Positions 1 to 64,000 of a stretch of DNA of 64,000 nucleotides are shown here, one piece after another. The notes below the pieces were generated by a model. It did not search any database and was not told the origin of the DNA. It saw nothing but the letters and a program-made list of their open reading frames with translations. The translations under genes and the position numbers were made by a program. The DNA is from an uncultured Gammaproteobacteria bacterium. Its GTDB lineage: Bacteria > Patescibacteriota > Patescibacteriia > UBA9934. Within the stretch, counting starts at the first letter, position 1. Each line of letters starts with the position of its first letter. The stretch is taken from positions 103,419-167,418 of the forward strand of contig CAYHFQ010000001.1 in the NCBI GenBank assembly GCA_964355955.1, given 5' to 3'.

Positions 1-383
1 ACGACAGGGTTTTTTGGTAAAGGAGGATGGGCGCTGTGGCTAGCAGTAAGTAACCCTGCCTTGCGGAGCGTGCGAAGGAGACCAGCTTCTTTTTGTCCAT
101 AATCGAGAGCTAAGGCCGGTTTGGCAGTGAGGAAAAGGACATCGTAACCGGTGGTGATGACGGGAATGCGCAAGCGGATGATTTCGCGATACTGGCGGCG
201 AATGCGATTGCGAACAACGGCGCTTTTGCTAACCTTCTTGCCGACCACCACACTGAAGCGAGAAATAGCCAGACCATTAGGCGTCATTTTGATACCGCAC
301 GCCGAATCAAAGGCGCCCTTTTTGCTTTTCAGCACCCGGGCGACATCCTTCTCGTGGCGTAGACGGTGGACCATTGGGAACAT
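1..383 (-). CDS. rnpA: RNase P protein component (partial, runs off window start)
   Basis: Minus-strand frame open from ATG at 381-383 to position 1. Translation MFPMVHRLRHEKDVARVLKSKKGAFDSACGIKMTPNGLAISRFSVVVGKKVSKSAVVRNRIRRQYREII has the basic RnpA-like pattern and lies directly downstream of rpmH, the conserved rpmH-rnpA order. Absent from the ORF track because no stop lies inside the window. Confidence 0.55.
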   Translation of the reverse strand, partial: MFPMVHRLRHEKDVARVLKSKKGAFDSACGIKMTPNGLAISRFSVVVGKKVSKSAVVRNRIRRQYREIIRLRIPVITTGYDVLFLTAKPALALDYGQKEAGLLRTLRKAGLLTASHSAHPPLPKNPV

Positions 384-459
384 ATGTAGAGTATAGCTGA
401 TGCGGCTTAAAACATAAATCCAGGCCTGTAACAGCCCGGACCTATATTTCTTAGGGTGT

Positions 460-612
460 TTAGCGTGGGCGGGCGGCAACGACTAGGCGTTTGCGACCCT
501 TAGCACGGCGTCGTTTGAGCGTTGCACGACCATCTTTGGTCAACATGCGCTTACGGAAACCATGTACGCGAGCTCGCGTCTTCTTTTTTGGTTGGTATGT
601 TCGCTTAGGCAT
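460..612 (-). CDS. rpmH: 50S ribosomal protein L34
   Basis: Manual translation of the minus strand gives [50 protein letters not shown] (50 aa), a textbook L34 sequence. It is divergent from dnaA as in most bacteria, and was missed by the ORF track because it is under 60 aa. Confidence 0.85.
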
Positions 613-744
613 AAATGAGTGAGCAGGTCAGTCTCAAGAGAGAATGTTCCTGAAGTGATTCAAAAGTCCTGGAGAGTATAGTTAAAATGGGGATAATTGT
701 CAAAGCAGGGGCTCTAAGGCAGTGATTTGGGAAGGTGCAAGACC

Positions 745-850
745 CCTAATTGTGGATAACTCCACACTTTATCCACAGTTTTGGCTAAGTTATCCACAAA
801 TCTATCCCCCTTGAGCGCACAGACTGACTGGTTGAAGCCTGTGGATATGT
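745..850. promoter_or_regulatory. DnaA-box cluster upstream of dnaA (oriC part / dnaA autoregulatory region)
   Basis: Perfect TTATCCACA boxes at 769-777 and 790-798, its reverse complement TGTGGATAA at 751-759, and a degenerate box at 840-848. Confidence 0.7.
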
Positions 851-922
851 AGGCTATTATGTCGACAGTCGAGATAGGTGTCCTGGTTTATGGGCACTAA
901 TAATGGTGAGAGCCGAGGCCTT

Positions 923-2332
923 ATGAATACTCACGAGCTCTGGCAAGCAGTACTAGGCGAGGTTGAGCTAAAACTCAGCCGGGCTAATTTTACTACTTGG
1001 TTCCGTGACACCTTTATTAGCGAGTACCATAACGGCCAAGTAATCATTGGCGTGCCGAATAATTTTACATTAACGTGGCTAGAGAAAAAGTATCATCGTG
1101 AAATTTTGGAGTCGTTGCAGAATGTCACCCAGGAGCCAGTGCGGACCTTGACCTATCATATTGAAACCAAGGCTAAGCCAGCGGCAGCGGTAGTCTTGAA
1201 GGAAGCCCCAGTTTTAGTGGTACAGCAACCACCACGTCAACAGGAAGATTACGGTTTTATCCAAACTGATAGTGGTGCCAGCGCTAAGACGGATACGCCA
1301 ACAAGTAACATTGCGATCAATGCTAATTATACGTTTAGCAATTTCGTGGTTGGTAAGCAAAATGAATTGGCTCATGCGGCAGCTCAGGCGGTGGCGGCGC
1401 AACCAGGTGGCACCTACAATCCGTTGTTCATTTACGGTGGCGTCGGCCTTGGTAAAACGCATTTACTACACGCGATTGCGAACGAGATGCGTCGACAGAA
1501 CCCAAACTGTCGCATTCTCTATGTAACTTGCGAGCATTTCACCAATGATTTTATTCACTCGGTACGTTTAGGTAAGGGTAAGGAGTTCAAAGATAGGTAC
1601 CGCAATGTCGATTTATTCTTGGTCGACGATATTCAGTTCATTTCTGGTAAAGATGCCACGCAAGAAGAGTTCTTTCATACTTTCAATGCGTTACATCAAG
1701 ATAACCGTCAGATTGTTATTACGTCTGACCGAGCACCAAAGGCTATTCAGCCGCTCGAGAAGCGCCTGCAGTCACGATTGGAGTGGGGCATGTTGGTCGA
1801 TATTGGGACGCCTGACCTAGAAACACGTATCGCTATTTTGCAAAAGAAGTGTTTGGAGAAAGGCGTACTGCTCGACCGCGATATCCTCCACTACGTCGCC
1901 AGCGTCATTTACTCCAACATTCGTGAGCTAGAGGGTGCGCTGACCAAGATTATCGCCTTCCACCAGTTCAAAAATTTGGTGCCGTCGCTTGAAAGCGTCA
2001 AACCGATACTCGCCAGTTTTGAAAGTGAAAATGCTAAAAAAACCGTAACCGCTCGTCAGTTGATTAGTGTAGTAGCTGAGTACTTCGACCTCCAGACTGA
2101 TGATTTGCTAGGAAAGAGTCGGGAAAAGCGCTTAGCCTTCCCACGACAGATAATCATGTACTTACTGCGTGAGGAGATGAAGAACTCCTACCCAGCGATT
2201 GGTAACGAGCTTGGAGGACGAGACCACACCACGGCGATGCACGCTTATACCAAGATTTCTGAGCTACTGAGCCATGATGATAAGTTACAGAAGGACCTGG
2301 AGCTGTTAAAACAGCGTCTCTACAGTGCATAA
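923..2332 (+). CDS. dnaA: Chromosomal replication initiator DnaA
   Basis: AAA+ Walker A GGVGLGKTHLLHAI, sensor motifs, and a C-terminal DNA-binding domain (REEMKNSYPAIGNELGGRDHTTAMHAY). The ORF track begins at GTG 878. ATG 923 (MNTHELWQAVL) fits the canonical DnaA N-terminus better. Confidence 0.93.
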   Translation: MNTHELWQAVLGEVELKLSRANFTTWFRDTFISEYHNGQVIIGVPNNFTLTWLEKKYHREILESLQNVTQEPVRTLTYHIETKAKPAAAVVLKEAPVLVVQQPPRQQEDYGFIQTDSGASAKTDTPTSNIAINANYTFSNFVVGKQNELAHAAAQAVAAQPGGTYNPLFIYGGVGLGKTHLLHAIANEMRRQNPNCRILYVTCEHFTNDFIHSVRLGKGKEFKDRYRNVDLFLVDDIQFISGKDATQEEFFHTFNALHQDNRQIVITSDRAPKAIQPLEKRLQSRLEWGMLVDIGTPDLETRIAILQKKCLEKGVLLDRDILHYVASVIYSNIRELEGALTKIIAFHQFKNLVPSLESVKPILASFESENAKKTVTARQLISVVAEYFDLQTDDLLGKSREKRLAFPRQIIMYLLREEMKNSYPAIGNELGGRDHTTAMHAYTKISELLSHDDKLQKDLELLKQRLYSA

Positions 2333-2354
2333 CGGACTTTTCCCCCAGCTATAC

Positions 2355-2631
2355 CGCAACTATCCACTAACTGTCCCCATGGGCTACTGTGGATAGAATG
2401 GGGGATAACCCAGTGCACAAGTCTGTGGATAGGAGAGAGGATAAAGAGGTGATAAGATAGAATGGAGAAGCGTCACAAAGATGTACACATACAGGTCACA
2501 CTGGAAGTCGCGGGTTATCCACCTTGAGGAATGAGAAACGGGCCTGTGAAACTTAGGGATTGGGAGTTATCCCTGTTATCCACCGCCTTACAGAGTGGGT
2601 TACTATCTAAGATAAAAATTTAAGCACTCAC
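2355..2631. promoter_or_regulatory. oriC: DnaA-box cluster in dnaA-dnaN intergenic region with AT-rich unwinding stretch
   Basis: TGTGGATAG boxes at 2388-2396 and 2425-2433, TTATCCACC at 2515-2523 and 2575-2583, TTATCCCTG at 2566-2574, and AT-rich 2600-2631 immediately before dnaN. Confidence 0.7.
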
Positions 2632-3771
2632 ATGAAGTTATCTTGTACGAGAGAAAATCTACATCAAGGATTGGCGATCACCAGTCACATAGGCAGTAAG
2701 AGTGTAAACCTACCAATTCTGCAGAACGTCTTATTGAAGGCCGACGCTGGTGGCTTACATTTAACGTCGACAAATTTGGAGTTGGCGGTGTCATGCTTAG
2801 TACGCGGAAAAGTTGATCAGACTGGTGAATATACAGTACCAGGAAAACTTTTTTACGATTATGTTAATTTGTTGCCGAATGACCGAATTGATTTAGATTT
2901 GCTTGACCATGCGTTGGCGGTGCAATGTGGGACGTCGAAAACTAAGATTAATGGCATTGCGGCGAACGAATATCCATTAATTCCAGCGGTGACGGGTGGA
3001 GTGATCTTTGGCGTAAATGCAGCTGGCTTTGATGCGGCCCTGGGGCAAACGTTATTTTCGGTCGCCATGAATGAGGCCCGACCAGAGCTGACGGGTGTGT
3101 ACATGGTGTTTAGTGTGATTGATGGTGCACCAGTTGTGACTATGGCGGCGACGGATAGCTACCGACTGGGTGAGAAGGTGGTGCCGATTGTGGCCGGACC
3201 AGACGATGAGAAGAAGGTGATTGTGCCGCAACGGACGCTAATTGAAGTGCGCCGTATTATTAGCGTCTTCCGCGATAGTGTAGACGCACCAGAAACGATT
3301 GAGATTGAATTGACGGAGAACCAGATTGCTTTCCGTTTTGGGAATGTAGAACTGACGAGCAGGACACTTGAGGGTAAATATCCGGATTACAGGCAGATTA
3401 TCCCCAAGACGGCGAATACAGAGGTAATTGTGAAGCGGGCCGACTTGGCGCAAGCGGTTAAGCGAACGAGCTTGTTTAGTAAGGCTGGTTTGTTTGATGT
3501 GCGTTTAGAGGTGAACGTAGAGACTAAGATGCTGCAGCTTTCGGCGACGGATGCGGGACGTGGTGAGAATAGTGTGGCGATCGAGGCCGAAATTTCCGGG
3601 CCGGTTAATAACATTGTGCTGAACTATCGTTATTTATTGGATGGTTTGAATGCGATTGGGACGGAAAAGGTGGCGGTTCGCATGATTGATGGCGCTGCAC
3701 CGTGTGTACTCATGCCGGTGGAAGCGCCCGAGGAGAAATACCTTTACATTATAATGCCTATTCGCCAATAA
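2632..3771 (+). CDS. dnaN: DNA polymerase III beta sliding clamp
   Basis: 379 aa, three-domain beta-clamp architecture, directly downstream of dnaA. Confidence 0.9.
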   Translation: MKLSCTRENLHQGLAITSHIGSKSVNLPILQNVLLKADAGGLHLTSTNLELAVSCLVRGKVDQTGEYTVPGKLFYDYVNLLPNDRIDLDLLDHALAVQCGTSKTKINGIAANEYPLIPAVTGGVIFGVNAAGFDAALGQTLFSVAMNEARPELTGVYMVFSVIDGAPVVTMAATDSYRLGEKVVPIVAGPDDEKKVIVPQRTLIEVRRIISVFRDSVDAPETIEIELTENQIAFRFGNVELTSRTLEGKYPDYRQIIPKTANTEVIVKRADLAQAVKRTSLFSKAGLFDVRLEVNVETKMLQLSATDAGRGENSVAIEAEISGPVNNIVLNYRYLLDGLNAIGTEKVAVRMIDGAAPCVLMPVEAPEEKYLYIIMPIRQ

Positions 3772-4519
3772 GATTCCAGATGCCGCTAAAGAGTTGGCGT
3801 TGGTTTTGGGCCATCATCGCGTCGTGAATTTCGACGAGGTAAAAAGGGTGTTGGCGCGTATTTAACATGACGAGGTAATTACCCATGACCCAGGTGGTGG
3901 CGGTAAAAGCTGAGGCACCAGACCAGAATTTTATTTGGCGGTTGGCATAGCCTTTGGTCGACATGGCGGTTTCAGCGTTGGATTGATTGCTGAGTAATTG
4001 TAGTTTGGGATTATTTGGTTGCTGCCAGTACCAGTCAATCCAGGTTTGGTAATGTTCGACGAAGGAGGGATCTTGAAAGCCCCAGTATAGCGTTTTAGTT
4101 TCTTTAATGCTTTTGTTCCAAAGTGGTGTTTGTTTGTAGATATAGTTGTCGATTTCTTCTTCAGGTATGAAGACGATTTTGGGGATGTTGTATTTGACGC
4201 TTTGGGCGACTTTTTGCAGTTCAGCGATGGCGGCTTGAACGGTCGCTTTTTTGATGTCTAGGGCTTTTTGTTCGCGATTGGTGAGAATGGCCAGATCTTC
4301 TGGTTGTTTGGCGATGAGTGAGCGGGAAGTGCCGCCGAGATCTTCTAGGACCACACCCTTTTTGACGAGCTCCTTGGCGACGCTGTATACGGTCGGGCGA
4401 CTAATCCTGGTCAGTTTCGCGACTTCGGCTGGGGTCATTTGGCCGTGCTGCAAAAGAGCGAGATAAACCTCGCTTTCTTTGGGGCTGAAGCCGAGTTTGG
4501 TGAGATTTGGGTACAACAT
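3758..4519 (-). CDS. TrmB-family transcriptional regulator
   Basis: N-terminal winged HTH LGFSPKESEVYLALLQHGQMTPAEVAKLTRISRPTVYSVAKELVKKGVV typical of TrmB, with a C-terminal effector domain. Convergent with dnaN, overlapping it by 14 nt. Confidence 0.7.
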   Translation of the reverse strand: MLYPNLTKLGFSPKESEVYLALLQHGQMTPAEVAKLTRISRPTVYSVAKELVKKGVVLEDLGGTSRSLIAKQPEDLAILTNREQKALDIKKATVQAAIAELQKVAQSVKYNIPKIVFIPEEEIDNYIYKQTPLWNKSIKETKTLYWGFQDPSFVEHYQTWIDWYWQQPNNPKLQLLSNQSNAETAMSTKGYANRQIKFWSGASAFTATTWVMGNYLVMLNTRQHPFYLVEIHDAMMAQNQRQLFSGIWNLIGE

Positions 4520-4693
4520 GGGGATAGAATACGGCTATGTGGATAAGTTGTCAATAAGTCATCAACACTATTTCAAGGCTTATAATATAGGGATAAATGT
4601 AAAAAGTAGTCCACAGTCTGTGGACAAAAGGTGGAAAAAATGGTAGATTGGTTTGTTCGTAAGTGAACATAATCAATAATAATCTCTGTTGTT

Positions 4694-5989
4694 ATGCTAC
4701 AACGAATCGATAATTATTTTAGGATAACGGAACGTGGTTCAACTTTTAGGATTGAGTTATTAGCTGGATTGTCGACGTTTTTTTCTCTTTCTTACATTTT
4801 CGTGGTGAATCCGGCGATATTATCGGCGGCTGGGATTAGCAAGAGCGCAATTTTCTTTGCGACTGTGGTTGGATCGGTCGTGACTACGTTGTTGATGGGA
4901 TTGTGGGCTAGGTTGCCGTTTGCTGTTGCACCGGGACTCGAAATGAACGCGTATGTGGCTTATGTGGTAGTTGGCGTTATGGGTTTCACTTGGCAGGGTG
5001 CGCTGGGTGCGGTGTTTTGGTCTGGTATTTTGACGGTAATATTAAGTTTTACTCCATTGCGGGTGAACGTAGTTAAGGCTATTCCAGATAAACTAAAATC
5101 TGGTTTGGCTGCTGCTGTCGGTGTATTCTTAGTCCTTATTGCTCTCAAAGTTAGCGGGATATTGGCCTACGAAGGAATTCAGGTGAGGGGATTGGGTTTG
5201 CTTGCTTCTAAGGAGGCGATTATCTTCTACGTCGGACTAGTCTTGGTAGTGATCCTAAAATATTTTAAAGTTCGAGGAGCGGTTCTACTAAGTATTATTG
5301 GAGCTGCAGTAGTCGCTCATTTAATCGGATTAAGTCAGGTGATTGAGCCTATTAAACTTTCGAAGGAAATGTTTGCTGCCACGTTTGCTCTTGATTGGGG
5401 GATTATTCTGAATCCAAAAATCTGGTCAGTTATCATTGTTCTTTTCATTCTCGATTTTTATGGCAGCATTGCTAAATTTATTGGATTAACTAGAAATACT
5501 GCTATTGTTGATGAGAATGGTCACTTGCCGCGACTGAAGGAAGGATTGATTGCTGATGGTGCTGGTACCGTAATTGGTGCCGTCACGGGAACATCTAACC
5601 TGATTGCCTATGTGGAAAGTGCGGTTGGTATTGGCGAAGGCGGTCGTACGGGTTTGGTGGCCGTATTCGTTGTAGTGCTCATGGCATTATTTATGTTCCT
5701 GACGCCACTCGTGAACTTGGTGCCGGTGGCGGCAACGACCGGAGCCTTGTGCTTTGTTGGACTGACGTTGTTTCCGTGGAAAGAAATTGGGAAATATGAC
5801 TGGACAGAGGTTATAGCTGTTATGGCTATGGTAGTGGTGACTATTTGGACGTTTGGTCTGGATAAGGCAATGTTCGCTGGGTTTGCCTCGTTCGTAGTGT
5901 TATTCATGGTTACTGGTAAATGGAAGCAATTGAATCCGTATCTCATTGGGTCGACATTGTTACTGCTCGTGAGTATTTTACTCTCTTAA
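4694..5989 (+). CDS. NCS2/AzgA-family purine (adenine/guanine/hypoxanthine) permease
   Basis: 431 aa polytopic membrane protein. N-terminal NPAILSAAGI...LPFAVAPGLEMNAYVAY resembles COG2252 AzgA-like permeases. Confidence 0.75.
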   Translation: MLQRIDNYFRITERGSTFRIELLAGLSTFFSLSYIFVVNPAILSAAGISKSAIFFATVVGSVVTTLLMGLWARLPFAVAPGLEMNAYVAYVVVGVMGFTWQGALGAVFWSGILTVILSFTPLRVNVVKAIPDKLKSGLAAAVGVFLVLIALKVSGILAYEGIQVRGLGLLASKEAIIFYVGLVLVVILKYFKVRGAVLLSIIGAAVVAHLIGLSQVIEPIKLSKEMFAATFALDWGIILNPKIWSVIIVLFILDFYGSIAKFIGLTRNTAIVDENGHLPRLKEGLIADGAGTVIGAVTGTSNLIAYVESAVGIGEGGRTGLVAVFVVVLMALFMFLTPLVNLVPVAATTGALCFVGLTLFPWKEIGKYDWTEVIAVMAMVVVTIWTFGLDKAMFAGFASFVVLFMVTGKWKQLNPYLIGSTLLLLVSILLS

Positions 5990-5999
5990 TAACTATAAT

Positions 6000-6689
6000 A
6001 TGACACAGAATATGACAACGAAATTAGTAGCTGATCAAAAGGAATGGAGTGTTGTAGCTAAGGAGTTGGAGGGTGAAAATTTGAAGTTGGCTTCCTACGA
6101 TAATATATTGATGTTGGCTATTGGCGACGTGACTGGTAAGAAAGTGTTGGATTACGGGGCTGGTCCTGGTGTTTTGGCATTAGGATTAAAGAAAATGGGA
6201 GCTGAGGTGAAAGTGTGGGATATTAATGGTGAGATGCGGGCGAAGGCTGGAGCTAAGATCGGAACAGAAAATATATATAGTGAGTTGAGCCAAGTACCAA
6301 ATAACTATTTTGATGTCGTAATTTGTAATTTGGTGTTGTGTATTGTGCCGGAGGATGAGGTGAGAAATATTGTGGTTAATCTAAAGAATTATATTAACGA
6401 TGGAGGCAGTGTATATGTGGGTTTTTGCAACCCGCGAATATATAACGTCGTAGAAAGCAAATTAGATTTTCGTTTTCCGACTGGCAATAAGTATGAAGAC
6501 AATCATGAGTATAAAAAGATTAAGAAAGAAGGTGGCTATGAGATTATAGAGACTCATCGTCCGCTGGAATGGTATAAAAAAATATTCGCTGAGGTGGGGC
6601 TGAATCTGGTAGAGACGTTGTTTACTCCGGAGTATGAGCTGAAGGAGAATAAGATAGAAGACTTTGTGATCTTCAAGTTGCAGGAATAA
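6000..6689 (+). CDS. Class I SAM-dependent methyltransferase
   Basis: Motif I VLDYGAGPGVLALGL, acidic residue after beta2 (VWDING), motif IV region. Confidence 0.7.
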   Translation: MTQNMTTKLVADQKEWSVVAKELEGENLKLASYDNILMLAIGDVTGKKVLDYGAGPGVLALGLKKMGAEVKVWDINGEMRAKAGAKIGTENIYSELSQVPNNYFDVVICNLVLCIVPEDEVRNIVVNLKNYINDGGSVYVGFCNPRIYNVVESKLDFRFPTGNKYEDNHEYKKIKKEGGYEIIETHRPLEWYKKIFAEVGLNLVETLFTPEYELKENKIEDFVIFKLQE

Positions 6690-6751
6690 TCAGTGAGTAG
6701 CCCAATATAAAAAAGAACCATTTCGGTTCTTTTTTATATTGAGTGAGGTGA

Positions 6752-9670
6752 TTATGGGGTGGTCACGGGAGGGGTTATTGGAGGAGCGAGGGTGAGGGGG
6801 GTGGGAAGAACGGGCGCGTCCTGGAGGAGGACGTTGATGGCGGGGGAGTCGGAAGTGGTGCCATCGGAGTAAACGGCGACGGCGACGAGGGAGTACTGGG
6901 CGGAAGAGGGGAGGTTCCAGACCATGCTGGCGATGCTGGAAGGGGCTAGGAGCTCGCCGACGGTGCTCACGGCGCCAGTCCAGAGGTTGGTGGCCGTAAT
7001 GTGGAGGGAGGCGACAGAAGCGGCGTCGGGAGTCTCGATCGAGATGGTGTAGGTTGGGGCAGTTTTGATGATTACTTGGTTAGGGAAGGGGTTCGTGATG
7101 CTGGGGCCGCGGTTGGTGCTGCCGGCTTCGGTGACGTTTATGTTGACGCTGGCGTCGCTCTGGTTGTCGACGTCGTCAAAGACAGTGGCGGTGAGGAGAT
7201 GAGTGCCAATGGTGACCCAACTTGGGAGAGTGACGGCACCGTTGTTGGTGTTGCTCGAGCTGCCGACGTAGCTGCCGTCGATAGCGAATTCAACACGACC
7301 GAAGTTACGTTTAAGCTCCACGATGTATTGGAGGGAGAGATTGCGGCCGACGTTGCTGTTGTCGAGAGGTTCTAGGAGATTAATAACCGGGGTGTTGCGC
7401 GCGGTGTGGACGTCGTCGTCCTCGGTCGGGATGGTGCAGGTGGTGTAGGCGACTTCACCTTCTTTGAGATTAGTGTTGTGTTTGGTCATCCAGGTCTGAA
7501 TGGCTGTTTCCCAAGGTGAGTAGTAAGGGTCGGCGGCGGGATTACCGGGAATCGCGCCGGTTGGATTGTTTTTGTCGACGTATTGCAGAATGGTGTGATA
7601 CTCGCCACAGGTTAGTTCCTCACGATAACGGGCCGGGGTGAGTGGGGTGGCGAGTTTGCCAGAGGCGGTGTCGATGGTGACTGTGGTGCTCGGCATAACG
7701 CCATCGAGGACTGCTTTGCCGGTGGTAGGGATATTAGCGGCCGGGAAATTCTCAATTGGGGAATTGGCGAGAGCAGCGCGCATGAAAGCGTTCCAGATTG
7801 GGGCGGCGACAACTGAACCGTCAGCGCCACGACTCATTTCTTTACCGTTGGTATTGCCAACCCAGACGCCAGCGGCCAAGGAAGGTGTATAGCCGAGTGT
7901 CCAGGCGTCGTTGAAGTCGTTGGTGGTACCGGTTTTGGCAGCGACGGGACGGGCGCTAAGCTGGAGATAATTACTTGGGCCAAAGACGTAGCTGCGAGCA
8001 GCATTGTCTGACAGGACGTTGCTTAAAGTAGTGGCAATGTTTGAGTCGATAACTTGGCTGCCAACGTGTTCTTCTGGTTTCCATTCTTGTAGGGTGTTGC
8101 CTTTGTTGTCCACGACTTTGAGGACGCCGACGACGTCGTGGTGCAAACCGTTGTTAGCGAAGGTGGCGTAGGCGTTGGCGTGATCAATCAGTTTGACTTC
8201 GGCACCGCCAAGCACAATAGCCAGGCCAAATTGGCTGCGATCCGCGAAGGTGGAGTAACCTAATTTTTCTGCGAAGTTGAGAGCGTAGTCGACGCCAGTT
8301 AAGTAAAGAAGTTTAACGGCCGGGACGTTAAGTGAGCCTTGGAGGGCTTTACGGAGAGTGACTGGGCCGTTCTCGTCGACGTGATAATTTTTAGGATTGT
8401 AGTCGCCAGAGGCGGTGGGGAAATGGGTGTCTACATCCCACAGAATGGTGTTGGGGGTATAGCCTTTTTCGAAGGCGGCAGCAAAAACGATTGGTTTGAT
8501 ACTTGAGCCTGGTTGGAGGGGGCGGGTGGTGATGTTGACCTGGCCTTGAATGTCGTCGTTGGAATAGTCGACACTGCCGACCATGGCGAGAATTTGTCCA
8601 GTTTTTGGGTCGATAGCGGTGAGGCCAGAGTTATTGAAACCGTAACGTGCGCCAAGAGCTGCGACGCCGTCGGTAACTGCTTTCTCGGCAGCTAGTTGCT
8701 TGTCGTAGTCGAGGGTGGTGGTAACGGTTAAGCCGCCTTGGTCGACGTCGTGAGTAGAATATGTTTCTTCTAGGAGCTGTTTGACCCAAAAAACAAAGTG
8801 AGGGGCGGTGATGCCGCTACTGAAGTCGATGGCGACAGGAGAGTCTGTGGCCATGGCGGCGTCAGCGTCGGCCTGTGAGATGTAGCCTAAGGAAACCATG
8901 CGACCGAGAATCCAATCACGACGATCTTTAAGCTGGTCGGGGTTGTTGAGGTAACGAGTAGGAGCCTGAGGTAAGCCGGCCAAGGTGGCAGATTCGGCGA
9001 GGGTGAGATCTGTAACGTGTTTGTGGAAATAATTTTGACTGGCGGTTTCCACGCCGTAGATAGTGCCGCCGTAAGGGATTTCGTTTAGGTACATTTGGAG
9101 AATCTGGTCCTTGGTGAAGTTGCGGTCAAGGGCGAGGGAGAGAATAATTTCTTTGATTTTGCGGGTGATGGTGGCTTCGTTGGTGAGGATGGCATTTTTA
9201 ACGAGCTGTTGAGTGATGGTTGAACCACCACCGCGGTTGCCCCGGAAAATAATGGCACGTAAAATGCCTTTGATACTGATGCCGTGGTTAGTATAGAAGT
9301 TTTCATCTTCTGCGCTAATGGCGGCGTGCTGTAAGTCGAGGGGAATTTGGTCTAAAGCGACGAGGGTGCGCTTTTCGTCGCCAGCAATTTCGTAAAGGAG
9401 GTGAGTGCCGGTGCGGTCGTAGATTTTGGTGGACAGTGAGACATCGCGCGTGAGCAAGGTGTTAGGGTCGGGGAGATCTTTGGAAAACCAGGCGTAGGCA
9501 CCTAAGAAAAGGATGGCAAATAAGAGAAAACAGGCGATTAGGGCGAGGGCGATGTTTTTAGCCCAGGTCTTTTTGTCAGCTTTGGCAAAAAGGGGTGAAA
9601 CATAGTGACGCCAAGCTCGGGCGAGGGGTGACTTTCCGAGTTTGGACTGGTAGTGGGAGTATGATTTCAT
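6752..9670 (-). CDS. Class A penicillin-binding protein (transglycosylase + transpeptidase) with long C-terminal extension
   Basis: N-terminal TM helix, GT51 motifs (RGGSTITQQLVKN), transpeptidase SxxK (GSSIKP), SxN and KTG(T) motifs. A ~300 aa Thr/Ser/Pro-rich C-terminal extension ends PPITPPVTTP. Confidence 0.9.
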   Translation of the reverse strand: MKSYSHYQSKLGKSPLARAWRHYVSPLFAKADKKTWAKNIALALIACFLLFAILFLGAYAWFSKDLPDPNTLLTRDVSLSTKIYDRTGTHLLYEIAGDEKRTLVALDQIPLDLQHAAISAEDENFYTNHGISIKGILRAIIFRGNRGGGSTITQQLVKNAILTNEATITRKIKEIILSLALDRNFTKDQILQMYLNEIPYGGTIYGVETASQNYFHKHVTDLTLAESATLAGLPQAPTRYLNNPDQLKDRRDWILGRMVSLGYISQADADAAMATDSPVAIDFSSGITAPHFVFWVKQLLEETYSTHDVDQGGLTVTTTLDYDKQLAAEKAVTDGVAALGARYGFNNSGLTAIDPKTGQILAMVGSVDYSNDDIQGQVNITTRPLQPGSSIKPIVFAAAFEKGYTPNTILWDVDTHFPTASGDYNPKNYHVDENGPVTLRKALQGSLNVPAVKLLYLTGVDYALNFAEKLGYSTFADRSQFGLAIVLGGAEVKLIDHANAYATFANNGLHHDVVGVLKVVDNKGNTLQEWKPEEHVGSQVIDSNIATTLSNVLSDNAARSYVFGPSNYLQLSARPVAAKTGTTNDFNDAWTLGYTPSLAAGVWVGNTNGKEMSRGADGSVVAAPIWNAFMRAALANSPIENFPAANIPTTGKAVLDGVMPSTTVTIDTASGKLATPLTPARYREELTCGEYHTILQYVDKNNPTGAIPGNPAADPYYSPWETAIQTWMTKHNTNLKEGEVAYTTCTIPTEDDDVHTARNTPVINLLEPLDNSNVGRNLSLQYIVELKRNFGRVEFAIDGSYVGSSSNTNNGAVTLPSWVTIGTHLLTATVFDDVDNQSDASVNINVTEAGSTNRGPSITNPFPNQVIIKTAPTYTISIETPDAASVASLHITATNLWTGAVSTVGELLAPSSIASMVWNLPSSAQYSLVAVAVYSDGTTSDSPAINVLLQDAPVLPTPLTLAPPITPPVTTP

Positions 9671-9835
9671 ATTATTTTGAGTATACGGGAAGCGGCTGAA
9701 AAGTGCAACTAAAAGGGGCTTATAATTTGGCTAACCTTAGCAAAGTCAAGTACTCTTTTGCTGGACAAATTTGCCTAAATCGGGTATAGTGTTATTAACA
9801 TCTCGATGGTTTTCGAGGTGATTTTATTTCCCCTT

Positions 9836-10357
9836 ATGACTAACTTCTCCTTTGCCAAGTTGCGCAAGCTGATCAAGAAGTCGCCCACTGAGTTCACCAT
9901 GTTGGTGCTCATGGCGGTTGTCCTTGGTTATGGTTTGTTGCCAGCCGCGGTTATGGCTGACGAGAAGCCAGGGGACACCTCCTACACCACTCTCCAGATT
10001 GCGGCTATGACCAACGTGCTTAAGCCATATGGTGCTTTGCCTAAGGCTGATTTACGTGGTCCTAACTATACTATCACCGTGCCGGCTACTGCTTATAACA
10101 GTGAGGTCGGTCAGTGTGATGATACTCCGTTTATTACGGCTTCTGGTAGCCATGTGCGTCCTGGTGTGATTGCGGCCAACTTCTTGCCGATCGGTACTAG
10201 GGTTAAGATCCCGAAGTATTACGGTGACCAGATCTTCGTTGTAGAAGACCGTATGAACGCTCGTTATAATAAGCGTATCGACATTTGGATGGAATCTCAT
10301 AGTGAGGCCATTAAGTGGGGTATGAAGAACGTGGAAATCGAAGTCTATAAAAACTAA
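9836..10357 (+). CDS. 3D-domain (MltA/YuiC-like) cell-wall protein with N-terminal signal anchor
   Basis: C-terminal 3D domain pattern (GQCDDTPFITASG...VIAANFLPIGTRVKIP...IFVVEDRMNARYNKRIDIWM). The track start at 9806 is probably too far upstream. ATG 9836 gives the signal-anchor start MTNFSFAKLRKL. Confidence 0.7.
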   Translation: MTNFSFAKLRKLIKKSPTEFTMLVLMAVVLGYGLLPAAVMADEKPGDTSYTTLQIAAMTNVLKPYGALPKADLRGPNYTITVPATAYNSEVGQCDDTPFITASGSHVRPGVIAANFLPIGTRVKIPKYYGDQIFVVEDRMNARYNKRIDIWMESHSEAIKWGMKNVEIEVYKN

Positions 10358-10360
10358 AAC

Positions 10361-10480
10361 TTACCAGCTGGCCTATTTTGGGCTTGTCACTGCGTCGACT
10401 TCTTCGTCTTAGCGCAAACTAAGCCTCAAAAGCTCTCCTTGCTCCGCACCCAAACTAGTCGCAGCTGGATAAGTTTTAAT
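10361..10480. repeat. Family C intergenic repeat, copy 1 (terminal inverted repeats)
   Basis: Shares a 5' block GGCCTATTTTGGGCTTG..ACTGCG and a 3' block GCACCCAAACTAGTC with 60140-60262. Flanked by the 16 bp inverted repeats AAAACTTACCAGCTG / CAGCTGGATAAGTTTT. Confidence 0.6.
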
Positions 10481-10576
10481 GAAATTCTGTTTAGCCAGAG
10501 CCGGCCTGATACGGTCGGCTTTTGGTTTGTGGCGACATCTTGCTTGGGAAGCGGTTCGGTTGTACTCTAGGGATAT

Positions 10577-11146
10577 ATGAAGAAATTATTGAGCTTAGGA
10601 GGTGTGGTGGCTGTTGGGTTCCTAATGTTGGGAGTTGGTTGTAAGCCAATTTCGCAGGTAGCCACGATTGATGACGTACCGAATTCGGGGGTTAGTGTTG
10701 ATAAGCCAGCCGAAGTAGTGAGCGGCAGCTGGTATTTGACCTTTAACCTACCGAAGGATTGGGTGATGGTGCCGCAGTATGACGAAGGGGTACAGAAGGA
10801 TGTGACGAGCGTGCCAGTGACCAGTGATATGTCGGACGTGATTGTACAGAGTACGAACAAGATTATTGCTTTGACCGGTTCATCAGAATTGGAGAAAGAT
10901 TCTTTTGTGACGGATGATTACAGCTATATCCGCGCTTTCCGTTTGGATAAACATTCGGTGATTCCAGCAGAAGCGACAGATTTGGGTAATAATTTCTTCA
11001 AATTAGAAAAAGGTGTGAATGCGACTTATTACTTGAAGGGCAAGGGGAGTAATTATAAGTTTGTAGTGTATTACGATGGTGTTAATTTGAGTGAGGCGGA
11101 GAAGGTGATTGTGTCTGCTAAAGAGGTCACAGCGTTGGCGCAGTAG
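10577..11146 (+). CDS. Lipoprotein, function unknown
   Basis: Signal peptide with lipobox LGVGC. No recognisable domain. Confidence 0.6.
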   Translation: MKKLLSLGGVVAVGFLMLGVGCKPISQVATIDDVPNSGVSVDKPAEVVSGSWYLTFNLPKDWVMVPQYDEGVQKDVTSVPVTSDMSDVIVQSTNKIIALTGSSELEKDSFVTDDYSYIRAFRLDKHSVIPAEATDLGNNFFKLEKGVNATYYLKGKGSNYKFVVYYDGVNLSEAEKVIVSAKEVTALAQ

Positions 11147-11169
11147 AACTTCCTCGAGACAACAAAAAG

Positions 11170-11197
11170 TCCCGGCTCAGATGAGTCGGGATTTTTT
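11170..11197. terminator. Bidirectional rho-independent terminator hairpin
   Basis: CCCGGCTCA-GATG-AGTCGGG stem-loop followed by a T7 run. Serves the lipoprotein gene on plus and tRNA-Cys on minus. Confidence 0.6.
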
Positions 11198-11273
11198 TGG
11201 AGGCCGCGGCCAGGTTCGAACCGGCGCATAGCGGTTTTGCAGACCGCCGCGTTAACCACTTCGCCACGCGGCC
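11198..11273 (-). tRNA. tRNA-Cys (GCA)
   Basis: Minus-strand sequence GGCCGCGTGGCGAAGTGGTTAACGCGGCGGTCTGCAAAACCGC...GGTTCGAACCTGGCCGCGGCCTCCA forms a cloverleaf with a 7 bp acceptor stem, anticodon loop CTGCAAA, T-loop TTCGAAC and an encoded CCA. Confidence 0.85.
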
Positions 11274-11347
11274 AGGATTGATGGTTGACCAGCAGAGGGT
11301 AACAAAAAATCTTCGATTGGGCAATATTTGCGGTGTTTGGCTGAAAT

Positions 11348-11755
11348 TTAAGCCTCAAAAAGAATGCGGATGACCTGAGAGAGTTCCATGGAGGCGAGGT
11401 TTTTCGGGACGAGGGTTTTAATCCGCTTCTCGAGATCTGGGGTGAAAGTAGCGAGAAGCTCGTTTTTGTTAGCTTCAGGGACGCAAAGGATGATGTCGAC
11501 AATAGCTTCGTCGGCGATGACGCGTTTGAGTTCGAGGTTGAGGAGGCGATAAAGCTCATTGCGGCGAACTTGTTTGGCGTGATCGAGGTCGCCAGAAGAT
11601 GCGATGTCGGTATCTGGAACTGGTTCGTCGGTTTCCACCACGGAGAGGGGTTCGATTTCGCGGTCGATTAAAGTGAAGAACTTGGCCAGCTCGTTGTTAG
11701 TTAGAACGAGCAAAGTTTTCTCGGGAAAAGCGCCGTAGTGGTCAGATAACATCAT
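11348..11755 (-). CDS. Hypothetical protein (135 aa)
   Basis: ORF with coding-like composition. No motif recognised. Confidence 0.5.
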   Translation of the reverse strand: MMLSDHYGAFPEKTLLVLTNNELAKFFTLIDREIEPLSVVETDEPVPDTDIASSGDLDHAKQVRRNELYRLLNLELKRVIADEAIVDIILCVPEANKNELLATFTPDLEKRIKTLVPKNLASMELSQVIRILFEA

Positions 11756-11802
11756 ATGTATATAGTCTACAAGGAATCGATAATTATTGCTATACTGTAG
11801 GT

Positions 11803-12792
11803 ATGTTTCTACATCGCTTAGGAAAAGTGCGAGCGCCAGAATTTCCAGTAGGGTTGGTGTGGTTGAACGGAAATAAGGTATCGCTTAAGAAATTAGCGGG
11901 GAAGCCGGTGCTGGTGGATTTTTGGACGTACTCGTGTGTTAATTGTTTACGAACAGTGCCGCATTTACAGAAGATGTATGAGCGTTATCACGATTTAGGT
12001 TTAGAAATTATTGGAGTTCATACGCCTGAGTTTGCCTTTGAACATGATGAGGATAATGTTAAGCGAGCAATAAAAGAGATTGGGATTACTTATCCAGTAG
12101 TGCTCGATAATGATTATGATGTGTGGCATTTATATGCCAATAATTCTTGGCCACATTGCTTCCTTATCGGGCCAGATGGAGTGATTGTGTATGACCATGT
12201 GGGAGAAGGAAACTACGCGGAAACTGAGAAAGCGGTACAGGAAGCGTTGATTGCGGCTGGGGTGACAACACCACTACCGGCGGTAAATGATGATGAGGTT
12301 GGTGAGGGGGGAGTGTGCTACAGGACGACGCCAGAGTTGTATTTGGGATATTTGCGTGGCAAGTATGGAAATAAAGAAGATTTCTTACCAGATGTACCAG
12401 AAGCTTTTACTGATCATGGGATAATTCTGGAGGATACGCCGTATTTGCATGGGCACTGGCAGATTTGTGGGGAGTATGTGATGCATGCTAAAGAGCTGGC
12501 GGTAGCGAGTGAGTATTTGGCGTTAAAATATAGCGCGTTTGGGGTCAATTTGGTGCTGGCAACTGAAGAAGATGTGACAGTGGCTATTGAACTTGATGGT
12601 TTGCCGCTCCCTGATGATATGCTGGGAAGCGATGTTAAACGGGCTAAAGACGGAGCGTCGATTATTAAGGTGAAAGAAGCGAGGATGTATAATTTAGTGA
12701 AGGCTAGTGTTTATCATCAGGGTACGCTCAAGATTTTAACGAAAGACGTGGGGGTAAAGTTTTATGCTTTTACATTCGATGGCTGCGGATAG
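11803..12792 (+). CDS. Thioredoxin-fold (redoxin/TlpA-like) thiol-disulfide oxidoreductase with C-terminal extension
   Basis: CxxC active site in context VDFWTYSCVNCLRTVPHLQKMYERY, typical of AhpC/TSA-redoxin family proteins. Confidence 0.7.
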   Translation: MFLHRLGKVRAPEFPVGLVWLNGNKVSLKKLAGKPVLVDFWTYSCVNCLRTVPHLQKMYERYHDLGLEIIGVHTPEFAFEHDEDNVKRAIKEIGITYPVVLDNDYDVWHLYANNSWPHCFLIGPDGVIVYDHVGEGNYAETEKAVQEALIAAGVTTPLPAVNDDEVGEGGVCYRTTPELYLGYLRGKYGNKEDFLPDVPEAFTDHGIILEDTPYLHGHWQICGEYVMHAKELAVASEYLALKYSAFGVNLVLATEEDVTVAIELDGLPLPDDMLGSDVKRAKDGASIIKVKEARMYNLVKASVYHQGTLKILTKDVGVKFYAFTFDGCG

Positions 12793-12831
12793 TTTGTAAA
12801 AAGTGACTATTTTCGCTACACTGGGGCCAGT

Positions 12832-14001
12832 ATGATGGGATTAGGAGCGGCTAAAAGAATATATTTTGATCATGCGGCCGCCACGCCGCTTGATTTGCGG
12901 GTGAGTAAGGTGATGGCACCCTATGTTAGCGAAGATTTTGGCAATCCGTCGAGTGTGCATGCGGAGGGGAGAAAGGCTAAGAAGGCGATTGAGGAGGCGA
13001 GAAAGCAGGTAGCGGAGACGTTGGGAGTGAGTTCGGAAGAGATTGTCTTTACTTCGGGGGCGACGGAGTCAATTAATTTGTGTTACAGAGGTTTGATAGA
13101 GGCTGCTCCGAAGGATAAGAGGCATGTAGTGACTTTGGCCACGGAACATATGGCGACGTTACGGGTACTGCAAGATTTGGGTTGCGAAGTAACTTTTTTA
13201 CCGGTAGATAAGGATGGCTTGATAAGCGTCGATGAAGTGAGGAAAGCGATAAGACCTGAGACAGTGCTCGTAACCATGATGTACGTCAATAACGAGATTG
13301 GGACAATTTTGCCGATTGCGGAAGTGGGGAACATGATCGCGAAGATGAAGAGAGTAAAGAAAGAAGTTTATCCGATTTTTTTTACGGATGCGGTACAGGC
13401 GGTGAATAGTTTGTCACTTGAGGTGACGAAGCTCCATGTAGACGCATTGTGTCTATCTGGCAGTAAGATGTATGGACCGAAAGGAAGCGGTGTGTTGTAT
13501 GTTAAGAAAGGAACGCCGATGAAGGCACAGATAATGGGTGGTACGCAGGAGCATGGGATGAGAGCGGGGACTGAGAATGTGTCTGCAATTGTGGGTTTGG
13601 CGACGGCTTTGAAAATCGCGCAAGCTGAGCACGAAGATTATGAGCAGAGATTGAGGCCGCTGCAGAAGATGTTATTTGAAGGGATAATGACGAAAATACC
13701 CGGAGCAACGGTTAATGGCCACCGAACACAGCGAGTGTGCAATAACGTGAATGTGAGCTTGCCAGAGGTCGACGGCGAGGCAGTGGTCATGTATCTTGAT
13801 GGTGCTGGGATAGCAGCTAGTACGGCTTCCTCCTGTACCTCGAGTGCGGGAGCAAGTCATGTGATTAAGGCGTTGGGTAAGAGTATAACCGAGGCCGAGA
13901 GTAGCGTGCGATTTACCCTTGGTAGAAGTACGACCAAACAACAAGTGAAAAAAGTTATTCAAGAACTAGTGCGGATTGTCGCGCTACTCAAAATTTCTTA
14001 A
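12832..14001 (+). CDS. Cysteine desulfurase (class V aminotransferase, IscS/NifS-like)
   Basis: PLP-lysine motif region LSGSKMYGPKGSGVLYV, with Ser replacing the usual His of SGHK. Active-site Cys loop in SSCTSSAGASHV. Length and overall pattern match IscS/NifS. Confidence 0.8.
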   Translation: MMGLGAAKRIYFDHAAATPLDLRVSKVMAPYVSEDFGNPSSVHAEGRKAKKAIEEARKQVAETLGVSSEEIVFTSGATESINLCYRGLIEAAPKDKRHVVTLATEHMATLRVLQDLGCEVTFLPVDKDGLISVDEVRKAIRPETVLVTMMYVNNEIGTILPIAEVGNMIAKMKRVKKEVYPIFFTDAVQAVNSLSLEVTKLHVDALCLSGSKMYGPKGSGVLYVKKGTPMKAQIMGGTQEHGMRAGTENVSAIVGLATALKIAQAEHEDYEQRLRPLQKMLFEGIMTKIPGATVNGHRTQRVCNNVNVSLPEVDGEAVVMYLDGAGIAASTASSCTSSAGASHVIKALGKSITEAESSVRFTLGRSTTKQQVKKVIQELVRIVALLKIS

Positions 14002-14002
14002 T

Positions 14003-14269
14003 ATGAAGTTACGAATCGTAGTTGACCCAGATTTGTGTATTGGCGCGGCCAGCTGTGTGACGATAGCGCCGGAAACTTTTCAGATGAACATGGAGAATAA
14101 GGCAGAGGTAATTGATCACGGCATTGCCGATGGCGGGCCGAGTTACGAACGAGTACTGGAGGTAAGTGAAGAAGAAAAAGATACGATTATCTTGGGCGCG
14201 CAGTCCTGCCCGACGTTGGCGATTACGATTTTCGACGAAAGTGGGGCTCAGCTCTATCCGGCGATTTAG
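14003..14269 (+). CDS. Ferredoxin (single-cluster, COG1141-like)
   Basis: VDPDLCIGAASCVTIAPETF...CPTLAI cysteine pattern. Track start 13976 overlaps the preceding gene. ATG 14003 (MKLRIVV) is more plausible. Confidence 0.7.
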   Translation: MKLRIVVDPDLCIGAASCVTIAPETFQMNMENKAEVIDHGIADGGPSYERVLEVSEEEKDTIILGAQSCPTLAITIFDESGAQLYPAI

Positions 14270-14321
14270 CTGTCTTTGCGAGGAGACCGACGACGAAGCA
14301 ATCTTGGTCTATCGCTAGCCA

Positions 14322-14480
14322 CTCGGGTCGCTCGCAACCGCCATGTCTCCTCTTCCTAGCTGCGCCTCGTCAACCGTGCCAGCTGGCTCACCTCGTCTGA
14401 CTCGGGGGCTGGCACAGGGCCGAGGCTGGCGTCGTCAGAGGAGACATGGCAGTCGCTCGCTCCTACAAGGCTCAGGCTCA
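14322..14480. repeat. Family A structured intergenic repeat, copy 1
   Basis: About 160 bp element with conserved core CCTCGTCAACCG.GCCAGC.G.CTCACCTCGT.TGACTCGGG.GCTGGC.CAGGGCCGAGGCTGGCGTCGTCAGAGGA flanked by GTCGCTCGC. An internal 13 bp inverted repeat CCATGTCTCCTCT / AGAGGAGACATGG. Four copies in the window. Confidence 0.7.
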
Positions 14481-14537
14481 CTAATGATTTAATCTACCGA
14501 CTACCAACTACAATCTACCAACTTTTGAATACTTTAT

Positions 14538-15713
14538 ATGCAATACGTAATCATCGGTGGGGGCATTGCCGGGACAACGACAGCGGAAGAGTTGCGCAAG
14601 GCTGATGCCACGGCTGAGATTACGATTGTGGATGAAGAGGCGCACGCTTGTTATTCGAGAGTATTATTGCCGCATTATATTAATGGCAAGGTGCCACGGG
14701 AGAAGGTTTTTTTGCGCACGGAGAAGTGGTATGCAGAACAGAGGATTGAAAGACTGGCTGGGACGATTGTGACGGAAATTGATACAAAGAATAATTTTGT
14801 GACGATTCATAGCGGCCGAGAGTTGCCGTATAATAAGTTGTTGCTGGCGACAGGCGGGCAGTTGAATTTGGCGCAGACTGACCCGAAGGGCGTGTGTTAC
14901 TTGCAAACACTCGACGATGCTGATGGGATTGTGGCGCGCTTGACCGAGGTGAAGAGGTTGCCAAAGGAACAACAACGGGCAGTGATTATTGGCGGCGGGT
15001 TTATTTGCTTAGAGTTTGTTAATATTTTTGCGCTGCATGAGGTGTTGACTACGGTTGTGGTGCGTGGCGATGGATTTTGGTCACGAGTATTGAGCGCGCA
15101 AGCTAAGGCGGTGTTGGCTAAGCAAGCGGCGAGCAAGGGTGTAACGCTTTTGACGGGGCAAACTGAGGCAGTGCCTGTTGGTGAGATAGAGGTACATGGC
15201 GTGCAGTTGGCCGATGGTACGGTGTTGTCAGCGTCGATGGTTGGTGTGGGGTTGGGAACGCATGCTGATAAGTCCTTATTTGTGGAGGCTGGCGTCGACA
15301 TTAAGTCCGGGATTTTGGCGAATAGCTATCTGGAGACGAACTTACCGAATGTTTATACGGCTGGTGATGCGGCCGAGTTTAGTCATCCGTTACTAGGACG
15401 CCAGATGCATATTGGTAATTGGTTGAACGCGCAAATGCAGGGGAAGGCGGTAGCAAAGACAATGATTGGTGAGAGAACGGAGTTTAGTTTGGTGTCGTCG
15501 TATTCAACTAATCTGCTCGGCATGCATATTGTGTTTATAGGGGATGCTAACCCTGAGTTTGCCAGCGAAGTTAGGTGTCATAAGGCGACGGAAACGAGTT
15601 GTGTCGACCTTTACGTTAGAAATGATAAGATAGTGGGGGCAGTGCTGATTGGGGACTTGGCTGACAGGGCTTTAATCACGAAAGCTATTCAAGAAGGAAA
15701 ATCGACCCTATAA
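14538..15713 (+). CDS. FAD/NAD(P)-dependent oxidoreductase (ferredoxin/rubredoxin-reductase-like)
   Basis: N-terminal Rossmann VIIGGGIAGTTTAEEL and a second dinucleotide site AVIIGGGFICLEF. Adjacent to the ferredoxin and IscS genes. Confidence 0.7.
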   Translation: MQYVIIGGGIAGTTTAEELRKADATAEITIVDEEAHACYSRVLLPHYINGKVPREKVFLRTEKWYAEQRIERLAGTIVTEIDTKNNFVTIHSGRELPYNKLLLATGGQLNLAQTDPKGVCYLQTLDDADGIVARLTEVKRLPKEQQRAVIIGGGFICLEFVNIFALHEVLTTVVVRGDGFWSRVLSAQAKAVLAKQAASKGVTLLTGQTEAVPVGEIEVHGVQLADGTVLSASMVGVGLGTHADKSLFVEAGVDIKSGILANSYLETNLPNVYTAGDAAEFSHPLLGRQMHIGNWLNAQMQGKAVAKTMIGERTEFSLVSSYSTNLLGMHIVFIGDANPEFASEVRCHKATETSCVDLYVRNDKIVGAVLIGDLADRALITKAIQEGKSTL

Positions 15714-15723
15714 TTACGGCAAT

Positions 15724-16794
15724 ATGGCACATATGTTAGACCAAGCAAAAGTTTACGCAGCTTACGACCCAGATGACATTGCTTATGGCATTGATCATTT
15801 AGCTGAGCAAGTGCGATTAGCTTGGAGCGAGAGCCGATTGGTGAAATTCCCAGCCTCGTATAAGACGTGTAGCAACATTGTGATTGCCGGAATGGGCGGT
15901 TCGGCGTTAGGGCCAGAGATGCTGCAGAGTGTGTTTTTTAATAATTTGATGGTACCGGTGACGATTGTGCGCGGTTATGATTTACCGTCGTTTGTTGATA
16001 ATAAGACGTTGGTGCTGTTGTCGAGCTTTTCGGGGACGACTGAGGAGGTACTGGAGGCAGCGATGGTGGCCAAGAAACGCAAGGCTAAGATTTTTGCGAT
16101 CGCAGCGGGAGGGGATTTGGCTAAATTGGCGGAGAAAGAGGGTTGGCCAATGTATGTGTTTACGCCGGGAGATTTGGCTAAGCAGCCACGGTTGGGAACT
16201 GGCTTTTCGCTGGCTGGAATTTTGGGCATGATGTCGACCTTGGAGTATGTGAAGTTTGGCGAAGCGGATGTGCGACGCTTGCTGACGGCGATGGGCGATG
16301 TGCTCGATACCTGTGCGGTGGATGTGACTGACACGGATAATCCAGCTAAGACGGTGGCGAAGAGTTTGCATGGTCGGACGGTGTTTGTGATTGGGGCGGA
16401 ACATCTGCTCGGCAATGCGCACGTTTTGAGCAATCAGATTAATGAAACCAGCAAGCAGTTTGCAACTTATTTTGCGCTGCCAGAACTTAACCATCACTTG
16501 CTGGAAGGACTGACGTTTCCGAAGGGGTTTATTAAAAATGTGACGGTATTGATGTTACGTTCGAGCCATTATCATGAACGAGTTCAAAAGAGGTTCAAGG
16601 TGACGGCGGATATTTTTGAAAGGATTGGGATAGAAGTGATTGAGTATGATTGCGGAGGCAAAGATGCGATTGAGGAATGCGGCGAGGTGCTGCAGTACGG
16701 GAGCTTTTTGAGTTATTACTTGGCGATGTTGAATTATGTGAACCCGACGCCGATTCCGTTTGTTGATGAGTTTAAGAGTAAGATGGCGAGTTAG
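15724..16794 (+). CDS. Bifunctional phosphoglucose/phosphomannose isomerase (SIS-domain)
   Basis: SIS-domain motif IVIAGMGGSALGPEML. About 350 aa, typical of archaeal-type PGI/PMI. Confidence 0.75.
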   Translation: MAHMLDQAKVYAAYDPDDIAYGIDHLAEQVRLAWSESRLVKFPASYKTCSNIVIAGMGGSALGPEMLQSVFFNNLMVPVTIVRGYDLPSFVDNKTLVLLSSFSGTTEEVLEAAMVAKKRKAKIFAIAAGGDLAKLAEKEGWPMYVFTPGDLAKQPRLGTGFSLAGILGMMSTLEYVKFGEADVRRLLTAMGDVLDTCAVDVTDTDNPAKTVAKSLHGRTVFVIGAEHLLGNAHVLSNQINETSKQFATYFALPELNHHLLEGLTFPKGFIKNVTVLMLRSSHYHERVQKRFKVTADIFERIGIEVIEYDCGGKDAIEECGEVLQYGSFLSYYLAMLNYVNPTPIPFVDEFKSKMAS

Positions 16795-16825
16795 AGGGTA
16801 GATAGTAGAAGGAAGGAAATTAAAG

Positions 16826-16862
16826 GCCGAGTCTCCTGTAGCAGGAGGCTCGGCTTTTTACG
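16826..16862 (+). terminator. Rho-independent terminator
   Basis: GCCGAGTCTCCTG-TAGC-AGGAGGCTCGGC hairpin followed by TTTTT. Confidence 0.65.
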
Positions 16863-16882
16863 ACGACGTTACGCGAGCACAC

Positions 16883-17476
16883 TCAGTTGAGTAGCAGCTT
16901 GAGGTGTCGGAGTTGGTCCTCAAGCTCACGCCACTTTTCGGAGCGGCAGTACAGCTCAGCGCTCAGCAACTCGACACCGCGCATGGCGTAGTTCTGTGGA
17001 CCATACCTCGGTCCACCAAAGTTGATTGGCCGCACCTCGAGCTCCACCACATGGATGAAGTGCTCCGCCAAGCATCGGACCCGTCGCCTGCGCTTCTGGT
17101 CACAGAAGATGGTGACGTCACCACGGTAGTCGGCATTCAGGCTGAGGATGACCTCGCGGAAAAGTTGTAATGACTCCGGCAAGCTCGCCGCTTCTTCCGT
17201 CGCCTTGAACGTAAACCGCTCAGTGTGGCCGAACCGATCGTTTAGTGCTTGCTGCAAATGGGGCAGGAACACCGAGGTCTCTGTCGATTCTGGCCGGTGT
17301 CGACTGGTCACCCTGCTGTTCAGGACAAAGCAGACTTGCTGCTCGACCGACCACTTGGCTACCTCCTCGGCTATCTGCTTGGCTCGTAGCCACAAAACTG
17401 TTTCACCATCGGTATCCCCGACCTTGGGAATACCGGCCAAACACAACAAGACGAGATGACGTTGTTTATTGTGCAT
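16883..17476 (-). CDS. Hypothetical protein X (GC-rich cassette), possible PD-(D/E)xK-like motif
   Basis: ORF from probable ATG at 17474-17476 (MHNKQRHLVLLCLAGIPKVGDTDGE...). A D...D-Q-K arrangement (NADYRGDVTIFCDQK) loosely resembles a PD-(D/E)xK nuclease core. No confident family assignment. Confidence 0.5.
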   Translation of the reverse strand: MHNKQRHLVLLCLAGIPKVGDTDGETVLWLRAKQIAEEVAKWSVEQQVCFVLNSRVTSRHRPESTETSVFLPHLQQALNDRFGHTERFTFKATEEAASLPESLQLFREVILSLNADYRGDVTIFCDQKRRRRVRCLAEHFIHVVELEVRPINFGGPRYGPQNYAMRGVELLSAELYCRSEKWRELEDQLRHLKLLLN

Positions 17477-17604
17477 TTCTGCTCCCTGTAATTTTACCGT
17501 CGCACCTTGCGCCAGTGCTCTAAGGTTGGCAGAATTTAGGCTTTTCGTCAAACAGAAAACCCTCACACCGCGAGGCATGAGAGCCTTCTGGTTGAGGGTT
17601 GAGT

Positions 17605-18091
17605 TCAACGCTTCGTGCTGGTCGATGCGGCTCGCAGCAGCTCGTTGTACAGCGGCCGCAGGTCACCTCGGGCTTGCAGCAAGTAGACGTGCAGGTCGCA
17701 CAGCTGATACCGGTCGTGCCACGCTTCGAGCTCATCCAGGGCTGCACCAGCCGGAGTCTTGATGGCTGTTGTCACCACTACCGCGACAATGCCAACCGCC
17801 TGACAACGTCGCACCTCCGTCGCCACCACCTCAGCGTTGATCGAAGTCAGTTCAAGGAAGACTACCTGCGGCTTGGTCTTCTCCTCGCCGAGCGGTATGG
17901 GCTTGTCTGGTTCGCTCGAGCGGTCCATCACCTGCAACCAGCCGTTCTGCGGCAAAGTTTCGTAGCGAGCGGTCAGGACTACCGGCGTCGAGTACGTCAC
18001 GATGAAGAAGCGGATGGGCTCGGTCTTGAGCAGGTTGACCAGCAGCGGCAAGAAGTCGTGAGCAAAGGCGAGAGTAAAAGGCTTGGAGGAC
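17605..18091 (-). CDS. Hypothetical protein Y (GC-rich cassette)
   Basis: ORF from probable ATG at 18089-18091 (MSSKPFTLAFAHDFLPLLVNLLK...). Co-directional with X, separated by ~130 nt. GC roughly 57% versus ~48-50% in flanking genes. Confidence 0.5.
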
Positions 18092-18227
18092 ATGGGGACT
18101 CCTGTTCGGTTGTGCATCTCGCGAATTACGAGACTAAACAATATACCAAAAATCCCCACTTTCGTCAATCTTCTAGTCGCGGTATACTGTTTAGGAAATT
18201 CGTTATTCACTGGCCGAAATACCGTCT

Positions 18228-19091
18228 ATGAAGATTAGAAAAGCTATCATTCCAGTGGCAGGAATGGGAACAAGATTCCTTCCAGCTACCAAAGCCCAAC
18301 CAAAAGAAATGCTGCCGGTCGTGGATAAGCCAGTCATTCAATACATCGTGGAAGAAGCCGTAGCTGCCGGCATTGAAGAGATTATTTTCGTTACCGCCAT
18401 CGGTAAGCAGGCACTCGAGAATCACTTTGACCGCAACTTCGAGCTCGAATATCGCTTGGAACAAAAAGGCAAACTCAAAGAACTCGAAGCCATTCGCGAG
18501 GTTGGCAAGCTCGCCAAGTTCGCCTTTGTCCGCCAGCAAAAGCCAATGGGTGACGGTCATGCTTTACTCTCCGCCGCCCCTTTTGTCGGTGCTGACGAAG
18601 CCGTGGCTGTGCTCTTCGGTGACGATATTATTACTGGGAAGGTTCCAGCTATCGGCCAGTTAATCGCCACCTACGAAAAATACGGCGACCCTGTCATCGC
18701 CATCCAAGAAATCCCCCGCGACCAAGTTTCCCGCTACGGCGTCATTGGTGGCGTCGAGCTCGATGCTTCTACCTGGCAAATTGACCGCTTTGTGGAAAAG
18801 CCAAAAGTCGAAGAAGCCCCAAGTAACCTAGCCGCTGTTGGTCGCTACATTATCACTCCCGAAATTCTGCGCCGCTTAGAAACTCAAACGCCAGGGAAAG
18901 ATGGTGAAATTCGTCTAGCTGATGCTTTCGAGGCTCAATTGGCCGACAATCGTCCGCTCTACGGCTGCAAATTTGCCGGTCGTCGCTACGACTGTGGCAA
19001 CAAACTCCAATTCATCATTGCCCAGATCGAGCTCGGCCTCACCCATCCCGAAGTCAGTGCAGACTTAAAGGAATATCTAAAGTCGCTCTAA
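18228..19091 (+). CDS. galU: UTP--glucose-1-phosphate uridylyltransferase
   Basis: N-terminal AIIPVAGMGTRFLPATKAQPKEMLPVVDKPVIQY signature of GalU. Confidence 0.9.
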   Translation: MKIRKAIIPVAGMGTRFLPATKAQPKEMLPVVDKPVIQYIVEEAVAAGIEEIIFVTAIGKQALENHFDRNFELEYRLEQKGKLKELEAIREVGKLAKFAFVRQQKPMGDGHALLSAAPFVGADEAVAVLFGDDIITGKVPAIGQLIATYEKYGDPVIAIQEIPRDQVSRYGVIGGVELDASTWQIDRFVEKPKVEEAPSNLAAVGRYIITPEILRRLETQTPGKDGEIRLADAFEAQLADNRPLYGCKFAGRRYDCGNKLQFIIAQIELGLTHPEVSADLKEYLKSL

Positions 19092-19092
19092 T

Positions 19093-20481
19093 ATGAATGC
19101 TAAACGTCTTGCCTCGGGCTTACTTTTATCCAGCCTCCTACTAACATTAGGTATCGGTTGTAGTGGCAAAGACGCGGCCAGCAGTATGCCGGAGGTAAAA
19201 CTTACTTATTGGCGTACTTTTGATAATAGCGACACCATGAGCGACATCATTACCGCCTACACTACACTCCATCCGAACGTCAGTATTGACTACAAAAAAT
19301 TGCGCAGTGACGAATACGATAATGCTCTTTTGCGTGCCTTTGCCGACGGTGCTGGCCCCGATATATTCTCCGTCCACAATAGCGCCATTGGCCAATACCA
19401 AAGCCTCCTTCTCCCTGAACCGGCCACTACCACCATTCCTTACGCTGAAATTCAAGGCACACTCCGCAAGCAAACTGTGGTCATTACTAAGGTTTTGCCG
19501 ACTGTCAGTATTAAGACGCTCAAGAGTGACTTTGTCGACACTGTAGCTGAGGACGTTATTTTCCCTTATCAGCCAGATCCTAAAGTTGCGGCTGAGGACC
19601 GGATTTATGGTTTGCCTTTGTCTGTCGACAGCCTTGCTCTGTATGCTAACAAAGATTTATTAAATGCGGTTAATATTCCTGCGGCTCCAGTTAACTGGCA
19701 AGAATTTCATGATGACGTTGTAAAACTCACAAAACTCGACAGTACTGGCAAAATTATCCAGTCTGGGGCTGGTTTTGGTACCAGTAAAAATGTTAATCGG
19801 GCGGTGGATATTCTTTCTGTGCTCATGATGCAGAACGGGGCCAACATGATTGACGACCGTGGCCGGGTGGCTTTCCAGACTGTACCAACTGGTACCGCTC
19901 AAGGACTTTTCCCAAGTCTTGATGCCACTACTTTCTATACCGACTTTGCTAACCCAACTAAGGATGCTTACACTTGGAACGAATCTTTCCCGTCATCTTT
20001 TGATGCCTTCACGGCTGGCCAAACTGCTTTTTATCTTGGCTACAGCTATGATTTGCCGCTTATTCGGACCGCGGCTCCAAAATTAAACTTCACCATTAAT
20101 AATCTGCCACAAATTCAGAATGGGCGGGAAGTGAATTATCCAAACTACTGGGTGGAAGGTGTTTCGAAAGATACCGAGAATGCCGATTGGGCCTGGGATT
20201 TTATTAATTTTGCCACCCGCAAAGAAAATGTCACCTCCTATTTAACCAAAGCTCAAAAGCCAACCGCTCTCCGTTCACTCATTAGCACTCAACTTGATAG
20301 CGAAGACCTAGGCGTCTTTGCTTCTCAACTTTTACTGGCTAAAAGCTGGTACCACGGTAAGGATACAGCCGCTATGGAAAAGGCTATGAACTCCTTCATC
20401 GACGCTATTCTCCTCGGTACCACGGATCCAACCTCTGCTATCGAGACCACCGCCCGTGTTGTCTCACAAACTTACGACTAG
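19093..20481 (+). CDS. ABC-transporter extracellular solute-binding lipoprotein (family 1, sugar-type)
   Basis: Lipobox LTLGIGCSG. About 460 aa with an SBP-like pattern. Confidence 0.65.
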   Translation: MNAKRLASGLLLSSLLLTLGIGCSGKDAASSMPEVKLTYWRTFDNSDTMSDIITAYTTLHPNVSIDYKKLRSDEYDNALLRAFADGAGPDIFSVHNSAIGQYQSLLLPEPATTTIPYAEIQGTLRKQTVVITKVLPTVSIKTLKSDFVDTVAEDVIFPYQPDPKVAAEDRIYGLPLSVDSLALYANKDLLNAVNIPAAPVNWQEFHDDVVKLTKLDSTGKIIQSGAGFGTSKNVNRAVDILSVLMMQNGANMIDDRGRVAFQTVPTGTAQGLFPSLDATTFYTDFANPTKDAYTWNESFPSSFDAFTAGQTAFYLGYSYDLPLIRTAAPKLNFTINNLPQIQNGREVNYPNYWVEGVSKDTENADWAWDFINFATRKENVTSYLTKAQKPTALRSLISTQLDSEDLGVFASQLLLAKSWYHGKDTAAMEKAMNSFIDAILLGTTDPTSAIETTARVVSQTYD

Positions 20482-20558
20482 GTAACTAAAAATTCACGTC
20501 TCGGCCGCACCCAGCGTCCGGGACGTGAATTTTTATTTCTGGTATACTTCCTACCAGT

Positions 20559-21089
20559 ATGATTGCCATTCGCAAATCTCTCCTCGCTTTAATCCTCGGC
20601 TTTACCTTGGCTACCGGCTTGTTCGGCTTCACGCCACCGGCTAAAGCCATCACTATCGATGGCGAATACACTAAGATCACCCAACTCGGCCTCATCTTCG
20701 CCAACGTCTGCTCCGTAGCTAGACCAGATAACGGCACCGATCCTTGTGCTTGTCGCGGCCAAGGACTCTGCACTGTGGATAACATTCTGCAAGTCATTGT
20801 CAACGTTAGCTACCTCATTCTCGCCCTCAGCGGTTCAGCTGCCCTAATCGCTCTCGTCTACGGCGGCCTCGAATGGGTCATTTCCGCCGGTAATCCCGAA
20901 CGTGTTAAACGCGGCAAAGATGCTTTGAGCGGCGCCGCCATTGGTCTTGCCATCGTCTTTGGTGCTTATGTCGCCATCAACCTCCTCATCAGCGTTCTAA
21001 ATAGCGGCAATATACCCACCACTAACCTCGAAACAACCATCGGTAACGGCGCAGATCAAACTATCACTACTGATACTTCAACACCCTAA
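20559..21089 (+). CDS. VirB2/TrbC-like (T4SS pilin-like) small secreted membrane protein, paralog 1
   Basis: Signal peptide, variable mature region, then a conserved C-terminal helix-loop-helix: LILALSGSAALIALVYGGLEWVISAGNPERVKRGKDALSGAAIGLAIVFGAYVAINLL. Confidence 0.6.
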   Translation: MIAIRKSLLALILGFTLATGLFGFTPPAKAITIDGEYTKITQLGLIFANVCSVARPDNGTDPCACRGQGLCTVDNILQVIVNVSYLILALSGSAALIALVYGGLEWVISAGNPERVKRGKDALSGAAIGLAIVFGAYVAINLLISVLNSGNIPTTNLETTIGNGADQTITTDTSTP

Positions 21090-21090
21090 T

Positions 21091-21474
21091 ATGATTACCA
21101 GACATCAAGCTAAACGTGGCGCCATCATTGTTGCGTACTCTCTAGTCCTACTATTGCCTCTCATTCCAGGTCTGGTTCGTGCTGAAGATACAACCACCGT
21201 CACTCTCTACAACCCACTCGGTATAACCGACGTTCGCGTCATCATTGGTCGCGTCATTAAAGGCATTCTAGGCATTGTTGGATCCCTCGCTTTCGTCATG
21301 TTCATCTACGGTGGCGTACTCTGGATGACGAGTGCTGGTAACGCCGATCGTGTAAAAAAAGGTCAAAGCATCTTGGTCTGGACGGTCCTAGGTCTCGGTG
21401 TAATTTTCTCTAGTTACGCCGCCGTCAACGCTATTCTCAACTCTATCACCACCGGCAGCGTCACAGGAACATAA
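21091..21474 (+). CDS. VirB2/TrbC-like pilin-like protein, paralog 2
   Basis: Conserved block LGIVGSLAFVMFIYGGVLWMTSAGNADRVKKGQSILVWTVLGLGVIFSSYAAVNAIL. Confidence 0.65.
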   Translation: MITRHQAKRGAIIVAYSLVLLLPLIPGLVRAEDTTTVTLYNPLGITDVRVIIGRVIKGILGIVGSLAFVMFIYGGVLWMTSAGNADRVKKGQSILVWTVLGLGVIFSSYAAVNAILNSITTGSVTGT

Positions 21475-21518
21475 CAATGTGCTATAATTAAATTATACAT
21501 TCACCTTAACATTTTACT

Positions 21519-21926
21519 ATGTCGAAAGTCTTCTCACGTCTCGTCATGGGACTTGGTCTCGCTACACTTCTCGTGTTGCCACTCGGCCTCTCCCACATCG
21601 GCTTTGTCCACGTTGCTCACGCCCAACAATTACAAACTAGCGATTTGCTTACCACCGGCTTCGGCGATACCGCTGGCCTTGGTCAAGCAGACTTAAAGAC
21701 GACTATTGGCAACCTCATCCGCGTCATGCTCGGTTTCCTCGGTGTCGTCGCAGTCATCATCATTCTCCTTGGTGGTTTCAAATGGATGACCGCTGGTGGC
21801 AACGACGAGAAAGTGCAAGAAGCTAAGAACCTCATCATCGCTGGTATCATCGGCTTGGCCATCATTCTCTCCGCCTTTGCCATCGCTAGCTTCGTCATCA
21901 GCTCCATCATCGGCGCCACACAGTAA
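21519..21926 (+). CDS. VirB2/TrbC-like pilin-like protein, paralog 3
   Basis: Conserved block LGFLGVVAVIIILLGGFKWMTAGGNDEKVQEAKNLIIAGIIGLAIILSAFAIASFVI. Confidence 0.65.
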   Translation: MSKVFSRLVMGLGLATLLVLPLGLSHIGFVHVAHAQQLQTSDLLTTGFGDTAGLGQADLKTTIGNLIRVMLGFLGVVAVIIILLGGFKWMTAGGNDEKVQEAKNLIIAGIIGLAIILSAFAIASFVISSIIGATQ

Positions 21927-21990
21927 ACCTCAATTTCATTTAGATTCTCGAATGACGGTCGGGCTGCAGTTGGTCTGCAACCTCTCCGCT

Positions 21991-22383
21991 ATGCGAAAAT
22001 TCTTCCTCGCCAGTTTACTGGCTGTTTCTTTGTTAGTGCCTCAGCTTACTTTAGCCGCCGACTCAGCTGCTACTAGCTATGGCTTAGAGTCGAGCGGTGG
22101 TGCCGCTGGTCTTCTCACGAATTCCGCAGAAAATACCAATATTACTACCTTTATCGGCTCGTTCATCATCAAGCCTATTCTCGGCTTGGTCGGACTTGGC
22201 TTCTTCATTCTCATGATCTACGGCGGCGTCCTCTGGATGGCTGCTGGCGGCAACGAAACTATCGTCAAAAAAGCCCAAAGCATCCTCACTAGCGCAGTTA
22301 TTGGTGCCATTATTATCATTGCCGCTTACGCCCTCACCAATGCCGTGCTCAACGCTATCACCGCTGGCAATATCTCTGGTTAA
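21991..22383 (+). CDS. VirB2/TrbC-like pilin-like protein, paralog 4
   Basis: Real start ATG 21991 (MRKFFLASLLAVSLL signal peptide). The track ORF 21796..22383 has a spurious upstream extension that overlaps paralog 3. Conserved block LGLVGLGFFILMIYGGVLWMAAGGNETIVKKAQSIL. Confidence 0.65.
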   Translation: MRKFFLASLLAVSLLVPQLTLAADSAATSYGLESSGGAAGLLTNSAENTNITTFIGSFIIKPILGLVGLGFFILMIYGGVLWMAAGGNETIVKKAQSILTSAVIGAIIIIAAYALTNAVLNAITAGNISG

Positions 22384-22392
22384 ACGCTCAGT

Positions 22393-22809
22393 ATGAAAAA
22401 AATTGCCTACGCTTTTCTAGCCAGTCTACTTCTCCTTCCATCCTTCACTTTCGCTGCTGATCCGCCAGCCACACCATCAACCACCAATAGCTCTATTTAC
22501 AGTTCTGGCCTCAACACCGGCGCTAACGCTGCCTACGACAATGCTCTACCTAACGCGGATCTCCTCGGCGTCATTACCCTTCTCATCAAAGCCGTGCTCG
22601 GTCTTCTCGGTGTCGTCTTCCTCGTGCTCATCATCTACGCTGGCATTCTCTGGCTAACTGCTGCCGGCAACGAAGACCGTGTCAAAAAAGCTCAGGGTAT
22701 TCTCAAGAACGCAGTTATCGGTATCTTCATCGTCATAACTGCTTACGCTATCAGTTATTTCATCCTAACAAATATTTCCAATTCCATGACACAAATTTAT
22801 AGCCCATAA
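22393..22809 (+). CDS. VirB2/TrbC-like pilin-like protein, paralog 5
   Basis: Signal peptide MKKIAYAFLASLLLLPSFTFA. Conserved block LGLLGVVFLVLIIYAGILWLTAAGNEDRVKKAQGILKNAVIG. Confidence 0.65.
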   Translation: MKKIAYAFLASLLLLPSFTFAADPPATPSTTNSSIYSSGLNTGANAAYDNALPNADLLGVITLLIKAVLGLLGVVFLVLIIYAGILWLTAAGNEDRVKKAQGILKNAVIGIFIVITAYAISYFILTNISNSMTQIYSP

Positions 22810-22876
22810 GTACCACTTATCGTCCCTCACACTTCATGTTATAATGCTACTGTCTTAAAAATTTTAACCCTTCGCT

Positions 22877-23266
22877 ATGAAGTTAAAGAACATTCTCGTG
22901 GCTGCGGCGCTCTTCGCCCTGCCCTTCGCTCCAATGCTAGTTACCACAACGCACGCTGCCGGTATCGACGTCACAACGAAGCTTGGCACTGTTGGTAGTG
23001 GAGCTGGTTACTCAGCTCAAACTGCCGACTCACTCACTAATACCATCGGCGTACTTATCCAAACTCTTCTCGGTTTCCTCGGTGTCGTCTTCCTCATCCT
23101 TATCATCTACGCTGGTCTTCTTTGGATGACTGCCGCTGGTAACGAAGATAAAGTTAAGAAAGCCCAGGGCATTCTCATGAGCTCCGTCATTGGCCTCATC
23201 ATCTTGCTCTCCGCTTACGCTATCAGCTACTTCGTCATCAGCAACATTCAAAGCTCCATTCAGTAA
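22877..23266 (+). CDS. VirB2/TrbC-like pilin-like protein, paralog 6
   Basis: Conserved block LGFLGVVFLILIIYAGLLWMTAAGNEDKVKKAQGILMSSVIG. Followed by terminator hairpin AGAGCCTGCGGGCTCTTTTT at ~23284-23303. Confidence 0.65.
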   Translation: MKLKNILVAAALFALPFAPMLVTTTHAAGIDVTTKLGTVGSGAGYSAQTADSLTNTIGVLIQTLLGFLGVVFLILIIYAGLLWMTAAGNEDKVKKAQGILMSSVIGLIILLSAYAISYFVISNIQSSIQ

Positions 23267-23377
23267 ACTCACTTACACACAAAAAGAGCCTGCGGGCTCT
23301 TTTTCGTTGTAAACAAAAAGTGGCCCCGGGAAGTAAATCCCGGGCGCCACGTCTGCCGTACGGTTCTTGCTACTTCA

Positions 23378-23899
23378 TCAACGGCAGGAGATGAAGGAGA
23401 TGCTGCGACTGTTCGGATTGGTCGTGGCCGAGTAGCAGGTCGTCGGCAACTTGGTCGCCTTGATGACGATGGCCAGACCGTTCTCTATCACCGGTGGGAT
23501 GCCGGCGTTGTCGTAGTGGTCGCCATAGGCAGTGATGGCTTCTTGCCCATCCGTGACGCCCACATAGTACTTGTCGCCATAGTGGTCGGAGACCAGTACG
23601 GACGTCATCCGGCCGTTGATCCGCGCCACGATCGGCACCGGTGCCCCGTGGTCCATCTTGAAGACGGTCACGGTATCACACCCGGTGTAGTGCGGTACGA
23701 CCATCCTCACCTCCTTCGGCACCCGCAACATGAAGATGCTAGGGCCGAGCTTGGAGAAGTCAGATGGCTCGACCTGCAAGAGACGGCAGGACCTCTGCTC
23801 GATCGCGATCTGCTGCGTCGGCGACAAGCCGCTGAACTCAGAGGCCTTGATACCACCGACGAGGAACAGAACAAGGGAAAGAATCATCGTAGACTCCAT
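23378..23899 (-). CDS. Secreted hypothetical protein (GC-rich island)
   Basis: Signal peptide MILSLVLFLVGG. GC-rich codon usage. A minus-strand terminator hairpin GGCGCCCGGGATTTACTTCCCGGGGCC plus T-run lies just downstream (23320-23350). Confidence 0.6.
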   Translation of the reverse strand: MESTMILSLVLFLVGGIKASEFSGLSPTQQIAIEQRSCRLLQVEPSDFSKLGPSIFMLRVPKEVRMVVPHYTGCDTVTVFKMDHGAPVPIVARINGRMTSVLVSDHYGDKYYVGVTDGQEAITAYGDHYDNAGIPPVIENGLAIVIKATKLPTTCYSATTNPNSRSISFISCR

Positions 23900-24010
23900 G
23901 GCACTCGGCCAACGGTTGTGAATGGAAGTTATTTTTGCTCGGCTCCTCTCTACCCGTTAAGGGAAAGGACCAAACGCGATGCGCGGGGTGGGCTAGTCCC
24001 CCTTTCTGCC

Positions 24011-24643
24011 CTACTCGACGTTGTCGTCTACAATCTTGGGCGGCGGTGCCGGCTTGTCCTGGGTCTTGACCCCCGTGGACTTGCCGCTCTGCTCGCCCTG
24101 ATTGTTGAGCATCTGCTCCGCCTGGTCCATGGCGTCGAGTGCCTGGGCCGTGCTCAGGTGGCCGATGCCGCCGTAGTAGCCACCGATGCCGTCCGGCCAA
24201 CGGTTGACGCTATTCGCCTGCGCCTCACCGACCGGATCGGACACCCGCTTGATGACGTCGCCGTCGATCGAACAGGTGACGTTGCCGTCGCCCTCCAAGC
24301 TCTTGAAGCAGGTCTTGTAGGCTTCGAGGTGCGCCTCAACCTCCAGCTCGTGCTTCTTCTGATCGAACGTCTGTTCGTTCAGCGCCAGCAACTGGTCGGT
24401 CTCGGCCTGGGTGACCTGGACGTTCGCCAACGTGGTCTTCACGTTGTTGTCCGTCAGAGCGGTCAGGGCCTTGACCCCAATGCAGACCGTCCGCGGGGTC
24501 GTCGCTCCGTTCACTCCGTCCACCACCAACTTGGTGTGGCCGAAGGGCGGGCAGTCGATGTCCGAGTGGACGTTGATGTTGGCGTCCACGAGGGTGATGG
24601 GCTCGGCCGCGAGGGCCAGGGAAAGTGCGAGTGAAAGGATCAT
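24011..24643 (-). CDS. Secreted hypothetical protein (GC-rich island)
   Basis: Likely start ATG 24641-24643 (MILSLALSLALAAEP), a signal peptide similar to that of the neighbouring 23378..23899 product. Four Cys residues (C29, C52, C110, C123) in the mature region. Confidence 0.55.
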   Translation of the reverse strand: MILSLALSLALAAEPITLVDANINVHSDIDCPPFGHTKLVVDGVNGATTPRTVCIGVKALTALTDNNVKTTLANVQVTQAETDQLLALNEQTFDQKKHELEVEAHLEAYKTCFKSLEGDGNVTCSIDGDVIKRVSDPVGEAQANSVNRWPDGIGGYYGGIGHLSTAQALDAMDQAEQMLNNQGEQSGKSTGVKTQDKPAPPPKIVDDNVE

Positions 24644-24817
24644 TACAGTCTCTTGGTGAATGGCCAAAGCGGCCAGTTGGTGAGGTATCGCCGCCTATTT
24701 CCTCGGGAATCGAGGCTTTTGACGGACCTAGTAATATAGCAAAAAAACTGCCTTTTGTCAATCACTCACCAACTTTCTTGGCTCTAATTAGCCACAATTT
24801 AGCACTTAATCTGAAGC

Positions 24818-24849
24818 TCTCCCCCAGCCATGGGGAAGTTGGAGGGGGC
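24818..24849. repeat. Palindromic ~33 bp element, intergenic copy (reverse orientation)
   Basis: CTCCCCCAGCCATGGGGAAGTTGGAGGGGGC is the reverse complement, with one change, of the element found inside five CDSs (31473, 45264, 57747, 59425, 62764). Confidence 0.7.
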
Positions 24850-25037
24850 TTTTAGTAACTTCGCAAAGTCAAAACAGCTGGACAAAAACCCAAAAATATG
24901 CTAAATTTCCCGGTCAGCAAACTGCAAATTTGCTGCCGTTTCCCCGTTTTTTCACAACGACGAACCCATTCCGGGCCCACCGTCTTCAAGTTAGTTAACG
25001 TCCACAACGCCCTCCAAAGGGCATTACAGGAGCCATC

Positions 25038-27119
25038 ATGGCCGCCAAATTTGACGAACTCTCCCGCGACATCGACCTCAACCTCAACCAGAGGGGGTTC
25101 GACTCCACTCTGCACAGCATCAAGAACAAGGAGGGTAACCTCGTCCTCGACGCCATCGGCGAAACTGCCGTGGAAAACGTCATGCATGAGGTGGCCACTT
25201 CCCTCGACGCAACCGAGATCATCAAGCTCGGAACCGTCACGGACCTCCTCCTGGCGCTCATTTTGGCTCTGCCTGACGTCAGCCGCAAGTACCTGGCCAA
25301 CTTGCTCGCCAAGCAGGTGAAGAAGGTCCTGAGCGACAAGTCCCTCGTCTCCGACGTGACGGCTGCTATGCTGATCGAAGCCCTGGATCAGGGTAACGCC
25401 ATGGTCATGACCATCCTCGACAACGCTGGTCTGCAGCCCGAGGACATGCGGGCCGCGTTGCTCGACAAGTTCAGCGTGGACATCAAGGAACTCAAGGTCT
25501 GGTTGGCCGGCAAGCTCCCCGCCATCATCGGCGGTCACAGCAGCGGCGGAACCGACCCAGGTCACGACACCAGCCACGGCCCCACCGCGGTTGCCGTCGC
25601 CGCCCCGGTCCTCAACCGCCACCGGGCACAGTTGAATGGCCGCTTGGACATCATGAAGGGTTGGGATAGCCCTGTGCAGGACCTGCTGACCGCCCTGCAA
25701 AATGGTGCAGCTATCGAGGCCCATGGTGACCCGAGCAAGCTTGATGGTACGCCCCTGCCCAAAGACCAACGTCAATGGCTCGGTCTCGCTCATGGCTTCG
25801 TCAAGGGAATCGAGATCATGGTGGAAGATGACGGAGCCCGTGCGACCCTAAAAGCGTCGCTCGAGCAGCTCATCGCCAAGGGCGTGACCAAGGAAGAGTT
25901 GAGTGCCAACCCGCTCGACAAAGCCGGTCACTTCATCCACGGCGTGGTGAAAATCGGTCACAGTGACAAAATGACCGCCATCCTTGACCGGGCGGACGAA
26001 GCCATCGACCTGACAGAGGCCAGGGCTCACCTGCGCCGCTTCATGGGTAAGGACAAACCCACTGTCATCATCGACGTCCCGGAGAAAGACGCCGACGGTA
26101 ATGTAATCGTCCTGTCCAAGGAACAGCAGGTGGAGCGTAAGAAGGAAGCAGAAGAAAAGCGGCTGGCCAACCGCACCAAGTTCGAAGTTGTCACTGAAGA
26201 GGCAGAGGCTTGGAGCAGGTGGGGTCTCAAAAAGATCAAGCAGGCAGTCGGCATCTACGTTGGCAGTGCTGTGACCATCTGCCTGGTCGCCACCGTCGAT
26301 ACCTTCCAGACCCATCTCCTGGAAGGCTGGCTCGCCATTGCGCACAACGTGGTGTTGGGTCTGGCCGTCTGCGGCCTGTTCACGAGTTCCATCGTGTTGA
26401 TCATCGCCCGTCTCGGGCTCTCGGTTCTCGACGCACCGCTGAAGGTCATCGCCAAGTTCATCAAGACGATACCCGGCCAGGAAGACTTCACGTTTGAGGA
26501 TGCCCCCATCTTCAAGCAGGCCAACCTCATCACCATCGTCGTCTTCGGGCTCGGGGTGCTGTTCACGGTTATCGCCATCTTCTGCGCCGTGGGCGGAGGT
26601 TCCGTCATGCTGCCCATCCTGGCCATCCTCGGAGTCTTCTCCTTGGGTGCTTGGGGCGAGCTACAGAAACGTTTCTTCCATGCCAAGTGGTCGGGGCACG
26701 CTCCGGCTGCTGGTCATGATGCTCATCCGACAGCTCCGGCTGGAGGCGGACACGCTCATGATCCTGGTGAGGAGCGCAAGCTCCAGAAGGCAGAGGTCAA
26801 CTTCCTCACCGGACTCAAGGTGTTCTACGTCTTGATGGCTGTGTTCTTCGGAACTCTGATCATCACCGGTGTAGTGACTGCGGGTTACCGCTACCACCAA
26901 ACAAGTCTGGATAAGGCAGCAGCCGCCGAAGTCACAGTCACCACGGAGCGCACCGCGGACTGCGCCGAGGTCACGGCCACTCTGACCAAGTGGGCCGGCG
27001 TGTGGAACGTCAAGAACAACTACCCGGATGAAGGGAGTCGGTTCAGCCACATGTGCGAAGAGACACAGAGCGAGAAGATCGGAACCGCTTGCGCCAAGCA
27101 GGCCTCTCTCTGCCGCTAG
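25038..27119 (+). CDS. Large hypothetical membrane protein (693 aa; ~400 aa soluble N-terminal region, five predicted TM helices, Cys-rich C-terminal tail)
   Basis: Long ORF with GC-rich third positions. TM helices around IYVGSAVTICLVATV, VVLGLAVCGLFTSSIVLIIARL, ITIVVFGLGVLFTVIAIFCAV, MLPILAILGVFSLGAWG and VFYVLMAVFFGTLIITGVV. Antisense ORFs (24852..25793 and others) are taken as GC-driven artefacts. Confidence 0.6.
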   Translation: MAAKFDELSRDIDLNLNQRGFDSTLHSIKNKEGNLVLDAIGETAVENVMHEVATSLDATEIIKLGTVTDLLLALILALPDVSRKYLANLLAKQVKKVLSDKSLVSDVTAAMLIEALDQGNAMVMTILDNAGLQPEDMRAALLDKFSVDIKELKVWLAGKLPAIIGGHSSGGTDPGHDTSHGPTAVAVAAPVLNRHRAQLNGRLDIMKGWDSPVQDLLTALQNGAAIEAHGDPSKLDGTPLPKDQRQWLGLAHGFVKGIEIMVEDDGARATLKASLEQLIAKGVTKEELSANPLDKAGHFIHGVVKIGHSDKMTAILDRADEAIDLTEARAHLRRFMGKDKPTVIIDVPEKDADGNVIVLSKEQQVERKKEAEEKRLANRTKFEVVTEEAEAWSRWGLKKIKQAVGIYVGSAVTICLVATVDTFQTHLLEGWLAIAHNVVLGLAVCGLFTSSIVLIIARLGLSVLDAPLKVIAKFIKTIPGQEDFTFEDAPIFKQANLITIVVFGLGVLFTVIAIFCAVGGGSVMLPILAILGVFSLGAWGELQKRFFHAKWSGHAPAAGHDAHPTAPAGGGHAHDPGEERKLQKAEVNFLTGLKVFYVLMAVFFGTLIITGVVTAGYRYHQTSLDKAAAAEVTVTTERTADCAEVTATLTKWAGVWNVKNNYPDEGSRFSHMCEETQSEKIGTACAKQASLCR

Positions 27120-27251
27120 ATTAGCCCGGCAGAATCAACCATCAACAATTAACCCAAAAGGGGAACACTACTCGTGAGAGCGGTGAGCATATAGTCTTCC
27201 ATAGTGGAATATGAACTGTATGTCTCATCGCTCTCTTCTTTTTGTGGTTTT

Positions 27252-27536
27252 TTAGTCGTCCTTTGTGGCTGGATGTTCAGTATTAATTTGAGCCTCATGA
27301 AATTGTTTGATGAGAGCTAGATAGTTAGTGTAAGTTATTTGCTCGATGTGACCAGTGACGGCAATATCACGAGCGAAGAGAGCAGAAAAGTGGTCAGGAC
27401 CACAGGAGGCTTCGATGGAATATTGCTGACCAGCAATAAGGCCATCGCCGAGGATGGGCGCGACGGGGAAACCGAGGGTAATGAGTTGGCGATGAAAGGA
27501 GGTGAAGAGTTCGTTGTTGATGGTGATGGTAGTCAT
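27252..27536 (-). CDS. Hypothetical protein (94 aa)
   Basis: ORF only. No motif recognised. Confidence 0.4.
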   Translation of the reverse strand: MTTITINNELFTSFHRQLITLGFPVAPILGDGLIAGQQYSIEASCGPDHFSALFARDIAVTGHIEQITYTNYLALIKQFHEAQINTEHPATKDD

Positions 27537-27598
27537 ACTTAGAGATCATGGCATGAAGCGTGGGAAAAAGCGAGAGAGTATGAGACAATGGATAAAGT

Positions 27599-28828
27599 AT
27601 GAAAACTACTACAAAATTTAAAATTCTTGGGTTACTGAAGGGCGGGTACTTTTATTTGCCGATTTTTACGTTGTACGCCACTGATCATGGGATTACCATG
27701 AGTGTGGTGGTGTTTAGTCAGGCATTTTATAGCGTGTCACAGTTTTTGTTTGAGGTGCCAACTGGCGTGCTGGCTGATAGGTTTGGGCAGAAGACTTCGG
27801 TGTTGATTGGTTATACGCTCGAGGCTTTGGGTATTTTGACGGTGGTGTTGTGGCCGACGACGCTTGGCCTGTATGCCTGTTATGCAATTGGTGGTTTGGC
27901 GGCATCATTTTTGAGTGGGAGTGAAGAAGTTATTTTGTTTGAGGCTTGTAAGAAAGAGAAGACTAAGTATGCGCAAGTGTATGGGGCGTTTTTAAGTAAT
28001 ATTACTTTTGGCATGATGCTGTCCGCATTGCTTGGTGGTTTTGCTTTTGCCTTGTTTGATCGGGCAGCCTTTGTACCGTTACTTGTAGCCACGACGTTGG
28101 CGTTGTTATTGGCGGCCATATTAGCGACGACGTTTAAGATGCCAGCAAAAGCGTTCAAGCCTGGGAGTAAAGAGGCTAAATTGGCGGCGGAAAGTGGCGG
28201 TTCGGTGGCAATTCTTAAGAAGAGTTTGGCTTTGATGCGCGAGGACGATACTCTGTGGCACCTGATGATTGTGGGAGCGCTGACGCTGACAGGGGATTAC
28301 TTCCTGTATAGCGTGTACCAACCAGCCTTTTTGGCAGTGCTGGTGCCGGCGATTTGGTTTGGTGCGGCGTTGTCGATTGGTTCCGTGGTTAACATGATAT
28401 TGATACGTTATGTTTATGTGTTTGAACGTTACCTGACACTCGATAAGATTATTCTGTTTGTTAACTTATTCATAGCACTCGGCTATCTCGGCATGTCGAG
28501 TACTGGCAGCCCGTTCCTCATGTTAGTAGCGTTTATTGCGGCGCAGAGTTTATTTGGACTGGAGACGCCGGTAGTTAGTGATTATATTAACGAGCGGACG
28601 ACGCCAGATGTGCGGAGTACGGTATTATCTGGCATTTCTTTTACGAATCGCTTTGTGAACGTATTCTTGCGGGCTGGTTTGGCGTTGGTTGTTGGCTTGG
28701 CGGGGATTAAGCTGGGCTTGTTTGCGCAAGGTTGTTACTTATTTGTGGGCGTGTTGTTTGGGTATTACTTGCTGGTAAAGTGTGGGTGTATTCACCGGAT
28801 TACGATGCATGATGGTAAGGCGGTATAG
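27599..28828 (+). CDS. MFS transporter
   Basis: Twelve predicted TM segments. MFS motif A-like GVLADRFGQK between TM2 and TM3. Confidence 0.75.
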   Translation: MKTTTKFKILGLLKGGYFYLPIFTLYATDHGITMSVVVFSQAFYSVSQFLFEVPTGVLADRFGQKTSVLIGYTLEALGILTVVLWPTTLGLYACYAIGGLAASFLSGSEEVILFEACKKEKTKYAQVYGAFLSNITFGMMLSALLGGFAFALFDRAAFVPLLVATTLALLLAAILATTFKMPAKAFKPGSKEAKLAAESGGSVAILKKSLALMREDDTLWHLMIVGALTLTGDYFLYSVYQPAFLAVLVPAIWFGAALSIGSVVNMILIRYVYVFERYLTLDKIILFVNLFIALGYLGMSSTGSPFLMLVAFIAAQSLFGLETPVVSDYINERTTPDVRSTVLSGISFTNRFVNVFLRAGLALVVGLAGIKLGLFAQGCYLFVGVLFGYYLLVKCGCIHRITMHDGKAV

Positions 28829-28851
28829 ATCATATGTTATAATTACCTTAT

Positions 28852-30294
28852 ATGGTAGTAACCAAGCGTGGGTTGAGTCCGGAGGCTAAGGGTTATAGGG
28901 CGACGCTTAAGGCGCTTAATAAAACTGAATCGCCAATTCATCGTGAAGGTGCAGAGAAGATGCGGGCGGAGAGATTGAAGAGTGAGGCGCCAGAGTCGGC
29001 GGAGGCGAGGGCGGGGAAGGAAAGATTGGCGGAATTAGTTGAACATGGTGACGTTGACACTGATACGATAGCTCGCTTAGCGATTTATTTGGATTGTGAG
29101 CCGTGGGAGGCGCTATCGAGACTGGAAACTTCTTCAGATGAATTGAGTAGATGGATCGATTTCCATCGGCAGCATGCTGATGAATTGGTTGATCTCCAAG
29201 ATGTAAACAGTACACCATGGAATGGGTTACAAGCTAATATTTATCGAGCTCTACTTGAATCTGACGATCTTGATACTTTCACGAGATGGCCATTTAATCC
29301 GTTGTTGAAAATAGGATTAAAAGATGTTAATCGTGCTGATACTACTGTGCTAGTTGAGGATACAGAGAGATTAAGAATTAGTCAGGTATCTTTAGGTCTA
29401 GTAAAATTTAATAATGATAAACCATTGTTTTTATGCGCTGAAAATTTAACAAGATATAGCACTGAAAAAGTTCCATGGTCTATTGTTGGGCATAGGTCGG
29501 TGGTTCAAGCGGACTTGTTGCGTCGTGATCTTTGGACTATGGGACGGGAGCTTGCAATGTTGTTGCCCGAGCAATTTGGTTATAAAGATGCCAAGGAGGC
29601 CGATAGAATGATTACGAAGCAGGTTGAGCGGATTGGGCAATTCGTTGGTCAAGATTTTAAAAAGATTGACGGTGCGTTTTATGTGGGGCCAAAGACGGAG
29701 AAGCAGGAGAAGTTGCGGAAATTGGATAAGAAAGTGGCGCAGAAGATTGTGGTGGAATATAAGCAGGCGATAGCTGAAATTGCTGAGAAAAAGGCAGTAC
29801 AAGAGAAAGAAGAAAATAAACGAGAAAAAGAGTTTAAGATGAGAATGCAGCGTCATCTAGTGCATTTGCAAGCAATTAATCAGGAGATAGACCCAGTGCA
29901 ATTGCCAGCGACAGTTGAACGATTGACTGTTTCTAGTTGGTTTAACCAGACAATGGAAAAACTAGCTACGATAATGAGTTCAAAAGTACGAGAGAGGAAG
30001 CAGTTAGCGGATGACGAGTCAATGAAGCTATTAGCGGATCGTCAGGAGATTTTGATTTCTTTATCGAAATTGAATGATGCGTGGCGAGATAGTGGTAGAA
30101 CCAGTATTTATGATGATGCGCCTAAATTAATGCAATATCAGAATGGTCTAGATAAGGTAAGGGCAGGAGGATTGGAATATTGGTCTAGGTTGGCGGAAGA
30201 AACTGCAATAGCCGCAGTTGATGAATATTTAGCGCGAGATAAGGAAAGCGATGATTTATTGCGAGATAAGTTAGATGAATTGAAGGGTAAATAA
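28852..30294 (+). CDS. Hypothetical protein (480 aa, charged and coiled-coil rich)
   Basis: Long ORF. No domain recognised. A composition shift inside the gene: GC-rich first ~350 nt, AT-richer remainder. Confidence 0.55.
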   Translation: MVVTKRGLSPEAKGYRATLKALNKTESPIHREGAEKMRAERLKSEAPESAEARAGKERLAELVEHGDVDTDTIARLAIYLDCEPWEALSRLETSSDELSRWIDFHRQHADELVDLQDVNSTPWNGLQANIYRALLESDDLDTFTRWPFNPLLKIGLKDVNRADTTVLVEDTERLRISQVSLGLVKFNNDKPLFLCAENLTRYSTEKVPWSIVGHRSVVQADLLRRDLWTMGRELAMLLPEQFGYKDAKEADRMITKQVERIGQFVGQDFKKIDGAFYVGPKTEKQEKLRKLDKKVAQKIVVEYKQAIAEIAEKKAVQEKEENKREKEFKMRMQRHLVHLQAINQEIDPVQLPATVERLTVSSWFNQTMEKLATIMSSKVRERKQLADDESMKLLADRQEILISLSKLNDAWRDSGRTSIYDDAPKLMQYQNGLDKVRAGGLEYWSRLAEETAIAAVDEYLARDKESDDLLRDKLDELKGK

Positions 30295-30295
30295 A

Positions 30296-30336
30296 ACTCA
30301 CCTGTCTCGAAGTGAGACAGGTGAGTTTTTTTGTGT
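30296..30336. terminator. Bidirectional terminator between convergent genes
   Basis: CTCACCTGTCTC-GAAG-TGAGACAGGTGAG perfect hairpin with flanking A/T runs. Confidence 0.7.
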
Positions 30337-30342
30337 GGGAAG

Positions 30343-30897
30343 TTATTCGGAGTCATCGTTGTTGTCGTCATCATTGAGGTGTGGGGCCATAGGGCCTTTG
30401 CCTGGGAAGTGATGGCCAAGGCGGTGATCGCCGCGGTGACCGAGTTCTGGTCGGAGACCAAAACCTTTTGGAATATCGTTATCTTTGGCCCAGGTTTTGA
30501 GAGATTCCATCTCTGTTTTCATGGCTGCTTGGCGGTCGGCTGGAGCGACGTCTTTTTGCGATTGCAGGAAGGCGTCGAGCTCCGCTTGCTTGGCAGTGAT
30601 GGCGTCGGCCTGAGCTTGGGTTAGCTTGCCTTTGGTTATGGCTTCTTCAAGATGAGTAGCCATTTTTGCCTCCATGTCGGCATGGATCTGATTGCGTTGT
30701 TCGTCGAAAACAGCTTGAACGTCGTCCTTGTTTAAATGAAATTTAGTAGCGATGGCGGTGACTAAACCACTGACTGGATTGTCGTGAGCTGCTGGAACAG
30801 TTGCAGCGTAGGTGGTGCTGACAGCGGCGAAGACGCTAGCACCTAAAGTTGCTACGATAGCGGCGGTGACTATGGCGCGTTTAGCTTTGTTCATCAT
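30343..30897 (-). CDS. Secreted hypothetical protein with acidic C-terminal tail
   Basis: Signal peptide MMNKAKRAIVTAAIVATLGASVFAA. Helical repeats. Tail HLNDDDNNDDSE. Confidence 0.55.
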   Translation of the reverse strand: MMNKAKRAIVTAAIVATLGASVFAAVSTTYAATVPAAHDNPVSGLVTAIATKFHLNKDDVQAVFDEQRNQIHADMEAKMATHLEEAITKGKLTQAQADAITAKQAELDAFLQSQKDVAPADRQAAMKTEMESLKTWAKDNDIPKGFGLRPELGHRGDHRLGHHFPGKGPMAPHLNDDDNNDDSE

Positions 30898-31076
30898 AGT
30901 TTAGTAGTCCTTCCCCTGGGAAAGTCCTAGATTATATTAATAAAATGAAAAAGAAGGGAAGAAACAGCACTGTCGCGCCTGGTCAGAAAAGGGGATGGTC
31001 ATTTCCGAGGAGGCCGGTGTGCTGAGACTTATCGTAAGAGTAATGTAGCAGAAGGGTAGTGAAGAGATTATGAAGG

Positions 31077-31247
31077 GTCGCTCGCAGTCGGCCTGGACTC
31101 TCTCTTCTCCCCGCAGGGCGAGGACGCGGCGCCGCAGGTCGTCAACCGCGCCAGCCGTCTCACCTCGTATGACTCGGGCGCTGGCACAGGGCCGACCTTT
31201 GCTTGGCGCAAGAGTTCCAGGCCAACCGCTCGCTCCTACAAGGCTCA
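31077..31247. repeat. Family A structured intergenic repeat, copy 2
   Basis: Begins GTCGCTCGC and ends GCTCGCTCCTACAAGGCTCAG. Conserved core CGTCAACCGCGCCAGCCGTCTCACCTCGTATGACTCGGGCGCTGGCACAGGGCCGA. The outer inverted repeat GTCGGCCTGGACTCT / AGAGTTCCAGGCCAAC differs in sequence from the other copies but stays complementary. The 3' end overlaps the HK stop codon. Confidence 0.65.
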
Positions 31248-32300
31248 GACCTTGAGTGGGAGTTTGAGGGTGACAGTGGTGCCGTGGCCGGGGGTACTGA
31301 GCATAGTGACGTCGCCACCGATATCGGCCATGATGGATTGGACAATGGCGAGGCCGAGGCCGGAGCCGCCGGTAGCGCGAGAACGGCTTTGTTCAACGCG
31401 CCAGAAACGGTCGAAGATGTGTTCGAGGTCGGGAGGGGCGATGCCAATACCGGTGTCTGTTACCGTAATAAAGCCCCCTCCAACTCCCCCATGGCTGGGG
31501 GAGGGTTGTTCAGTGCCGATGGTGACGTCGACACTACCGTTTTCTTTATTGTAGATGATGGCATTGCTGATGATGTTGCTGAGCGCGACGTCGAGGAGGT
31601 CGCGGTTGGCTGAGATTTCGATGAGGTGAGGAGTTGGTGCCAGGTGCAGTGTAATGTGATGCGCTTCGGCTAAGGATTTGAGGCGGTCGACGGCGGCGGT
31701 GACGAGATCCACGAGGTTGATGAGGCTTGCGGGGCGAGGTGGGGAGTTGTGCTCGTCGAGTTTGGAGAGCAGGAGAAGATCGGCGACGAGGCGGCGCATG
31801 CGTTCGATTTCTTCCAGGTGGCTGTCGATACGGGCTGTGACGACAGGGTCGGTAGCGACCAGGCGTTCGTTTTCGAAGTCAGTTTTAAGAATGGCGAGAG
31901 GCGTGCGGAGTTCGTGGCTGGCGTCGCTTAAGAATTTCTTTTGGGCGCTGTAGGCGGCGCGGATTGGTTTGATAGTGGAACCAGCGACGAGGTAGCTAAC
32001 TAAGCCGGCGATGATGAGGAGAATGCCGTTGACGACAACGAGAGTCTGGATGAGGTCGGAACGGACGTCTTCCGCAGTGGGCACAGGGACAAGCTCGGAA
32101 CGCTCAAGGTCAAAACGGAGGCCGTGGAAACGGTTTTGGAGGCGCTCGCTAAAAATAGTGCGGGTGACGGCACTCGAAATAATGAGAATGGCGGCGAGGA
32201 CGACAATGTAGAGAATTGTCAGCCAGAAACGAGTAGCGCCTAAGCGTTCCTCAAACGAGACGGTAGCCTTTTCCCCAGACTGTTTGGATGCGTTTGGCAT
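31245..32300 (-). CDS. Sensor histidine kinase (HisKA + HATPase_c), two TM helices
   Basis: H-box SHELRTPL, N-box NAIIYN, G1 box DTGIGI, G2 box GGSGLGL. Probable start ATG 32300, overlapping the response-regulator 3' end by ~50 nt. The palindromic in-frame element EQPSPSHGGVGGGF sits just before the G1 box. Confidence 0.85.
   Translation of the reverse strand: MPNASKQSGEKATVSFEERLGATRFWLTILYIVVLAAILIISSAVTRTIFSERLQNRFHGLRFDLERSELVPVPTAEDVRSDLIQTLVVVNGILLIIAGLVSYLVAGSTIKPIRAAYSAQKKFLSDASHELRTPLAILKTDFENERLVATDPVVTARIDSHLEEIERMRRLVADLLLLSKLDEHNSPPRPASLINLVDLVTAAVDRLKSLAEAHHITLHLAPTPHLIEISANRDLLDVALSNIISNAIIYNKENGSVDVTIGTEQPSPSHGGVGGGFITVTDTGIGIAPPDLEHIFDRFWRVEQSRSRATGGSGLGLAIVQSIMADIGGDVTMLSTPGHGTTVTLKLPLKV
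31473..31505. repeat. Palindromic ~33 bp element inserted in frame in the histidine-kinase gene
   Basis: GCCCCCTCCAACTCCCCCATGGCTGGGGGAGGG. Core hairpin CTCCCCCA-TGGC-TGGGGGAG. Open in all six frames. Read on the minus strand as PSPSHGGVGGG. Confidence 0.75.
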
Positions 32301-32913
32301 AAGCTTTTGGTAACTTCTTACGTAAGTTTTTGAGGTGGACGTCGACAACGTTGCTAAAAGAGTCAAAGAAGCGGTCCCAAACGTGAGTCAGGATGTCCTC
32401 GCGGGTGACGACGCCGCCGAGATTCCGCAGGAAATATTCAAGCAGACCGTATTCGCGCAGAGTTAGTTCGATTGGTTTGTCGTCAACGGTGAGGGTTTGG
32501 CTGCGGGTGTCGAGTTTGAGGTTGCCGAGTGTGAGGACGTCGCTGACGACTTGGGGAGCGCGGCGGAGAATAGTGCGAATGCGGGCGACCAGTTCCTCGA
32601 ACGAGAATGGTTTGACTAAGTAGTCGTCGGCACCGAGGTTGAGGCCTTCGACTTTAGCGTCGATAGCGTCTTTGGCGGTTAAAAAGAGGATGGGCACGTT
32701 GTTTTTAGCGGCACGGAGGTTTTGGCAAACGGTGAAGCCGTCACGGTTGGGCATCATGACGTCGAGAATGATGAGATCGTAACCGCCACCTTTGGCCATA
32801 TTCTCGCCCTCCACACCGTCAAAGGCAAAATCGACCGCATAGCCGCGGGCTTGGAGGCCTAGGACTAGGCCTTTATTCAACTTGGGCTCATCCTCTACTA
32901 CCAATAACTTCAT
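32251..32913 (-). CDS. OmpR-family response regulator
   Basis: Receiver domain (VVEDEP, DLIILDVMMP, K in LTAKD) plus winged-helix trans_reg_C (VWGKGYRL). Confidence 0.9.
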   Translation of the reverse strand: MKLLVVEDEPKLNKGLVLGLQARGYAVDFAFDGVEGENMAKGGGYDLIILDVMMPNRDGFTVCQNLRAAKNNVPILFLTAKDAIDAKVEGLNLGADDYLVKPFSFEELVARIRTILRRAPQVVSDVLTLGNLKLDTRSQTLTVDDKPIELTLREYGLLEYFLRNLGGVVTREDILTHVWDRFFDSFSNVVDVHLKNLRKKLPKAYAKRIQTVWGKGYRLV

Positions 32914-33051
32914 GTGTAGACACTATAGCAAAATGGTGTGAAGAGACAATGAAGGAGGGGTTGACGTGATGATTAGTTAATTTGCGTCAAAATCTGCTCG
33001 GTGGCGGCTGATTAAGAGATGAGGGTTAAGGGTATATATGTTAAGATACTG

Positions 33052-33555
33052 GATATGATGACAAGTGTTGAGGAATTTTATGAGGAGGCGCAGAAGCTAG
33101 CGCAAATTTTTGATAGTTGGGTTGAAAAGATTAATTTGGCGGCGGTAGCTGACCATGTGTGTTATAAGTGTGGTGATGAAGAGGAGTTTTCAGGAATGAG
33201 AAAGATGTTTGAGGCGGAGAGCAAATTTATTTATCAGTCGATTATTTCTGGGCGGCGTATTGCGGTGATCAAGTTTGTGCGGCCGGTGTCGACGAGTATG
33301 GGAGACATTTGGTACTTGGAGTTGGCGGCACAGAAGCCGGATGGGAGTCAGCTAAGTGGTTTTGATCATGTGGAGATTTATCCGCTTAAGGGCACGATGG
33401 AGGCGCTGGCGGAGGAGATGATGGCGCAAGGGGTGAGGTTAGAAAAGATTGTGCGGCCGCATCATACGACTTATGATGGAGTGATTGAGGGGAGGTTGAA
33501 GATAAGATTGGAGGATGAGGCGTTGGTAGAGAAGATCAAGAGAGACGAGATGTAA
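33052..33555 (+). CDS. VOC (glyoxalase/bleomycin-resistance/dioxygenase) family protein
   Basis: Paired beta-alpha-beta-beta-beta pattern with DHVCY and DHVEIY metal-site-like motifs. The track ORF begins at 33019. ATG 33052 (MMTSVEEF) is also possible. Confidence 0.55.
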   Translation, partial: DMMTSVEEFYEEAQKLAQIFDSWVEKINLAAVADHVCYKCGDEEEFSGMRKMFEAESKFIYQSIISGRRIAVIKFVRPVSTSMGDIWYLELAAQKPDGSQLSGFDHVEIYPLKGTMEALAEEMMAQGVRLEKIVRPHHTTYDGVIEGRLKIRLEDEALVEKIKRDEM

Positions 33556-33565
33556 TTATAATAAT

Positions 33566-34216
33566 ATGGATTTTGAAACAGCAGTTGAAGTCATTTGGGA
33601 TTATCATCGATTGCATCATGAGTGGAAAAAGGCTGACGTGATGTTGGTCTTGGGCAGTCACGATTTAAGAGTGGCGAAATATGCGGTGGATTTATACTTG
33701 CGAGGATTGGCTCCGCTAGTGGTAGTGTCGGGCGGCGTTGCGCACACTGATGATTTGCTGAAGACGGGTTGGACGGGGACGGAGGCGGCAGAGTTTGCTC
33801 GGGTGATAGTAGCGGCTGGAGTGCCAGCGGAGAAGATATTATTAGAGGAACAGGCAAAGAATACGAGTGAGAATTTTTCATTAAGTCGGCCAATAATTGA
33901 TTGCGTACTTGCGAGTTGGAGTTCGGTATTGATAGTTACTAAACCGTATATGGAGAGGCGAGCCTATGCGACTGGGGCTAAGTTGTGGCCAGATAAAGAA
34001 TTGTTAGTGACTTCACTGGAATTATCTTTTGATGAATATATCGGTGGTGATATCGCTCGAGATGATGTGATTAATTTGATGATGGGTGATTTACAAAGAA
34101 TAGATGTTTACGGAAAGAAGGGATGGCAAACAGAACAGAATATTCCGACTGAAGTATGGACAGCGTTTGAGGAGTTAAAGAAGTTGGGGTATACGAAGCA
34201 TTTATTAAAGGATTAA
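33566..34216 (+). CDS. YdcF/ElyC-family (DUF218) protein
   Basis: VVSGGVAHT...TEAAEFARVIVAAGVPAEKILLEEQAKNTSEN pattern characteristic of DUF218. Confidence 0.7.
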   Translation: MDFETAVEVIWDYHRLHHEWKKADVMLVLGSHDLRVAKYAVDLYLRGLAPLVVVSGGVAHTDDLLKTGWTGTEAAEFARVIVAAGVPAEKILLEEQAKNTSENFSLSRPIIDCVLASWSSVLIVTKPYMERRAYATGAKLWPDKELLVTSLELSFDEYIGGDIARDDVINLMMGDLQRIDVYGKKGWQTEQNIPTEVWTAFEELKKLGYTKHLLKD

Positions 34217-34227
34217 TAAGTATTGAT

Positions 34228-34404
34228 ATGACTGACGATCAGATAACCGAAAAGAAAACGTCAGAGTGCCCGGTGTGTGGTGGCAAAGAGACAGAGACAG
34301 GGAGGACTGAGGTGAGAGAGGGGCAGACGTGGTATGAAATGAAGTGTGAGGAGTGCCAGAGTGTAGGTTGGGAATGGGCAAAGGAGTGGGAGGAGGGTGC
34401 TTAA
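34228..34404 (+). CDS. Small zinc-ribbon protein (58 aa)
   Basis: Manual translation MTDDQITEKKTSECPVCGGKETETGRTEVREGQTWYEMKCEECQSVGWEWAKEWEEGA with CPVC...CEEC. Not in the ORF track because it is under 60 aa. Confidence 0.45.
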   Translation: MTDDQITEKKTSECPVCGGKETETGRTEVREGQTWYEMKCEECQSVGWEWAKEWEEGA

Positions 34405-34437
34405 GAAAATTCAAGCAAAGGTGTATACTGAACTTAT

Positions 34438-35412
34438 ATGCGTAAAATATTTGCTTCAATCTTCGTAGTGACGCTCGCGGCCAGTGCCTTGTATGCACTA
34501 CATCCAGTCTACGCAGCTAATGCGGGAGACTTGATAAAGTGTCCAGACTTCAGCTCGGTTTATTTTTTAGCTAACGACGGAAAGCGCTACGTTTTCCCGA
34601 ATGAGCATATTTACAAGAGTTGGTACCCAGATTTTGACGCTGTCAAAACTATTTCTTGTGCTGACTTAGGTTTGTTACCACTCGGCGCCAGGGTCATGTA
34701 TCAGCCTGGAACAAGTTTGGTAAAAATTCCGAGCGACCCTTCGGTTTTCGTGGTCGAAGATAACGAAATCGTGCGGGAGATCCCAGATGAAGCAACGGCT
34801 ATAGCGTTGTTTGGTGATAATTGGAGCGATCGTGTGGACGATGTGTCTGAGGCTTTTTGGCCTAGTTTTACAAAGGGAGAGCCTTTGGTTGGCAATGAGG
34901 TGCCAGAAGGAACTATTCTTGAGGATAATTTGAGTAAGCTGTTTAGGGTAAGAAATGATGGCACGGCGATCGAGGTGAATTCGTCATTAACTGCGGATCA
35001 AGAATTAGTACTTAAAGAACACGCTATTCATATTGATGATATTGAGTCGAGAATGGGTGTGACAATTGCTTTGACACAGGTGGATAATACAACGGCAACC
35101 ACTGTGCTGACAGAGATTGAGAATGAACTTGAAACGGTTCATGTTGAACAGGAAGATGAAGTTGAGGTAGAAGATATTCTTGAAGTAGAAGATGTGGAAG
35201 ATGCTGAGGTAAGTGCGGATGATGAGGTTGCCGAAAATACTTCAGGAACTGGTAGCGGTGACGTGGCTGATAGCACTGACGAGTCTATTAATTCCGATGT
35301 TTCAGGCGATGCTGAAAATATTGATAGCTCCGTTAGCGGTAATGAATCTAGCGATAGTGGTTCGTCTGATAATTCCGGAGACTCTAGCGGGTCTGATAGT
35401 TCAGAAGACTAA
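34438..35412 (+). CDS. Secreted protein with N-terminal domain shared with the neighbouring GH6 protein, acidic Ser/Asp/Glu-rich C-terminal tail
   Basis: Signal peptide MRKIFASIFVVTLAASALYALHPVYA. Residues ~30-150 align with the N-terminal domain of 35463..36893 (FSSVYFLANDGKRYVFPNEHIY vs FSDVYYVDLDKDGHLQRHAFINEQIF; DNWSDRVDDVSEAFWPSFTKG vs ANWANYVIDLPPTIFPHFTRG). Confidence 0.6.
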   Translation: MRKIFASIFVVTLAASALYALHPVYAANAGDLIKCPDFSSVYFLANDGKRYVFPNEHIYKSWYPDFDAVKTISCADLGLLPLGARVMYQPGTSLVKIPSDPSVFVVEDNEIVREIPDEATAIALFGDNWSDRVDDVSEAFWPSFTKGEPLVGNEVPEGTILEDNLSKLFRVRNDGTAIEVNSSLTADQELVLKEHAIHIDDIESRMGVTIALTQVDNTTATTVLTEIENELETVHVEQEDEVEVEDILEVEDVEDAEVSADDEVAENTSGTGSGDVADSTDESINSDVSGDAENIDSSVSGNESSDSGSSDNSGDSSGSDSSED

Positions 35413-35462
35413 GAAATTATAAGATAGAAAAATACGGTAGCCTGAGCTGCCGTATTTTGAAA

Positions 35463-36893
35463 TTATTTTGTAAGACCGAGGGCGTAGTCGAGCCACCAGT
35501 CTCCAGCTGTGGGGCCGCCGTTACAGGTGCCGTCGGATTCGCCCGGGGGTTTGACCCAGAGATAAGCGTCGACGAGGGTGTTGCCGGTGTTGGTGGTAGG
35601 GTTTTGGCCGATTGCTCGACCGCTTGGGTTGCACCACTCACCATTTGAGCCGTTACCGTTGCGGCTGGTGTCGATGATGAAATGTTTGTTGCTAATGAGG
35701 TTGCTGATAGTGGTGCCGTAGGTGATGTTTTCCCCGTTTGTGTAAAAGTTTGAGACATTGAGAACAAAGCCGTCAGCAGCGGCGATGTTGGCGGTGGTCA
35801 GGCGACTGGCCATGGTGGTGGCGTCGACCCAGTTGGCGTGGCCGGCGTCGAGGTAGACGAGAGAATTTGCGGAAGATTTGAGGATGGTGATGGTTTGGCC
35901 GAGTAAGGCGAGACGATTGGTGGTGACGCAAGAAGCGGAGGTGGCGTCGGGTTCGAGAATAATGACGGCGGGACGATTATGGAGGCCGGCGGCGAAGTTG
36001 GTTAGCCAGGTGAGATAGTCGGCGTCGGAGGCGGCGCCGCTCGAGGAGTAGCAACCAAGGTTAGGAATGTTGTAGGTGACGAGTACGGGGAGAGCGCCAG
36101 CATCAGTAGCGGTGGTGATGTAATTGTTAACCGAGTTCTCGATGTGACTGTTCCAGTCGCCGAACCATTTAGCGACGGGTTGTGAGGCGATTTTTTCAAG
36201 AGCGGCAGCGTCGGTTGGGTTGGTGCCGGCCCAGGCGGTGATTTGCTGGCGGGCGTCGGAGTTGGGGTCAGTGTAGATCGCGCTCAGCGCGATTGGGTTG
36301 TTTGTGGTCAAAGCTGAGCTTTGACTTGGTGTGGAAATGAGCTGGGAACGGGTTTTTAGGACTGAGAGGTCGGGAGAGTAGTCGAGAGAAGTGACGTCGA
36401 GGCCGCGAGTGAAATGCGGAAAGATAGTTGGTGGGAGATCGATGACGTAATTGGCCCAGTTGGCGCCGTAGAGACTGGTGGCTAGAGATTCGGTATTGAG
36501 CCAGCGAAGTTCTTGATTACTGTCGACGATGTAAGTGCGAGCGTCGCTTTGGATTTTGACGAGGACGACGTTGGGTTTGGGGAGGACTAAGGTTGATAAG
36601 GGAAGGGAGGCGAGGATGCTGTCGGAGACGGTAATGACGCGATCGAAATTATTTTGCCAGGTGAAGAAAATTTGCTCGTTGATAAAAGCGTGGCGCTGTA
36701 GGTGGCCATCTTTGTCAAGATCGACGTAGTAAACGTCGGAAAAGTTGGTGCCTTTAAGATAGCTACCGGATTCGACTGTGCTGGCGGCGAAGGCGGGGGA
36801 GAGCTGCGAGAAAAGTGAAGAGAAGAGGATTGAGCATAACAAACAAAGGCCTGTGATGGAGTTTTGCCAGAGTTTGTTAGAGGGAGGAAACAT
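35463..36893 (-). CDS. Glycoside hydrolase family 6-like (cellulase-family) secreted protein with N-terminal accessory domain
   Basis: C-terminal half carries GH6-like motifs: AVIILEPDATSASC (compare LVIEPDSLAN) and YLWVKPPGESDGTC (compare WIKPGGECDG). Also a signal peptide and a shared N-terminal domain. Confidence 0.6.
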   Translation of the reverse strand: MFPPSNKLWQNSITGLCLLCSILFSSLFSQLSPAFAASTVESGSYLKGTNFSDVYYVDLDKDGHLQRHAFINEQIFFTWQNNFDRVITVSDSILASLPLSTLVLPKPNVVLVKIQSDARTYIVDSNQELRWLNTESLATSLYGANWANYVIDLPPTIFPHFTRGLDVTSLDYSPDLSVLKTRSQLISTPSQSSALTTNNPIALSAIYTDPNSDARQQITAWAGTNPTDAAALEKIASQPVAKWFGDWNSHIENSVNNYITTATDAGALPVLVTYNIPNLGCYSSSGAASDADYLTWLTNFAAGLHNRPAVIILEPDATSASCVTTNRLALLGQTITILKSSANSLVYLDAGHANWVDATTMASRLTTANIAAADGFVLNVSNFYTNGENITYGTTISNLISNKHFIIDTSRNGNGSNGEWCNPSGRAIGQNPTTNTGNTLVDAYLWVKPPGESDGTCNGGPTAGDWWLDYALGLTK

Positions 36894-36914
36894 ATTAATC
36901 AGTGTGTGATTTGT

Positions 36915-37481
36915 TTATTCAGTTAGTTTAAGGAATTCTTGGAGGATAATTGGGGCTTTAATGAAACCGTCATCGGCAGTAATATGACCGGCATTGGGGA
37001 GAATAAGGATGTTGGCGGAGAGAGCACTAAATTTTTCTTTGTTTTCTGCTAGTGCGTCGAATGGGTCATTGTCTGATAAAATAGCCGTTGATTTTTTTAG
37101 GACAGATTTTACTTTAGGTAGGTTGATTGGTGTAGTAATCCAAGGATTAGCAGTGGTGATAGTCTCGGCATCCTCAAGATTTTCTAAATTAAACCAACCG
37201 GCAACGAATAAGGCCCCGCCCACCGGAACATTGATTGTTTCTAGATAACGGAGAATGGTTTGGCAGCCTATACTGTGACCTATAAAATAAGTTTGGTTGT
37301 CTGGTGTGCCAACTGAACTGGCTAGATGCTGTACCCAGTTATTGATAGTTGGTGTTTCGGTATCGGGCATGGTTAGTAGATAGACTTGATAACCTCGTTG
37401 TTCGAGTTCAGTTTTGAGCCAGGGTCGCCAGTCGTCGTTCGGTCCTCCGCTCCAACGATGAATAATGAATACACGAGTCAT
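36915..37481 (-). CDS. Serine hydrolase family protein (YdeN/RBBP9-like alpha/beta hydrolase)
   Basis: MTRVFIIHRWSGGPNDDWRPWLK...YFIGHSIGCQTIL, with a nucleophile elbow GHSIG. Confidence 0.7.
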   Translation of the reverse strand: MTRVFIIHRWSGGPNDDWRPWLKTELEQRGYQVYLLTMPDTETPTINNWVQHLASSVGTPDNQTYFIGHSIGCQTILRYLETINVPVGGALFVAGWFNLENLEDAETITTANPWITTPINLPKVKSVLKKSTAILSDNDPFDALAENKEKFSALSANILILPNAGHITADDGFIKAPIILQEFLKLTE

Positions 37482-37504
37482 ATTAATTAATATTATACAT
37501 ATCT

Positions 37505-37855
37505 CTAAAAAATAATCGGTTTTCGCTCGATGCCGATGGTTTCGATAGTTCTTAGTGAAGATTTATTATCTGTTGTGTAATAAACTGTTATGAGGCGGCC
37601 CCAAACATAAAATGTTAGTTCGTGCCATTGCTTGTTTTCTTTTCGACCTAAAACTAATTTATCGCTTAAATGTTTTTCAATTTCTAAAAAAATCTGCTCG
37701 CTAAGTTTTTTGGCTGATTGACGATAGTTTTCGATGATTGTTTCCTCAGCCGCCAACCCGCTGTCTCGATAGAGTTCAAAAAAGGCTTCTTCGTAGGCAC
37801 GAATGAAGCCGGTAATTGCGGAAACTGCGGATTCGCTATAAGCAATTTTAAGCAT
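37505..37855 (-). CDS. ParE/RelE-like type II toxin (putative)
   Basis: 116 aa. C-terminal YVWGRLITVYYTTDNKSSLRTIETIG resembles the ParE/RelE beta-sheet core. Its start overlaps the stop of a small upstream ORF (ATGCTTAA overlap). Confidence 0.45.
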   Translation of the reverse strand: MLKIAYSESAVSAITGFIRAYEEAFFELYRDSGLAAEETIIENYRQSAKKLSEQIFLEIEKHLSDKLVLGRKENKQWHELTFYVWGRLITVYYTTDNKSSLRTIETIGIERKPIIF

Positions 37856-38000
37856 ACAACCGCGCTTTAGTTGTTTGCTTTTTTTGGGTTGAGTAAGCTT
37901 TTTTTAGCTTTTGAGCTAAGCGGATGGCAGATTCGTCAATATAGTCAGAGATTATCTGACGAGCTTCGGTTGGGCTATATTGTTTATTTTTGGAGGTCAT
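37848..38000 (-). CDS. Putative antitoxin (50 aa) of the ParE/RelE-like pair
   Basis: Manual translation MTSKNKQYSPTEARQIISDYIDESAIRLAQKLKKAYSTQKKQTTKARLYA. Its stop overlaps the toxin start by 8 nt. Not in the ORF track because it is under 60 aa. Confidence 0.4.
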   Translation of the reverse strand: MTSKNKQYSPTEARQIISDYIDESAIRLAQKLKKAYSTQKKQTTKARLYA

Positions 38001-38047
38001 ACTTTGTTTGAAGAATAGTCGTTTATAGCTGAATCGTCAAAGTTAAT

Positions 38048-38818
38048 TTAAAATTGATCTATCCATTGTTTAGTAGCCTTGAACAGTTCGAGTCGAACTT
38101 TTGAAGAGTCAGCGAAATGGTGAGTAGCACCTTTAATGATAGTGAGTTTTTTAGGAGAGTTGGCGGTCGCGAAGTAGGTTTTGGCGCCTTTGACGAGAAT
38201 ACCTTTGCCGGCGGCAATAATACTAAGAGGTTTCTTAAAATTAGTGGCTAGTTTATCCCAAGGCAGATTGTCGACTTCCTCGGCCATGACTTTATTGATA
38301 ATGACATTTGGCCCCCAATGCATGAGATAGCCGTTTAATTCTTTAATAAATTTACCACCAGGATAGCCGTATTTTTCTTTGGCGAAAGAGATGTCATAAG
38401 AACCATCCCAAAGAATAGCAGTGTCAAAATTTTGTTTAGGAGAAGTCAGAATAGTCGGAGCACCGAAACTGTGCCCAGCGACATAGATTTTTTTGACTTT
38501 GTGTTGGCGAAAATAATTAACGACAGTGTCGAGATCCGCAGCATGGCTGGTGAGTGTGCTGTCGATTAATTGGCGAGCGTCAGCTTGATAGCTGTAGAGA
38601 TTAAAACGATAGACGGCGTAGCCTTGCTTCTCAAACCAGTTAGCGGCTTCGAGATAAAGACTTTCTTCGATGTTGCAGGGCAAGCCGTGAATGATGATCA
38701 GAAGAGGCTGGGTAAGGGAGCCGCTAAAACGGCCGTAAACAACATGCTTGGCGTCGACCTGAATGTTGAGATCTTTATTCATATTGTTTAAGAGTAGCAG
38801 ATTTGACTGAGAGCTCAA
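38048..38818 (-). CDS. Alpha/beta hydrolase (dienelactone-hydrolase-like)
   Basis: Nucleophile elbow YVAGHSFGA. About 250 aa alpha/beta fold pattern. Confidence 0.65.
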   Translation of the reverse strand: MSSQSNLLLLNNMNKDLNIQVDAKHVVYGRFSGSLTQPLLIIIHGLPCNIEESLYLEAANWFEKQGYAVYRFNLYSYQADARQLIDSTLTSHAADLDTVVNYFRQHKVKKIYVAGHSFGAPTILTSPKQNFDTAILWDGSYDISFAKEKYGYPGGKFIKELNGYLMHWGPNVIINKVMAEEVDNLPWDKLATNFKKPLSIIAAGKGILVKGAKTYFATANSPKKLTIIKGATHHFADSSKVRLELFKATKQWIDQF

Positions 38819-38918
38819 ATAGGCTTGGTTAGAGGTTAGAAGATTGACTAAAAGGTGATTTTGGGGTAGGTTAGTCTCTTGCTTGGAATGAATTCAAGCA
38901 AGCCACCAGGAGTCTGTT

Positions 38919-39227
38919 ATGAGTTTGAAAAGTGTTGTTTTTGGTTGGATCAATGAGCTGTTGCACAACGAGAAGGCTGTGCAGGAAGTGCTGCGCATCC
39001 TCAGCGTAGCCAGGTTGCCGATGTTCGGTAAGGAAATCCTGACTCGGTGCAAGCCTGAGTTCGGCGTCACGGCAATTTACCCTGCACTACGGTACATGGA
39101 GGGCGAAGGGCTGGTGATCTGTCAGGAGATTTCGTCTCCGAGGATCCTTGCTCTCCGCGGCGGACGAGTTCGTCACTACTACAAAATTACTGATCTCGGA
39201 CGAGCCCGGTTCGTCGGGACGAAGTAG
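38919..39227 (+). CDS. PadR-family transcriptional regulator
   Basis: IYPALRYMEGEGLVICQE...RVRHYYKITDLGRARF matches the PadR wHTH signature. Confidence 0.7.
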   Translation: MSLKSVVFGWINELLHNEKAVQEVLRILSVARLPMFGKEILTRCKPEFGVTAIYPALRYMEGEGLVICQEISSPRILALRGGRVRHYYKITDLGRARFVGTK

Positions 39228-39244
39228 ATCTTCTCGGCCCCAGG

Positions 39245-39300
39245 CCGAACGACAAGCTCCCGCTCGTGAGCGGACTGTGTCGTTCGCGGCGTGGGGTTTG
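39245..39300. terminator. Bidirectional terminator hairpin between convergent genes
   Basis: CGAACGACAAGCTCCCGCTCGTGAGCGGACTGTGTCGTTCG inverted repeat. Confidence 0.5.
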
Positions 39301-39307
39301 TTGTTTA

Positions 39308-40264
39308 TTAAGCGTTAGGACAGAGAATAGTGAGAAGTAAGGCCATGCGGATGTAGAGGCCGTTGCGGGTTTGTTCGGGGAAGTAGCGGGCGCGGGGGTC
39401 GGCGTCGACCTCAGGAGCGATTTCGCCAACACGGGGGAGAGGATGGAGGATGATGGCGCTTAGTTTCATGGTGGCGACGTTCCTGGCATTGAGGGCAAAA
39501 CGGGCTTGGACGGCATTGAAAGCAGAGTCGCCTTGAGTGGCGTCGGTGAAACGTTCACGTTGGACACGAGTTTGGTAGAAGACGTCGGCGATGAGGAGAG
39601 TTTGAGTGAGATCTTCGGTAATGGTGTAGGGGATGTTGGCGGCTGTGAGTTCATCTAGAATGTCGGCCTGCATGGCGAGTTCTGGTGGTGAGCAGAAGAT
39701 GAAGTTCCAGTGTTCCTGACTGTCGGTTAAGTATTTGATGATGAGGCGACAGAGGGAACGGACGGTGCGGCCGTGTTTGAGGTCGCCGCAGAGAGCGATA
39801 GTGAGGTTGGGGTTGGCCGGAAAAGAACAGCAGATGGTGTAGAGATCAAGGAGGGCTTGGGTGGGGTGTTCGCCGTCACCGTCACCGGCGTTGATGATGG
39901 GAATATTAGCGACACGGGCTGCGGCTGCAGCAGCACCACGTTCCTTGTGACGGATGACGAGGGCGTCGATTTCGTAAGATTGGAGAACTTGGATGGTGTC
40001 TTCGAGCGTTTCACCTTTGGCGGCGGAGGAGAAGATGCCAGCGGCTTCCGTGAATTCGGTGCGGCCACCTAAATAGCGAACGGCGAGGCCAAAACTGGTG
40101 CGAGTACGAGTGCTTGGTTCGTAGAAGAGGAGGTAGACCAATTTACCGTGGAGGTAATTGAGGACGCCATGATCGCGGCGTTCTTGTTTGAGGCGGTCGG
40201 CGGTGGCGAAGAGGCTTTGAATGGTGGTGCGGTCAAATTGGGAGGCGGAGAGAATATGTTGCAT
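39308..40264 (-). CDS. pyrB: Aspartate carbamoyltransferase catalytic subunit
   Basis: STRTR motif (YEPSTRTRTSFGLA) and HPLP motif (ILHPLPRVGEI), which is diagnostic of ATCase rather than OTCase (HCLP). Confidence 0.85.
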   Translation of the reverse strand: MQHILSASQFDRTTIQSLFATADRLKQERRDHGVLNYLHGKLVYLLFYEPSTRTRTSFGLAVRYLGGRTEFTEAAGIFSSAAKGETLEDTIQVLQSYEIDALVIRHKERGAAAAAARVANIPIINAGDGDGEHPTQALLDLYTICCSFPANPNLTIALCGDLKHGRTVRSLCRLIIKYLTDSQEHWNFIFCSPPELAMQADILDELTAANIPYTITEDLTQTLLIADVFYQTRVQRERFTDATQGDSAFNAVQARFALNARNVATMKLSAIILHPLPRVGEIAPEVDADPRARYFPEQTRNGLYIRMALLLTILCPNA

Positions 40265-40374
40265 AAAAAAACGGAACGCAGAGAGCGTTCCGTGGTTAGG
40301 TTAAATATTTGAGGATAATTGGTGCATAGGTTGGTGCGGGTAGTATAGCATGAAGTTGGATTTGGCGTTGTTGT

Positions 40375-40995
40375 TTATTCGATGATGAGGACTTCGTCGT
40401 CGCGGAGGGTTTTGTAAGGGAGATTGTGTTGCTGGCAGTACTCGACTTCTTGGGCGATGGCGGGAGATTCTGGGTGATCTGAGTCCCAGTGCGGGAGGAA
40501 TATGTAGCCGATGAGGTTGAGACCAGTCCAGATGACTGCGGGGAGTTCGGGGTAGGGAGTTTCAGTGGCGTCGTCGACAATTTGGTAGGCGTCGAGATTC
40601 GGGGAGAGCACGCAACCGGCGGCGCTATAGCCAGCGTAAAGAAAATTGTCGGGAAGGAGAGATTGTGTGAGAATGATGTCGAGTCCACTGAGCTTCATGG
40701 CTTGGCGTAGAATGAAGACGTTGCCGCCGCTGACAAAGATAGCGCCGACTTCGTTTAGTTTGGCTTGAAGGCCGGCCTGTTGGCCAAAATAATCGTGCAG
40801 ATCCAGAGTCTCTACAGTTAAGCCTAGCTCGAGCAGTGAGTCGAGATCTTTTTGGACGTGAGCGTCACGGCGAGCCTGATCGACGTTAGTGAAATCGAGA
40901 GCGTTCGGGATATAGGCAATGCGATCATGAGGAATGAGGGTTTTTAATTTGGCGGTTTGGTCGCCGAGGCGAAAGGAGGAGAGATAGAATTTCAT
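40375..40995 (-). CDS. Peptidase S51 (dipeptidase E / cyanophycinase-like)
   Basis: FVSGGNVFILRQAM motif and ~200 aa size, typical of PepE-family serine peptidases. Confidence 0.7.
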   Translation of the reverse strand: MKFYLSSFRLGDQTAKLKTLIPHDRIAYIPNALDFTNVDQARRDAHVQKDLDSLLELGLTVETLDLHDYFGQQAGLQAKLNEVGAIFVSGGNVFILRQAMKLSGLDIILTQSLLPDNFLYAGYSAAGCVLSPNLDAYQIVDDATETPYPELPAVIWTGLNLIGYIFLPHWDSDHPESPAIAQEVEYCQQHNLPYKTLRDDEVLIIE

Positions 40996-41045
40996 ACCTT
41001 GGTGTAGTGTGGTAAAATAAGGGAACTGATGCTTTAAGTTGTAGT

Positions 41046-41924
41046 ATGCCTAATAATAAACCAGGTGAACAGGCAGGCCAGGGGGAGGTGCAAAAGGTTG
41101 AGGTGGTTGATAATAGAGTCGAAAAGGCTGCGTTAGCGCAAGTGGCGGAGCAGGAACAAGAGGTTAGAGTTGAGACTTTGGCGCAGGCTTTGGAACGAGG
41201 TAGGGGATACATGGAGGACATGGTGGCCGAAAGAAATGAGTTTAAAAGGCCGTATCGTGAAAGTTTACAGGAACGGGCGGAGAAGTTGGGAGAAGTTGAG
41301 ACTTTGCGGGAGTTGCAGAGGCAGGTGGAGGATTTGCGCGCTTTGTTATTGGCACGAACTGGGCCTAATCCGATGCCAGAGCAGATTGCCTGGGCACAGG
41401 GCGAGGCGCGTGAAGGACTTTTAAGGTTGGCGTATGGCGCGCGAGCTTTTACAAGACATCACCGCGTACCGCCGTTCAGAGTTGGTGGGGCGATGTTGGC
41501 TTTGCGACGAGTAAGTGAGGAAGATAGTAATCCATATGCTATAGCTTTTGCTGCTAATACAAAAGTGGATGATAATCATGACGCGACTCCAGCGGGTGAG
41601 AAGTGGTGCGCCGAGCAGTATTTAATGGATTTAGTTGCGGAGCCAACCAATCCTGGTGAAACTGGTATTTATAAGATTCTTTCTTTTGGAGTAGTGGCTG
41701 AACCGAGAAGCGATGACAAGAGTGGTAAGTTGCATGAGACATTAACTCCTTGTGCTATTTGTCGAGATAGAATGGTGTATGACCCAAAGCTAACTGGGCC
41801 AGCGGGAATCGTTTCACTGGAGACGGAGATTGTGACGCAGAGCGTGAAGGATCCGGCTGCGAAGAGAATTGACCCGGTGGCGCATTTGCATGGGATGCAT
41901 GGGGAGAGTATTGAGGTGGATTAG
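41046..41924 (+). CDS. Cytidine-deaminase-fold protein with ~120 aa coiled-coil N-terminal extension
   Basis: C-terminal part matches tetrameric CDA: FRVGGAMLA (compare FQVGAALL), zinc ligand motifs CAE (WCAEQYLMD) and PCxxC (TPCAICRD). The N-terminal 120 aa are Glu/Arg/Ala-rich helical with no CDA counterpart. Confidence 0.65.
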   Translation: MPNNKPGEQAGQGEVQKVEVVDNRVEKAALAQVAEQEQEVRVETLAQALERGRGYMEDMVAERNEFKRPYRESLQERAEKLGEVETLRELQRQVEDLRALLLARTGPNPMPEQIAWAQGEAREGLLRLAYGARAFTRHHRVPPFRVGGAMLALRRVSEEDSNPYAIAFAANTKVDDNHDATPAGEKWCAEQYLMDLVAEPTNPGETGIYKILSFGVVAEPRSDDKSGKLHETLTPCAICRDRMVYDPKLTGPAGIVSLETEIVTQSVKDPAAKRIDPVAHLHGMHGESIEVD

Positions 41925-41953
41925 TGGGTTTTTCACAAAAGTCTATTTTATTT

Positions 41954-43210
41954 ATGAAATCAGTTACTATATGTCCGATGCCACAGTCGCATAGTCGGCT
42001 ACATGAGGCCCATCGTTTTTGGCATGAGGCGGAAAGGGCATATCAAGATCCAATCGAATTCACAGCAAAGCTGAACGCATTGTTACAAGCGTTGCGGAAC
42101 GTGACATTTGTCATGCAAAAAGAACTTTCGAAAGACGAAAATTTCGATCAGTGGTATAGGGAAAAACAGGTTAAGATGAGGACTCTAGACTACATGAAAT
42201 GGGCTGTAGATGCCCGTAATTATATCGTAAAACAGGGTGACTTGGAGAAAAGGAGTTTTGCTATGGTGTCTTTGCTCACGTACGCAGATAACCTTGTCGT
42301 CAAAGAAGAGGTTTCGCCTTTTTTAGGATTACCGACATTGTCCGCAATATACGCAAAGCGTATTCAGAATCAAGATCCACGCTGGGATGTTGTGCTGGAA
42401 GTTGAACGAAGCTGGATGATTACAGCCTTTCCTGAAAGAGAAGTTTTGCTAGTACTACAGGACGTATTTCAAGTCCTTCATGAGATGCTTTCCGAATGGC
42501 ACACACGACACGAAGTCGTTATTAATACTTGTTCTGTTTCTAATACCGTCGATTCTCAGGAAAAATGTACTATGGGGTCGGATGAGTATCGTACCATTCG
42601 CTCCTCTTTAAATGAGGGTGGAATACTGACGGTTCAATCTCATATCATTAAGATTGATGACAAAATTAGGAAAATTGCTCATGAGAGATATCAGATCAAA
42701 AATAACTTGCTTGAAAATGGTGAAGTATCGCCTGAGTGGGAGGATGAACCATGGATAAGCGTTAATCACTTCATGCAATTAGCAAAGAAGATTCTTCAAA
42801 AAGATAAGTACCATCATCCGCACTTTTTCCTCTTTAGTTGTGGTATTTTAAGGGAAATTATTCCTGTTACTTATCACAACCGTCCTGAGAAATATTTAGT
42901 TATTAGGCATATGGCTAAGTATGTGAAGGAAAAAAATATTGATGGGATTATTTTCATTACTGAAAGTTGGACATCAGTGTCTGAACCAGATAAGTATGGA
43001 AATATTACCCCGCCGTCGGATGCAAAGGAAAAAGAAGAACTCCTCACGGTTTATATTGCGACTGCAGATGGACGAGCACGATCATATAGTATTACTTTTG
43101 CAAGAAACTGGACTGGCAAGATTCGATTTGGTGAAGTGACGTGTTCCGATATTCCCCAAAATTCTTTTATGGCACTTTTTTTTAAGGCCTGGGAAGTTAA
43201 ATCCTCTTAA
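41954..43210 (+). CDS. Hypothetical protein (~420 aa), operonic with the deaminase-fold gene
   Basis: Long ORF, lower GC (~42-45%). The track start at GTG 41924 directly abuts the upstream stop. ATG 41954 gives MKSVTICPMPQ. No domain recognised. Confidence 0.55.
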   Translation: MKSVTICPMPQSHSRLHEAHRFWHEAERAYQDPIEFTAKLNALLQALRNVTFVMQKELSKDENFDQWYREKQVKMRTLDYMKWAVDARNYIVKQGDLEKRSFAMVSLLTYADNLVVKEEVSPFLGLPTLSAIYAKRIQNQDPRWDVVLEVERSWMITAFPEREVLLVLQDVFQVLHEMLSEWHTRHEVVINTCSVSNTVDSQEKCTMGSDEYRTIRSSLNEGGILTVQSHIIKIDDKIRKIAHERYQIKNNLLENGEVSPEWEDEPWISVNHFMQLAKKILQKDKYHHPHFFLFSCGILREIIPVTYHNRPEKYLVIRHMAKYVKEKNIDGIIFITESWTSVSEPDKYGNITPPSDAKEKEELLTVYIATADGRARSYSITFARNWTGKIRFGEVTCSDIPQNSFMALFFKAWEVKSS

Positions 43211-43595
43211 CTTTAATAGTTATGAAGCAATATAGCCTAGTAAAGGTTTGTTCTATTATGTGAGGTGCCTAACCTGCACCTGAAATGCATGGGTTCACAT
43301 ATACGAAATAATCCTGGTGGAGGAAAGGGGATTGCTCGCACTTTTCGGATCGTCGTCGCTTATCGAGGGCTAGGTATGAAAACTAAGCTTGAAAACGAGA
43401 TTAAGTATTTCAGTCTTTTAACGAATAGCCCTCGTTGGACCCCATGGTACTGCAGGATGCCGATGAGGTAGTGTGAACATTCGAGCGTACGTCAAATATT
43501 TATCACAGCAGGGGAGCATTTTGGATAAGCGTGAGCTGCTTGGTAATTTGCTCAGCAGGCTGATATACTTCAATAAATAGATTAATTTCTCCAAA

Positions 43596-44243
43596 ATGAG
43601 TTTAATTATGCAGAATCTGCAAAAAATTAAAGGATATCTGATAAAGTCGGTAATCCTTGCTGTTATAATCATTTATGTCTTTCATTACTTTACAACTACA
43701 GTAGACGAAACTGGATTTTTGGGCATGAATACAAATGGAAGACAAATTTTTATTCAGTCGATGGATCACTACATGAAAACAATGGATAGTAGCGTGACGG
43801 TGAGTTCCGAATGGGATAACTATTCTCTTCTGGAAAGGCTGTGGCAAGAACCAATGCGAACGACTTTGAAAATGGATAAAGCCATGAGTGAAGATGATTA
43901 TTTACAGTTTCAGATTGCAGGAGGGTTTTCGGAAACTACTCGCTCTAAAGATGTAGAGACTAGTCTTGAAACACCGTATGTAGATTTCGTGCGTAATTTA
44001 TCTGAAATCAGCTTGTCCGAAGACTATTCGGTGTCCTCCGAGGAGCTGGAAACGATCGCTAATGAAGCTGGCGTAGTGACATACCGTGACTTATTGCGTG
44101 GGTTCGGATTTACTTCATATGAGTATTATGTGAATGGCGAGTTGATAAGCTCAATAATTTTAAATCCGCAGATTACGAATCACGTTCAAGGAAATTTTAT
44201 ATCGAAAGTTGGTAGTACCGAGAATCAGTCAGTAGCAGAGTAA
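43596..44243 (+). CDS. Hypothetical membrane-anchored protein (215 aa), AT-rich
   Basis: N-terminal TM helix YLIKSVILAVIIIYVFHYF. Remainder soluble. About 38% GC. Confidence 0.5.
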   Translation: MSLIMQNLQKIKGYLIKSVILAVIIIYVFHYFTTTVDETGFLGMNTNGRQIFIQSMDHYMKTMDSSVTVSSEWDNYSLLERLWQEPMRTTLKMDKAMSEDDYLQFQIAGGFSETTRSKDVETSLETPYVDFVRNLSEISLSEDYSVSSEELETIANEAGVVTYRDLLRGFGFTSYEYYVNGELISSIILNPQITNHVQGNFISKVGSTENQSVAE

Positions 44244-44359
44244 CCCTAACAAAGAATTATTTTATTTGAGACAAGGTCCTACGAATCCCCACGCAAGCTA
44301 AATTGTTGGCTTGCCCTCCCTCCGCAATCAAAAATATCCAGACAAGGTCTGGATATTTT

Positions 44360-44448
44360 TGGCGGAAGGGGAGAGATTCGAACTCTCGAAGCCTTGCGGC
44401 TTACGCGATTTCGAGTCGCGCGCACTAGACCAGCTATGCGACCCTTCC
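44360..44448 (-). tRNA. tRNA-Ser (CGA)
   Basis: Minus-strand GGAAGGGTCGCATAGCTGGTCTAGTGCGCGCGACTCGAAATCGCG...GGCTTCGAGAGTTCGAATCTCTCCCCTTCCGCCA: long variable arm (type II), anticodon loop CTCGAAA, encoded CCA. Confidence 0.85.
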
Positions 44449-44558
44449 GTGCTCGCTTACCCGGCGGTCTTCCGCGCGGGTTCGTAAAAATGTAACTCAC
44501 CCTTGCTCTCGACGCGCCGGCCGCTCGCCTCGCCTGCGCTGCGCTTGGCGGGGGCTCG
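44449..44558. repeat. Family B repeat, copy 1 (abuts 5' end of tRNA-Ser)
   Basis: About 80% identical over ~105 bp to 63827-63936 (TTACCCGGCGGTCTTCCGCGCGGGTTCGTAA...CTCACCCTTGCTC.CGAC.CGC.GGCC...GGCGGGGGCTCG). Confidence 0.65.
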
Positions 44559-44624
44559 TAATGAAATTAGTGGCTCGTGAGTGAGGGGATAATAGCCAAG
44601 AAAGGGGAGAATGGCAAGTTAAGA

Positions 44625-45890
44625 TTAGGCCAGCTTCTGTTGGTTATTGAGGTAAATAGTGGCGGACAGGAGGAGGGCGGTGAGCATAGCCAGGTCATTT
44701 TTGAAGAAGGGGACGTCAACGAGGCCGTGGATAAGGATGGTGAAAAAGGCTGCGAGGAGAGCTAAGCTCATGGGGTTGGTACGATGGTGATAGAGGGTTT
44801 TTAGGGTGAGGTAAGAAATGATGAGGAAGGCGAGGAGGCCGGGGAGGCCGAGTTCGACCCAGATGTTTAGGAAAATGTTGTGAGGGTACTGGAAGATTTC
44901 GAAGTAGGTGGCGTCGTGATAGGGGGTGATGACGCTTGGGAAGCCGGAGAGGCCGGCGCCCTGGAGGGGGTGATCGCGGAGCATCGATAACGTCTCGTGC
45001 CACATTTGGGTGCGAGCGGTGCCGCTGACGTCGTGGAGGAAGATTTTTTCTTTAATTAAGGGGATAGAGAGAGCGCCGATAAGGGCGAGGAGGGCGAGGG
45101 CCGTGCTGACGAATTTTGTGGTGCGAGAGGCTTTAGAGAAGAGAAGAGTGATAAAGAGGGCGGCGGGAATGGCGATGAGGGCGGCTTCGGTTTTAGCGAG
45201 GATGATGGTGAGTGCAATTACTGTGATTGAGGCTGCTAGAGCCAGTTTGTGCTTTGCATTAAGGCCCCCTCCTAACTCCCCCATGGCTGGAGGAGGGTTT
45301 ACGAGTACGACGATGAGTATGGCTAAAATGGGGGCGAGGAAGAGGCCAACGGCGTTTGGAAAGTCGAATATAGATGTTACGCGATGTTCGGCGAGCCAAG
45401 CGAGAGGGAAGCCGAGACCGGTGAGGTATTGGGCCAGACCGAGAAGAGCAACGATGACCGCGCTGCCAGCTAGGGCGATAAAAGCAGACGTCCAGTCGGC
45501 GGGTTTTTTAAAGGTCGATAAGGTTAGAATGAGGATGACGGCTGGCTCGAGGTAATAGGCTTTGAGGATGCCGAGGGCAGTGAAGACGTCAGGGGCGTGA
45601 GCGGCTGCGAAGAAAGCACAGGCGAGGAAAAAGAGAAGGGCTAAGCGCCAACCCTTAGAGTTGGGTAACGCTAAGTGTTGATTATGAAGAAAATGTTTCT
45701 GAACGAGCCAGATGGTGAGGAGGATGAGAGTGAGGATTTCCAAGGCTGTTGTTGGGAGAGGGCCGAGGGAGAAGCGGAGGAGATAGGTGGGGAGGAGGCC
45801 GCAGAATAGTATTAAGCCTAGGCGGAAGTTGGGCCAGGCGAGAATGGCGAAGGAGGTGAAGAGGATGAGGAGAAAAGCGGCGTAGAGCAT
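44625..45890 (-). CDS. O-antigen ligase-like (Wzy_C family) polytopic membrane protein
   Basis: More than ten predicted TM helices with a large periplasmic loop. Likely start ATG 45888-45890 (the track uses TTG 45908). Contains the in-frame palindromic insertion PPPAMGELGGGL. Confidence 0.65.
   Translation of the reverse strand: MLYAAFLLILFTSFAILAWPNFRLGLILFCGLLPTYLLRFSLGPLPTTALEILTLILLTIWLVQKHFLHNQHLALPNSKGWRLALLFFLACAFFAAAHAPDVFTALGILKAYYLEPAVILILTLSTFKKPADWTSAFIALAGSAVIVALLGLAQYLTGLGFPLAWLAEHRVTSIFDFPNAVGLFLAPILAILIVVLVNPPPAMGELGGGLNAKHKLALAASITVIALTIILAKTEAALIAIPAALFITLLFSKASRTTKFVSTALALLALIGALSIPLIKEKIFLHDVSGTARTQMWHETLSMLRDHPLQGAGLSGFPSVITPYHDATYFEIFQYPHNIFLNIWVELGLPGLLAFLIISYLTLKTLYHHRTNPMSLALLAAFFTILIHGLVDVPFFKNDLAMLTALLLSATIYLNNQQKLA
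45264..45297. repeat. Palindromic element inserted in frame in the O-antigen-ligase-like gene
   Basis: GCCCCCTCCTAACTCCCCCATGGCTGGAGGAGGG. Read on the minus strand as PPPAMGELGGG. Confidence 0.75.
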
Positions 45891-45913
45891 AGTGTTTATA
45901 TAGGTCAAGTTTT

Positions 45914-46070
45914 GTCGCTCGCGACTGGCAGAGCAGTCCTCTTCCTAGCTGCACCTCGTCAACCGCACCAGCCGTCTCACCTCGTATGACTCGGGCGCTG
46001 GCGCAGGGCCGAGGCTGGCGTCGTCAGAGGACCACCCTGCCAGTTGCTTGCTCCTACAAGGCTCAGGCTC
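45914..46070. repeat. Family A structured intergenic repeat, copy 3
   Basis: GTCGCTCGC...conserved core...TTGCTTGCTCCTACAAGGCTCAGGCTC. Outer inverted repeat GACTGGCAG..GTCCTCT / AGAGGAC..CTGCCAGTTGC differs from copies 1, 2 and 4 but remains complementary. Confidence 0.65.
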
Positions 46071-47497
46071 TACAATTTACTAGGTGAAACGAGTTGTAAT
46101 AGCTGCTTGGGGCTGGGGCCGCCGAAGAGCGGGAGAGTGAGGAGATAAACGATGACGCCGAAGATGATGGAGAAGGTGACGTGCGGGAGGGGGATGAGCG
46201 TGACAGCGAAGTACATGATAAGGCCAGAAAGTAAGGCGGCGAGGAGGCGTTTGAGGGAGAGTTTTGTTTTGGTGGTAGTGAGAACAACGGCGGCGGTGAT
46301 GAGGGCGATGAGGGTTTCCGAGCCGAGGGTGACCCAGGCGGCGGCGATCATGCCGTAATGGCTGATGCCGTAAATGTAGCCGATGGTAGCGATGATGGCG
46401 ACGAAAAGGTAGCCAAGGATCATGGGGCGTTGTTTGTGAATGGCAACGACGGTGTGACCGAAGAGAGAGCTGACGAAGACGGCAGCAGTGGCGGGGCCGA
46501 GAATGGCGAGAATAGGGCCACCTGAGGCGAGATCGGGGTCGATGAGGGCGAGGAGAGGGCCGCCGAGAGCGATGGCACCGAGGGCATAGGGAACGGCGAG
46601 GAGAACGAGGCCGTCAAAACCGCGTTGGAGGTGTTCGCGGAAGCTCGTGTGATCGCGCTTGGCCCAGGCAAAAGTCATGAGAGGCAACATGAGACCCATG
46701 AACATGACGGGAACGGTAGTTACAACGTCGACAAATTTATAAGCGGCGGCATAGAGACCAATGTCGTGGTCGCCAATGTGGAGAAGTGACATGAAGAAGA
46801 CGTCACCCTTGAGATAAACTAAGTTCAAAGTACTGGAAAGGCCAATAGGCCAGGTGCGCAGGAAAGCGGATTTCCAGATAGTGAGGTCGATTTTTGGTTT
46901 GAGGTGACCAAATTTGAAGACGGCGAAGAGGGTGATGGTGAGTTGGACTAGGCTGCCAACGATGAAGATACTGGCGGCGATGACGATGGAGGGAGCGAAG
47001 AGGGGGAGTAAGGCGGCGAGAACAAAAACAAAGGTGCGGTTGAGAGTTTCCGCGAGGACGACGTAGTGAATAGCTAAGCGTTTTTGAAAGACGCCAGCGA
47101 ACATGGAGGCGACTGAGCCGAAGAAGAAGGAGGCGCAAGAAAGGACGGCGGCCAGTTTTACTTCGGGTGAATAGGGGAAGAAAAATACGAGGGCGGCGCC
47201 GAAACTGAGAAAGAGAAAGGCGGAGAAGAGACGCAAGGTGAGAATGCCACCCAGAATGCGTTTTTCATCGGCTTCGGGTTCCGCGATCATCTGGGCCGTG
47301 GTGAGGGTGAGGCCGAAGTCGACGATGATGGCGAAAATTGAGCCGTAGGTGAGGGCGACGGAGAGGGCACCGAGACCGGCGGTGTGCAAGTATTTGAGGA
47401 GGAGGACAAAGGTAATGAGGGAAAGCGCCGTGCCCAGGCCTTTGCCGATAATCTGGACGAGGGCGTTTTTGGCTAGTTTTTGGTTGAGTTCTGACAT
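46070..47497 (-). CDS. Polysaccharide/oligosaccharide flippase (Wzx/MurJ-like MOP superfamily)
   Basis: 475 aa with ~14 TM helices. N-terminal KNALVQIIGKGLGTALSLITFVLL is typical of Wzx/polysacc_synt proteins. Confidence 0.7.
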   Translation of the reverse strand: MSELNQKLAKNALVQIIGKGLGTALSLITFVLLLKYLHTAGLGALSVALTYGSIFAIIVDFGLTLTTAQMIAEPEADEKRILGGILTLRLFSAFLFLSFGAALVFFFPYSPEVKLAAVLSCASFFFGSVASMFAGVFQKRLAIHYVVLAETLNRTFVFVLAALLPLFAPSIVIAASIFIVGSLVQLTITLFAVFKFGHLKPKIDLTIWKSAFLRTWPIGLSSTLNLVYLKGDVFFMSLLHIGDHDIGLYAAAYKFVDVVTTVPVMFMGLMLPLMTFAWAKRDHTSFREHLQRGFDGLVLLAVPYALGAIALGGPLLALIDPDLASGGPILAILGPATAAVFVSSLFGHTVVAIHKQRPMILGYLFVAIIATIGYIYGISHYGMIAAAWVTLGSETLIALITAAVVLTTTKTKLSLKRLLAALLSGLIMYFAVTLIPLPHVTFSIIFGVIVYLLTLPLFGGPSPKQLLQLVSPSKL

Positions 47498-47569
47498 ATT
47501 AGAATAGACTGAGTATGCCAGTTGCGGGAGATTATGGCTAACTATTTTTAGTGAGACTCACTCTGACTA

Positions 47570-48244
47570 TTACTTAGGCTCTTCGCCGATTAACTCGAGT
47601 CCTGTGAGGCGGGTGATGTTTTTGACTGTTAATCGGGCTTCTTCAATTGAACTATCCCGTAACAATAAGACTTTTTTCGCTCCGTTTATGACGTAGGTAC
47701 AGTAATGTTTTTCGTGTCCCGCTGACCGGTATCTGGCAGAAAATTCCACTCCCATCATTAAGTTATTAAAGTCGCTGACTTTGTGATGGCGTGTAAAGGA
47801 CCAAGGTTTACCTTGCATGATCAGAAAAGTTTTGTCTACGTTGAAGACTACAATGCGGAGTTTCAGTATGCAAAAATAAGTGACTAGGAAAGAGCAGAGG
47901 CTCATGATGAGTGCCCAGATCAGAATTTTAAGGGAGTTTTCTTGTAGGGCGAATAACGGAATATACGTACCGAGTAATAAAAAACCCGTGCCAAAAGCCA
48001 CAAAAAGAAAAGAAGTCTTTTTTCCGTCACAGTAGTAATAAGTAGCAGAATCTTCGATGCTTCGGCCTCGTACAGCAGCTATGGTTAAGAAGACGGCTAT
48101 TGCCAGAAAAACCAGGGCTAACAAATTTCCTCCAGGAAGAGCATAATCAGCTGAAATATTAATATTTCGCAAAAAAGTGATTATTGCTGCGAGTGCGAAG
48201 GTGATGGGTGCAGCGTAGTCACCCGGAGCATGAATTTGTTTCAT
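47570..48244 (-). CDS. Membrane protein with C-terminal bacterial-PH-like domain (hypothetical)
   Basis: Four N-terminal TM helices, then a ~90 aa soluble domain. Confidence 0.5.
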   Translation of the reverse strand: MKQIHAPGDYAAPITFALAAIITFLRNINISADYALPGGNLLALVFLAIAVFLTIAAVRGRSIEDSATYYYCDGKKTSFLFVAFGTGFLLLGTYIPLFALQENSLKILIWALIMSLCSFLVTYFCILKLRIVVFNVDKTFLIMQGKPWSFTRHHKVSDFNNLMMGVEFSARYRSAGHEKHYCTYVINGAKKVLLLRDSSIEEARLTVKNITRLTGLELIGEEPK

Positions 48245-48399
48245 AGCGGGTAGTATAGAGGAATAATTTCAGGATCTCATGTTTGCTCTTTAAGATACAT
48301 CGAAAAATCGAACTTGGAAACACCTCGAGGTGAGTAAGGTAGGGAATATAAAATTTAGTGGATAAGTAATGCAAGAGAAAGTGCTATAATGAAGGGACT

Positions 48400-50271
48400 A
48401 TGTTGCAATGTTTCAAGCGAGTAGGTATTTTAGGGCTTGGGTTAGCTATGACCATGGGATTATTGTTGCCGGGAATGACACAGGCGGCGACGTCGATACC
48501 AGTGTTGGCGGCAATGCGGGTGACGACATCGGGTAATGGGACGTTGACGATGGCGCCAGGGGAAACTAAGGATGTGACGGTGACTTGGCAGAATATTGGT
48601 ACGCAGACGTGGAGTAATACGGGTGCTGGTTATGTTTCTTTATATACTTATGGACCGAAATATCGGGTAAGTCAGTTTGCGCCGTCGACGTGGTTGTCCG
48701 CTAGCCAAGTACAAAAGATTAAAGAGGCGACCGTGAAGAGTAAGGGTACGGCAACGGTGTCGTTTCAGTTGAAGGCGCCAACAACAGAAGGTAAGTTTAG
48801 TGAAACTTTTGCGTTGGCGTCGGAGAGTACAGCTTGGATTACGGGCGGTGATTTTACTTTAACTGTGAACGTGGCTAAGCCAGTGCCAGTGGTGGCTAAG
48901 ACTACAACGACTACGACTGCGCCCGTGGTGACGGCAGCGGATGCCGGCTTGAAGGCAGCGCTTGCCATGCAGTCGGCGAATAAGGTGAAGGCTAAGGCTG
49001 GAAAGACGGTGTCGTTGTCAGCTGGATTTACAAATACTGGGAGCAAGACCTGGACGAGTTATGGTTTGCAAACACCGGACGTCAGTGTGGCGTCGACCAG
49101 TAATGTGTCGTTTACTAATTCGACGTGGGTCGGTAGTAAATTGGCTTATGTAAGTGGGGCGGCGGTGAAACCAGGCGAAACGGCTTATGTGAGTTTTGCT
49201 ATTACGGCACCGGGCGTGAATGGCACGCATTCGGCGAAGTTTCAGTTTACGGCGAATGATGTGACCGTGAGTGAGGCCGTGATTGAGATTCCAGTAATGG
49301 TAACGGATGGTCGGAACGAGGTTGTGAACGTGGCAGAGGGAGCGACAACGTCAGTGCCTGCCGTAAATGAAGATGATGCCATTTTGGGTAACGAGATTGC
49401 GGAACCGGTGGTACGGGTTGGCGTGTTGATTGTGGATGAGGAGACGGATAACCAGGTGGTGATTACGAGCAATGAGAGTGATTTTACGGTGACTGATACG
49501 AACGGCAATTTATTAGCGGAAATGACTAAAGGCAAGAAAATGACGGCGGCTTGGGATGGTACGCGCTACACTTTTGACCGTGGGAATGGATTAGAGAAGT
49601 CGACCTATCCTCTGCGCTTTGTGCCGAAGATAGCAAATGCGGTGATGTTGGTAGCTAATTTTGATCGAACCGTTACCCGCGGTAGCAGCAATGCTGATAA
49701 TACTTTTCGCAACGTGTTGGAGTTGCGTTATAACGACGTGAAGTCGCGTAGTTGGTTGATTAATGAGTTGCCAATGGAGTTTTATTTGAAGGGTTTGGCT
49801 GAGACTTCCAATGTTTCTCATATTGAGTTTCAGAAAGCGTTGATCACGGCGGCCAGAACTTATGCGTTTTACCACTGGACGCGAAATACTAAGCATGACG
49901 GTGAAGGTTTTCACGTCGACGCTTATTCCGATCAGGTTTATAAAGGTCATGGGCAAGAGGTGAGGACGCCGCGCTTGAGTCAGGCGGTGGATGCAACACG
50001 AGGTGAGATTGTGACGTATAACGGTGAGACGGCGATTACGGCTTATTTCTCGAGGAGTGCTGGTAAGACGCTTGATTGGAGCGAAGTGTGGGGTGGTAAT
50101 GTGCCGTGGAGCAAGAGTGTGCCGGTGCCGTGCGATGTTGGTAAGACGCTGTGGGGACATGGCATTGGGATGTCGGCTTCGGGAGCCTTGTGTATGGCGA
50201 ATGACGGCAAGTTGTGGGAGGAAATTATCAAATACTTCTATACTGGCGTTGCCTTAGATAAGAGATGGTAG
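48400..50271 (+). CDS. SpoIID/LytB-domain protein with N-terminal Ig-like (CARDB-like) repeats
   Basis: Signal peptide. C-terminal SpoIID/LytB motifs (LKGLAETSNVSHIEFQKALITAARTYAFYH, TAYFSRSAGKT, HGIGMSASGA). Confidence 0.75.
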   Translation: MLQCFKRVGILGLGLAMTMGLLLPGMTQAATSIPVLAAMRVTTSGNGTLTMAPGETKDVTVTWQNIGTQTWSNTGAGYVSLYTYGPKYRVSQFAPSTWLSASQVQKIKEATVKSKGTATVSFQLKAPTTEGKFSETFALASESTAWITGGDFTLTVNVAKPVPVVAKTTTTTTAPVVTAADAGLKAALAMQSANKVKAKAGKTVSLSAGFTNTGSKTWTSYGLQTPDVSVASTSNVSFTNSTWVGSKLAYVSGAAVKPGETAYVSFAITAPGVNGTHSAKFQFTANDVTVSEAVIEIPVMVTDGRNEVVNVAEGATTSVPAVNEDDAILGNEIAEPVVRVGVLIVDEETDNQVVITSNESDFTVTDTNGNLLAEMTKGKKMTAAWDGTRYTFDRGNGLEKSTYPLRFVPKIANAVMLVANFDRTVTRGSSNADNTFRNVLELRYNDVKSRSWLINELPMEFYLKGLAETSNVSHIEFQKALITAARTYAFYHWTRNTKHDGEGFHVDAYSDQVYKGHGQEVRTPRLSQAVDATRGEIVTYNGETAITAYFSRSAGKTLDWSEVWGGNVPWSKSVPVPCDVGKTLWGHGIGMSASGALCMANDGKLWEEIIKYFYTGVALDKRW

Positions 50272-50274
50272 GTT

Positions 50275-51327
50275 ATGAATAAAGTTATCGTGATCGCTTT
50301 GTTTGCCATTTTCAGTGCTTCGTTCGCGAAGTCTGCTTTGGCAGTGAGTCCGCTTGAGGCTATTTATGCGGCCAGACCAGATTTGCAGAAGGCGTTTGAT
50401 AAGACAGAACAGCATGAGGCGATTACGGGATCCGCAGCTGGTTTTTTGATGAATTTAGAGGATTGGGCTAGGCAGTATGGTTGGCAGACACACCTAGAGC
50501 TAGATATGTACAAGCCGGTTGGTACAATACCGGCCAGGTTGGCGAAGGCTGGAGCTCAGCCGAAGGTGACGGCGGCGAAGTACGTGGTGATTGATGATGC
50601 TAGTGGTGAAATTTTGGCCGCGAATAAGGCTGGTGAGATTTGGCCGATAGCATCTATTACGAAATTGATGACGACGGGATTGGCACTCGATAGCGGACTT
50701 GATGTTGGTGGCGTGGGAGATGTTAAGATGAGTGACGAGGTGGGAGGAGCGAGATTGAATGTGGTGAATGGAACGAAGTTCATGATTCGTGATTTGTTGG
50801 CGGCGACGTTGGTTGGCTCGGCCAATAATGCGGCGAATGCGGTGGCGCGGTTAACGGGATTATCGAAAACAGATTTTGTGACGGCTATGAATGCTAGAGC
50901 GACTAAGCTTGGCTTGGCACAGACGCAGTTTGTCGACCCAACAGGAATTGAGTTAGGTAACGTGTCGACAGCACGAGAGGTGGCGTATTTTGCTAAAAAG
51001 GCTTTTGATAATGAAAATATTCGACATTTTGCGGGGTCGTCCAGAATTCATCTGGCGGCTTTGAATGATGCCAACTATGTGCGAGATATAGCGAGTACAA
51101 ACTGGATGCTCTATAACTCGGCGTATGATGATTTTTACGTAACAGCAGGTAAGACTGGTTTTTTGAATGAGTCCGGTTGGAACGCGGTGGTGCAGTTGCA
51201 CCCGATGAGCGATAAAGATGCGCGACGTTCGCTGACTGTTGTTGTGCTGGGGGCTGAAAGTAGGCGAGCTAGTTTTGATGATGTGGCGGCGTTAGCGAAA
51301 AGCGCGTGGAGTAACTTTAGTTGGTAA
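50275..51327 (+). CDS. D-alanyl-D-alanine carboxypeptidase (peptidase S11)
   Basis: SxxK (ASITKLMT), SxN (GSANNAAN) and KTG (GKTGFL) motifs. Confidence 0.8.
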   Translation: MNKVIVIALFAIFSASFAKSALAVSPLEAIYAARPDLQKAFDKTEQHEAITGSAAGFLMNLEDWARQYGWQTHLELDMYKPVGTIPARLAKAGAQPKVTAAKYVVIDDASGEILAANKAGEIWPIASITKLMTTGLALDSGLDVGGVGDVKMSDEVGGARLNVVNGTKFMIRDLLAATLVGSANNAANAVARLTGLSKTDFVTAMNARATKLGLAQTQFVDPTGIELGNVSTAREVAYFAKKAFDNENIRHFAGSSRIHLAALNDANYVRDIASTNWMLYNSAYDDFYVTAGKTGFLNESGWNAVVQLHPMSDKDARRSLTVVVLGAESRRASFDDVAALAKSAWSNFSW

Positions 51328-51410
51328 CCGCAAATGACAAAGTCTGTAAGCCTTGGCAGGGTTAAAAGGTTAGTGTATGATTTTGTCATACAGTTAAATT
51401 AGACAAGAAT

Positions 51411-51629
51411 ATGCGCTCGGTTATTTCTATTTCGTTACCAGCCACGATTACAAAAAGTATTGAACAAGACATGAAGACAGAACATTTTGCTTCAAAAAGT
51501 GAGTTTTTTAGGCACTTATATAGAGATTGGAGAGCCGCTAAGTTGGCTAGAGAATTTGCTGAAGAAGATAAAAATCTTAAACCTGGTGATACTAAAGTGA
51601 TGAAGAAAGTGACCGATCTTTGGGCGTAA
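51411..51629 (+). CDS. Putative antitoxin (RHH/ParD-like) of a RelE/StbE-family pair
   Basis: 72 aa, immediately upstream of the toxin gene and overlapping it. ISLPATITKSIEQDMKTEHFASKSEFFRHL is consistent with a ribbon-helix-helix antitoxin. Confidence 0.5.
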   Translation: MRSVISISLPATITKSIEQDMKTEHFASKSEFFRHLYRDWRAAKLAREFAEEDKNLKPGDTKVMKKVTDLWA

Positions 51630-51631
51630 TT

Positions 51632-51889
51632 ATGATTATTTCCACGAAGCCAAGGTTTCGTCGAGAGGCCAAGAAGTTGCCAGATACTATTAAGGAAATT
51701 CTTGGAGAAAAGATTTTAATATTTCAAGAAGATGTATACGATAATCGGCTACATACTCATAAACTGAAGGGAAGTCTGGCGAGGTTTTGGGCGTTTTCAC
51801 TAAATGCAAAGTTTAGAGTGATGTTTGAATTTATCGATGATGACGAGGTGACGCTGCGATCTGTTGGCGATCATAGTATTTATGACTAG
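51632..51889 (+). CDS. RelE/StbE-family type II toxin (mRNA interferase)
   Basis: HTHKLKGSLARFWAFSLNAKFRVMFEFIDDDEVTLRSVGDHSIYD matches the RelE/StbE C-terminal consensus (LKG.L.G.W..R....YR.I...D.....I...GHR...Y). The track starts at TTG 51620. ATG 51632 is preferred. Confidence 0.65.
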   Translation: MIISTKPRFRREAKKLPDTIKEILGEKILIFQEDVYDNRLHTHKLKGSLARFWAFSLNAKFRVMFEFIDDDEVTLRSVGDHSIYD

Positions 51890-51903
51890 ATTATTGTGGT
51901 AGA

Positions 51904-54900
51904 ATGAGGGTAATACTCATCATGTTTTTTGGTATGTCAGATTTTTCGGATCGGGGTCATGATCAGCCGGTGTTTGTTGATGATGAGGAGAAGAATGAAA
52001 GACTGGCTGCTGAAAAGGCGCTGGCGTGGTTGAAGGCTATTTTAAGACAGACAGATGCACGAATGATCACGGCTGAGTCTTTGGAGAGGGCATTAACAGA
52101 TGCACCAGAGGCTGAGGTGGCCGATATTTTGCAGCAAAAAGTGACAGATTTGATGCTGGAGGTTTATTATTCGTCGGGAAATACCGGACAAGTAAAGGGA
52201 AGTGAAGATGCAGTGCAAATATATTTAGCTTTCTTGGATGCCTCGACTGCTATGACGCCGCATGAGTTTAGTGCGGTTGAGCGTTTACATCATGAGTTGA
52301 AACATCATTTCTCGCAGTTAGCAATGTTAAAGCCAAGAAATAAAGAAGATGAGGCCATTATTCATCATTTGGAGTGGGTGAAGAATAAGTTTGAGGCGGC
52401 AGCTGGAGATTTTGCGGAAGCTAAGGAGTTTGTGGCGGCGAGTGTGAAGGGTGATTTAGTCGGTGATATTAAAGAGCGAATGGCACATGAGGCGGATGAA
52501 ATAGCTGAGGGGCGCGAATTATCACTGAACGAACAAATAAGTGTGGATCGTTTAAGGAGTAGTTTAGATTCTGTTTTTTTTGCTACTGAGCCTGACGAGA
52601 AGGAGGCTAACCCAGAAAGTTTGATTAAGGATTTGCATGATTTAGGACAACACAAGGAAGTTATTGAGGTAATATCAGCTGTCAACGTGTATGTGCGAGA
52701 TTTTCTTGCACTACCATTAGAGGATCAGAGTTATCGCGATGTCAGATATTTCTATAAGTTAATGTTGAATGATTTAGTGGTCTTGTCGACTATTTATAAG
52801 GTTTTGAAGTCAGAAGAAAGAGAAGTCGCGAATAGTTTGAAGGCGATTATTGAGGAAAAGATGCCGGAAGTAGAAAAATTAGTGGCTCAGTTTGCAGCTG
52901 ATAAAGAAATACAATTGGAGGATAAGGTAGATAAGTATAAGGATGATTTTGATAATTGTATATTTAATCCGTCAGAAGAAGCCATTAAGGTTTTTAAACC
53001 GGCAATTGAAGGATTGCAAAATTTGCAGCGTGAAGACGTTGTGCTCGAATTATTGCAGGACCAAATAAGTGAGGCGAAGATGTTTTTTGATAAGACGTAT
53101 GATTTAGAATGGTTACAAAAGTGGTTGGAGAAGTCTCACGCTCGGTTAGAATTGCTAGATAGTTTGGGCGATATAAAAATATCTGAGGAGGAAGCTCAAT
53201 TGTTAGAGGAACTGCGTCGTTGTTGGATAGAAAAAATGCAGGATACGCAAAAACTGATAGAGCGAATAATAGCGGAGGATGAGAATCAAGTGGAAGAGGC
53301 TATGAAATTGAAGAAAGCACAGGGTTCGTTGCTTGGTACTCTTGGTAAACATGCTGGTAGGTTAGAGGCTGGAGAAAAGGCAGAATTGACGGCGGAGCAG
53401 GGTAAATTGTTGGGTTTGTTGAGGAGGCATGAGGATAAGATCGAGATGAGTGAGGTGCCAGAGCAGATTAATTTGTCGGAAGCAGAGGCGCTAAAACTGC
53501 AGGGAAGATTGTTTCTATTTGTGTTACAGAAAAATGTTGGTGAATTACAAAAAACTGTTGATTTATTACGTATAGGTAAGAGGTCAGATTTAGTGCTACA
53601 GGAAATTTCGGAAGAAAGAGGCAGGGCTATACTGTCCGATTTCGTTATTGGCTCAGGCGAGCATATTAACGTGTGGTTAAAGATCAATAATTTAACAGTT
53701 GGTGAACGGGCAGCTCTGCAAGATTGGCAAGATTATGTGGAGATAAAAAAGAGAATGTGGGATAGTAATTCAGCGCGGCATAAGGCTGAGTACGAAGCAG
53801 AGCAAGAAATGAATAAGGCTAGTAGATTAGCTGATTTTAAGCGTTGGTTGAGTGGTGAGGAGGAAGGTGATAAAGGTTTTGCGCAAGGTTGTTTAAATGA
53901 TTTACACGGTCAAAAACAGTTTGCAGCGGTAGAGCAGTTGCTGCAAAAAGAGCTACGTTCAGTTGGTATAGAAGGTATTAGAGATTTCTTAGTGAGTGAA
54001 GATGCTGAAAAAATTGCTGCTTGGATCAAGAGAACCAAAAATGTACTGGCGGTATTTGATGCGATTAGTGAGGACTATAAGCAGCCGAATGAGCGAGCTA
54101 TTGAGTTGTTGTACCGTCAGAAAACTCAATTCACCTTGCCGAGAATGGAGAGCAGGTTGCAGACAGTGTTGAAGGGTCAGACTAAGGAAGCTGTAGAAAA
54201 AAAAGAGGTGGATGATTTAGCTAAACAATTAGATAGGGCATTAATTGGTGATCACTCTGGTGTATTAAACGCCCTAAATTATGTCGAAAAATTGATTGCT
54301 AAGGGACAACGAAGAGAAATTGAGGGATCATTAGTTTGGCTGGTGGAAGGACTTAATAATGAGGTTGGAATGAACCGAATACTGGAAAGTGGAAAAGCTG
54401 GTATCGCTCTTGAACTAGAAAAGCGGGCACGTGTTCTAACGGAGCTCGCTAACCTGGATCATATATTGAATGGTGAAGAAAAGAAGATAGTCGAACGTTA
54501 TAAGACCTTGGAAAAGCCAGGAACGCAGTTATTGAAGGATAAATTAGAGGCGTTAAGGGCAGCGGAGACCGAAATGTTGTTGGATAAGTGGGCTCATGCT
54601 TTGTACGATGATGATGCGAATATTGAATTTGCTAAATCGTTGTTGTATTCGTTGCATGAGAATAAAGCATTTGAAGATGCAGCGTGGAAATTACGTAATG
54701 AAGTGCGTCTTCAGTTAGATGACGCGAGAACGGCTATTGAATCTGGTGGCATTGAAGAGGTTAACGGTTGGTTGAAACATCAGGAACATTTGTTAGGTAT
54801 TTTTGGAGTAATCGCAAATTTTGCAACTTCAGATGAAAAGGCGGTGGAGAAGGAATATACAGAGGATGCGCAAATTTTGGAAGTGCAGATTAAGGCCAAG

Positions 54901-55251
54901 AGAGACAAACTGCTCGGTAAGAAATTAGTGGATGTAAAGCCAGTAGATAAGGTGGCGGGTGGAGCAGCAGAAAAGAAGGAACTAAGCGATGAAGAGCGTC
55001 GTGAGATTGTGACTACGCAATTGAGTTTAGGGAGTTTTGGTTATGCTGAGCAGTTGCTAGCAAAATGGTGGCCGGATAATGAGCGTTGGTTCACTGATTC
55101 AGAACTGAGACAGGCGGCGCAAGAAGGGATTGAGAAACAATGGAAGGAAAAGCCGCTCATGAGGTCGATTTTGGAGAAGTTTATTAAAAAGTTTGAACTA
55201 TATACGCCGGTTGAACCGAAGCCCGTGAGGAAGAGTAAGAAGAATATTTAA
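51904..55251 (+). CDS. Very large hypothetical protein (1115 aa), Glu/Lys/Leu-rich helical
   Basis: Uninterrupted 3.3 kb ORF with coding-like periodicity. No catalytic motif recognised. No signal peptide. Confidence 0.6.
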   Translation: MRVILIMFFGMSDFSDRGHDQPVFVDDEEKNERLAAEKALAWLKAILRQTDARMITAESLERALTDAPEAEVADILQQKVTDLMLEVYYSSGNTGQVKGSEDAVQIYLAFLDASTAMTPHEFSAVERLHHELKHHFSQLAMLKPRNKEDEAIIHHLEWVKNKFEAAAGDFAEAKEFVAASVKGDLVGDIKERMAHEADEIAEGRELSLNEQISVDRLRSSLDSVFFATEPDEKEANPESLIKDLHDLGQHKEVIEVISAVNVYVRDFLALPLEDQSYRDVRYFYKLMLNDLVVLSTIYKVLKSEEREVANSLKAIIEEKMPEVEKLVAQFAADKEIQLEDKVDKYKDDFDNCIFNPSEEAIKVFKPAIEGLQNLQREDVVLELLQDQISEAKMFFDKTYDLEWLQKWLEKSHARLELLDSLGDIKISEEEAQLLEELRRCWIEKMQDTQKLIERIIAEDENQVEEAMKLKKAQGSLLGTLGKHAGRLEAGEKAELTAEQGKLLGLLRRHEDKIEMSEVPEQINLSEAEALKLQGRLFLFVLQKNVGELQKTVDLLRIGKRSDLVLQEISEERGRAILSDFVIGSGEHINVWLKINNLTVGERAALQDWQDYVEIKKRMWDSNSARHKAEYEAEQEMNKASRLADFKRWLSGEEEGDKGFAQGCLNDLHGQKQFAAVEQLLQKELRSVGIEGIRDFLVSEDAEKIAAWIKRTKNVLAVFDAISEDYKQPNERAIELLYRQKTQFTLPRMESRLQTVLKGQTKEAVEKKEVDDLAKQLDRALIGDHSGVLNALNYVEKLIAKGQRREIEGSLVWLVEGLNNEVGMNRILESGKAGIALELEKRARVLTELANLDHILNGEEKKIVERYKTLEKPGTQLLKDKLEALRAAETEMLLDKWAHALYDDDANIEFAKSLLYSLHENKAFEDAAWKLRNEVRLQLDDARTAIESGGIEEVNGWLKHQEHLLGIFGVIANFATSDEKAVEKEYTEDAQILEVQIKAKRDKLLGKKLVDVKPVDKVAGGAAEKKELSDEERREIVTTQLSLGSFGYAEQLLAKWWPDNERWFTDSELRQAAQEGIEKQWKEKPLMRSILEKFIKKFELYTPVEPKPVRKSKKNI

Positions 55252-55252
55252 T

Positions 55253-55383
55253 GCTCGCAACCGCCATTTCTCCTCTTCCTAGCTGCGCCTCGTCAACCGC
55301 ACCACCCGTCTCACCTCGTATGACTCGGGCGGTGGCGCAGGGCCGAGGCTGGCGTCGTCATAGGAGAAATGGCAGTCGCTCGC
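55253..55383. repeat. Family A structured intergenic repeat, copy 4
   Basis: Starts right after the stop of 51904..55251. Outer IR CCATTTCTCCTCT / ATAGGAGAAATGG and inner IR GCACCACC / GGTGGCGC each differ from copy 1 by paired complementary substitutions. Confidence 0.7.
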
Positions 55384-55434
55384 TGAAACCAAGTGAAATA
55401 CAAAAGCTCGGCTGAGGCCGGGCTTTTTGGTGTT

Positions 55435-56049
55435 CTAAGTGAGGTGACTGGTTGGCGGCTCGGTGGGAATAGCGTGAGATGGTGTGCGTTCTTCGTGTTC
55501 CAGGAGGGAAGCGTCGCCACGGCGGTGCTTACAGTCAGCTACGAGTTTGGCGATGGTGAGTTTGATGTCGTCGGGGTTGTCGATGTTTTTGAATTGAAAA
55601 CGCTCACGTTCGGCAGCAGTTTGAATGAAGACATTGCCATAAGTGAGAAAAGTGCCAAGAAAACCATTAGTTTCACTGGTGATATCCTGTACCTGGTTGA
55701 GGCGCAGTTCGGACACGGTGCGAGAGAAGAGGCCGTGTTGTTCAATGTTGATGACGCGTTCTGTGGTGACAATCCAGACGTCGAGGAAATAGTCAGTGAT
55801 TTGAGCCATGGTAATGACGGCGACGACCAACATGTAGCAACCGAGGAGCAGAGTGAGGGCCGGACCCCAGAATGGCTGGCTCATGATGGTGAGGTGACCG
55901 AGTTTGATAGCACCCCAGATGGCAAAGGGGACGATGGTCATGGCGAGGGTAAAGAAAAAGGCGCTGGCCAAGTCGAGCCAGAAGCGACGAAGGAAAAGTA
56001 CGGTGACCTCACCGCTTTCTTGGTTTGGAAGGGCTTTTAAGCTGATCAT
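55435..56049 (-). CDS. bPH_2/YdbS-like (DUF304) membrane protein
   Basis: Two TM helices followed by a PH-like domain, the pattern of the YdbS/YdbT family. Confidence 0.6.
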   Translation of the reverse strand: MISLKALPNQESGEVTVLFLRRFWLDLASAFFFTLAMTIVPFAIWGAIKLGHLTIMSQPFWGPALTLLLGCYMLVVAVITMAQITDYFLDVWIVTTERVINIEQHGLFSRTVSELRLNQVQDITSETNGFLGTFLTYGNVFIQTAAERERFQFKNIDNPDDIKLTIAKLVADCKHRRGDASLLEHEERTPSHAIPTEPPTSHLT

Positions 56050-56324
56050 AGGCCGAAGGTTGAAGTGCTACTGCCAGAGAAGGGTAAAATTTCGATGACG
56101 GTGACGTTGTGCTGCCAGTCGATGTTGCTGACCATGACACCAACGACGCCGAGTACAGCTAGGTAACCACCAAAGTAGAGAAGAAGAATGACGGTGGTGC
56201 CGAAAGATTGCATGCCGAATTTAGCAATGTGGTAAATGTTGAAAAACATGTAAACGGTGGTGGCGAGCAGAATGACGGAGAAGGGTATCAGGAGATACCA
56301 GAGGGGGAAATGAAGGGTGTTCAT
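56046..56324 (-). CDS. Small membrane protein (92 aa, 3 TM)
   Basis: Hydrophobic ORF that overlaps the stop of the downstream gene by 4 nt (operonic). Confidence 0.5.
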   Translation of the reverse strand: MNTLHFPLWYLLIPFSVILLATTVYMFFNIYHIAKFGMQSFGTTVILLLYFGGYLAVLGVVGVMVSNIDWQHNVTVIEILPFSGSSTSTFGL

Positions 56325-56452
56325 ACGTGATCATTAAGCCTTAATTTGTGGGTCCTGCCGCTGCGGACCCCGTTCGGTGCTCGCAAGCTGCGCGCCGCCC
56401 GGGGACCTCCCTCCGCGTCACCCACTAAAGGATTTCACGGTCATCGGCTTAA

Positions 56453-57496
56453 TTAATTTCGGGGATAGTCATACCCGAGGTCGGTGTAGTCGCGAACACT
56501 CGCGGTACGGCCGCGGGGGGTGCGTTCGAGGAAGCCGATTTGCAGGAGGAAGGGCTCGTAGATTTCTTCGATGGTGGCCATTTCTTCTTGGGTGGCGGCG
56601 GCCAAGGTGGTGAGGCCGACGGGGCCACCGGCGAACTTCTCGATGATGGTGGTGAGGAGGTGTCTGTCGACGTTGTCGAGACCTAATGGGTCAATGGCTA
56701 AAAGGTCGAGGGCGGCGTCGGCGACTTGTTCTGTGACCATACCGTCGTGGAGGATTTCGGCGTAGTCGCGAACACGTTTGAGCAAGCGGTTGGCAATGCG
56801 CGGGGTTCGCCTGGCGCGCGAGGCAATGCGTGAGGCGGCTCCTGTGGCTAATTGTACGCCTAAAATGCCGGCGCTGCGAGCCATGATGCGGCCGATTTCT
56901 TCGTCGGTGTAAAAGTCGAGGTGGTAAGTGGTGCCAAAGCGGTCGCGAAGTGGGGCAGAAAGCATGGAAAGGCGAGTAGTGGCGCCGATGATGGTGAAGG
57001 GGGCGAGGTCGAGGCGGAGGGTGCGGGCGCTTGGCCCTTTGCCGACGACGAGGTCGAGCGCAAAGTCTTCCATGGCGGGGTAGAGGACTTCTTCGATGGC
57101 GTGGTTCATGCGGTGGATTTCGTCGATGAAGAGAACGTCGCCAGCTTCGAGGTTGGTGAGAATGGCGGCCAAGTCGCCGACGCGTTCCAGGGCGGGGCCT
57201 GAGGTGACCTTTACTTTGGCGCCCATTTCGCCGCCGATGATATGGGCTAAGGTGGTTTTGCCGAGACCTGGGTTGCCGTAGAGAAGGACGTGTTCTAATG
57301 GAGCGCCACGCTTTTTGGCAGCGCCCATGAAGATGGTGAGGCTGTTTTTAAGATCTTCCTGGCCGACAAAGTCTTGCAAAGCGGCGGGGCGTAAGCCAAT
57401 TTCAAAGCGAGCCTCGTCGTTTTTAGCGGCTGGGGCGACCAGGGCTTCATCGTTACTCATTTCGTCCGCTTCAATCATAGTAGGTATATTGTACAC
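56453..57496 (-). CDS. ruvB: Holliday junction branch-migration helicase RuvB
   Basis: Walker A GNPGLGKTTLAHII, Walker B LFIDEIHR, sensor and winged-helix regions. 347 aa. Confidence 0.92.
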   Translation of the reverse strand: MYNIPTMIEADEMSNDEALVAPAAKNDEARFEIGLRPAALQDFVGQEDLKNSLTIFMGAAKKRGAPLEHVLLYGNPGLGKTTLAHIIGGEMGAKVKVTSGPALERVGDLAAILTNLEAGDVLFIDEIHRMNHAIEEVLYPAMEDFALDLVVGKGPSARTLRLDLAPFTIIGATTRLSMLSAPLRDRFGTTYHLDFYTDEEIGRIMARSAGILGVQLATGAASRIASRARRTPRIANRLLKRVRDYAEILHDGMVTEQVADAALDLLAIDPLGLDNVDRHLLTTIIEKFAGGPVGLTTLAAATQEEMATIEEIYEPFLLQIGFLERTPRGRTASVRDYTDLGYDYPRN

Positions 57497-57561
57497 TATC
57501 CGTGGGGCTCTTTGCCTTTTTCTATAATAATAGTAGACTGTAGCTGTTCACGAGTTACCCA

Positions 57562-57647
57562 GCCGGGGTGGCGAAATGGTATACGCAAGACACTTAAAAT
57601 GTCTGGATCGTAAGGTCGTGCGGGTTCGACTCCCGCCCCTGGCACCA
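57562..57647 (+). tRNA. tRNA-Leu (TAA)
   Basis: GCCGGGGTGGCGAAATGGTATACGCAAGACACTTAAAATGTCT...GCGGGTTCGACTCCCGCCCCTGGCACCA: type II long variable arm, anticodon loop CTTAAAA, encoded CCA. Confidence 0.85.
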
Positions 57648-57662
57648 AGTTTTTAAAATATT

Positions 57663-58157
57663 ATGGATAAGCAATACCGTCCGAATGCCGCCGTGTTAAT
57701 TACCGATGGTAGCGGGCGGATTTTGTTGTGTGAGAGAATCGATACAGCCCCCTCCATCTCCCCCATGGCTGGGGGAGGGTTACAAGTGCAAACGGTGCAG
57801 GGTGGTGTCGACCATGGTGAGACGGCTAGAGAGGCGGCGGTGAGAGAGGTTCGTGAAGAAGTTGGGTTAAAGCCGGAGCAGTTTACGATCATTGCGGAAC
57901 AGGCGGAGAAGTTTAGGTATGAATGGCCCGAGGATTATAAGGCGAGATTCCCGCCGGGCATTGTGGATGAATTTGTGGGGCAAGAGCAGACCTTCTTTTT
58001 GGCGCAGGTGGAGCCTGACGTGGTTTTCGACTTAGAAACGCATCACCCGGAGTTTAGCAGGGTATGGTGGGGGAGTCCGCAGGAATTGGTTGACCAGTGT
58101 TGGGAGGTGAAGAGACCGGGGATAGAGAGGGCGTTAAAGGATTTTGGATTGCTGTAA
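57663..58157 (+). CDS. NUDIX hydrolase (RppH-like)
   Basis: Nudix box GGVDHGETAREAAVREVREEVGL. Contains the in-frame palindromic element (TAPSISPMAGGGL) upstream of the Nudix box. Confidence 0.8.
   Translation: MDKQYRPNAAVLITDGSGRILLCERIDTAPSISPMAGGGLQVQTVQGGVDHGETAREAAVREVREEVGLKPEQFTIIAEQAEKFRYEWPEDYKARFPPGIVDEFVGQEQTFFLAQVEPDVVFDLETHHPEFSRVWWGSPQELVDQCWEVKRPGIERALKDFGLL
57747..57779. repeat. Palindromic element inserted in frame in the NUDIX gene
   Basis: GCCCCCTCCATCTCCCCCATGGCTGGGGGAGGG. Read on the plus strand as APSISPMAGGG. Confidence 0.75.
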
Positions 58158-58162
58158 TGATA

Positions 58163-58981
58163 TTAGCGCACTTCGATGATGGGTGTGCCGGCGGCGGGGG
58201 TGTAGAGCGTGGCGCAGTGATTTTTGTAGAGGAGTTTGTCTGAGAGAAGTCGGCCAGTGCGCTTGTTGAAGCTTTTGCGATAAATAGCGTTCTCGCGGAA
58301 GATGCGGTCAGTTTTTTTGGATTGGGTGAAACGGTGGCCTACTTCATGGATTTTGTAGGAGATGGGGGTGAGGGCAGAAGAGCGAATTTCACCGCGTAGA
58401 TGAGTAGCGTCGACGGCAATAGTTATTTGGAAGGTGAGTTTGGTAGGATTGTAAAATTGGAGGTCGACGTAGTTGTAATAAACAGCAGCGCCAGTGCCGA
58501 AGGGCAGGACGCGACCGGAGTCGGGGAAGATGTCGTAACTGTGACGATGACGTTCGGTAACAACAAGCGGGGAATGAAGAGCCATCCAGTAGAGTAAATT
58601 TGCTGATTGACAGAGGCCGCCGCCGATGCCTTCCATGACTTTGCCGTTACTCAGCAGCATACCGGTAACGTAGCCCTTTTGTTTGGTAGCCCAGCCGATA
58701 GTGCGCCAAAAAGAGAAGGTTTCGCCTGGTTTGATGATGATATTATTGATTTTGGCGGAGGCGAGTCTGAGATTAATTATTTTGTTTTGTTGGAGGCGTT
58801 GGTCTGAGTCGCCAAGCTTGCGGAGAAGGACGGATTCGTGGGAGGCGACATGATACGGAAGAGGTATTGCTTGCTTGGTGGTAGCGAGATTCTGGACGAA
58901 GACCCACCGTAGCCAACGTAATAGGCGATAACGCCAAATACTAACAATATAAAGAAAAGGGAACCGTTGACCAAGTTTCAT
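58163..58981 (-). CDS. VanW-family protein
   Basis: VanW motifs IIKPGETFSFWRTIG...GYV...GGGLCQSANLLYW. Real start probably ATG 58979-58981 (MKLGQRFPFLYIV). The His-rich N-terminal extension in the track ORF (to 59137) overlaps the CapA gene and is judged spurious. Confidence 0.7.
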   Translation of the reverse strand: MKLGQRFPFLYIVSIWRYRLLRWLRWVFVQNLATTKQAIPLPYHVASHESVLLRKLGDSDQRLQQNKIINLRLASAKINNIIIKPGETFSFWRTIGWATKQKGYVTGMLLSNGKVMEGIGGGLCQSANLLYWMALHSPLVVTERHRHSYDIFPDSGRVLPFGTGAAVYYNYVDLQFYNPTKLTFQITIAVDATHLRGEIRSSALTPISYKIHEVGHRFTQSKKTDRIFRENAIYRKSFNKRTGRLLSDKLLYKNHCATLYTPAAGTPIIEVR

Positions 58982-58983
58982 AA

Positions 58984-60000
58984 TTAATTGCGGTTCCAAG
59001 TTTGAGTAGCGGGGACGGGGAAGGTGCCGAGGGAAGGTTGGCGGTTGTGGATGCTGATGGCGACGGGGGTGATGGTGATGTTTGTGTCGGTGATAGTGAT
59101 TTGCAGCATCATGCCCTGAGTGGTGGCGACCGACCAATCTTGGTCGAAGACGAAGTTGCCGAGGGAGTAAGCGACGGGAATGCCGCTGACGGTATTGATT
59201 GGCTCGATGATGTGCGGATGAGCACCGACGATGAGATCCGCACCGGCATCGACGAACATTTGAGCAGCGTCGACCTGGGCGGGGGAGGGTTCAATTTGAT
59301 ACTCGTTGCCCCAGTGTGGCATGACGATGACGAAGTTGCCGGCGGCTTTTTCTGCGATGATGGCAGTAGCGATTGTTTGAGGCTCTTCGAGAAAGGCGTG
59401 GAAGCCGATGAGGGCTATGTTCAGGCCCCCACTAACTCCCCCATAGCTGGGGGAGGACTTCCAGTGGACGATGTGAAGTTGGCTCTCGACTGGGTCGCCG
59501 AAAGTTTGCAGGCCGAGATTGGTTAGAGCTTGATGGGTAGCTGTAGTGACTGCTGAACCGAAGTCGTCACCGTGGTTGTTGGCGAGGGAGAGATTTGTGA
59601 AGCCAGCGTTTTTGAGGCCGACTATGGAGGATGGCAGGGTGTCGAAGGCTAAGACCTCGCCTTCGTAGCGATAGGCGTCACGAATGGTACTTTCGAAGTT
59701 GCCGATAACGAGGTCGGAACCTGACCATTGATCTTTGATGGCGGCGAAGGGATAGTCGACGCCGTTTTTGATGATGGCTTTCTCGACTTCGCGAGCCAGC
59801 ATGATGTCGCCGACGAAGGTGATTTTAACAGAGGAAGGGGTGGTAGATGGTAGATTGTAGAAAGTAGAAGGCTCAGTAATCGAGTTTGAAGTTGTTTTGT
59901 CAGAAGCTGAGGAGGTGCTGGCGGTGACAGCAAAGCCGGCCCAGATGAAAATGAGGGGGAGAAAGATAAGGCCGAAAATGAGGGGGAGGCGACGAAACAT
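58984..60000 (-). CDS. CapA/PgsA-family metallophosphatase (poly-gamma-glutamate synthesis-like)
   Basis: MPHWGNEYQ...DAGADLIVGAHPHIIEP motifs. Start ATG 59998-60000 (MFRRLPLIFG signal anchor). The track ORF extends over the tRNA-Gly gene and is trimmed. Contains the in-frame palindromic element (SSPSYGGVSGGL). Confidence 0.75.
   Translation of the reverse strand: MFRRLPLIFGLIFLPLIFIWAGFAVTASTSSASDKTTSNSITEPSTFYNLPSTTPSSVKITFVGDIMLAREVEKAIIKNGVDYPFAAIKDQWSGSDLVIGNFESTIRDAYRYEGEVLAFDTLPSSIVGLKNAGFTNLSLANNHGDDFGSAVTTATHQALTNLGLQTFGDPVESQLHIVHWKSSPSYGGVSGGLNIALIGFHAFLEEPQTIATAIIAEKAAGNFVIVMPHWGNEYQIEPSPAQVDAAQMFVDAGADLIVGAHPHIIEPINTVSGIPVAYSLGNFVFDQDWSVATTQGMMLQITITDTNITITPVAISIHNRQPSLGTFPVPATQTWNRN
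59425..59456. repeat. Palindromic element inserted in frame in the CapA gene
   Basis: GCCCCCACTAACTCCCCCATAGCTGGGGGAGG. Read on the minus strand as SSPSYGGVSGG. Confidence 0.7.
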
Positions 60001-60030
60001 AAGGAGAGTATAAGCTAGAAAAGGTGAAGT

Positions 60031-60058
60031 AACAAAAAATACCAGCCGAGGCTGGAAT
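60031..60058 (-). terminator. Rho-independent terminator downstream of tRNA-Gly
   Basis: CCAGCCTCGGCTGG hairpin followed by a T-run on the minus strand. Confidence 0.6.
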
Positions 60059-60062
60059 CTTT

Positions 60063-60137
<75 letters not shown>

Positions 60138-60139
60138 CC

Positions 60140-60262
60140 GGTTTAGTCCTTCCGCATTTGGCCTATTTTGGGCTTACAACTGCGCCAACTCGTTCACCGT
60201 ATAGATTACTATACGCCTCACGAGCTTGGCTGGTTGCGCACCCAAACTAGTCTCAAACGTGA
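60140..60262. repeat. Family C intergenic repeat, copy 2 (abuts 5' end of tRNA-Gly)
   Basis: Shares the 5' block TTGGCCTATTTTGGGCTTACAACTGCGCC and the 3' block GCGCACCCAAACTAGTC with copy 1 (10361-10480). The interior is unrelated. Confidence 0.6.
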
Positions 60263-60355
60263 AAGTCCTAAGTTATTGTGAAAGGTTACTATAACCATTT
60301 GCGGGGGAAATATAGCATTGCTTGGGTTTTGCGTCAATTGCCGAGGGTGGCGCGA

Positions 60356-60628
60356 TTATTTGGCGAATTCTAGGCGAGCGACTTTGAGTTCGACGTAGTT
60401 TAGCCGTTCACCATTAACCTTTACTTGTGGATCGAGACGGTCTAGAACTTGCATGTTGTGCAGGGATTGTTGGGCTAACGTCTCTAATAATCCTTCATGT
60501 TGATCTAGTTTTGTTTCATGACGGTTAACGGTAGTGGCAATGACATCTAATAAGGCATCGGTATGATCAAAACGAAGCATAAGGACGTCGTAAAGCTCGG
60601 CGATGGTTGTTGGTTTAGTATTAAGCAT
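60356..60628 (-). CDS. Hypothetical small coiled-coil protein (90 aa)
   Basis: ORF only. Confidence 0.4.
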   Translation of the reverse strand: MLNTKPTTIAELYDVLMLRFDHTDALLDVIATTVNRHETKLDQHEGLLETLAQQSLHNMQVLDRLDPQVKVNGERLNYVELKVARLEFAK

Positions 60629-60712
60629 AGAGATTATTATTTTTTATTATAGCACTTCGGGGGAGGAGAGCTAGAGCTGCTCTTCCTCCCCGTTTGGGCT
60701 ATTTAGTTCCGG

Positions 60713-60958
60713 TTAAGCAGCAACGGCGACCTGAACACCAGCACCTTTTTTAGCCTGCTGTGCGTGCAGCCAGGCAACACCACTTTTACAGCCGGCTTTG
60801 AATTGTTCGCGAGCAACTTCCAGGGTGAGAATGCGGAATTCTGTGCTGATATCTTCTGGGAGATCAAAACGTCGGACGACTTCTTGAACTTTGTCGACGA
60901 GGGTGAAGTACCAACCTGGTTTACCTGCAGTAGCTGAAGTTGCTTTTTGGATGGCCAT
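60713..60958 (-). CDS. Hypothetical small protein (81 aa)
   Basis: ORF only. Confidence 0.4.
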   Translation of the reverse strand: MAIQKATSATAGKPGWYFTLVDKVQEVVRRFDLPEDISTEFRILTLEVAREQFKAGCKSGVAWLHAQQAKKGAGVQVAVAA

Positions 60959-60969
60959 ATAATTTATAG

Positions 60970-63507
60970 TTAGACGGAAGGAATCAGAGTGCGTGATTTA
61001 GTGAACCAGTAACCGAAGGCACCGAGAGAGCTAGCTACAAGACCGCCACCAGCTAGAGGTTTAAGAGGGATGGGGGTTGAATGTTTAGTGTTAGCGGCAG
61101 CAGAGATAGCGGCGGAATGATCTTCGACAACATCGGCAGTAGTGCGAGGCATGAGAACGTCTTCATTGCCTAAGTGGCGGAGAATGCCGGTGATGGTTAG
61201 CTCCGAGGAGGTGAGGGACGACCAAATGATGCCAGTGGTTTTGTAGGCGTCGATAATGACGTCGTGGCCGTCGACTTTGAGAGTGAGCTTTGAACCATTG
61301 CGAGTAACGACGGTACCGTGAACGGTAATGAGTGATGGTTCGGTTGAGGCGCTGAGGTCGGTTGAGGACGTCAGTTCTGCGTTGCCAGTTATGGTGATAG
61401 CAGAAGCGTTAGATAGTTTAATGCGTTGTTCGCCGTTCGCGGTAGAGGTAATGCCGGTGATGGTGATGATGTCGCCGAGGGCGAGAGCTGGCCAGTCGGC
61501 GTTGTCCATGTAGAGAGTGGCGCCATTAATGAAGGCGATCTGCTTGCCGAAGGTGCCTGGTGTGGCAATGATTGTGCCTTGGTAGGTAACTAGGATGTTG
61601 TCGGCAACGCCCGTGAGGGTGGTGATTAGTTGTGGTGCTTTGCTGACTTTGGTGGATTTCTTTTTGGTTGTTGCTTTAGTAGCTACTTTGGTGACAGATG
61701 TCTTGGTGACAGTTAATTTAGGGGCTGTAATTTGTTTAGTTGTTGATGAAGCGTTGATTGATGTGGTGGTGACTGGAGCGAGTTTAACGGCCGTCCCGCT
61801 CTGATTGGTTATTGGGTTTGTGTCACCACTCAGGGCAGAGGTGGTTAAAGTTGAGCTTTGACTGAGCTCGACGATTACAGGCGGCTCGACTGCTGGTGAG
61901 ACTTCGCTAATAATGGAATTAGACGAGCCTGGAGTTGGGGTGGTGGAGAGGAGCCAAGCGTCACCTGTACGGCTGAGACTTGCGTCGTGTTTAGGGGCGG
62001 CGAGGAATGACGTGCCGTAGCTGACGGTGTCGACGAGTTGACCTGAGGCGTCGAAGAGATTCAGTGTGTCGCCATCGTTGTTGAGTTTGCCACTTGGGTT
62101 CAGAATGGTTTGGTAGCCGCCAGCGAGAATGGTATCGGTGAAAGCTGTGACTTGGCCGGAGGCGTCCGTGATTGAATAGCCGCTCAGTTCGACGTCAACA
62201 GGATTGGGGTTGTAGACTTCCACCCATTCGTCAAAACCGGTACTGGGAGAGGGGAGGAATTCGTTGAGCACGAGGGGCATAAGTGAGGGCTGAGTGGCGG
62301 GTTGGCTGAGTGGCGGGGTGGTGGATTCAGTGATTGATTCGGGGATGATGGGTGTTATGCTTGGCTCGGCGATAACAGGAGAGTCGAGAATTGGTGTTGT
62401 AACAATTGTTTCGAGGATTGGTTCGCTAATTGGCTCGGCGATAGGTGCGGCGACGATTGGAGCTGAGTCAATTATGGGTTCGGTTGTGGTCAGAATAGGC
62501 GTTTCGGTAATGGTTGACGCTTCGACGATGCTGTTCTGATCGGTAGCGGGGGTGTCGACAATTAGCTCGGGTGGGATGGCCTGTACCTCGATGGTGATTA
62601 TAGGATCGGTGGGGATGACAATGATGTCAGTTGAGGCTGCACTTGGTTCGGTGAGAACGACAGGCTCGGGAATAAGTATTGGGTCGGTCACAACTGGCAT
62701 GGGCGTGAGGGTGTCGGTGATGATGAAATCTGGCGTTGGCTCTGCCGGTAAGACATCCGCTGGCCCCTCCATGGCTGGAGGGGGATATTCGGGTGAGGTG
62801 GTGATTGACTCCGTGACAACTGGCTCGGGAGAAACGAGGGTATTGATGATTGGTTCGGGGATTGGTGCAATCACAGGTTCGACGATCAATGCAGGATCAG
62901 GAATGGGCCCAGTAGTAGTCAGCGGAGCTGCCACTACGGGCTGAACGAAGCCTGGAGAGCCGAGTTGGGTAGCGTCGATGAGGTTGATTGATGAGGAGGG
63001 ATTTTGCCAGGTCAGAGTGGCTAGATTGCGCTCCATGGAGGAGAAGATGGGCGTGGTGCTGCCGTAATCTGGGGTGCCAGCGTCGACTAAACTGTCCACC
63101 ACGAGGTCGGAAGTGTCGAGAAGTGAGAGGGTTAATTTAGTGTTCGGCAGGCTAATGGCGGTTGTCACATAATCGGCCTGATTGACGAGGGTGGAGACAT
63201 CGCTCGGGGCGTAGTTGGCGATGAGGAAGGTACTGTAAGCGGGTATGGTTGACCCTTGGGGGAGGGTTAGATTAGTGCTGCTCGTGCCAGCGCCGGTTAT
63301 GTTCCATCCACTGAGATCGATGGGGCTTCCTCCAAGATTGGCCAGCTCCAGCCACTCGTCGGAGCTATTTCGCAGGCTTCCTCCCCAGTCCACTTCCGAG
63401 AAGAAGATTCCTGGTGGTGGCTCCGCCGCACGGGCGGATAGAGTAAGCAGAGGGGACAGCAACCCGACAAATACAAAGCTTGTGCAGAGGACATATAATG
63501 ATTTCAT
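60970..63507 (-). CDS. Large secreted surface protein with two lamin-tail-domain (LTD)-like modules, Pro/Thr/Ile/Glu-rich linker, and a C-terminal Gly-rich + hydrophobic + basic tail
   Basis: Signal peptide MKSLYVLCTSFVFVGLLSPLLTLSARA. LTD-like segments (FSEVDWGGS...DEWLELANLGGSPIDLSGWNITG and LNEFLPSPSTGFDEWVEVYNPNPVDVELSGYSITD). C-terminus ...PLKPLAGGGLVASSLGAFGYWFTKSRTLIPSV. Contains a short variant of the palindromic element (PPPAMEGP). Confidence 0.7.
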   Translation of the reverse strand: MKSLYVLCTSFVFVGLLSPLLTLSARAAEPPPGIFFSEVDWGGSLRNSSDEWLELANLGGSPIDLSGWNITGAGTSSTNLTLPQGSTIPAYSTFLIANYAPSDVSTLVNQADYVTTAISLPNTKLTLSLLDTSDLVVDSLVDAGTPDYGSTTPIFSSMERNLATLTWQNPSSSINLIDATQLGSPGFVQPVVAAPLTTTGPIPDPALIVEPVIAPIPEPIINTLVSPEPVVTESITTSPEYPPPAMEGPADVLPAEPTPDFIITDTLTPMPVVTDPILIPEPVVLTEPSAASTDIIVIPTDPIITIEVQAIPPELIVDTPATDQNSIVEASTITETPILTTTEPIIDSAPIVAAPIAEPISEPILETIVTTPILDSPVIAEPSITPIIPESITESTTPPLSQPATQPSLMPLVLNEFLPSPSTGFDEWVEVYNPNPVDVELSGYSITDASGQVTAFTDTILAGGYQTILNPSGKLNNDGDTLNLFDASGQLVDTVSYGTSFLAAPKHDASLSRTGDAWLLSTTPTPGSSNSIISEVSPAVEPPVIVELSQSSTLTTSALSGDTNPITNQSGTAVKLAPVTTTSINASSTTKQITAPKLTVTKTSVTKVATKATTKKKSTKVSKAPQLITTLTGVADNILVTYQGTIIATPGTFGKQIAFINGATLYMDNADWPALALGDIITITGITSTANGEQRIKLSNASAITITGNAELTSSTDLSASTEPSLITVHGTVVTRNGSKLTLKVDGHDVIIDAYKTTGIIWSSLTSSELTITGILRHLGNEDVLMPRTTADVVEDHSAAISAAANTKHSTPIPLKPLAGGGLVASSLGAFGYWFTKSRTLIPSV
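62764..62784. repeat. Short variant of the palindromic element in the LTD surface-protein gene
   Basis: CCCCTCCATGGCTGGAGGGGG (stem CCCCTCCA / TGGAGGGG, loop TGGC). Read on the minus strand as PPPAMEGP. Confidence 0.6.
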
Positions 63508-63552
63508 AGGAGATTAAATTGTGAATGAACGGCGCGCCGGCAAAGCAAACTC

Positions 63553-63606
63553 CCCGTAGTTCAAAACAACATACGGGGAGGTATGGGGCTTCGAACTACG
63601 GGGAGT
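63553..63606. other. Long perfect inverted repeat (13 bp arms, ~28 nt spacer)
   Basis: CTCCCCGTAGTTC ... GAACTACGGGGAG, upstream of the LTD-protein gene start. Confidence 0.5.
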
Positions 63607-63745
63607 AGTTTGTAGTTATATTGTCCCAAGCACACGAAATGTCGTCAAGCGATTTGATGGTGGATAAGTGGTCTACCTCAGACGTATACGTTTGACGTAG
63701 ACCAGAACATTGCAAAATTGGCCAGAAAAAGTATGATACTGCCAC

Positions 63746-63826
63746 GGGCGGATGGTGAAATGGTAGACACGCATGCCTTAGGAGCATGTGCCGCAAGGTA
63801 TGAGAGTTCGAGTCTCTCTCCGCCCA
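63746..63826 (+). tRNA. tRNA-Leu (TAG)
   Basis: GGGCGGATGGTGAAATGGTAGACACGCATGCCTTAGGAGCATG TGCCGCAAGGTATG AGAGTTCGAGTCTCTCTCCGCCCA: type II variable arm, anticodon loop CTTAGGA, acceptor GGGCGGA/TCCGCCC. CCA is not encoded. Confidence 0.8.
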
Positions 63827-63975
63827 GAGCGACTTTACCCAGCGGTCTACCGCGCGGGTTCGTAACGAACTAGCTCACCCTTGCTCGCGACACGCTGGCC
63901 AGTCGCTTCGCCTCGCTGAAGCTCGGCGGGGGCTCGGGAGCTCGACTTGCTCCGCATTCAAACTCATCACAAAAC
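63827..63975. repeat. Family B repeat, copy 2 (abuts 3' end of tRNA-Leu), with a family-C-like 3' module
   Basis: About 80% identical to 44449-44558. Ends CTTGCTCCGCATTCAAACTC, resembling the 3' module of family C (CTTGCTCCGCACCCAAACTAG) and of family A (TTGCTCCTACAAGGCTCAG). Confidence 0.6.
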
Positions 63976-64000
63976 TGAAAGTTTTCTATTGATCCTGTTG

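Follow-up and report, generated by a model that had tools for sequence, protein, structure and literature searches.

The 64,000-nt window analysed here (by the window we mean this whole stretch of DNA) contains four copies of family A, a new ~135-base, hairpin-forming intergenic repeat of a small group of uncultured Uhrbacteria. The hairpin unit is 130-136 nt long, to which an optional 19-nt tail is added, and the copies in the window are spaced 9-17 kb apart (Table 1). All four are present where the earlier note had placed them, and a covariance-model scan of the 64-kb window with filters off recovers the same four and no other convincing one; a weak match at 17994-18061 (14.9 bits) was rejected, as it lies in coding sequence and its fold is unlike that of family A. 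The 20-nt core CTCACCTCGTNTGACTCGGG occurs four times in the window, against 0.02 occurrences expected by chance. The tail has three matches in the window, all at copies 1-3, and we rejected it as an independent repeat or target, since within the window it is seen only beside family A hairpins.

The copies are discrete elements and not duplicated flanking genes, and they lie at gene ends, as had been claimed: the copy 2 tail includes a stop codon, the copy 3 tail touches one, and copy 4 starts one base past the TAA stop (55249-55251) of gene 51904-55251. Copy 2 has an extra 20-nt hairpin within one arm, and its site is the positional orthologue of locus L047; copy 3, at the positional orthologue of locus L038, accounts with its tail for most of the DNA that separates two minus-strand genes, of polysaccharide synthesis and O-antigen ligase families. 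The heptamer-repeat module next to copy 1 is also joined to family A in several other copies, and the full palindromic form of family H is found at L010:4610-4700. Downstream of copy 4, at ~55403-55430, a G+C-rich hairpin followed by a T-run is terminator-like by eye, although a terminator scan of 55150-55550 reported no terminator-like site.

Table 1. Family A hairpin units, their tails and an adjoining module in the window.
Feature	Coordinates	Strand	Remarks
Copy 1 hairpin unit (GCTCGC...GCTCGC)	14327..14460	- (folded strand = minus)	Model-matched apical core 14347-14446, 115.6 bits
Copy 1 tail module, 19 nt, TCCTACAAGGCTCAGGCTC	14461..14479	-	In the window, only beside family A hairpins
Heptamer-repeat module (CTACCNN)n after copy 1	14494..14522	.	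Half of the separate palindromic family H
Copy 2 hairpin unit, different sub-family	31077..31233	-	Core 31124-31218, 83 bits
Copy 2 tail	31234..31252	-	Holds TGA stop 31245-31247 (minus strand) of histidine-kinase gene 31245-32366
Copy 3 hairpin unit	45914..46051	-	Core 45936-46035, 115.5 bits
Copy 3 tail	46052..46070	-	Final base overlaps stop codon 46070-46072 of gene 46070-47497
Copy 4 hairpin unit, without tail	55253..55383	-	Core 55270-55369, 113.7 bits

GTCGCTCGC, which is the same in nearly every copy, forms the base of the hairpin, where its two occurrences oppose each other as GC / tandem G·A / GC. Above the base comes a lower stem that is variable and co-varies, then a conserved internal loop rich in purines, in which UGACGACGCC faces GCAGCUAGGAA, then two further co-varying helices, and finally a 24-nt apical loop (CCCGAGUCAKACGAGGUGAG) that is nearly invariant while the stems vary; the centre is the best-conserved part of the element. 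Among the paired positions, one freely interchanges G·U, A-U and G-C, and another is an invariant G·U. The earlier note had described GTCGCTCGC-like sequences as flanks of the repeat, which proved incorrect, as they are part of the stem and constant across copies; a target-site duplication was rejected on the same grounds. Although the arms are complementary overall, the hexamer GCTCGC stands at either end as a direct repeat, not an inverted one, and forms G·A mismatches. The flanks of the ~30 copies listed contain no variable direct repeat or target-site duplication, and we found no clean junction between filled and empty sites among the compared genomes, which are 72-90% identical, so that boundaries are blurred.

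The inverted repeats that had been quoted for the four copies are correct, save that copies 2 and 4 contain one or two mismatches. Covariation was measured over 48 distinct copies, drawn from the window and from three genome bins of Uhrbacteria. Core cells are paired in 94.9% of cases, against 80.9 ± 0.7% in shuffles, and in 16 of the 27 pairs both partners have changed. The real alignment has a covariation score of 0.403, which none of 500 shuffles (0.161) reached and which drops to 0.06-0.12 when the partner columns are slid by 1-3. The arms also match their own partners best, with a mean outer-arm duplex of -32.1 kcal/mol for the 5′ and 3′ arms of one copy versus -16.8 between different copies. 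The compensatory base-pair changes are thus beyond chance, as in a structured nucleic-acid element generally, and the proposal of a long hairpin preserved by compensatory substitutions is borne out. The further reading of covariation as a sign of selected secondary structure holds for a maintained fold and fails as proof of RNA: attC, the IS608 ends and other sites that fold as single-stranded DNA behave in the same way.

The strand that folds is the complement of the one quoted in the earlier note. In the inner helices, all 79 wobbles are G·U on the complement, with 0 A·C pairs there, and would be A·C mismatches on the quoted strand; the tandem G·A pairs are likewise on the complement. Stability favours this minus orientation in 50 of 53 copies when RNA parameters are applied and in 49 of 53 under DNA parameters, and the complementary strand of copy 1 folds as RNA with z = -5.7 relative to shuffles. 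Both strands nonetheless fold strongly, at -59 to -70 kcal/mol on average, with a gap of ~10 of 70 kcal/mol. Mutation bias as the source of the wobbles was rejected by reasoning, in that skew-type C-to-T changes on the G-rich strand would give G·T there, the opposite of what is observed. We also rejected a conserved small open reading frame in the core; its sole ATG rests on the one variable loop base, and stem variants lack the GTG start.

Template switching, a known mutational process, can correct quasi-palindromes, and we considered whether it, or gene conversion, could have kept these arms paired in a family that is otherwise decaying junk. Chimeric arms exist, and many of the double changes are inherited sub-family markers, since the same stem variants recur across many copies and genomes. 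Template switching, however, should yield perfect Watson-Crick palindromes rather than G·U pairs, G·A pairs and asymmetric internal loops on one strand, and it explains neither the invariant unpaired loops nor the orientation bias described below. Moreover, the orthologues L009 and L019 have different site-specific lower stems, and each of these still pairs. We regard an unselected pattern as very unlikely.

Family A is represented by at least about 55 canonical copies in the window and the three Candidatus Uhrbacteria genome bins, at roughly 40 distinct intergenic sites with unrelated neighbouring genes. All copies are intergenic and most lie directly after stop codons. Loads reach 25 or more copies per roughly 1-Mb genome, and the counts vary several-fold among genomes; orthologous sites that are filled in some genomes are empty in others or occupied by another repeat. 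The copies are modular: one (L043) is a chimera with arms from two sub-families, four (L044, L017, L030 and L036) have small hairpins nested within them, and there are relatives that have the basal scaffold in common with family A but a different apical domain. Much of the intergenic sequence that we examined consists of stacked, nested hairpin repeats. Where copies occupy orthologous sites, the invariant loops and paired stems are kept even with flanks down to 70-87% identity. This pattern suggests selection on the resident copies, or gene conversion, and would not be predicted for a purely selfish element.

Searches beyond these genomes gave no further copies. A degenerate core pattern had no match in viral contigs and one chance match in JGI metagenome contigs (L048, in a high-GC coding region), and blastn against plasmids and phages returned nothing. 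A Coriobacteriaceae match (L028) was rejected as chance, being within coding sequence with no element around it. Look-ups by exact protein for strain-level empty copy-1 sites gave contigs that either do not differ at copy 1 or break off within the repeat, with no readable polymorphism.

The orientation of family A follows the replication strand. GC skew is 0.2-0.4 over most of the window, and the strand quoted in the earlier note is the G-rich strand for 53 of 53 exact-core copies; it is the C-rich strand that folds in 55 of 55 canonical model matches, and in 58 of 62 when matches of every kind are counted. The G-rich strand carries 62% of the coding length and is therefore the leading strand, so that the folded, C-rich strand is the leading-strand template. 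The neighbouring genes are in tandem ++ (25), tandem -- (15), divergent (5) or convergent (4) arrangement, which mirrors the general gene-strand ratio, and the orientation of family A is set by the replication strand and not by transcription. Two other repeats behave in a comparable manner: 12 of 12 copies of CTCCCCCATGGCTGGGGGAGG, a hairpin family unrelated to family A, are oriented with the skew, and the three window copies of family B are co-oriented in positive-skew DNA; in most copies of both, the C-rich-strand version folds better.

Because orientation is fixed relative to replication and not relative to neighbouring genes, family A most likely acts or moves as single-stranded DNA and not as an RNA gene. 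Of the two possibilities raised in the earlier note, a non-coding RNA or an element of the MITE/REP type, the second fits better, and the first is weakened by the tie to the replication strand, the lack of a detected promoter or terminator, and the unrelated neighbours. The properties that would suit independently transcribed, minus-oriented, paralogous RNA genes, with loops that bind a protein or target, are the strong covariation, in which G·U, A-U and G-C replace one another in RNA-like fashion and one G·U is invariant, the tandem G·A and purine-rich internal loops on one and the same strand, the nearly invariant apical loop amid variable stems, the retention of loops and pairing at orthologous sites, and the RNA fold z-score of -5.7. 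Such genes, though, would all be transcribed head-on to replication, and we found no sigma-70-like promoter or intrinsic terminator in or beside copies 1 and 4. Family A occupies spacers within what are probably operons, with the genes in either orientation, and its 25+ copies per ~1 Mb, nesting, chimeras and site turnover are the behaviour of a mobile repeat. The family is also confined to one narrow clade and lacks an Rfam match: at gathering thresholds Rfam identified just tRNAs and a 5S rRNA, and the sole match to copies 1 and 3 in an E-value search was SNORD22, at chance level (19 bits, cut-off 50). A riboswitch-like tie to particular genes was rejected, as the neighbours are unrelated housekeeping genes. 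Overall, we consider RNA genes an unlikely explanation.

A related proposal is that family A acts in cis within mRNA, as a stable 3′ UTR or operon-spacer hairpin that protects or processes transcripts in the manner of REP, ERIC and Correia elements. Its intergenic positions, mostly right after stop codons, agree with this, as does the strong hairpin formed from either strand. At site A the element lies between a stop codon and a G+C-rich hairpin with a T-run that we read as an intrinsic terminator, and the hairpin downstream of copy 4 is similar, though unreported by the scan. This proposal leaves unexplained the replication-strand lock and the strand-specific fold, as the 25 tandem ++ contexts would place the poorer-folding strand in the mRNA, and a mere stabiliser needs no nearly invariant 24-nt loop. 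We think it quite unlikely as a primary role, and any effects of family A on mRNA ends are probably secondary.

Alternatively, the copies could be host chromosomal elements with replication polarity, that is, folded single-stranded DNA sites present every 15-30 kb and maintained by selection for a function at the fork; they might, for instance, serve in re-priming or restart, or give a DNA translocase a polar signal. The perfect lock to the replication strand, the conservation of loops and structure in place, the strong GC skew in the lineage, and the occurrence there of several unrelated repeat families with the same lock are all consistent with such a function. A host function is harder to reconcile with a family limited to a few related species, with copy numbers that differ several-fold between genomes, with sites that are empty or interchangeable with other repeat families, and with sub-families whose different stems resemble copying bursts. 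We know of no system in which 135-nt hairpins are so used, and consider this explanation improbable.

Several families of bacterial repeats share features with family A, which resembles ERIC, REP or attC elements without belonging to any family as defined. ERIC/IRU, Correia (NEMIS), RUP, Nezha-type MITEs and RPE (reviewed in PMC3184786) are, like family A, intergenic, non-coding, multi-copy, long stem-loops of 100-170 bp with sub-families, and are often co-transcribed at gene 3′ ends. Compared with these, however, family A appears to lack terminal inverted repeats of the usual kind, having direct GCTCGC hexamers instead, and is without target-site duplication; it has a single replication orientation and conserved apical and internal loops, and a related insertion sequence was not found in roughly 0.4 Mb. 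The bcr1 repeat of the Bacillus cereus group is similar in length (~155 bp), in its non-conserved genomic distribution, and in compensatory changes that keep the predicted fold (PMC3184786). It differs by ending in 5-bp direct repeats, forming a two-hairpin cruciform and having documented transcription (PMC3184786), none of which was seen in family A; the literature surveyed reports no replication-strand lock for bcr1, whereas family A has one.

Elements that are processed as single strands offer other parallels. REP and REPIN-RAYT elements are, like family A, extragenic palindromes without target-site duplication; a single-copy HUH enzyme is believed to process them in the form of single-stranded hairpins, and they persist vertically for long periods (PMC3733652, PMC3116915). 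REPs, however, are 20-40 bp, carry a GTAG or CGTC tag and occur mostly as inverted doublets, whereas family A is 130-136 nt, multi-helix, untagged and almost always single; only one head-to-head pair was found, flanked on one side by a gene called DprA-like on its C-terminal sequence and on the other by a second gene, and no RAYT was found near the copies. The ends of IS200/IS605 elements and their non-autonomous derivatives are recognised as folded single-stranded DNA, as proposed for family A, and share an absence of target-site duplication and a strong replication-linked orientation bias (PMC3971601, PMC5027513). [quoted passage not shown] Integron attC sites follow a shared logic in which structure is conserved, stem sequence is variable, and a single strand folds into the functional form (PMC5371416). 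They have R and L boxes, GTTRRRY ends, a variable centre, and cassette arrays beside an integrase, whereas family A has a conserved centre, is dispersed singly every 10-20 kb and has no integrase in view; its GTTGACG is a misfit to GTTRRRY and is not at the base.

No mobilising enzyme was found in the DNA searched. All-against-all blastp of the open reading frames from all loci gave just distant paralogues (25-58% identity), with no high-identity multi-copy reading frame, and Pfam scans of a negative-skew block identified type IV secretion pilins, transporters and a nucleotidyl transferase but no transposase. A tblastn search with IS200 TnpA, a weak test, had no match in roughly 0.4 Mb, and the same roughly 0.4 Mb contains no HUH-type or other transposase or parent insertion sequence that we could find, and no HUH gene near any copy.

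The reading that we favour, and to which we give about an even chance, is of family A as a structured, non-autonomous repeat that passes through a single-stranded-DNA stage at the replication fork. Its conserved loops and stems would be the recognition site of a protein whose gene lies elsewhere in the genome and that would recognise the element as folded single-stranded DNA at or near the fork. The lock to the replication strand could arise by either of two routes. Integration may be strand specific, for instance by joining into the nascent lagging strand; or copies may survive excision or deletion only when the folding strand is on the leading-strand template, which is rarely single stranded. 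The second route is documented in sedentary chromosomal integrons, where folding attC bottom strands belong to the leading-strand template in 25 of 30, limiting excision (PMC5371416), and IS200/IS605 and IS91 elements have a replication-linked orientation bias (PMC3971601).

Several observations weigh against a single-stranded-DNA stage of this kind. Survivorship alone may be too weak to account for a 55/55 lock, with both strands folding strongly; the free interchange of G·U, A-U and G-C, together with the G·A motifs and the one G·U that never varies, is no less characteristic of RNA than of DNA; and there is no candidate enzyme in roughly 0.4 Mb, no target-site duplication, and a polarity opposite to that of IS200/IS605. 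A broader and unlikely possibility is that family A and the D4 family, and perhaps other hairpin families, are of single polarity, with the better-folding strand on the leading-strand template (that is, as nascent lagging-strand sequence), because structured single-stranded DNA would be propagated or used at the fork in a manner not described hitherto. In one form, an unknown enzyme would ligate folded single-stranded DNA into Okazaki-fragment junctions; in another, a host system would need polar hairpin sites. With its invariant loop and attC-like preference for structure over sequence, family A would be the recognition module of either system.

Candidate Phyla Radiation bacteria have tiny genomes and, to our knowledge, almost nothing is known of their mobile DNA or non-coding elements. 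Family A breaks short-read assemblies of these genomes; it also has a practical use as a strand marker that orients contigs with respect to replication. It unites three properties that are rarely combined, namely covariation, a one-strand fold and a complete replication lock. If the lock is due to the mechanism of insertion, it would point to an unknown route of single-strand DNA transposition or capture, and if it is due to selection, family A would be a natural case, outside of integrons, in which replication controls the stability of folded DNA sites.

We recovered all four copies of family A, the ~135-nt intergenic hairpin repeat, where the earlier note had placed them, and they are alignable over ~160 nt; the inverted repeats that it quoted are also correct, except that copies 2 and 4 contain one or two mismatches. 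The window has four occurrences of a 20-nt core, CTCACCTCGTNTGACTCGGG (0.02 expected by chance), and a covariance model run with filters off scored copies 1–4 at 83–116 bits and identified no further convincing copy in the 64 kb. A core scan of one genome per species identified 47 loci, all of which, except for one chance match, come from three bins of Candidatus Uhrbacteria, members of the Candidate Phyla Radiation. Exact-core copies number 28 in LJ_bin-3226 (LJ), 17 in Umea1p2_bin-0579 (Umea), and seven in UBA11707, and the covariance model has 58 matches on the bin loci, diverged ones included. The window derives from a fourth, related genome, and its flanks have ~83% identity to UBA11707 and 72–78% to Umea. 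Core scanning of viral contigs and blastn searches of plasmids and phages revealed no family A, the core scan of the JGI metagenome gave a single chance match inside a coding sequence, and no Rfam family matches at either gathering or permissive thresholds. Short-read assemblies of close strains (contigs L051, L052, L053, and L054) stop ~100 nt past the flanking gene, exactly where the conserved core begins, and the repeat thus fragments assemblies of these genomes.

The proposal that the hairpin is kept through compensatory change is confirmed by core covariation, by own-arm pairing, and by the folding of copy 1 relative to shuffles. Among 48 distinct copies and the 27 pairs of the core structure, 94.9% of cells are paired compared with 80.9 ± 0.7% in shuffles, and 16 of the 27 pairs have changes on both sides. 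The covariation score of 0.403 (versus 0.161) was attained in none of 500 shuffles, and it falls to 0.06–0.12 in all versions with partners slid by 1–3 columns; two core helices are 99–100% paired even though single positions have as many as four pair types. Alignment across sub-families is not possible for the outer arms, on which the main claim of the earlier note rests, and we therefore compared duplex energies of own and foreign arms: 5′ and 3′ arms of the same copy average -32.1 kcal/mol versus -16.8 kcal/mol for arms of different copies, and the own 3′ arm is the top partner among 51 in 27 cases. Against dinucleotide shuffles, the complementary strand of copy 1 folds with z = -5.7 as RNA and -4.3 as DNA, and the quoted strand as DNA with z = -2.2 only.

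The strand quoted in the earlier note is, however, the wrong one for the structure, and we assign the fold to its complement because of wobble pairs, G·A motifs, and stability. In the inner helices, we counted 79 G·U pairs on the complementary strand against zero A·C; at one core pair position 29 copies have G·U, 14 have A-U, and five have G-C, at another 48/48 have G·U, and all of these wobbles become A·C mismatches when read on the quoted strand. The GTCGCTCGC segments, previously described as flanks, belong to the stem: as GCGAGC on the complementary strand they are aligned opposite one another as G-C, C-G, G·A, A·G, G-C, C-G and form a tandem G·A motif, whereas the quoted strand would give T·C/C·T mismatches. 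They are therefore excluded as a target-site duplication, and we observed no variable direct repeat beside the copies that could be one. The junction of lower stem and internal loop (UGA opposite GGAA) has the same strand preference, and the complement is the more stable strand in 50/53 copies with RNA parameters (mean -70.3 versus -59.1 kcal/mol) and in 49/53 with DNA parameters. Non-selective retention of palindromes by template switching is very improbable, as it could not maintain wobbles on one strand only together with unpaired loops.

The family A unit extends from GCTCGC to GCTCGC (130–136 nt). The folded strand has a base of GC / G·A·A·G / GC, a lower stem of 15–20 pairs that varies by sub-family, an asymmetric conserved internal loop (in the main sub-family, UGACGACGCC facing GCAGCUAGGAA), co-varying helices of 6 bp and 8 bp, and an apical region, CCCGAGUCAKACGAGGUGAG plus 3–4 nt, which in the exact-core set varies at a single base only and from which a few diverged copies depart slightly. 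On the folded strand, every copy has in its apical loop (e.g., window 14387-14406) the heptamer GAGGUGA, which is perfectly Shine-Dalgarno-like and whose complement, UCACCUC, is the usual 3′ end of 16S rRNA; this likeness may be chance. Many copies carry a 19-nt tail, TCCTACAAGGCTCAGGCTC, found in the window only with family A, and in some it pairs with a 5′ partner to give a longer hairpin. One copy has a small hairpin inserted within the apical loop, three share a 28-nt hairpin insert beside the core, and one is a chimera with arms of two sub-families. Family A is often fused to the right half of family H, as a result either of insertion of A into H or of joint copying of the composite. The sole REPIN-like doublet is a head-to-head pair directly downstream of a putative dprA (named from C-terminal sequence), which is kept in all three bins.

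Locations of family A and associated features; L numbers designate loci or contigs outside the window that were found by searches.
Feature	Location	Orientation	Description
Family A, copies 1–4	window 14322-14480, 31077-31247, 45914-46070, 55253-55383		
Family B	window 10369-10463, 60159-60255, 63928-63971	direct, all	~110-nt structured repeat, closed by CCAGCTGG...CAGCTGG
Family C structured insert	L009:6555-6739		~170 nt, unrelated to A; MFE -71 to -77 kcal/mol; fills copy-1 spacer in LJ
D4 (CTCCCCCATGGCTGGGGGAGG family)	window 31468-31507, 45260-45299, 57742-57781, 59420-59459, 62748-62787; 24812-24850	last copy inverted	~40-nt hairpin, GCCCCCTCC..CTCCCCCATGGCTGGGGGAGGG, unrelated to A
Small palindrome	window 14272-14303; L021:2085-2115; L008:5760-5790; upstream of L018, L022, L024, L030 copies		~30 nt, (G)TC(A/T)TTGCGAG...CGAAGCAATC, with GCGAAGC
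Family H, heptamer palindrome	L010:4610-4700		(GGTAGNN)n, loop, (NNCTACC)n
Family H half copies	window 14494-14522; after L001, L013, L026, L030, L032, L042, L043 copies		CTACCNN heptamers
Head-to-head pair	L013:2885-3140, L023:1750-1990, L010:6370-6610	head-to-head	canonical copy plus diverged copy (core GCCGAGTCAGACGAGGTATGG)
Scaffold relatives	L018:7760-7905, L026:4625-4800, L046:7800-7970		basal stem and internal loop (UGACGACGC / GCAGCUAGGAA) as in family A, completely different apical domain
Reversed-skew block	window 18000-26000		nucleotidyl transferase, solute-binding protein, six paralogous type IV secretion pilin-like genes (20559-23266)

The central new result is that the orientation of family A is locked to the replication strand. 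Plus-strand GC skew in 2-kb windows is 0.2–0.4 over most of the window regardless of gene direction, with lower values at 1–2 kb, ~16–18 kb, and ~26–28 kb, and negative values (-0.06 to -0.18) at 18–26 kb. The Uhrbacteria loci likewise have strong one-strand skew (0.2–0.4 in most 2-kb windows), independent of gene direction. The quoted strand is the G-rich strand of its locus in 53/53 exact-core copies, and with local skew calculated without the element itself, 58/62 model matches, and 55/55 canonical ones, have the folded strand on the C-rich strand. The four exceptions are the three diverged partners of the head-to-head pair, which is conserved in all three bins and counted as one event, and one scaffold-only relative (at L046). 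About 12 copies are positional orthologues, and even with 40 independent sites the lock has a chance probability of p <10^-11. Because the G-rich strand carries most of the coding sequence, we take it to be the leading strand, which makes the folded strand the leading-strand template, identical in sequence to the nascent lagging strand. Neither composition nor mutation bias explains this polarity: the element has a skew of -0.10 on the G-rich strand and is thus itself C-rich there, and skew-type mutation would place the wobbles on the other strand.

Family A copies sit in intergenic spacers, often almost filling them, next to unrelated housekeeping genes (cysteine desulfurase, ferredoxin, flavoprotein reductase, histidine kinase, polysaccharide synthesis, and O-antigen ligase). 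Neighboring gene pairs (25 tandem on the G-rich strand, 15 tandem on the other, five divergent, and four convergent) parallel the overall 62:38 split of coding length between strands. At one locus in the three bins, family A has a stop codon on one side and, on the other, a G+C-rich hairpin with a T-run after it, read as an intrinsic terminator; copy 4 possibly has the same arrangement, although a terminator scan reported none there, and copies 1 and 4 and their immediate surroundings yielded no promoter-like or terminator-like sites. A pure mRNA stabilizer or processing site would leave the replication lock unexplained, and we regard it as quite improbable. An independently transcribed RNA family is supported by wobbles of the RNA type, by the G·A motifs, by the invariance of the loop, and by the conservation in place, but it is unlikely, since all copies would have to be transcribed head-on to replication with no promoter detected.

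Spacer occupancy varies among the genomes. The 268-nt ferredoxin-to-reductase spacer of copy 1 (window 14270-14537), which several strain contigs (L049 and L050) share at 100% identity, consists of stacked modules (small palindrome, family A hairpin, tail, and heptamer half) and otherwise only of short linkers; in Umea the same spacer has only the small palindrome, and the family C insert of LJ has no Rfam match. The small palindrome recurs beside family A, and in some genomes it is the sole occupant of spacers that contain family A elsewhere. One site has family A in LJ and Umea and lacks it in UBA11707, another has family A in LJ and the heptamer palindrome alone in Umea, and family B at 10369-10463 is in exactly the spacer where the other three genomes have family A. 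There are tRNA genes next to two family B copies. A ~80-nt repeat with 84% identity also lies beside tRNA-Ser (minus; window 44457-44535) and tRNA-Leu (plus; 63835-63913), in one chromosomal orientation despite the opposite tRNA directions.

Copies 2 and 3 have positional orthologues in Umea, yet with lower stems of a different sub-family, and in LJ the lower stems of many copies at unrelated sites are nearly identical, suggesting that copying occurred in a recent burst. In true orthologues (L009/L019 and L013/L023/L010) the loops are invariant and the stems still paired; their apical regions have 80–92% identity versus 70–87% in the mostly coding flanks, and the apical changes seen between orthologues fall in a helix (as in L009/L019). 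This conservation points to constraint on resident copies or gene conversion. Such in-place conservation and the replication lock favor a host polar element acting at forks, but the narrow distribution, varying copy number, and interchangeable sites make that explanation unlikely.

We argue from the one-strand fold, the complete replication lock, the indifference to transcription direction, and the lack of gene association that the determinant is at the DNA level, namely a single strand that folds at the replication fork or close to it. An orientation bias linked to replication has been documented for IS200/IS605, IS607, IS91, and ISL3 (PMC3971601). Family A fails defining tests of every family compared. 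It has no target-site duplications, and although its arms are complementary overall, its terminal hexamers are direct repeats (GCTCGC at both ends), which speaks against a classical MITE; it is far larger than REPs, without a GTAG or CGTC tag or a nearby RAYT; and its single hairpin and reversed polarity do not fit IS200/IS605, whose active strand is the lagging-strand template. In sedentary chromosomal integrons, the folding attC bottom strand belongs to the leading-strand template in 25/30, limiting folding and excision (PMC5371416); family A has this polarity, but its conserved centre and dispersed distribution do not fit attC. Closest in working are the structured repeats of the ERIC, Correia, and bcr1 types (PMC3184786), together with REP and attC, which are recognized as folded DNA (PMC3733652, PMC5371416).

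We favor, with roughly even confidence, the reading that family A is a non-autonomous element recognized as folded single-stranded DNA by a protein that would be encoded elsewhere; we identified no enzyme for it in the ~0.4 Mb examined. Its orientation could be fixed if joining at the fork is strand-specific, or if the copies that survive are those in a 'quiet' orientation.

The lock also holds for at least one other hairpin family, D4, which occurs in the three Uhrbacteria bins too: 12/12 copies are oriented with the skew, with a local skew at the twelfth of only 0.018. The window's single inverted D4 copy falls in the negative-skew block and, together with the reversed skew, suggests that 18000-26000 is an inverted or acquired segment; its pilin-like gene array has internal DNA repeats at 22165-23259. 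All sizeable repeat families in the window are in direct orientation, and for families B, C, and D4 the C-rich-strand version usually folds better. Together with the D4 lock, these patterns raise the possibility that the replication lock reflects a lineage-wide mechanism.

What the first reader, a model, noticed from the sequence alone, without database searches (positions are those of the whole stretch)
20559..23266. Tandem array of six paralogous VirB2/TrbC-like (T4SS pilin-like) small proteins
Six consecutive same-strand genes (each 127-176 aa; the fourth is 130 aa from ATG 21991) encode a signal peptide, a divergent Thr/Ser/Gly-rich mature N-region, and a conserved C-terminal helix-loop-helix (…LG.LGVV…IY.G..WMTAAGNED.VKKAQ.IL…IG..I…AYAI…). 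This is the architecture of conjugative-pilin VirB2/TrbC-type proteins (compare RP4 TrbC IIWAGYKMMMGHA). No VirB4/VirD4 ATPase lies in the window, so the array could be remote from its machinery or could serve a different surface function. The hypervariable N-regions suggest diversifying selection, possibly antigenic or host-interaction variation.
Basis: partly seen in the sequence, partly recalled or inferred. Interest (0 to 1): 0.6.

Follow-up and report, generated by a model that had tools for sequence, protein, structure and literature searches.

The report
Six-gene VirB2-like pilin array, Uhrbacteria
The six small genes are real and belong to the VirB2-like "T4SS pilin" family, whose tandem arrays are already described in the ultra-small Patescibacteria, so this is a new example of a known thing, though here it sits far from any secretion motor and next to a sugar-binding lipoprotein.

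Summary
Observation confirmed. Six same-strand ORFs (20559-23266) each encode a signal peptide, a variable N-region and a conserved two-helix hairpin. All six match Pfam PF18895 (T4SS_pilin), five above the curated cut-off. The genome is a Candidatus Uhrbacteria (Patescibacteria, class ABY1).

Tandem arrays of 2-11 divergent VirB2-like pilins in Patescibacteria are published (Wang 2023; Quinonero-Coronel 2025). The kind is therefore known.

What I add:
- The array is not a recent, fast-diversifying duplication. Gene order by paralog type (1-2-3-then 4/5/6-like) holds in 63 of 67 informative related loci.
- Orthologs are under purifying selection (C-domain dN/dS 0.00-0.35, N-region at most about 0.4, apart from 0.68 and 0.88 on 21 codons each).
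- A sugar-type solute-binding lipoprotein lies within 250 bp upstream in 41 loci.
- No VirB4/VirD4 was found from -7 to +74 kb here, nor within 10 kb of the array in 79 related genomes.
- Three checkable ABY1 genomes with such arrays do carry VirB4 elsewhere, but only 18 of 36 listed Uhrbacteria assemblies do.

Most likely these are Sec-exported pilin subunits for an unlinked T4SS. A T4SS-independent role is not excluded.

In passing: a roughly 10-kb inversion carrying the array, and a covarying RNA hairpin between genes 3 and 4.

The parts
18228..19091 (+). galU-like UTP-glucose-1-phosphate uridylyltransferase; its stop lies 1 nt before the SBP start codon
   Evidence: Pfam NTP_transferase, E = 2e-30. 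The same family lies upstream of the array in 28 related loci.
19093..20481 (+). Probable lipoprotein, carbohydrate-type extracellular solute-binding protein (SBP_bac_1/8); no ABC permease or ATPase next to it; the most conserved neighbour of the array
   Evidence: Pfam PF01547, E = 1.7e-21, and PF13416. Weak GanS/MalE NCBIfam hits. Signal segment ending LGIGC. Upstream on the same strand in 40 of the 59 loci where upstream DNA is visible, and within 250 bp of the first pilin gene in 41 loci.
20484..20538 (+). Terminator-like hairpin after the SBP gene (AAAAATTCACGTC...GACGTGAATTTTT)
   Evidence: Inverted repeat I2, 25-nt arms, 88% complementary. Partly found by the terminator scan.
20540..20548 (+). 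Extended -10 promoter element TGgTATACT, 10 nt before the ATG of gene 1 (near-leaderless transcript)
   Evidence: TGnTATACT is conserved at the same distance in 7 orthologous loci while the surrounding sequence varies. Inference from a phylogenetic footprint; not found by the consensus scan because there is no -35.
20559..21089 (+). Pilin paralog W1 (176 aa): signal peptide 1-30 (AKA|I), N-domain with 4 conserved Cys (C51, C63, C65, C71), hairpin, Thr-rich C-terminal tail
   Evidence: PF18895 36.6 bits. In 36 of 41 loci with an adjacent SBP the first gene is W1-type, and the Cys positions are conserved in Uhrbacteria orthologs.
21091..21474 (+). Pilin paralog W2 (127 aa): signal peptide 1-31 (VRA|E), very short N-region (12 aa)
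   Evidence: PF18895 39.1 bits; full-length sub-threshold TrbC match, 16.9 bits. Positional orthologs.
21460..21488 (+). Promoter-like site before gene 3 (GTCACA-17-TATAAT with TG)
   Evidence: Promoter scan, 10 of 12 matches. TGTGCTATAAT/TGTGCTATACT is conserved in 7 orthologous loci.
21519..21926 (+). Pilin paralog W3 (135 aa): signal peptide 1-35 (AHA|Q); the most conserved paralog
   Evidence: PF18895 40.1 bits. The C-domain is 99-100% identical to orthologs at dS 0.5-1.0, with dN/dS 0.00-0.07.
21956..21988 (+). Conserved RNA hairpin between genes 3 and 4 (12 bp), ending 2 nt before the ATG of gene 4
   Evidence: RNAalifold finds 12 pairs, 7 with compensatory changes, in 7 orthologs. 95% of cells are paired against 43-56% when slid; covariation 0.647 against at most 0.24; 0 of 500 shuffles reach the observed value.
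21991..22383 (+). Pilin paralog W4 (130 aa): signal peptide 1-22 (TLA|A)
   Evidence: PF18895 23.9 bits, just below the cut-off. Aligns with its paralogs. Positional orthologs.
22393..22809 (+). Pilin paralog W5 (138 aa): signal peptide 1-21 (TFA|A), 36-aa Ser/Thr/Pro-rich N-region; the fastest-evolving paralog
   Evidence: PF18895 35.3 bits. Orthologs are 91% to 45% identical where W3 is 96% to 76%.
22837..22845 (+). Extended -10 element TGtTATAAT about 30 nt before gene 6
   Evidence: Conserved in orthologous loci, together with the leader. Read directly from the sequence.
22877..23266 (+). Pilin paralog W6 (129 aa): signal peptide 1-27 (THA|A); W5/W6-type genes are the ones whose copy number varies (2-8) in other lineages
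   Evidence: PF18895 37.0 bits; NF045849 39.3 against 40 bits. AlphaFold2 model with pLDDT above 90 for the hairpin H50-84 / loop 85-89 / H90-128. Type strings.
23281..23307 (+). Intrinsic terminator after gene 6 (AAAAAGAGCC-TGCG-GGCTCTTTTT)
   Evidence: Inverted repeat I15; sequence.

Best explanation
The six genes are the Uhrbacteria (Patescibacteria, class ABY1) version of the 'VirB2-like pilin array' already described for Patescibacteria.

How it most likely works:
- Each product is exported by Sec, and its type-I signal peptide is cut at an AxA site.
- The product then sits in the cytoplasmic membrane as a helical hairpin. The variable N-terminus and the C-terminus face outside. The short basic loop (AGNED-KVKK) faces inside. 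This is the topology of VirB2/TraA-type pilins.
- I infer that the subunits are then extracted and assembled into a pilus-like or conduit structure. The assembling machine would be the chromosomal, monoderm-type (MPF_FATA-like) type IV secretion system that most Patescibacteria carry. Here it would be encoded elsewhere in the genome.

The paralogs are old and specialised, not interchangeable copies:
- Type 1 is Cys-rich and always comes first, directly after a sugar-binding lipoprotein gene.
- Types 2 and 3 follow in fixed order. Type 3 is almost invariant and has its own promoter.
- A variable number of type 4/5/6 genes, with fast-evolving exposed N-termini, comes last.
- This points to a heteromeric structure (base, shaft and tip, or major and minor subunits) rather than to antigenic switching.

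The lipoprotein and galU may supply a glycan-binding or glycan-related partner function.

Shown: family membership, predicted topology, conservation, gene order, selection regime, linkage to the SBP, and absence of a nearby ATPase.
Inferred: polymerisation, dependence on a T4SS, and a role at the host-cell interface.
For: Family and taxon:
- PF18895 hits for 6 of 6 proteins, 5 above the cut-off. All 47 family members tested match PF18895, and TrbC is joint second (with DUF898) among secondary matches (8 of 47 each, best E = 2e-4).
- hhalign against real VirB2/TrbC is collinear over both helices, with W83 on the VirB2 Trp (P = 4.6e-4).
- Near-threshold match to the Mycoplasma-ICE pilin-like conjugal transfer family NF045849 (39.3 and 37.2 against 40 bits).
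- The AlphaFold2 model shows a signal helix and a confident hairpin. Hydropathy gives a signal segment plus two TM helices in all six.
- The taxon is Uhrbacteria.

Literature:
- 441 VirB2 arrays of 2-11 genes, averaging 25% identity (PMC12102498).
- Six divergent pilins are essential in Southlakia (PMC10633639; PMC12857230).
- VirB4 is present in 2,417 of 3,035 assemblies.

Conservation:
- Positional orthology in 14 six-gene loci.
- Type order is monotone in 63 of 67 informative loci against 4.1 expected.
- Purifying selection.
- Conserved promoters and an intercistronic hairpin.

Link to a T4SS: three ABY1 genomes with the same kind of unlinked array (L021, L052, L057) are scored VirB4-positive in Table S1 of PMC12102498.
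Against: - No T4SS gene lies near the array. None is found in the window or from -7 to +74 kb of the contig. None lies within 10 kb of the array in 79 related species-level genomes; the Walker-A ORFs there are FtsK, IF2, ComM, SMC and UvrA.
- Only 18 of 36 Uhrbacteria assemblies in one block of Table S1 have a VirB4 hit. Presence of the machine in this genome is therefore not assured, and I could not test it.
- The canonical TrbC/VirB2 model is not matched above threshold.
- Foldseek against the PDB gives nothing significant (best E = 1.9). A helical hairpin is a generic fold.
- No pilus has been seen for any Patescibacteria T4SS in the papers I read.
- A related genome fuses the same domain to Ig-like domains (L037). 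That fits a plain membrane anchor as well as a pilin.
Confidence: 0.6

Rival explanations
1. T4SS-independent surface module. The lipoprotein SBP and the hairpin proteins form a Sec-delivered membrane or surface complex of their own. It could be a glycan-capturing or adhesive patch whose variable N-termini are displayed on a two-helix anchor. It would need no VirB4 machine.
For: - SBP-array adjacency is the most conserved feature of the locus (41 loci within 250 bp).
- There is never a VirB4 within 10 kb.
- Half of the listed Uhrbacteria assemblies have no VirB4 hit, several of them 1.0-1.1 Mb in size.
- The pilin domain is used as an N-terminal anchor for Big_5 Ig-like domains in L037.
Against: - The family is homologous to T4SS pilins.
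- In Saccharibacteria the same kind of array sits inside the essential T4SS cluster.
- Three of three checkable ABY1 genomes with unlinked arrays have VirB4.
- The 'No' calls come from draft MAGs, where a missing gene is weak evidence.
- A terminator-like hairpin separates the SBP gene from gene 1, and gene 1 has its own promoter. Co-transcription is therefore not obligatory.
Confidence: 0.2
2. Antigenic or host-range variation cassette. The copies would be recent duplicates kept diverse by positive selection on the exposed N-region, used alternately or mixed to evade or match hosts.
For: - The N-regions of genes 4-6 diverge much faster than the hairpin (26-58% identity where the C-domain is 56-90%).
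- The copy number of type 5/6 genes varies from 2 to 8 between lineages.
- The same idea is raised for Patescibacteria arrays in PMC12102498.
Against: - Every paralog has a one-to-one positional ortholog across Uhrbacteria.
- Type order is conserved class-wide.
- Pairwise dN/dS is below 1 in all N-regions with unsaturated dS.
- Types 1-3 have conserved N-regions.
- No repeats or gene-conversion tracts were found between the copies. Paralogs are only 25-48% identical.
Confidence: 0.1
3. A split membrane permease for the adjacent solute-binding protein (six proteins of two helices each giving twelve helices).
For: An orphan carbohydrate-type SBP lies directly upstream, and no ABC permease or ATPase is in the window.
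Against: - Copy number ranges from 4 to 12 between genomes.
- All copies carry cleavable signal peptides and exposed variable N-termini.
- There is no similarity to any transporter family above noise.
- There is no energising subunit.
Confidence: 0.03

Closest known systems
VirB2-like pilin arrays of Patescibacteria: the essential six-pilin series in the T4SS cluster SEML1_0006-0019 of Ca. Southlakia epibionticum, and the 441 arrays catalogued by Quinonero-Coronel et al. 2025
   Same: - Same phylum and same Pfam family (PF18895).
- Tandem same-strand genes, six in Southlakia as here.
- Structurally conserved but sequence-divergent. The paper reports an average of 25% and a maximum of 54% identity. 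Here the values are 25-29% to W1 and 48% for W5-W6.
- Chromosomal, not on a mobile element, and within about 20 kb of dnaA.
   Different: - Here the array is not in a virB4 neighbourhood. No T4SS gene lies from -7 to +74 kb, and none within 10 kb in 79 related loci.
- It is coupled to a solute-binding lipoprotein and galU, which the paper's main text does not mention (the word 'solute' occurs 0 times in it).
- I find a conserved order of specialised paralog types and purifying selection, which the published accounts do not describe.
- The published arrays were reported as most abundant in Microgenomatia and Saccharimonadia, not ABY1.
VirB2/TrbC conjugative and T-pilus pilins of MPF_T systems (Pfam PF04956; Agrobacterium VirB2, TrbC/VirB2 proteins of alphaproteobacterial plasmids)
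   Same: - Long signal peptide cut at an Ala-x-Ala site.
- A mature protein that is essentially two hydrophobic helices joined by a short loop.
- A Trp near the end of helix 1, and a small-residue motif in helix 2.
- Weak collinear profile match.
   Different: - Scores are below the PF04956 cut-off.
- There is an extra variable N-region of 12-42 residues.
- The host is a monoderm.
- Six paralogs instead of one gene.
- Not followed by virB3-virB4, as it is in all six plasmid loci I fetched.
Mbov_0395 / MMCAP2_0565 family pilin-like conjugal transfer protein of Mycoplasma ICEs (NCBIfam NF045849)
   Same: An 80-residue two-helix domain aligned end to end (profile positions 6-80 of 80). It comes from monoderm or wall-less bacteria whose T4SS is of the MPF_FATA lineage, in which the Patescibacteria VirB4 clade is nested.
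   Different: - Scores are just under the curated cut-off (39.3 and 37.2 against 40 bits).
- The Mycoplasma proteins are single genes inside an ICE next to VirB4/VirD4 homologues.
- No ICE features are present here.
Tandem VirB2 paralogs of Anaplasma, Ehrlichia and Bartonella T4SSs
   Same: Several divergent VirB2 copies in a row in a host-dependent bacterium with a reduced genome.
   Different: - Those are diderm MPF_T systems with canonical PF04956 pilins.
- They are interpreted as antigenic variation.
- Here the copies are ancient positional orthologs under purifying selection.

Membership tests
Pfam PF18895 T4SS_pilin | HMM score at or above the gathering cut-off (26.6 bits) | tested here: met
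   Scores of 36.6, 39.1, 40.1, 35.3 and 37.0 bits for W1, W2, W3, W5 and W6. W4 scores 23.9 bits (E = 4.6e-5), just below, but is clearly a paralog. All 47 relatives tested match.
Pfam PF18895 T4SS_pilin | Small protein with an N-terminal signal peptide followed by a two-helix hydrophobic hairpin | tested here: met
   Hydropathy gives a signal segment plus two TM helices in all six. AlphaFold2 model of W6: H3-21, H50-84, loop, H90-128, with pLDDT above 90 in the hairpin.
TrbC/VirB2 pilin (Pfam PF04956) | HMM score at or above the gathering cut-off (27.9 bits) | tested here: not met
   Best scores are 16.9 bits (W2, E = 0.0074) and 13.8 bits (W1). The other four give no hit. 8 of 47 relatives match at E < 0.01.
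TrbC/VirB2 pilin (Pfam PF04956) | Detectable profile-profile homology to bona fide VirB2/TrbC proteins | tested here: inconclusive
   hhalign of 47 family members against 7 annotated VirB2/TrbC proteins from MPF_T plasmids gives P = 4.6e-4, probability 33% and 59 collinear columns over both helices. Hydrophobic composition may inflate this.
TrbC/VirB2 pilin (Pfam PF04956) | Encoded in a T4SS operon (virB1-virB2-virB3-virB4 context) | tested here: not met
   No T4SS gene is in the window or in its extensions. None lies within 10 kb in 79 related loci.
TrbC/VirB2 pilin (Pfam PF04956) | Polymerises into an extracellular pilus in a VirB4-dependent manner | not testable with these tools
   Needs microscopy, fractionation or genetics.
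Patescibacteria VirB2-like pilin array (Wang 2023; Quinonero-Coronel 2025) | Two to eleven tandem genes matching PF18895/PF04956 in a Patescibacteria chromosome, with low identity between copies | tested here: met
   Six genes. 25-29% identity to W1 and 48% for W5-W6. Uhrbacteria assignment from 93%-identical L006 and other loci. Criteria taken.
Patescibacteria VirB2-like pilin array (Wang 2023; Quinonero-Coronel 2025) | Located in the virB4 neighbourhood (within 20 CDS) | tested here: not met
   There is no VirB4 from about 26 kb upstream to about 50 kb downstream of the array.
Patescibacteria VirB2-like pilin array (Wang 2023; Quinonero-Coronel 2025) | Genome encodes the Patescibacteria-clade VirB4 | not testable with these tools
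   - The source contig (1,085,513 bp) cannot be read beyond 10 kb either side of the window's genes.
- Proxy data: 3 of 3 ABY1 genomes with such arrays are VirB4-positive.
- Only 18 of 36 Uhrbacteria assemblies are VirB4-positive.
NCBIfam NF045849 Mbov_0395 pilin-like conjugal transfer protein | Score at or above the curated cut-off (40 bits) | tested here: not met
   Scores of 39.3 (W6), 37.2 (W3), 27.1 (W5), 20.4 (W2), 15.3 (W4) and 11.3 (W1). W6 and W3 are near misses, which indicates relatedness but not membership.
Type IV pilins (T4P/T2SS pseudopilins) | Class III signal peptide with the G|F/M-x-x-x-E prepilin peptidase site | tested here: not met
   Reading the N-termini shows classical n-h-c signal peptides ending in AKA, VRA, AHA, TLA, TFA and THA, with no G-F-T-L-I-E motif. 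There are no T4P Pfam hits.
ABC importer (SBP-dependent) | SBP gene accompanied by permease (BPD_transp_1-type) and ATPase genes | tested here: not met
   The SBP is present, but no permease or ABC ATPase was found among the 32 scanned non-pilin window ORFs, which include every ORF of 300 aa or more; about 15 ORFs of 150-299 aa were not scanned. None appears among the conserved neighbour families either.

The most novel reading that the evidence does not exclude
In Uhrbacteria and related ABY1 lineages the conserved module 'sugar-binding lipoprotein plus ordered set of VirB2-like hairpin proteins' may have become independent of any type IV secretion ATPase.

It would then be a Sec-delivered, self-assembling surface or membrane structure descended from conjugative pilins. 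The organism would use it to bind or harvest host glycans.

Grounds:
- The module is never linked to VirB4.
- It is under strong purifying selection.
- About half of the listed Uhrbacteria assemblies have no VirB4 hit.
Probability: 0.15. Interest if true: 0.7.

Novelty: new member of a known kind. Interest (0 to 1): 0.3.

Why it matters
The T4SS and its pilin series are essential for the only genetically tractable patescibacterium, and their role is described in the literature as completely unknown.

This locus shows that in another large class (ABY1) the pilin genes form a separate, deeply conserved and internally ordered unit tied to a sugar-binding lipoprotein.

That gives concrete hypotheses to test:
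- The structure is heteromeric, with fixed roles for types 1, 2 and 3 and a variable set of exposed subunits.
- The structure may have a glycan-binding partner.
- A comparative test is available: does the array always co-occur with VirB4?

As a discovery in itself it is modest, because the family and the array phenomenon are already published.

Tried and rejected
- Alignment-based locus search with all six paralogs failed because no stretch was conserved enough. I repeated it with the three closest paralogs.
- A PDB sequence search with the family profile returned only designed 'Pizza' propeller proteins. These came from a repeated 20-residue motif, each stretch with i-E of about 160, and are spurious.
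- Foldseek of the W6 model against the PDB gave nothing below E = 1.9. The top hits were generic hairpins such as ATP synthase subunit c and histidine-kinase DHp.
- tblastn of W6 against 72,556 plasmids gave no match at E <= 1.
- I looked for a VirB4 next to related arrays. Every Walker-A ORF of 400 aa or more in the 79 loci was identified as FtsK, IF2, ComM/Mg-chelatase-like, SMC or UvrA, or had no family.
- L037, a second pilin-domain locus in a close relative, was checked as a possible T4SS locus. It is a pilin-Big_5 fusion among housekeeping genes.
- The unannotated proteins downstream (173, 218, 693 and 480 aa) have no Pfam or NCBIfam hits. The 693- and 480-aa proteins also have no Walker A motif. 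The 693-aa protein has 4-5 TM helices, but nothing ties it to VirB6.
- No long inverted repeats were found at the inversion boundaries.
- I could not walk along the source contig, because the contig look-up accepts only proteins encoded in the window.
- I first read the strong GC skew as leading-strand bias from an origin at dnaA. I withdrew that, because the skew keeps its sign upstream of dnaA.

Full report
**1. Observation**

The six ORFs exist as described: 20559-21089, 21091-21474, 21519-21926, 21991-22383, 22393-22809 and 22877-23266, all on the + strand. I call them W1 to W6.

Their alignment shows a divergent N-part (5-41% pairwise identity) and a conserved C-block (29-64%).

Each protein has an n-h-c signal peptide ending in AKA, VRA, AHA, TLA, TFA or THA, and two further hydrophobic helices.

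Orthologs start with the same MRK, and the L006 ORF has no upstream start.

**2. Family**

- All six match Pfam PF18895 'T4SS_pilin' (E = 4e-10 to 5e-5). Five exceed the gathering cut-off.
- The canonical TrbC/VirB2 model PF04956 is matched only below threshold (16.9 and 13.8 bits).
- NCBIfam's Mycoplasma-ICE 'pilin-like conjugal transfer protein' NF045849 is a near miss (39.3 and 37.2 against 40 bits).
- Among 47 family members, 47 match PF18895 and 8 match TrbC at E < 0.01.
- I fetched seven genuine VirB2/TrbC proteins from MPF_T plasmids, each sitting just upstream of virB3. A profile-profile comparison gave a weak but collinear match over both helices (P = 4.6e-4, probability 33%).
- An AlphaFold2 model of W6 shows a signal helix, a short helix, and a confident hairpin of residues 50-84 and 90-128 joined by the AGNED loop. 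The fold is too simple for Foldseek to discriminate.
- With the basic residues just after the loop, the predicted topology is N-out, loop-in, C-out, as in VirB2/TraA pilins. The topology of VirB2/TraA is established knowledge; applying it here is inference.

**3. Organism and setting**

- The closest loci in species-representative genomes are Candidatus Uhrbacteria (93%, 82%, 79% identity). Nearly all 79 related loci are Patescibacteria.
- The exact protein occurs on a 1,085,513-bp NCBI contig and on a 188-kb ENA contig.
- The window starts at dnaA/dnaN and is otherwise housekeeping: PBP1, AhpC, an aminotransferase, PGI, galU, OTCase, cell-envelope genes and RuvB.
- No VirB4, VirD4 or VirB6 is present in the window, in the 7 kb upstream of it, or in the 10 kb downstream.

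**4. What is already known**

- Quinonero-Coronel et al. 2025 (PMC12102498) searched 3,035 Patescibacteria genomes with PF04956 and PF18895. They report VirB2-like pilins in 1,948 VirB4-positive assemblies.
- Wang et al. 2023 (PMC10633639) showed that the T4SS cluster of Ca. Southlakia epibionticum, including a series of predicted pilins, is essential.
- A 2025 review describes that series as six structurally conserved, sequence-divergent VirB2-like pilins.

This locus is a further member.

**5. What the comparison adds**

(a) Arrays are the rule. An HMM of the six paralogs finds arrays in 78 of the 79 loci, with 4-12 genes in 76 of them and a mode of six.

(b) The paralogs are ancient and ordered.
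- In 14 six-gene Uhrbacteria-clade loci, the best hit is the same-position window gene at positions 1-3 and 6 in all 14, and at position 4 in 13. Position 5 is W5-like in six loci and W6-like in eight. The score margin is large for W1-W3.
- Across all loci the order of types is 1, then 2, then 3, then 4/5/6-like in 63 of 67 informative loci. Shuffling the order gives 4.1 on average and 13 at most.
- The loci are not phylogenetically independent. Even so, the pattern spans Uhr-, Falkow-, Magasanik- and Buchananbacteria.
- Type 1 carries four conserved cysteines in its outside domain. Type 5/6 is the one that expands.

(c) Selection.
- Against orthologs at dS of about 0.3-2, the C-domain has dN/dS of 0.00-0.35 (0.14 or less in W1-W4 and W6 against the four closest relatives) and the N-region mostly 0.02-0.4.
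- The highest N-region values are 0.68 and 0.88, each on 21 codons.
- Many distant comparisons are saturated in dS.
- W3 is nearly invariant. W5 evolves fastest.
- This does not support diversifying selection as the main force. However, pairwise averages have low power for single sites.

(d) Linkage.
- The most conserved neighbour is the carbohydrate-type solute-binding lipoprotein (window 19093-20481). It is upstream on the same strand in 40 of 59 loci with visible upstream DNA, and within 250 bp of the first pilin gene in 41 loci. That first gene is type 1 in 36 of them.
- galU precedes it in 28 loci.
- No ABC permease or ATPase accompanies it.

(e) No ATPase nearby. None of the 79 loci has a VirB4-like gene within 10 kb.

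(f) Regulation.
- Conserved extended -10 boxes precede W1 (10 nt before the ATG, hence a nearly leaderless transcript), W3 and W6.
- W2 starts 1 nt after W1, and W5 starts 9 nt after W4. Neither has a promoter of its own.
- Hairpins follow the SBP gene and W6.
- A 12-bp hairpin between W3 and W4 is kept by compensatory changes.
- The likely transcription units are W1-W2, W3(-W4-W5) and W6.

**6. Does the genome have the machine?**

I could not read the rest of the source contig.

Indirect evidence points both ways:
- Three ABY1 genomes in which I see the same unlinked array are VirB4-positive in Table S1 of PMC12102498. VirB4 is present in 80% of all assemblies.
- In the block of Table S1 that lists 36 Uhrbacteria assemblies, only 18 are VirB4-positive, and several negatives are 1.0-1.1 Mb. 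These are draft MAGs, so absence is weak evidence.

I put the T4SS-pilin model at about 0.6 and a T4SS-independent role at about 0.2.

**7. Verdict**

- The finding is real and correctly identified at family level.
- It is ordinary in kind for this phylum.
- Its context differs from the published cases: it is unlinked to virB4, coupled to an SBP, and made of ordered, specialised paralogs. I did not see that context described in the papers I read.

Noticed in passing
window 16900-27300: A roughly 10-kb block (galU, SBP, the six pilin genes and three unannotated genes) is inverted relative to both flanks when compared with four close relatives (L006-L009). It still carries the opposite strand composition. 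Third-position GC skew of the pilin genes is -0.29 to -0.80 (W4's -0.29 was computed on the over-extended ORF 21796-22383; the other five are -0.53 to -0.80), against +0.5 to +0.6 in + strand flank genes. In the relatives, flanks and block share one sign. This is a recent inversion private to this lineage. No long inverted repeats lie at the ends.
   Followed up: yes
window 1-64000 and L085 1-21140: There is an unusually strong strand asymmetry. GC skew of the + strand is +0.2 to +0.4 almost everywhere, whatever strand the genes are on. It does not change sign on the other side of dnaA, so the skew does not place the origin at dnaA.
   Followed up: partly
window 21956-21988: A conserved RNA hairpin lies between pilin genes 3 and 4. 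It has 12 pairs, 7 with compensatory changes in 7 orthologs, and 95% of cells are paired against 43-56% when slid. It is followed by a conserved CCTCC(A/G)CT ATG. It may stabilise the 3' end of the W3 message, or attenuate or occlude W4.
   Followed up: yes
window 19093-20481 and 41 related loci: An orphan carbohydrate-type solute-binding lipoprotein, with no permease or ATPase, is almost always the gene directly before the first (Cys-rich, type 1) pilin gene across class ABY1. Where the array is split, the SBP stays with the type 1 or type 2 gene (L026, L039, L052, L053, L057, L065, L079).
   Followed up: partly
window 25038-27119: A 693-aa protein without any family hit has a soluble N-terminal part of about 400 aa, 4-5 TM helices and a Cys-rich C-terminus. 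It keeps its place downstream of the array in L006, L007 and L009, but is only 36% and 30% identical to its L006 and L007 counterparts, while its neighbours are 63-99% identical. The region 23.3-27.1 kb also has raised GC (0.57-0.62) and long shadow ORFs on both strands.
   Followed up: partly
L037 5283-7163: In a close relative (the same MAG as L008), a second locus encodes a 626-aa protein with an N-terminal pilin domain (PF18895, 26.3 bits) fused to Big_5 Ig-like domains. It lies among housekeeping genes. Here the hairpin serves as an anchor for a surface domain.
   Followed up: partly
loci L010, L013, L014, L017 and about 30 others; L045, L050, L073: Many species-representative genomes that carry these Patescibacteria-type arrays are titled 'uncultured Gammaproteobacteria bacterium' (binchicken co-assemblies). 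Single ones are titled Acutalibacteraceae, Candidatus Udaeobacter or Lysobacteraceae. These are probably mislabelled records or contaminant contigs.
   Followed up: no
Table S1 of PMC12102498 (supplement 2, part 11): VirB4 detection is much patchier in Uhrbacteria (18 of 36 assemblies) than in the Woesebacteria (31 of 39) or Wolfebacteria (8 of 8) listed next to them. Near-identical-looking '_FULL_47_x' bins differ in their calls. Either the VirB4 region bins poorly, or it is variably present in this lineage.
   Followed up: partly
window 20540-20558: The conserved -10 box of pilin gene 1 ends only 10 nt before the start codon. None of the six genes has a recognisable Shine-Dalgarno sequence upstream. 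This suggests leaderless or SD-independent initiation.
   Followed up: no

Follow-up and report, generated by a model that had tools for sequence, protein, structure and literature searches.

Hypervariable surface-protein cassettes can be swapped by homologous recombination within conserved flanking sequence; the S-layer locus (slpA) of Clostridioides difficile and the O-antigen and capsule loci are examples, and O-antigen loci are typically AT-rich. Highly expressed bacterial genes are in turn subject to translational selection on synonymous codons, and fast protein evolution is unusual for such genes. For Patescibacteria, arrays of 2-11 pilin genes have been described that lie, together with T4SS components, near the replication origin (PMC12102498).

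The locus described here consists of three genes (A, B and C; Table 1) within a window of 64 kb, the whole stretch of DNA that was analysed. Like the slpA, O-antigen and capsule cassettes, it has a fixed chromosomal position with conserved flanks, alleles that are far more diverged than the genome, mosaic and discordant in their gene trees, a composition unlike that of the genome, and products that are (here by prediction) in the envelope. Different from these cassettes, the shift in composition is towards GC and restricted to synonymous sites, the proteins are small and without known family, and C is a membrane protein with a cytoplasmic domain that is hypervariable too; no sequence or fold link between A, B or C and S-layer proteins was found. 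With codon-biased highly expressed genes the cassette shares the preference for C-ending NNY codons, strong differences between codon families, tolerance of GGT and CGT, a near-consensus promoter, a good ribosome-binding site, a structured leader and a strong terminator; unlike such genes, which normally evolve slowly, the presumably well expressed A, B and C are the fastest-evolving in the region. The six-gene PF18895 array next to the cassette, ~20 kb from dnaA, fits the VirB2-like arrays of Patescibacteria as described in PMC12102498, but A, B and C are not pilins and vary, while the pilins are conserved within the clade (79-96% identity); a term search of the article text found no A/B/C-like trio. 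We consider it likely that the GC-rich stretch is native to a lineage of Candidatus Uhrbacteria and was not imported: an envelope cassette of three genes, specific to the clade, with a fast-evolving and, judged by its sequence features, strongly expressed trio.

Genomic position, composition and regulatory signals

Eight lineages were compared: the window's own (W), L004, L005, L011, L012, L013, L014 and L016; the family members of the relatives carry the name Candidatus Uhrbacteria (CPR bacteria). In all five lineages with contigs that reach the pilin array (W, L004, L005, L011 and L014) the cassette is directly downstream of this six-gene array, and the order is pilin array, A(-), B(-), C(+) in W, L004, L005, L010/L011 and L014. 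The shorter contigs of L012, L013 and L016 have at least B and C, as does a further short contig, L015. The last pilin has a Pfam match to PF18895 (E 3.7e-9) and the other five have precomputed matches to this family.

Table 1 Features of the cassette and its surroundings (positions in the window)
Feature	Position	Strand	Basis
Block of ~10 kb including the cassette, inverted versus relatives	16800..27250	.	GC skew and PGI position
VirB2-like 'T4SS_pilin' (PF18895) array, six genes	20559..23266	+	Pfam and precomputed PF18895 matches
Pilin genes of the array	20559-21089, 21091-21474, 21519-21926, 21952-22383, 22393-22809, 22877-23266	+	
Terminator-like hairpin and T-run 3' of last pilin gene	23273..23312	+	Inverted repeat I18, sequence reading
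Intrinsic terminator of B-A transcription unit	23325..23344	-	Terminator scan, RNA fold
Gene A, 169-aa secreted protein (predicted)	23378..23887	-	ORF, GC3 0.82
Gene B, 210-aa secreted protein (predicted)	24011..24643	-	ORF, GC3 0.88
Conserved 5' leader of B, stem-loops	24650..24732	-	Cross-lineage nucleotide conservation
Promoter of B, TTGACA-17-TATATT with TG extension	24733..24761	-	Promoter scan
Palindromic repeat element between the two promoters	24812..24852	.	Repeat families D4, I1, I2
Promoter of C, TGGACA-17-TAAATT	24879..24907	+	Promoter scan, conservation
Conserved 5' leader of C	24908..25037	+	Alignments, RNAalifold
Gene C, 693-aa membrane protein	25038..27119	+	ORF, GC3 0.77
Long-stem intrinsic terminator of C	27176..27243	+	Alignment, RNA fold

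On the other side, C abuts the PGI gene in L004, L005, L011, L012, L014, L015 and L016; PGI is 3' of C in every lineage with sufficient flank except W, where it is found at 15724-16794. Compared with the relatives, this genome has the ~10-kb block in inverted orientation, with a breakpoint just past the C terminator. GC skew is about +0.3 over the window and zero to negative at 17-27 kb, and dnaA and dnaN at 878-3771 define the plus strand as the leading strand; both the skew reversal and the abrupt look of the right border of the GC-rich patch arise because the block is inverted.

The first-pass annotation had described an abrupt composition break at ~23.3-27.1 kb, and sliding GC analysis identifies this as the strongest in the window: 23300-27120 has a GC content of 0.587, the remaining window 0.488. 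When all segments of 3.8 kb were scanned, the one with the highest GC began at 23301; the best segment not overlapping the patch reached 0.543 (mean of all segments 0.487, sd 0.027). The whole window is compositionally patchy (0.39-0.61 GC across 1-kb segments) and its other GC-rich patches are mostly minus-strand genes. The GC excess of the patch is almost wholly in third codon positions: the GC3 values of A, B and C are 2.5-3.7 standard deviations above those of the 50 other window genes (mean 0.54, sd 0.09, maximum 0.70), GC1 and GC2 of the three genes are ordinary and the spacers are not GC-enriched (0.475 between B and C, 0.424 in the stretch 3' of C). The long antisense ORFs of the patch, for example 23516-24634 (+) with a GC1 of 0.84, are frame-mirror artefacts and exist because the high GC3 of A, B and C is mirrored across frames.

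The B-C spacer has a predicted near-consensus sigma-70-type promoter in each direction. The B promoter matches 11 of 12 consensus positions and its core is invariant in all eight lineages; the C promoter is kept in all eight too, and in L004, L013, L014 and L016 it has TTGACA, a TG extension and a -10 hexamer of the TATA type. This conservation of the promoter cores persists although the C proteins fall to 18% identity. The palindromic repeat between the promoters is missing from the spacers of the relatives, has further copies elsewhere in the window, is an insertion specific to this lineage and is probably not part of the cassette function. Both leaders are predicted to fold (B: -25.7 kcal/mol, z -2.3; C: -13 kcal/mol, z -2.8). 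In the C leader, a stem-loop near the 5' end pairs CAGCAAA with TTTGCTG (in two lineages CAACAAA with TTTGTTG); a GACG/CGTC stem and the ribosome-binding site AGGAG are present too, and RNAalifold gives six pairs, two of them with compensatory changes. A and B are presumably transcribed as one unit; the fold at its terminator (23300-23360, minus strand) has -28.8 kcal/mol (z -5.1). The C terminator is common to the five close lineages (27165-27250: -36.5 kcal/mol, z -6.7).

Codon usage and presumed expression

GC3 of the cassette exceeds that of the flanks in W (0.77-0.88 versus at most 0.70), L004 (0.76-0.86 versus 0.37-0.54), L012 (0.76-0.82 versus 0.40-0.55), L016 (0.86 versus 0.64) and in L014, a relative with 63% GC (0.97 versus 0.69-0.90). 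Ordinary genes of the window track the replication strand, with fractions of C among NNY and of G among NNR codons of 0.24 and 0.59 on the leading and 0.72 and 0.25 on the lagging strand; the cassette is high in both (0.83 and 0.77). The same two-sided pattern is found in the trigger factor of this genome (0.62 and 0.69), which we take to be highly expressed, as in bacteria generally. It is the only comparison gene of this presumed kind and is less extreme than the cassette (GC3 0.65), and the pilin genes, possibly also strongly expressed, do not have the codon pattern of the cassette.

Enrichment of GC-ending codons ranges from a lnOR of 0.29 (Gly) to 3.0 (Ile) between amino-acid families (Woolf Q = 339, p ~1e-61); GTT, CCT and CTT are purged, whereas every lineage keeps GGT and CGT. 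Because the enrichment is so unequal between families, codon-level selection is favoured over a uniform GC pressure. The GC-ending codons appear to be maintained by codon-usage selection in strongly expressed genes, and promoter quality, ribosome-binding site, leaders and codon pattern together suggest strong expression of the trio. Other variable genes, with no function assigned, at the far end of the ~10-kb block are GC3-rich too, an observation that speaks equally for a recombination-linked GC bias and for expression.

Protein divergence and mosaicism

Among the five close lineages, A is the least variable (47-86% identity), B is intermediate (32-62%) and C is the most variable (28-61%). 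The flanking genes are 70-100% identical: four enzymes at 70-96%, a solute-binding protein at 90-92% and an NTP transferase at 99-100%. dN/dS is 0.15-0.78 for the cassette and 0.01-0.12 for the flanks, with the values of the most diverged segments being rough because, with so skewed a composition, synonymous differences in the cassette come close to saturation. The amino acids of the trio change several-fold to tens-fold faster than those of the neighbouring genes.

C is a mosaic built by recombination among diverged alleles: maximum chi-square breakpoints were found in five triplets (none of 1000 permutations reached the observed value), C of L005 and L011 share 70-97% identity in alignment columns 241-700 and at most 27% in columns 1-220, and C of W resembles L005 in its N-terminal part and L004 in its transmembrane part. 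A, B and C give trees that conflict with one another and with those of the flanks.

Such strong evidence of intragenic recombination and conflicting trees, together with the GC3-rich variable genes elsewhere in the block and the tendency of recombining bacterial genes towards higher GC (PMC4450053), could mean that the cassette is native and recombining but that its GC3 excess stems mainly from GC-biased gene conversion at a hot spot and not from codon selection. We regard this as unlikely: GC1 and GC2 are not raised despite weakly constrained proteins, the spacers are not GC-rich, the enrichment is highly uneven among codon families with GGT and CGT escaping, and the trigger factor has the same two-sided preference. 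Mosaicism and tree incongruence would also be compatible with import of alleles from GC-richer clade members (L013, L014 and L016, with 61-65% GC), the GC content being the background of the donors; the GC3 of 0.77-0.88 in genomes with 49% GC is indeed near the L014 background. However, alleles of the low-GC genomes are far closer to each other (in the ranges given above for C and A) than those of W are to L014 (18-25%), the L014 cassette is itself above the L014 background, and the spacer of low-GC genomes stays low in GC, making such a switch very unlikely.

Predicted products and origin of the cassette

All three gene models of the first annotation stand, including the two minus-strand proteins with near-identical signal peptides: A and B both start with a signal-peptide-like MILSL... 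sequence that is hydrophobic and followed by an A-x-A-type motif, and hydrophobic start and motif are also present in the A and B proteins of the relatives. Each protein has four invariant cysteines in its family alignment, and beyond the signal peptide paralogy between B and A is undetectable. Searches of Pfam, PHROG, NCBIfam, PADLOC and PDB sequences gave no match to A, and neither B nor C had a match in the databases searched, for C including Pfam. Mean pLDDT values of AF2 models are 37.1 (A) and 44.8 (C), too low for the models to be of use in assigning a function. The families are small, with six members for A, four for B and eight relatives of C in an exhaustive search of 1.84 billion representative proteins; no homologue of A, B or C was found outside the small clade among these representatives or among 5.8 billion word-indexed proteins, and phage, plasmid, IMG/VR and JGI matches to the cassette were all absent.

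For C, a hydropathy scan upholds the annotated soluble N-terminal domain (~400 aa, helical), five transmembrane segments (read at ~403-420, 431-461, 495-518, 523-542 and 587-617) and cysteine-containing tail (75 aa with four cysteines, of which 642, 685 and 692 are invariant). Hydropathy and charge distribution predict a cytoplasmic N-terminal part, a cytoplasmic His-rich loop and an external tail. The variability of C reaches into the predicted cytoplasmic domain, which is not expected under simple surface-antigen selection.

A polytopic protein with at least five transmembrane segments, encoded near VirB2-like pilin genes, resembles VirB6/TrbL (PF04610), and C had been suggested as a possible VirB6-like channel component, here a T4SS subunit that would use the neighbouring pilins. 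PMC12102498 reports VirB6 homologues to be scarce or absent in some Patescibacteria classes and suggests extreme sequence divergence, which would favour this proposal. Yet none of the eight members of the C family matches TrbL/VirB6, or meaningfully any other Pfam family, at E <= 5; C has a large N-terminal domain, predicted to be cytoplasmic, that holds the bulk of the protein, only tiny predicted external loops instead of a large one, and no adjacent virB4; neither virB4 nor virD4 nor virB3 is present in the 64-kb window. A VirB6-like role of C is therefore very unlikely.

The first-pass annotation had further proposed horizontal acquisition from a high-GC donor, for example an actinobacterial host, with the GC content as a relic of the donor. 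The break in composition does exist, and other CPR groups have no homologues of the three proteins, but this reading is largely refuted and has only a slight residual probability. The cassette follows the same pilin array in every lineage that reaches it, with B and C in three more, and its ordinary-GC spacers have clade-conserved promoters, with the C terminator conserved in the five close lineages. With a pS of 0.3-0.7, the flanking genes have diverged at most of their synonymous sites, so that a GC3 relic would be expected to have ameliorated, and GC3 is still 0.75-0.9; in the relative with 63% GC it again exceeds the background (0.97 versus ~0.8), and the GC-ending bias is specific to codon families. 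The cassette has neither an integrase nor a tRNA or direct repeats at its flanks, the anticipated best matches in Actinobacteria or other high-GC taxa do not exist among the 1.84 billion representatives, and no homologue was found in phages or plasmids. An assembly chimera of two organisms' DNA, for which only the abrupt composition change would speak, is refuted: three contigs, each from a different assembly, match the window at 100% identity over both borders, the same junctions occur in other lineages (four with the same order, pilin array into cassette), and flanking terminators and promoters are contiguous and conserved.

While the high-GC donor is unsupported, the other half of that proposal, an envelope module tied to the pilin array, remains plausible for the native cassette. 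A and B would be abundant surface or secreted components and C their membrane partner, with the cysteine-containing tail outside and the large variable domain inside; at the cell surface, the trio would act together with the pilin array. Contact with host or partner cells, or targeting of the trio by phages, may impose diversifying selection, and GC-biased gene conversion at the recombining locus may add to the codon selection.

Composition, gene content and position of the cassette

Between positions 23300 and 27120, GC content is 58.7%, compared with 48.8% outside this stretch; of all 3.8-kb intervals, the one starting at 23301 has the highest value, and the best non-overlapping one reaches at most 54.3%. 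The compositional break seen in the first-pass annotation is thus real, and it is not a product of misassembly, a possibility raised at the time: contigs from three assemblies (two from ENA, one from Logan) are 100% identical to the window over both borders. The three gene models proposed for this stretch are also correct: two genes for secreted proteins, A and B, and one gene for a membrane protein, C, which we refer to as the cassette (see table). The overlapping antisense ORFs (23516-24634 on the plus strand, 24852-25793 on the minus strand, and others) have their GC peak at codon position 1 and are frame-mirror artefacts of the high GC content at third codon positions (GC3).

GC3 is 0.82 for A, 0.88 for B and 0.77 for C, compared with a mean of 0.54 (sd 0.09, maximum 0.70) for the 50 other genes of the window, which corresponds to z values of 2.5-3.7. 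First and second codon positions are ordinary and the spacers have no excess (0.475 between B and C, 0.424 downstream of C); the GC excess is confined to third positions.

Features of the window discussed in the text
Feature	Position	Strand	Remarks
dnaA and dnaN	878-3771		
PGI gene	15724-16794		abuts C in relatives
Inverted block	~16.8-27.25 kb		~10 kb
Two variable genes of unknown function	16883-18210	-	far end of inverted block
Pilin array	20559-23266		six PF18895 genes
Terminator of B-A unit	23344-23325	-	fold z -5.1
Gene A	23378-23887	-	secreted, signal-peptide-like N-terminus
Gene B	24011-24643	-	secreted, signal-peptide-like N-terminus
B promoter	24761-24733	-	TTGACA-17-TATATT, TG extension, 11/12 consensus positions
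Palindromic element, intergenic copy	24812-24852		between B and C promoters
C promoter	24879-24907	+	TGGACA-17-TAAATT
Gene C	25038-27119	+	polytopic membrane protein
C terminator	~27176-27243	+	long stem, -36.5 kcal/mol, z -6.7
Palindromic element, copies within ORFs	31468-31507, 45260-45299, 57742-57781, 59420-59459, 62748-62787		
Intergenic direct repeats	14330-14461, 31131-31195, 45919-46050, 55253-55384		up to 132 nt, 70-92% identical
33-nt repeats	14447, 31220, 46038		adjoin the intergenic direct repeats
79-nt repeat	44457-44535, 63835-63913		84% identical; by tRNA-Ser (44360-44448) and tRNA-Leu (63746-63826)
Shorter relatives of 79-nt repeat	10369-10463, 60159-60255		near tRNA-Cys and tRNA-Gly

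The position of dnaA and dnaN identifies the plus strand as the leading strand; nearly the whole window has a GC skew of about +0.3. The flanking genes have close relatives in database entries named Candidatus Uhrbacteria. Upstream of the cassette lie genes for an NTP transferase and a solute-binding lipoprotein, followed by six VirB2-like PF18895 'T4SS_pilin' genes; VirB2-like pilin arrays of 2-11 genes, and type IV secretion genes near dnaA, are on record for Patescibacteria (PMC12102498). The order pilin array, A, B and C, with A and B on the minus and C on the plus strand, is the same in all five lineages with sequence reaching the array (the window's own, L004, L005, L010/L011 and L014). 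Four shorter contigs (L012, L013, L015 and L016) carry at least B and C, and none of the contigs recovered has an empty site.

Wherever a contig reaches far enough, C is directly followed by PGI; the only exception is the window. Its PGI gene is found elsewhere, indicating that a block with the cassette (two genes of unknown function, NTP transferase, solute-binding protein, six pilins, A, B and C) is inverted relative to the seven related contigs in which C abuts PGI. Inside this block the GC skew drops to between 0 and -0.2 and plus-strand genes have C-rich third positions, as an inversion predicts; since the skew is still flipped, the inversion looks recent. The GC patch thus has its right edge at a breakpoint, just past the C terminator. 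A search for inverted repeats at the breakpoints found none.

At its far end, the block has two genes of unknown function with a GC3 of 0.66-0.70 that vary between lineages. The 162-aa gene has a counterpart with 44% identity in L005, and in L011 an unrelated gene takes its place; the 231-aa gene is 71% identical to that of L011, and L005 has a methyltransferase gene instead. Variable genes of this Uhrbacteria clade may generally be GC3-rich.

Regulatory regions and repeats

The spacer DNA between B and C is more conserved than the coding regions, and the cores of its two divergent promoters, which resemble each other, are kept in 8/8 lineages, even where the C proteins are only 18-27% identical. 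L004, L013, L014 and L016 have TTGACA with a TATA-type -10 hexamer as C promoter. The leaders of both B and C are conserved; in the C leader, two lineages have A-U in place of G-C in the 5'-proximal stem-loop, a compensatory change, and a second stem has two compensatory pairs. The ribosome-binding site of C is AGGAG, and the C terminator is conserved in the five close lineages.

A palindromic element of about 36-40 nt, CCCTCCCCCAGCCATGGGGGAGTTGGAGGGGGC, is present in six copies in the window. The copy between the promoters of B and C is found only in the window's own lineage. The five others lie within ORFs, in frame and without stop codons, in HisKA, Wzy_C, NUDIX, PGA_cap and LTD proteins, and each adds about 14 residues (for example QPSPSHGGVGGGFI). 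In this insertion into coding genes the element is similar to the palindromic elements of Rickettsia. The exact palindromic core was found in loci of this strain alone; in L016, C is followed by a related hairpin. In L012, the spacer between B and C (8841-9224 of that contig) has a different palindromic insertion, CCCTAAGGGTTGG...CCCTTAGGGTTG, at the same position between the promoters, and palindromic elements seem to insert preferentially in this gap. The window contains further repeat families, partly next to tRNA genes (see table). About 4-7 kb past its 3' end, on contig L017 of the same genome (3378-5721), 2.3 kb with a GC content of 0.51 have no called genes; this stretch could hold an RNA gene.

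Codon usage and the source of the GC excess

Codon usage in this genome depends extremely on the replication strand. In leading-strand genes, 0.24 of NNY codons end in C and 0.59 of NNR codons end in G (C3 about 0.05-0.13); in lagging-strand genes these fractions are 0.72 and 0.25 (C3 0.55-0.61). The cassette prefers C and G in both orientations (0.83 and 0.77). Trigger factor, a protein generally highly expressed in bacteria, has the same two-sided preference in this genome (0.62 and 0.69; contig L018) and serves here as the single, presumed highly expressed, reference gene. The pilin genes do not have the cassette pattern. Most other GC-rich patches of the window are minus-strand genes, for example at 6.8-9.7, 31-33, 35.5-36.9, 39-41, 44.6-47.5 and 56.4-57.5 kb.

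When five lineages are pooled and compared with their flanks, the enrichment of GC-ending codons is small for Gly (lnOR 0.29), Ala (0.53) and Glu (0.63) and large for His, Asn, Tyr, Gln, Cys, Phe and Ile (2.1-3.0), and this heterogeneity across codon families is strong (Woolf Q = 339, 17 df, p ~1e-61). GGT and CGT are kept in every lineage; GTT, CCT and CTT are purged. A uniform GC-favouring process, be it foreign origin, mutational bias or pure biased gene conversion, predicts near-equal log-odds across families as well as raised GC1, GC2 and spacer GC. Neither is seen: the log-odds are unequal and GC1, GC2 and spacer GC are not raised. We thus consider codon-usage selection, acting on strongly expressed genes, the probable source of the GC-ending codons. 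Near-consensus promoters, the AGGAG site, 5' stem-loops and strong terminators are consistent with, and suggestive of, high expression. In genomes with such extreme strand-dependent codon usage, a synonymous-site signature of this kind can mark a special gene class.

GC-biased gene conversion may have contributed to the cassette GC3 in addition to codon selection: recombination in bacteria correlates with it (PMC4450053), and the variable genes rich in GC3 at the far end of the inverted block would likewise be in line with it.

Horizontal acquisition from a high-GC donor, the origin suggested in the first-pass annotation, is not supported. The GC3 excess of the cassette over its flanks recurs in the related lineages: 0.76-0.86 vs 0.37-0.54 in L004, 0.82-0.87 vs mostly 0.47-0.67 in L005, 0.75-0.91 vs mostly 0.44-0.65 in L011, 0.76-0.82 vs 0.40-0.55 in L012, 0.86 vs 0.64 in L016 and, in L014 with its 63% GC, 0.97 vs 0.69-0.90. 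Between these lineages, 30-70% of the synonymous sites in flanking genes are different, a divergence over which the composition of a donor would have eroded; that GC3 is still above each background speaks for a lasting force specific to this locus and against a relic. Homologues outside the clade are missing too: a word-indexed search of 5.8 billion proteins identified two C homologues and an exhaustive profile search of 1.84 billion representatives a C family of eight members (six for A, four for B), all placeable ones being in the same syntenic locus of Uhrbacteria or related contigs. The protein searches found no homologue in any high-GC taxon, tblastn of C against phage and plasmid collections gave no match, and the A and C profiles found no confirmed relatives in IMG/VR or among JGI metagenome contigs. 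The cassette neighbours have no integrase, transposase or other mobility domains, no repeats flank the cassette, and the nearest tRNA genes lie at 11.2 and 44.4 kb in the window. Together with the ordinary spacer GC and the fixed position, this disposes of a misleading clue: in a CPR genome, an abrupt rise in GC would usually be taken for host-derived DNA, which is not the case here. It also means that genomes of 49% to 63% GC can all keep a synonymous-site signature above their background.

Divergence, mosaicism and possible function

Among the five close lineages, amino acid identities of the neighbouring proteins are 99-100% for the NTP transferase, 90-92% for the solute-binding protein, 87-96% for PGI, 81-94% for a pyridine-nucleotide oxidoreductase, 76-90% for an aminotransferase, 70-94% for an AhpC-type redoxin and 82-95% for the last pilin. 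The cassette proteins are far more diverged, with 47-86% for A, 32-62% for B and 28-61% for C. In the cassette, Nei-Gojobori dN/dS ratios are 0.15-0.40 (A), 0.50-0.78 (B) and 0.37-0.66 (C), compared with 0.01-0.08 in flanking housekeeping genes and 0.05-0.12 in the last pilin; the cassette values are rough for the most diverged segments, where pS is about at the saturation level expected for such skewed composition. An equal age of cassette and flanks, considered on the basis of similar dS, was dropped as cassette pS is near saturation.

C is a mosaic. In the window, its N-terminal part resembles that of L005 (47-78% in 40-column windows) and its transmembrane part that of L004 (46-85%); over alignment columns 241-700 the C proteins of L005 and L011 reach 70-97% identity, compared with at most 27% over columns 1-220, and L004 and L005 have a common tail (72-79%). 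In maximum chi-square tests of five triplets of C, the observed value was exceeded in 0/1000 permutations. The nearest-neighbour relations are in conflict among the three genes A, B and C, as well as with those of the flanks. Fast change, mosaic C and conflicting relations thus define a recombining, fast-evolving locus between conserved anchors, and the cassette is the only such part of an otherwise conserved pilin locus near the replication origin. With conserved flanks (70-100%), diverged mosaic alleles (28-86%) and a fixed site, it resembles hypervariable recombining surface cassettes. A reverse-transcriptase domain, which a diversity-generating retroelement would have nearby, was not found among the window ORFs scanned, and no cassette sequence is repeated elsewhere in the window as a template/variable repeat pair.

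The N-termini of A and B start with MILSL, followed by a hydrophobic core and an A-x-A-type motif, and each protein has four Cys that are invariant among relatives; paralogy between the two is not detectable. The 693-aa C has a soluble, helical N-terminal part of about 400 aa and, as already predicted from the sequence, five hydrophobic segments between residues 403 and 617 (~403-420, 431-461, 495-518, 523-542 and 587-617 in our reading of a Kyte-Doolittle scan). Its positive charges fall in the loops that an N-in/C-out topology places inside, consistent with the positive-inside rule. The 75-aa tail has four Cys, three of them invariant in 8/8 family members.

A, B and C have no meaningful match in Pfam, PHROGs, NCBIfam or PADLOC, and profile searches of PDB sequences gave only chance-level ones. 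AlphaFold2 models were unusable (mean pLDDT 44.8 for C from a 3-sequence alignment and 37.1 for A from 6 sequences), and the low-confidence C model found nothing below E = 3.8 in PDB with Foldseek. Rfam had nothing near gathering scores on 22800-27700. The suggestion that C is a VirB6-like channel failed in both sequence and neighbourhood: the TrbL/VirB6 profile (PF04610) matches 0/8 C family members at E <= 5 and the window C not at E <= 0.1, and the window ORFs scanned contain no VirB4, VirB6, VirD4 or VirB3 domains, which leaves being a polytopic membrane protein as the only feature in common. C is not kin to the pilins either (hhalign of the C family with the last pilin: probability 0.3%), and the T4SS_pilin profile has no significant match in A, B or C (best E = 0.3, in 2/8 C family members). 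The broader suggestion of an envelope or host-interaction module beside the pilins survives as an envelope module.

The signal-peptide-like N-termini, conserved Cys pairs and topology suggest that the products are exposed at the surface. From this anatomy and the evolutionary behaviour, A and B would be abundant secreted or surface proteins stabilised by disulfides, and C their membrane partner with its Cys-containing tail outside; the trio may act with the adjoining pilin array at the cell surface and may be under diversifying selection from hosts, partners or phages. Such a surface module does not account for the hypervariability of the cytoplasmic domain of C. A more specific, and in our view rather improbable, model is an undescribed three-protein recognition system of one Uhrbacteria clade, in which the pilin array is coupled to a membrane protein and to two secreted proteins that are abundant and Cys-bonded. 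Allele combinations, kept diverse by frequency-dependent selection and recombination, would set which host or partner cell or phage is engaged; the whole cassette, including the cytoplasmic domain of C, would co-evolve as specificity unit, with codons tuned for very high expression.

The cassette is a three-gene unit that is restricted to one clade, fixed in position, biased in its codons, mosaic and fast-evolving. It follows the familiar theme of hypervariable surface cassettes with protein families that lack known relatives, and A, B and C are the obvious first candidates for determinants of host specificity or phage interaction in this yet-uncultured group.
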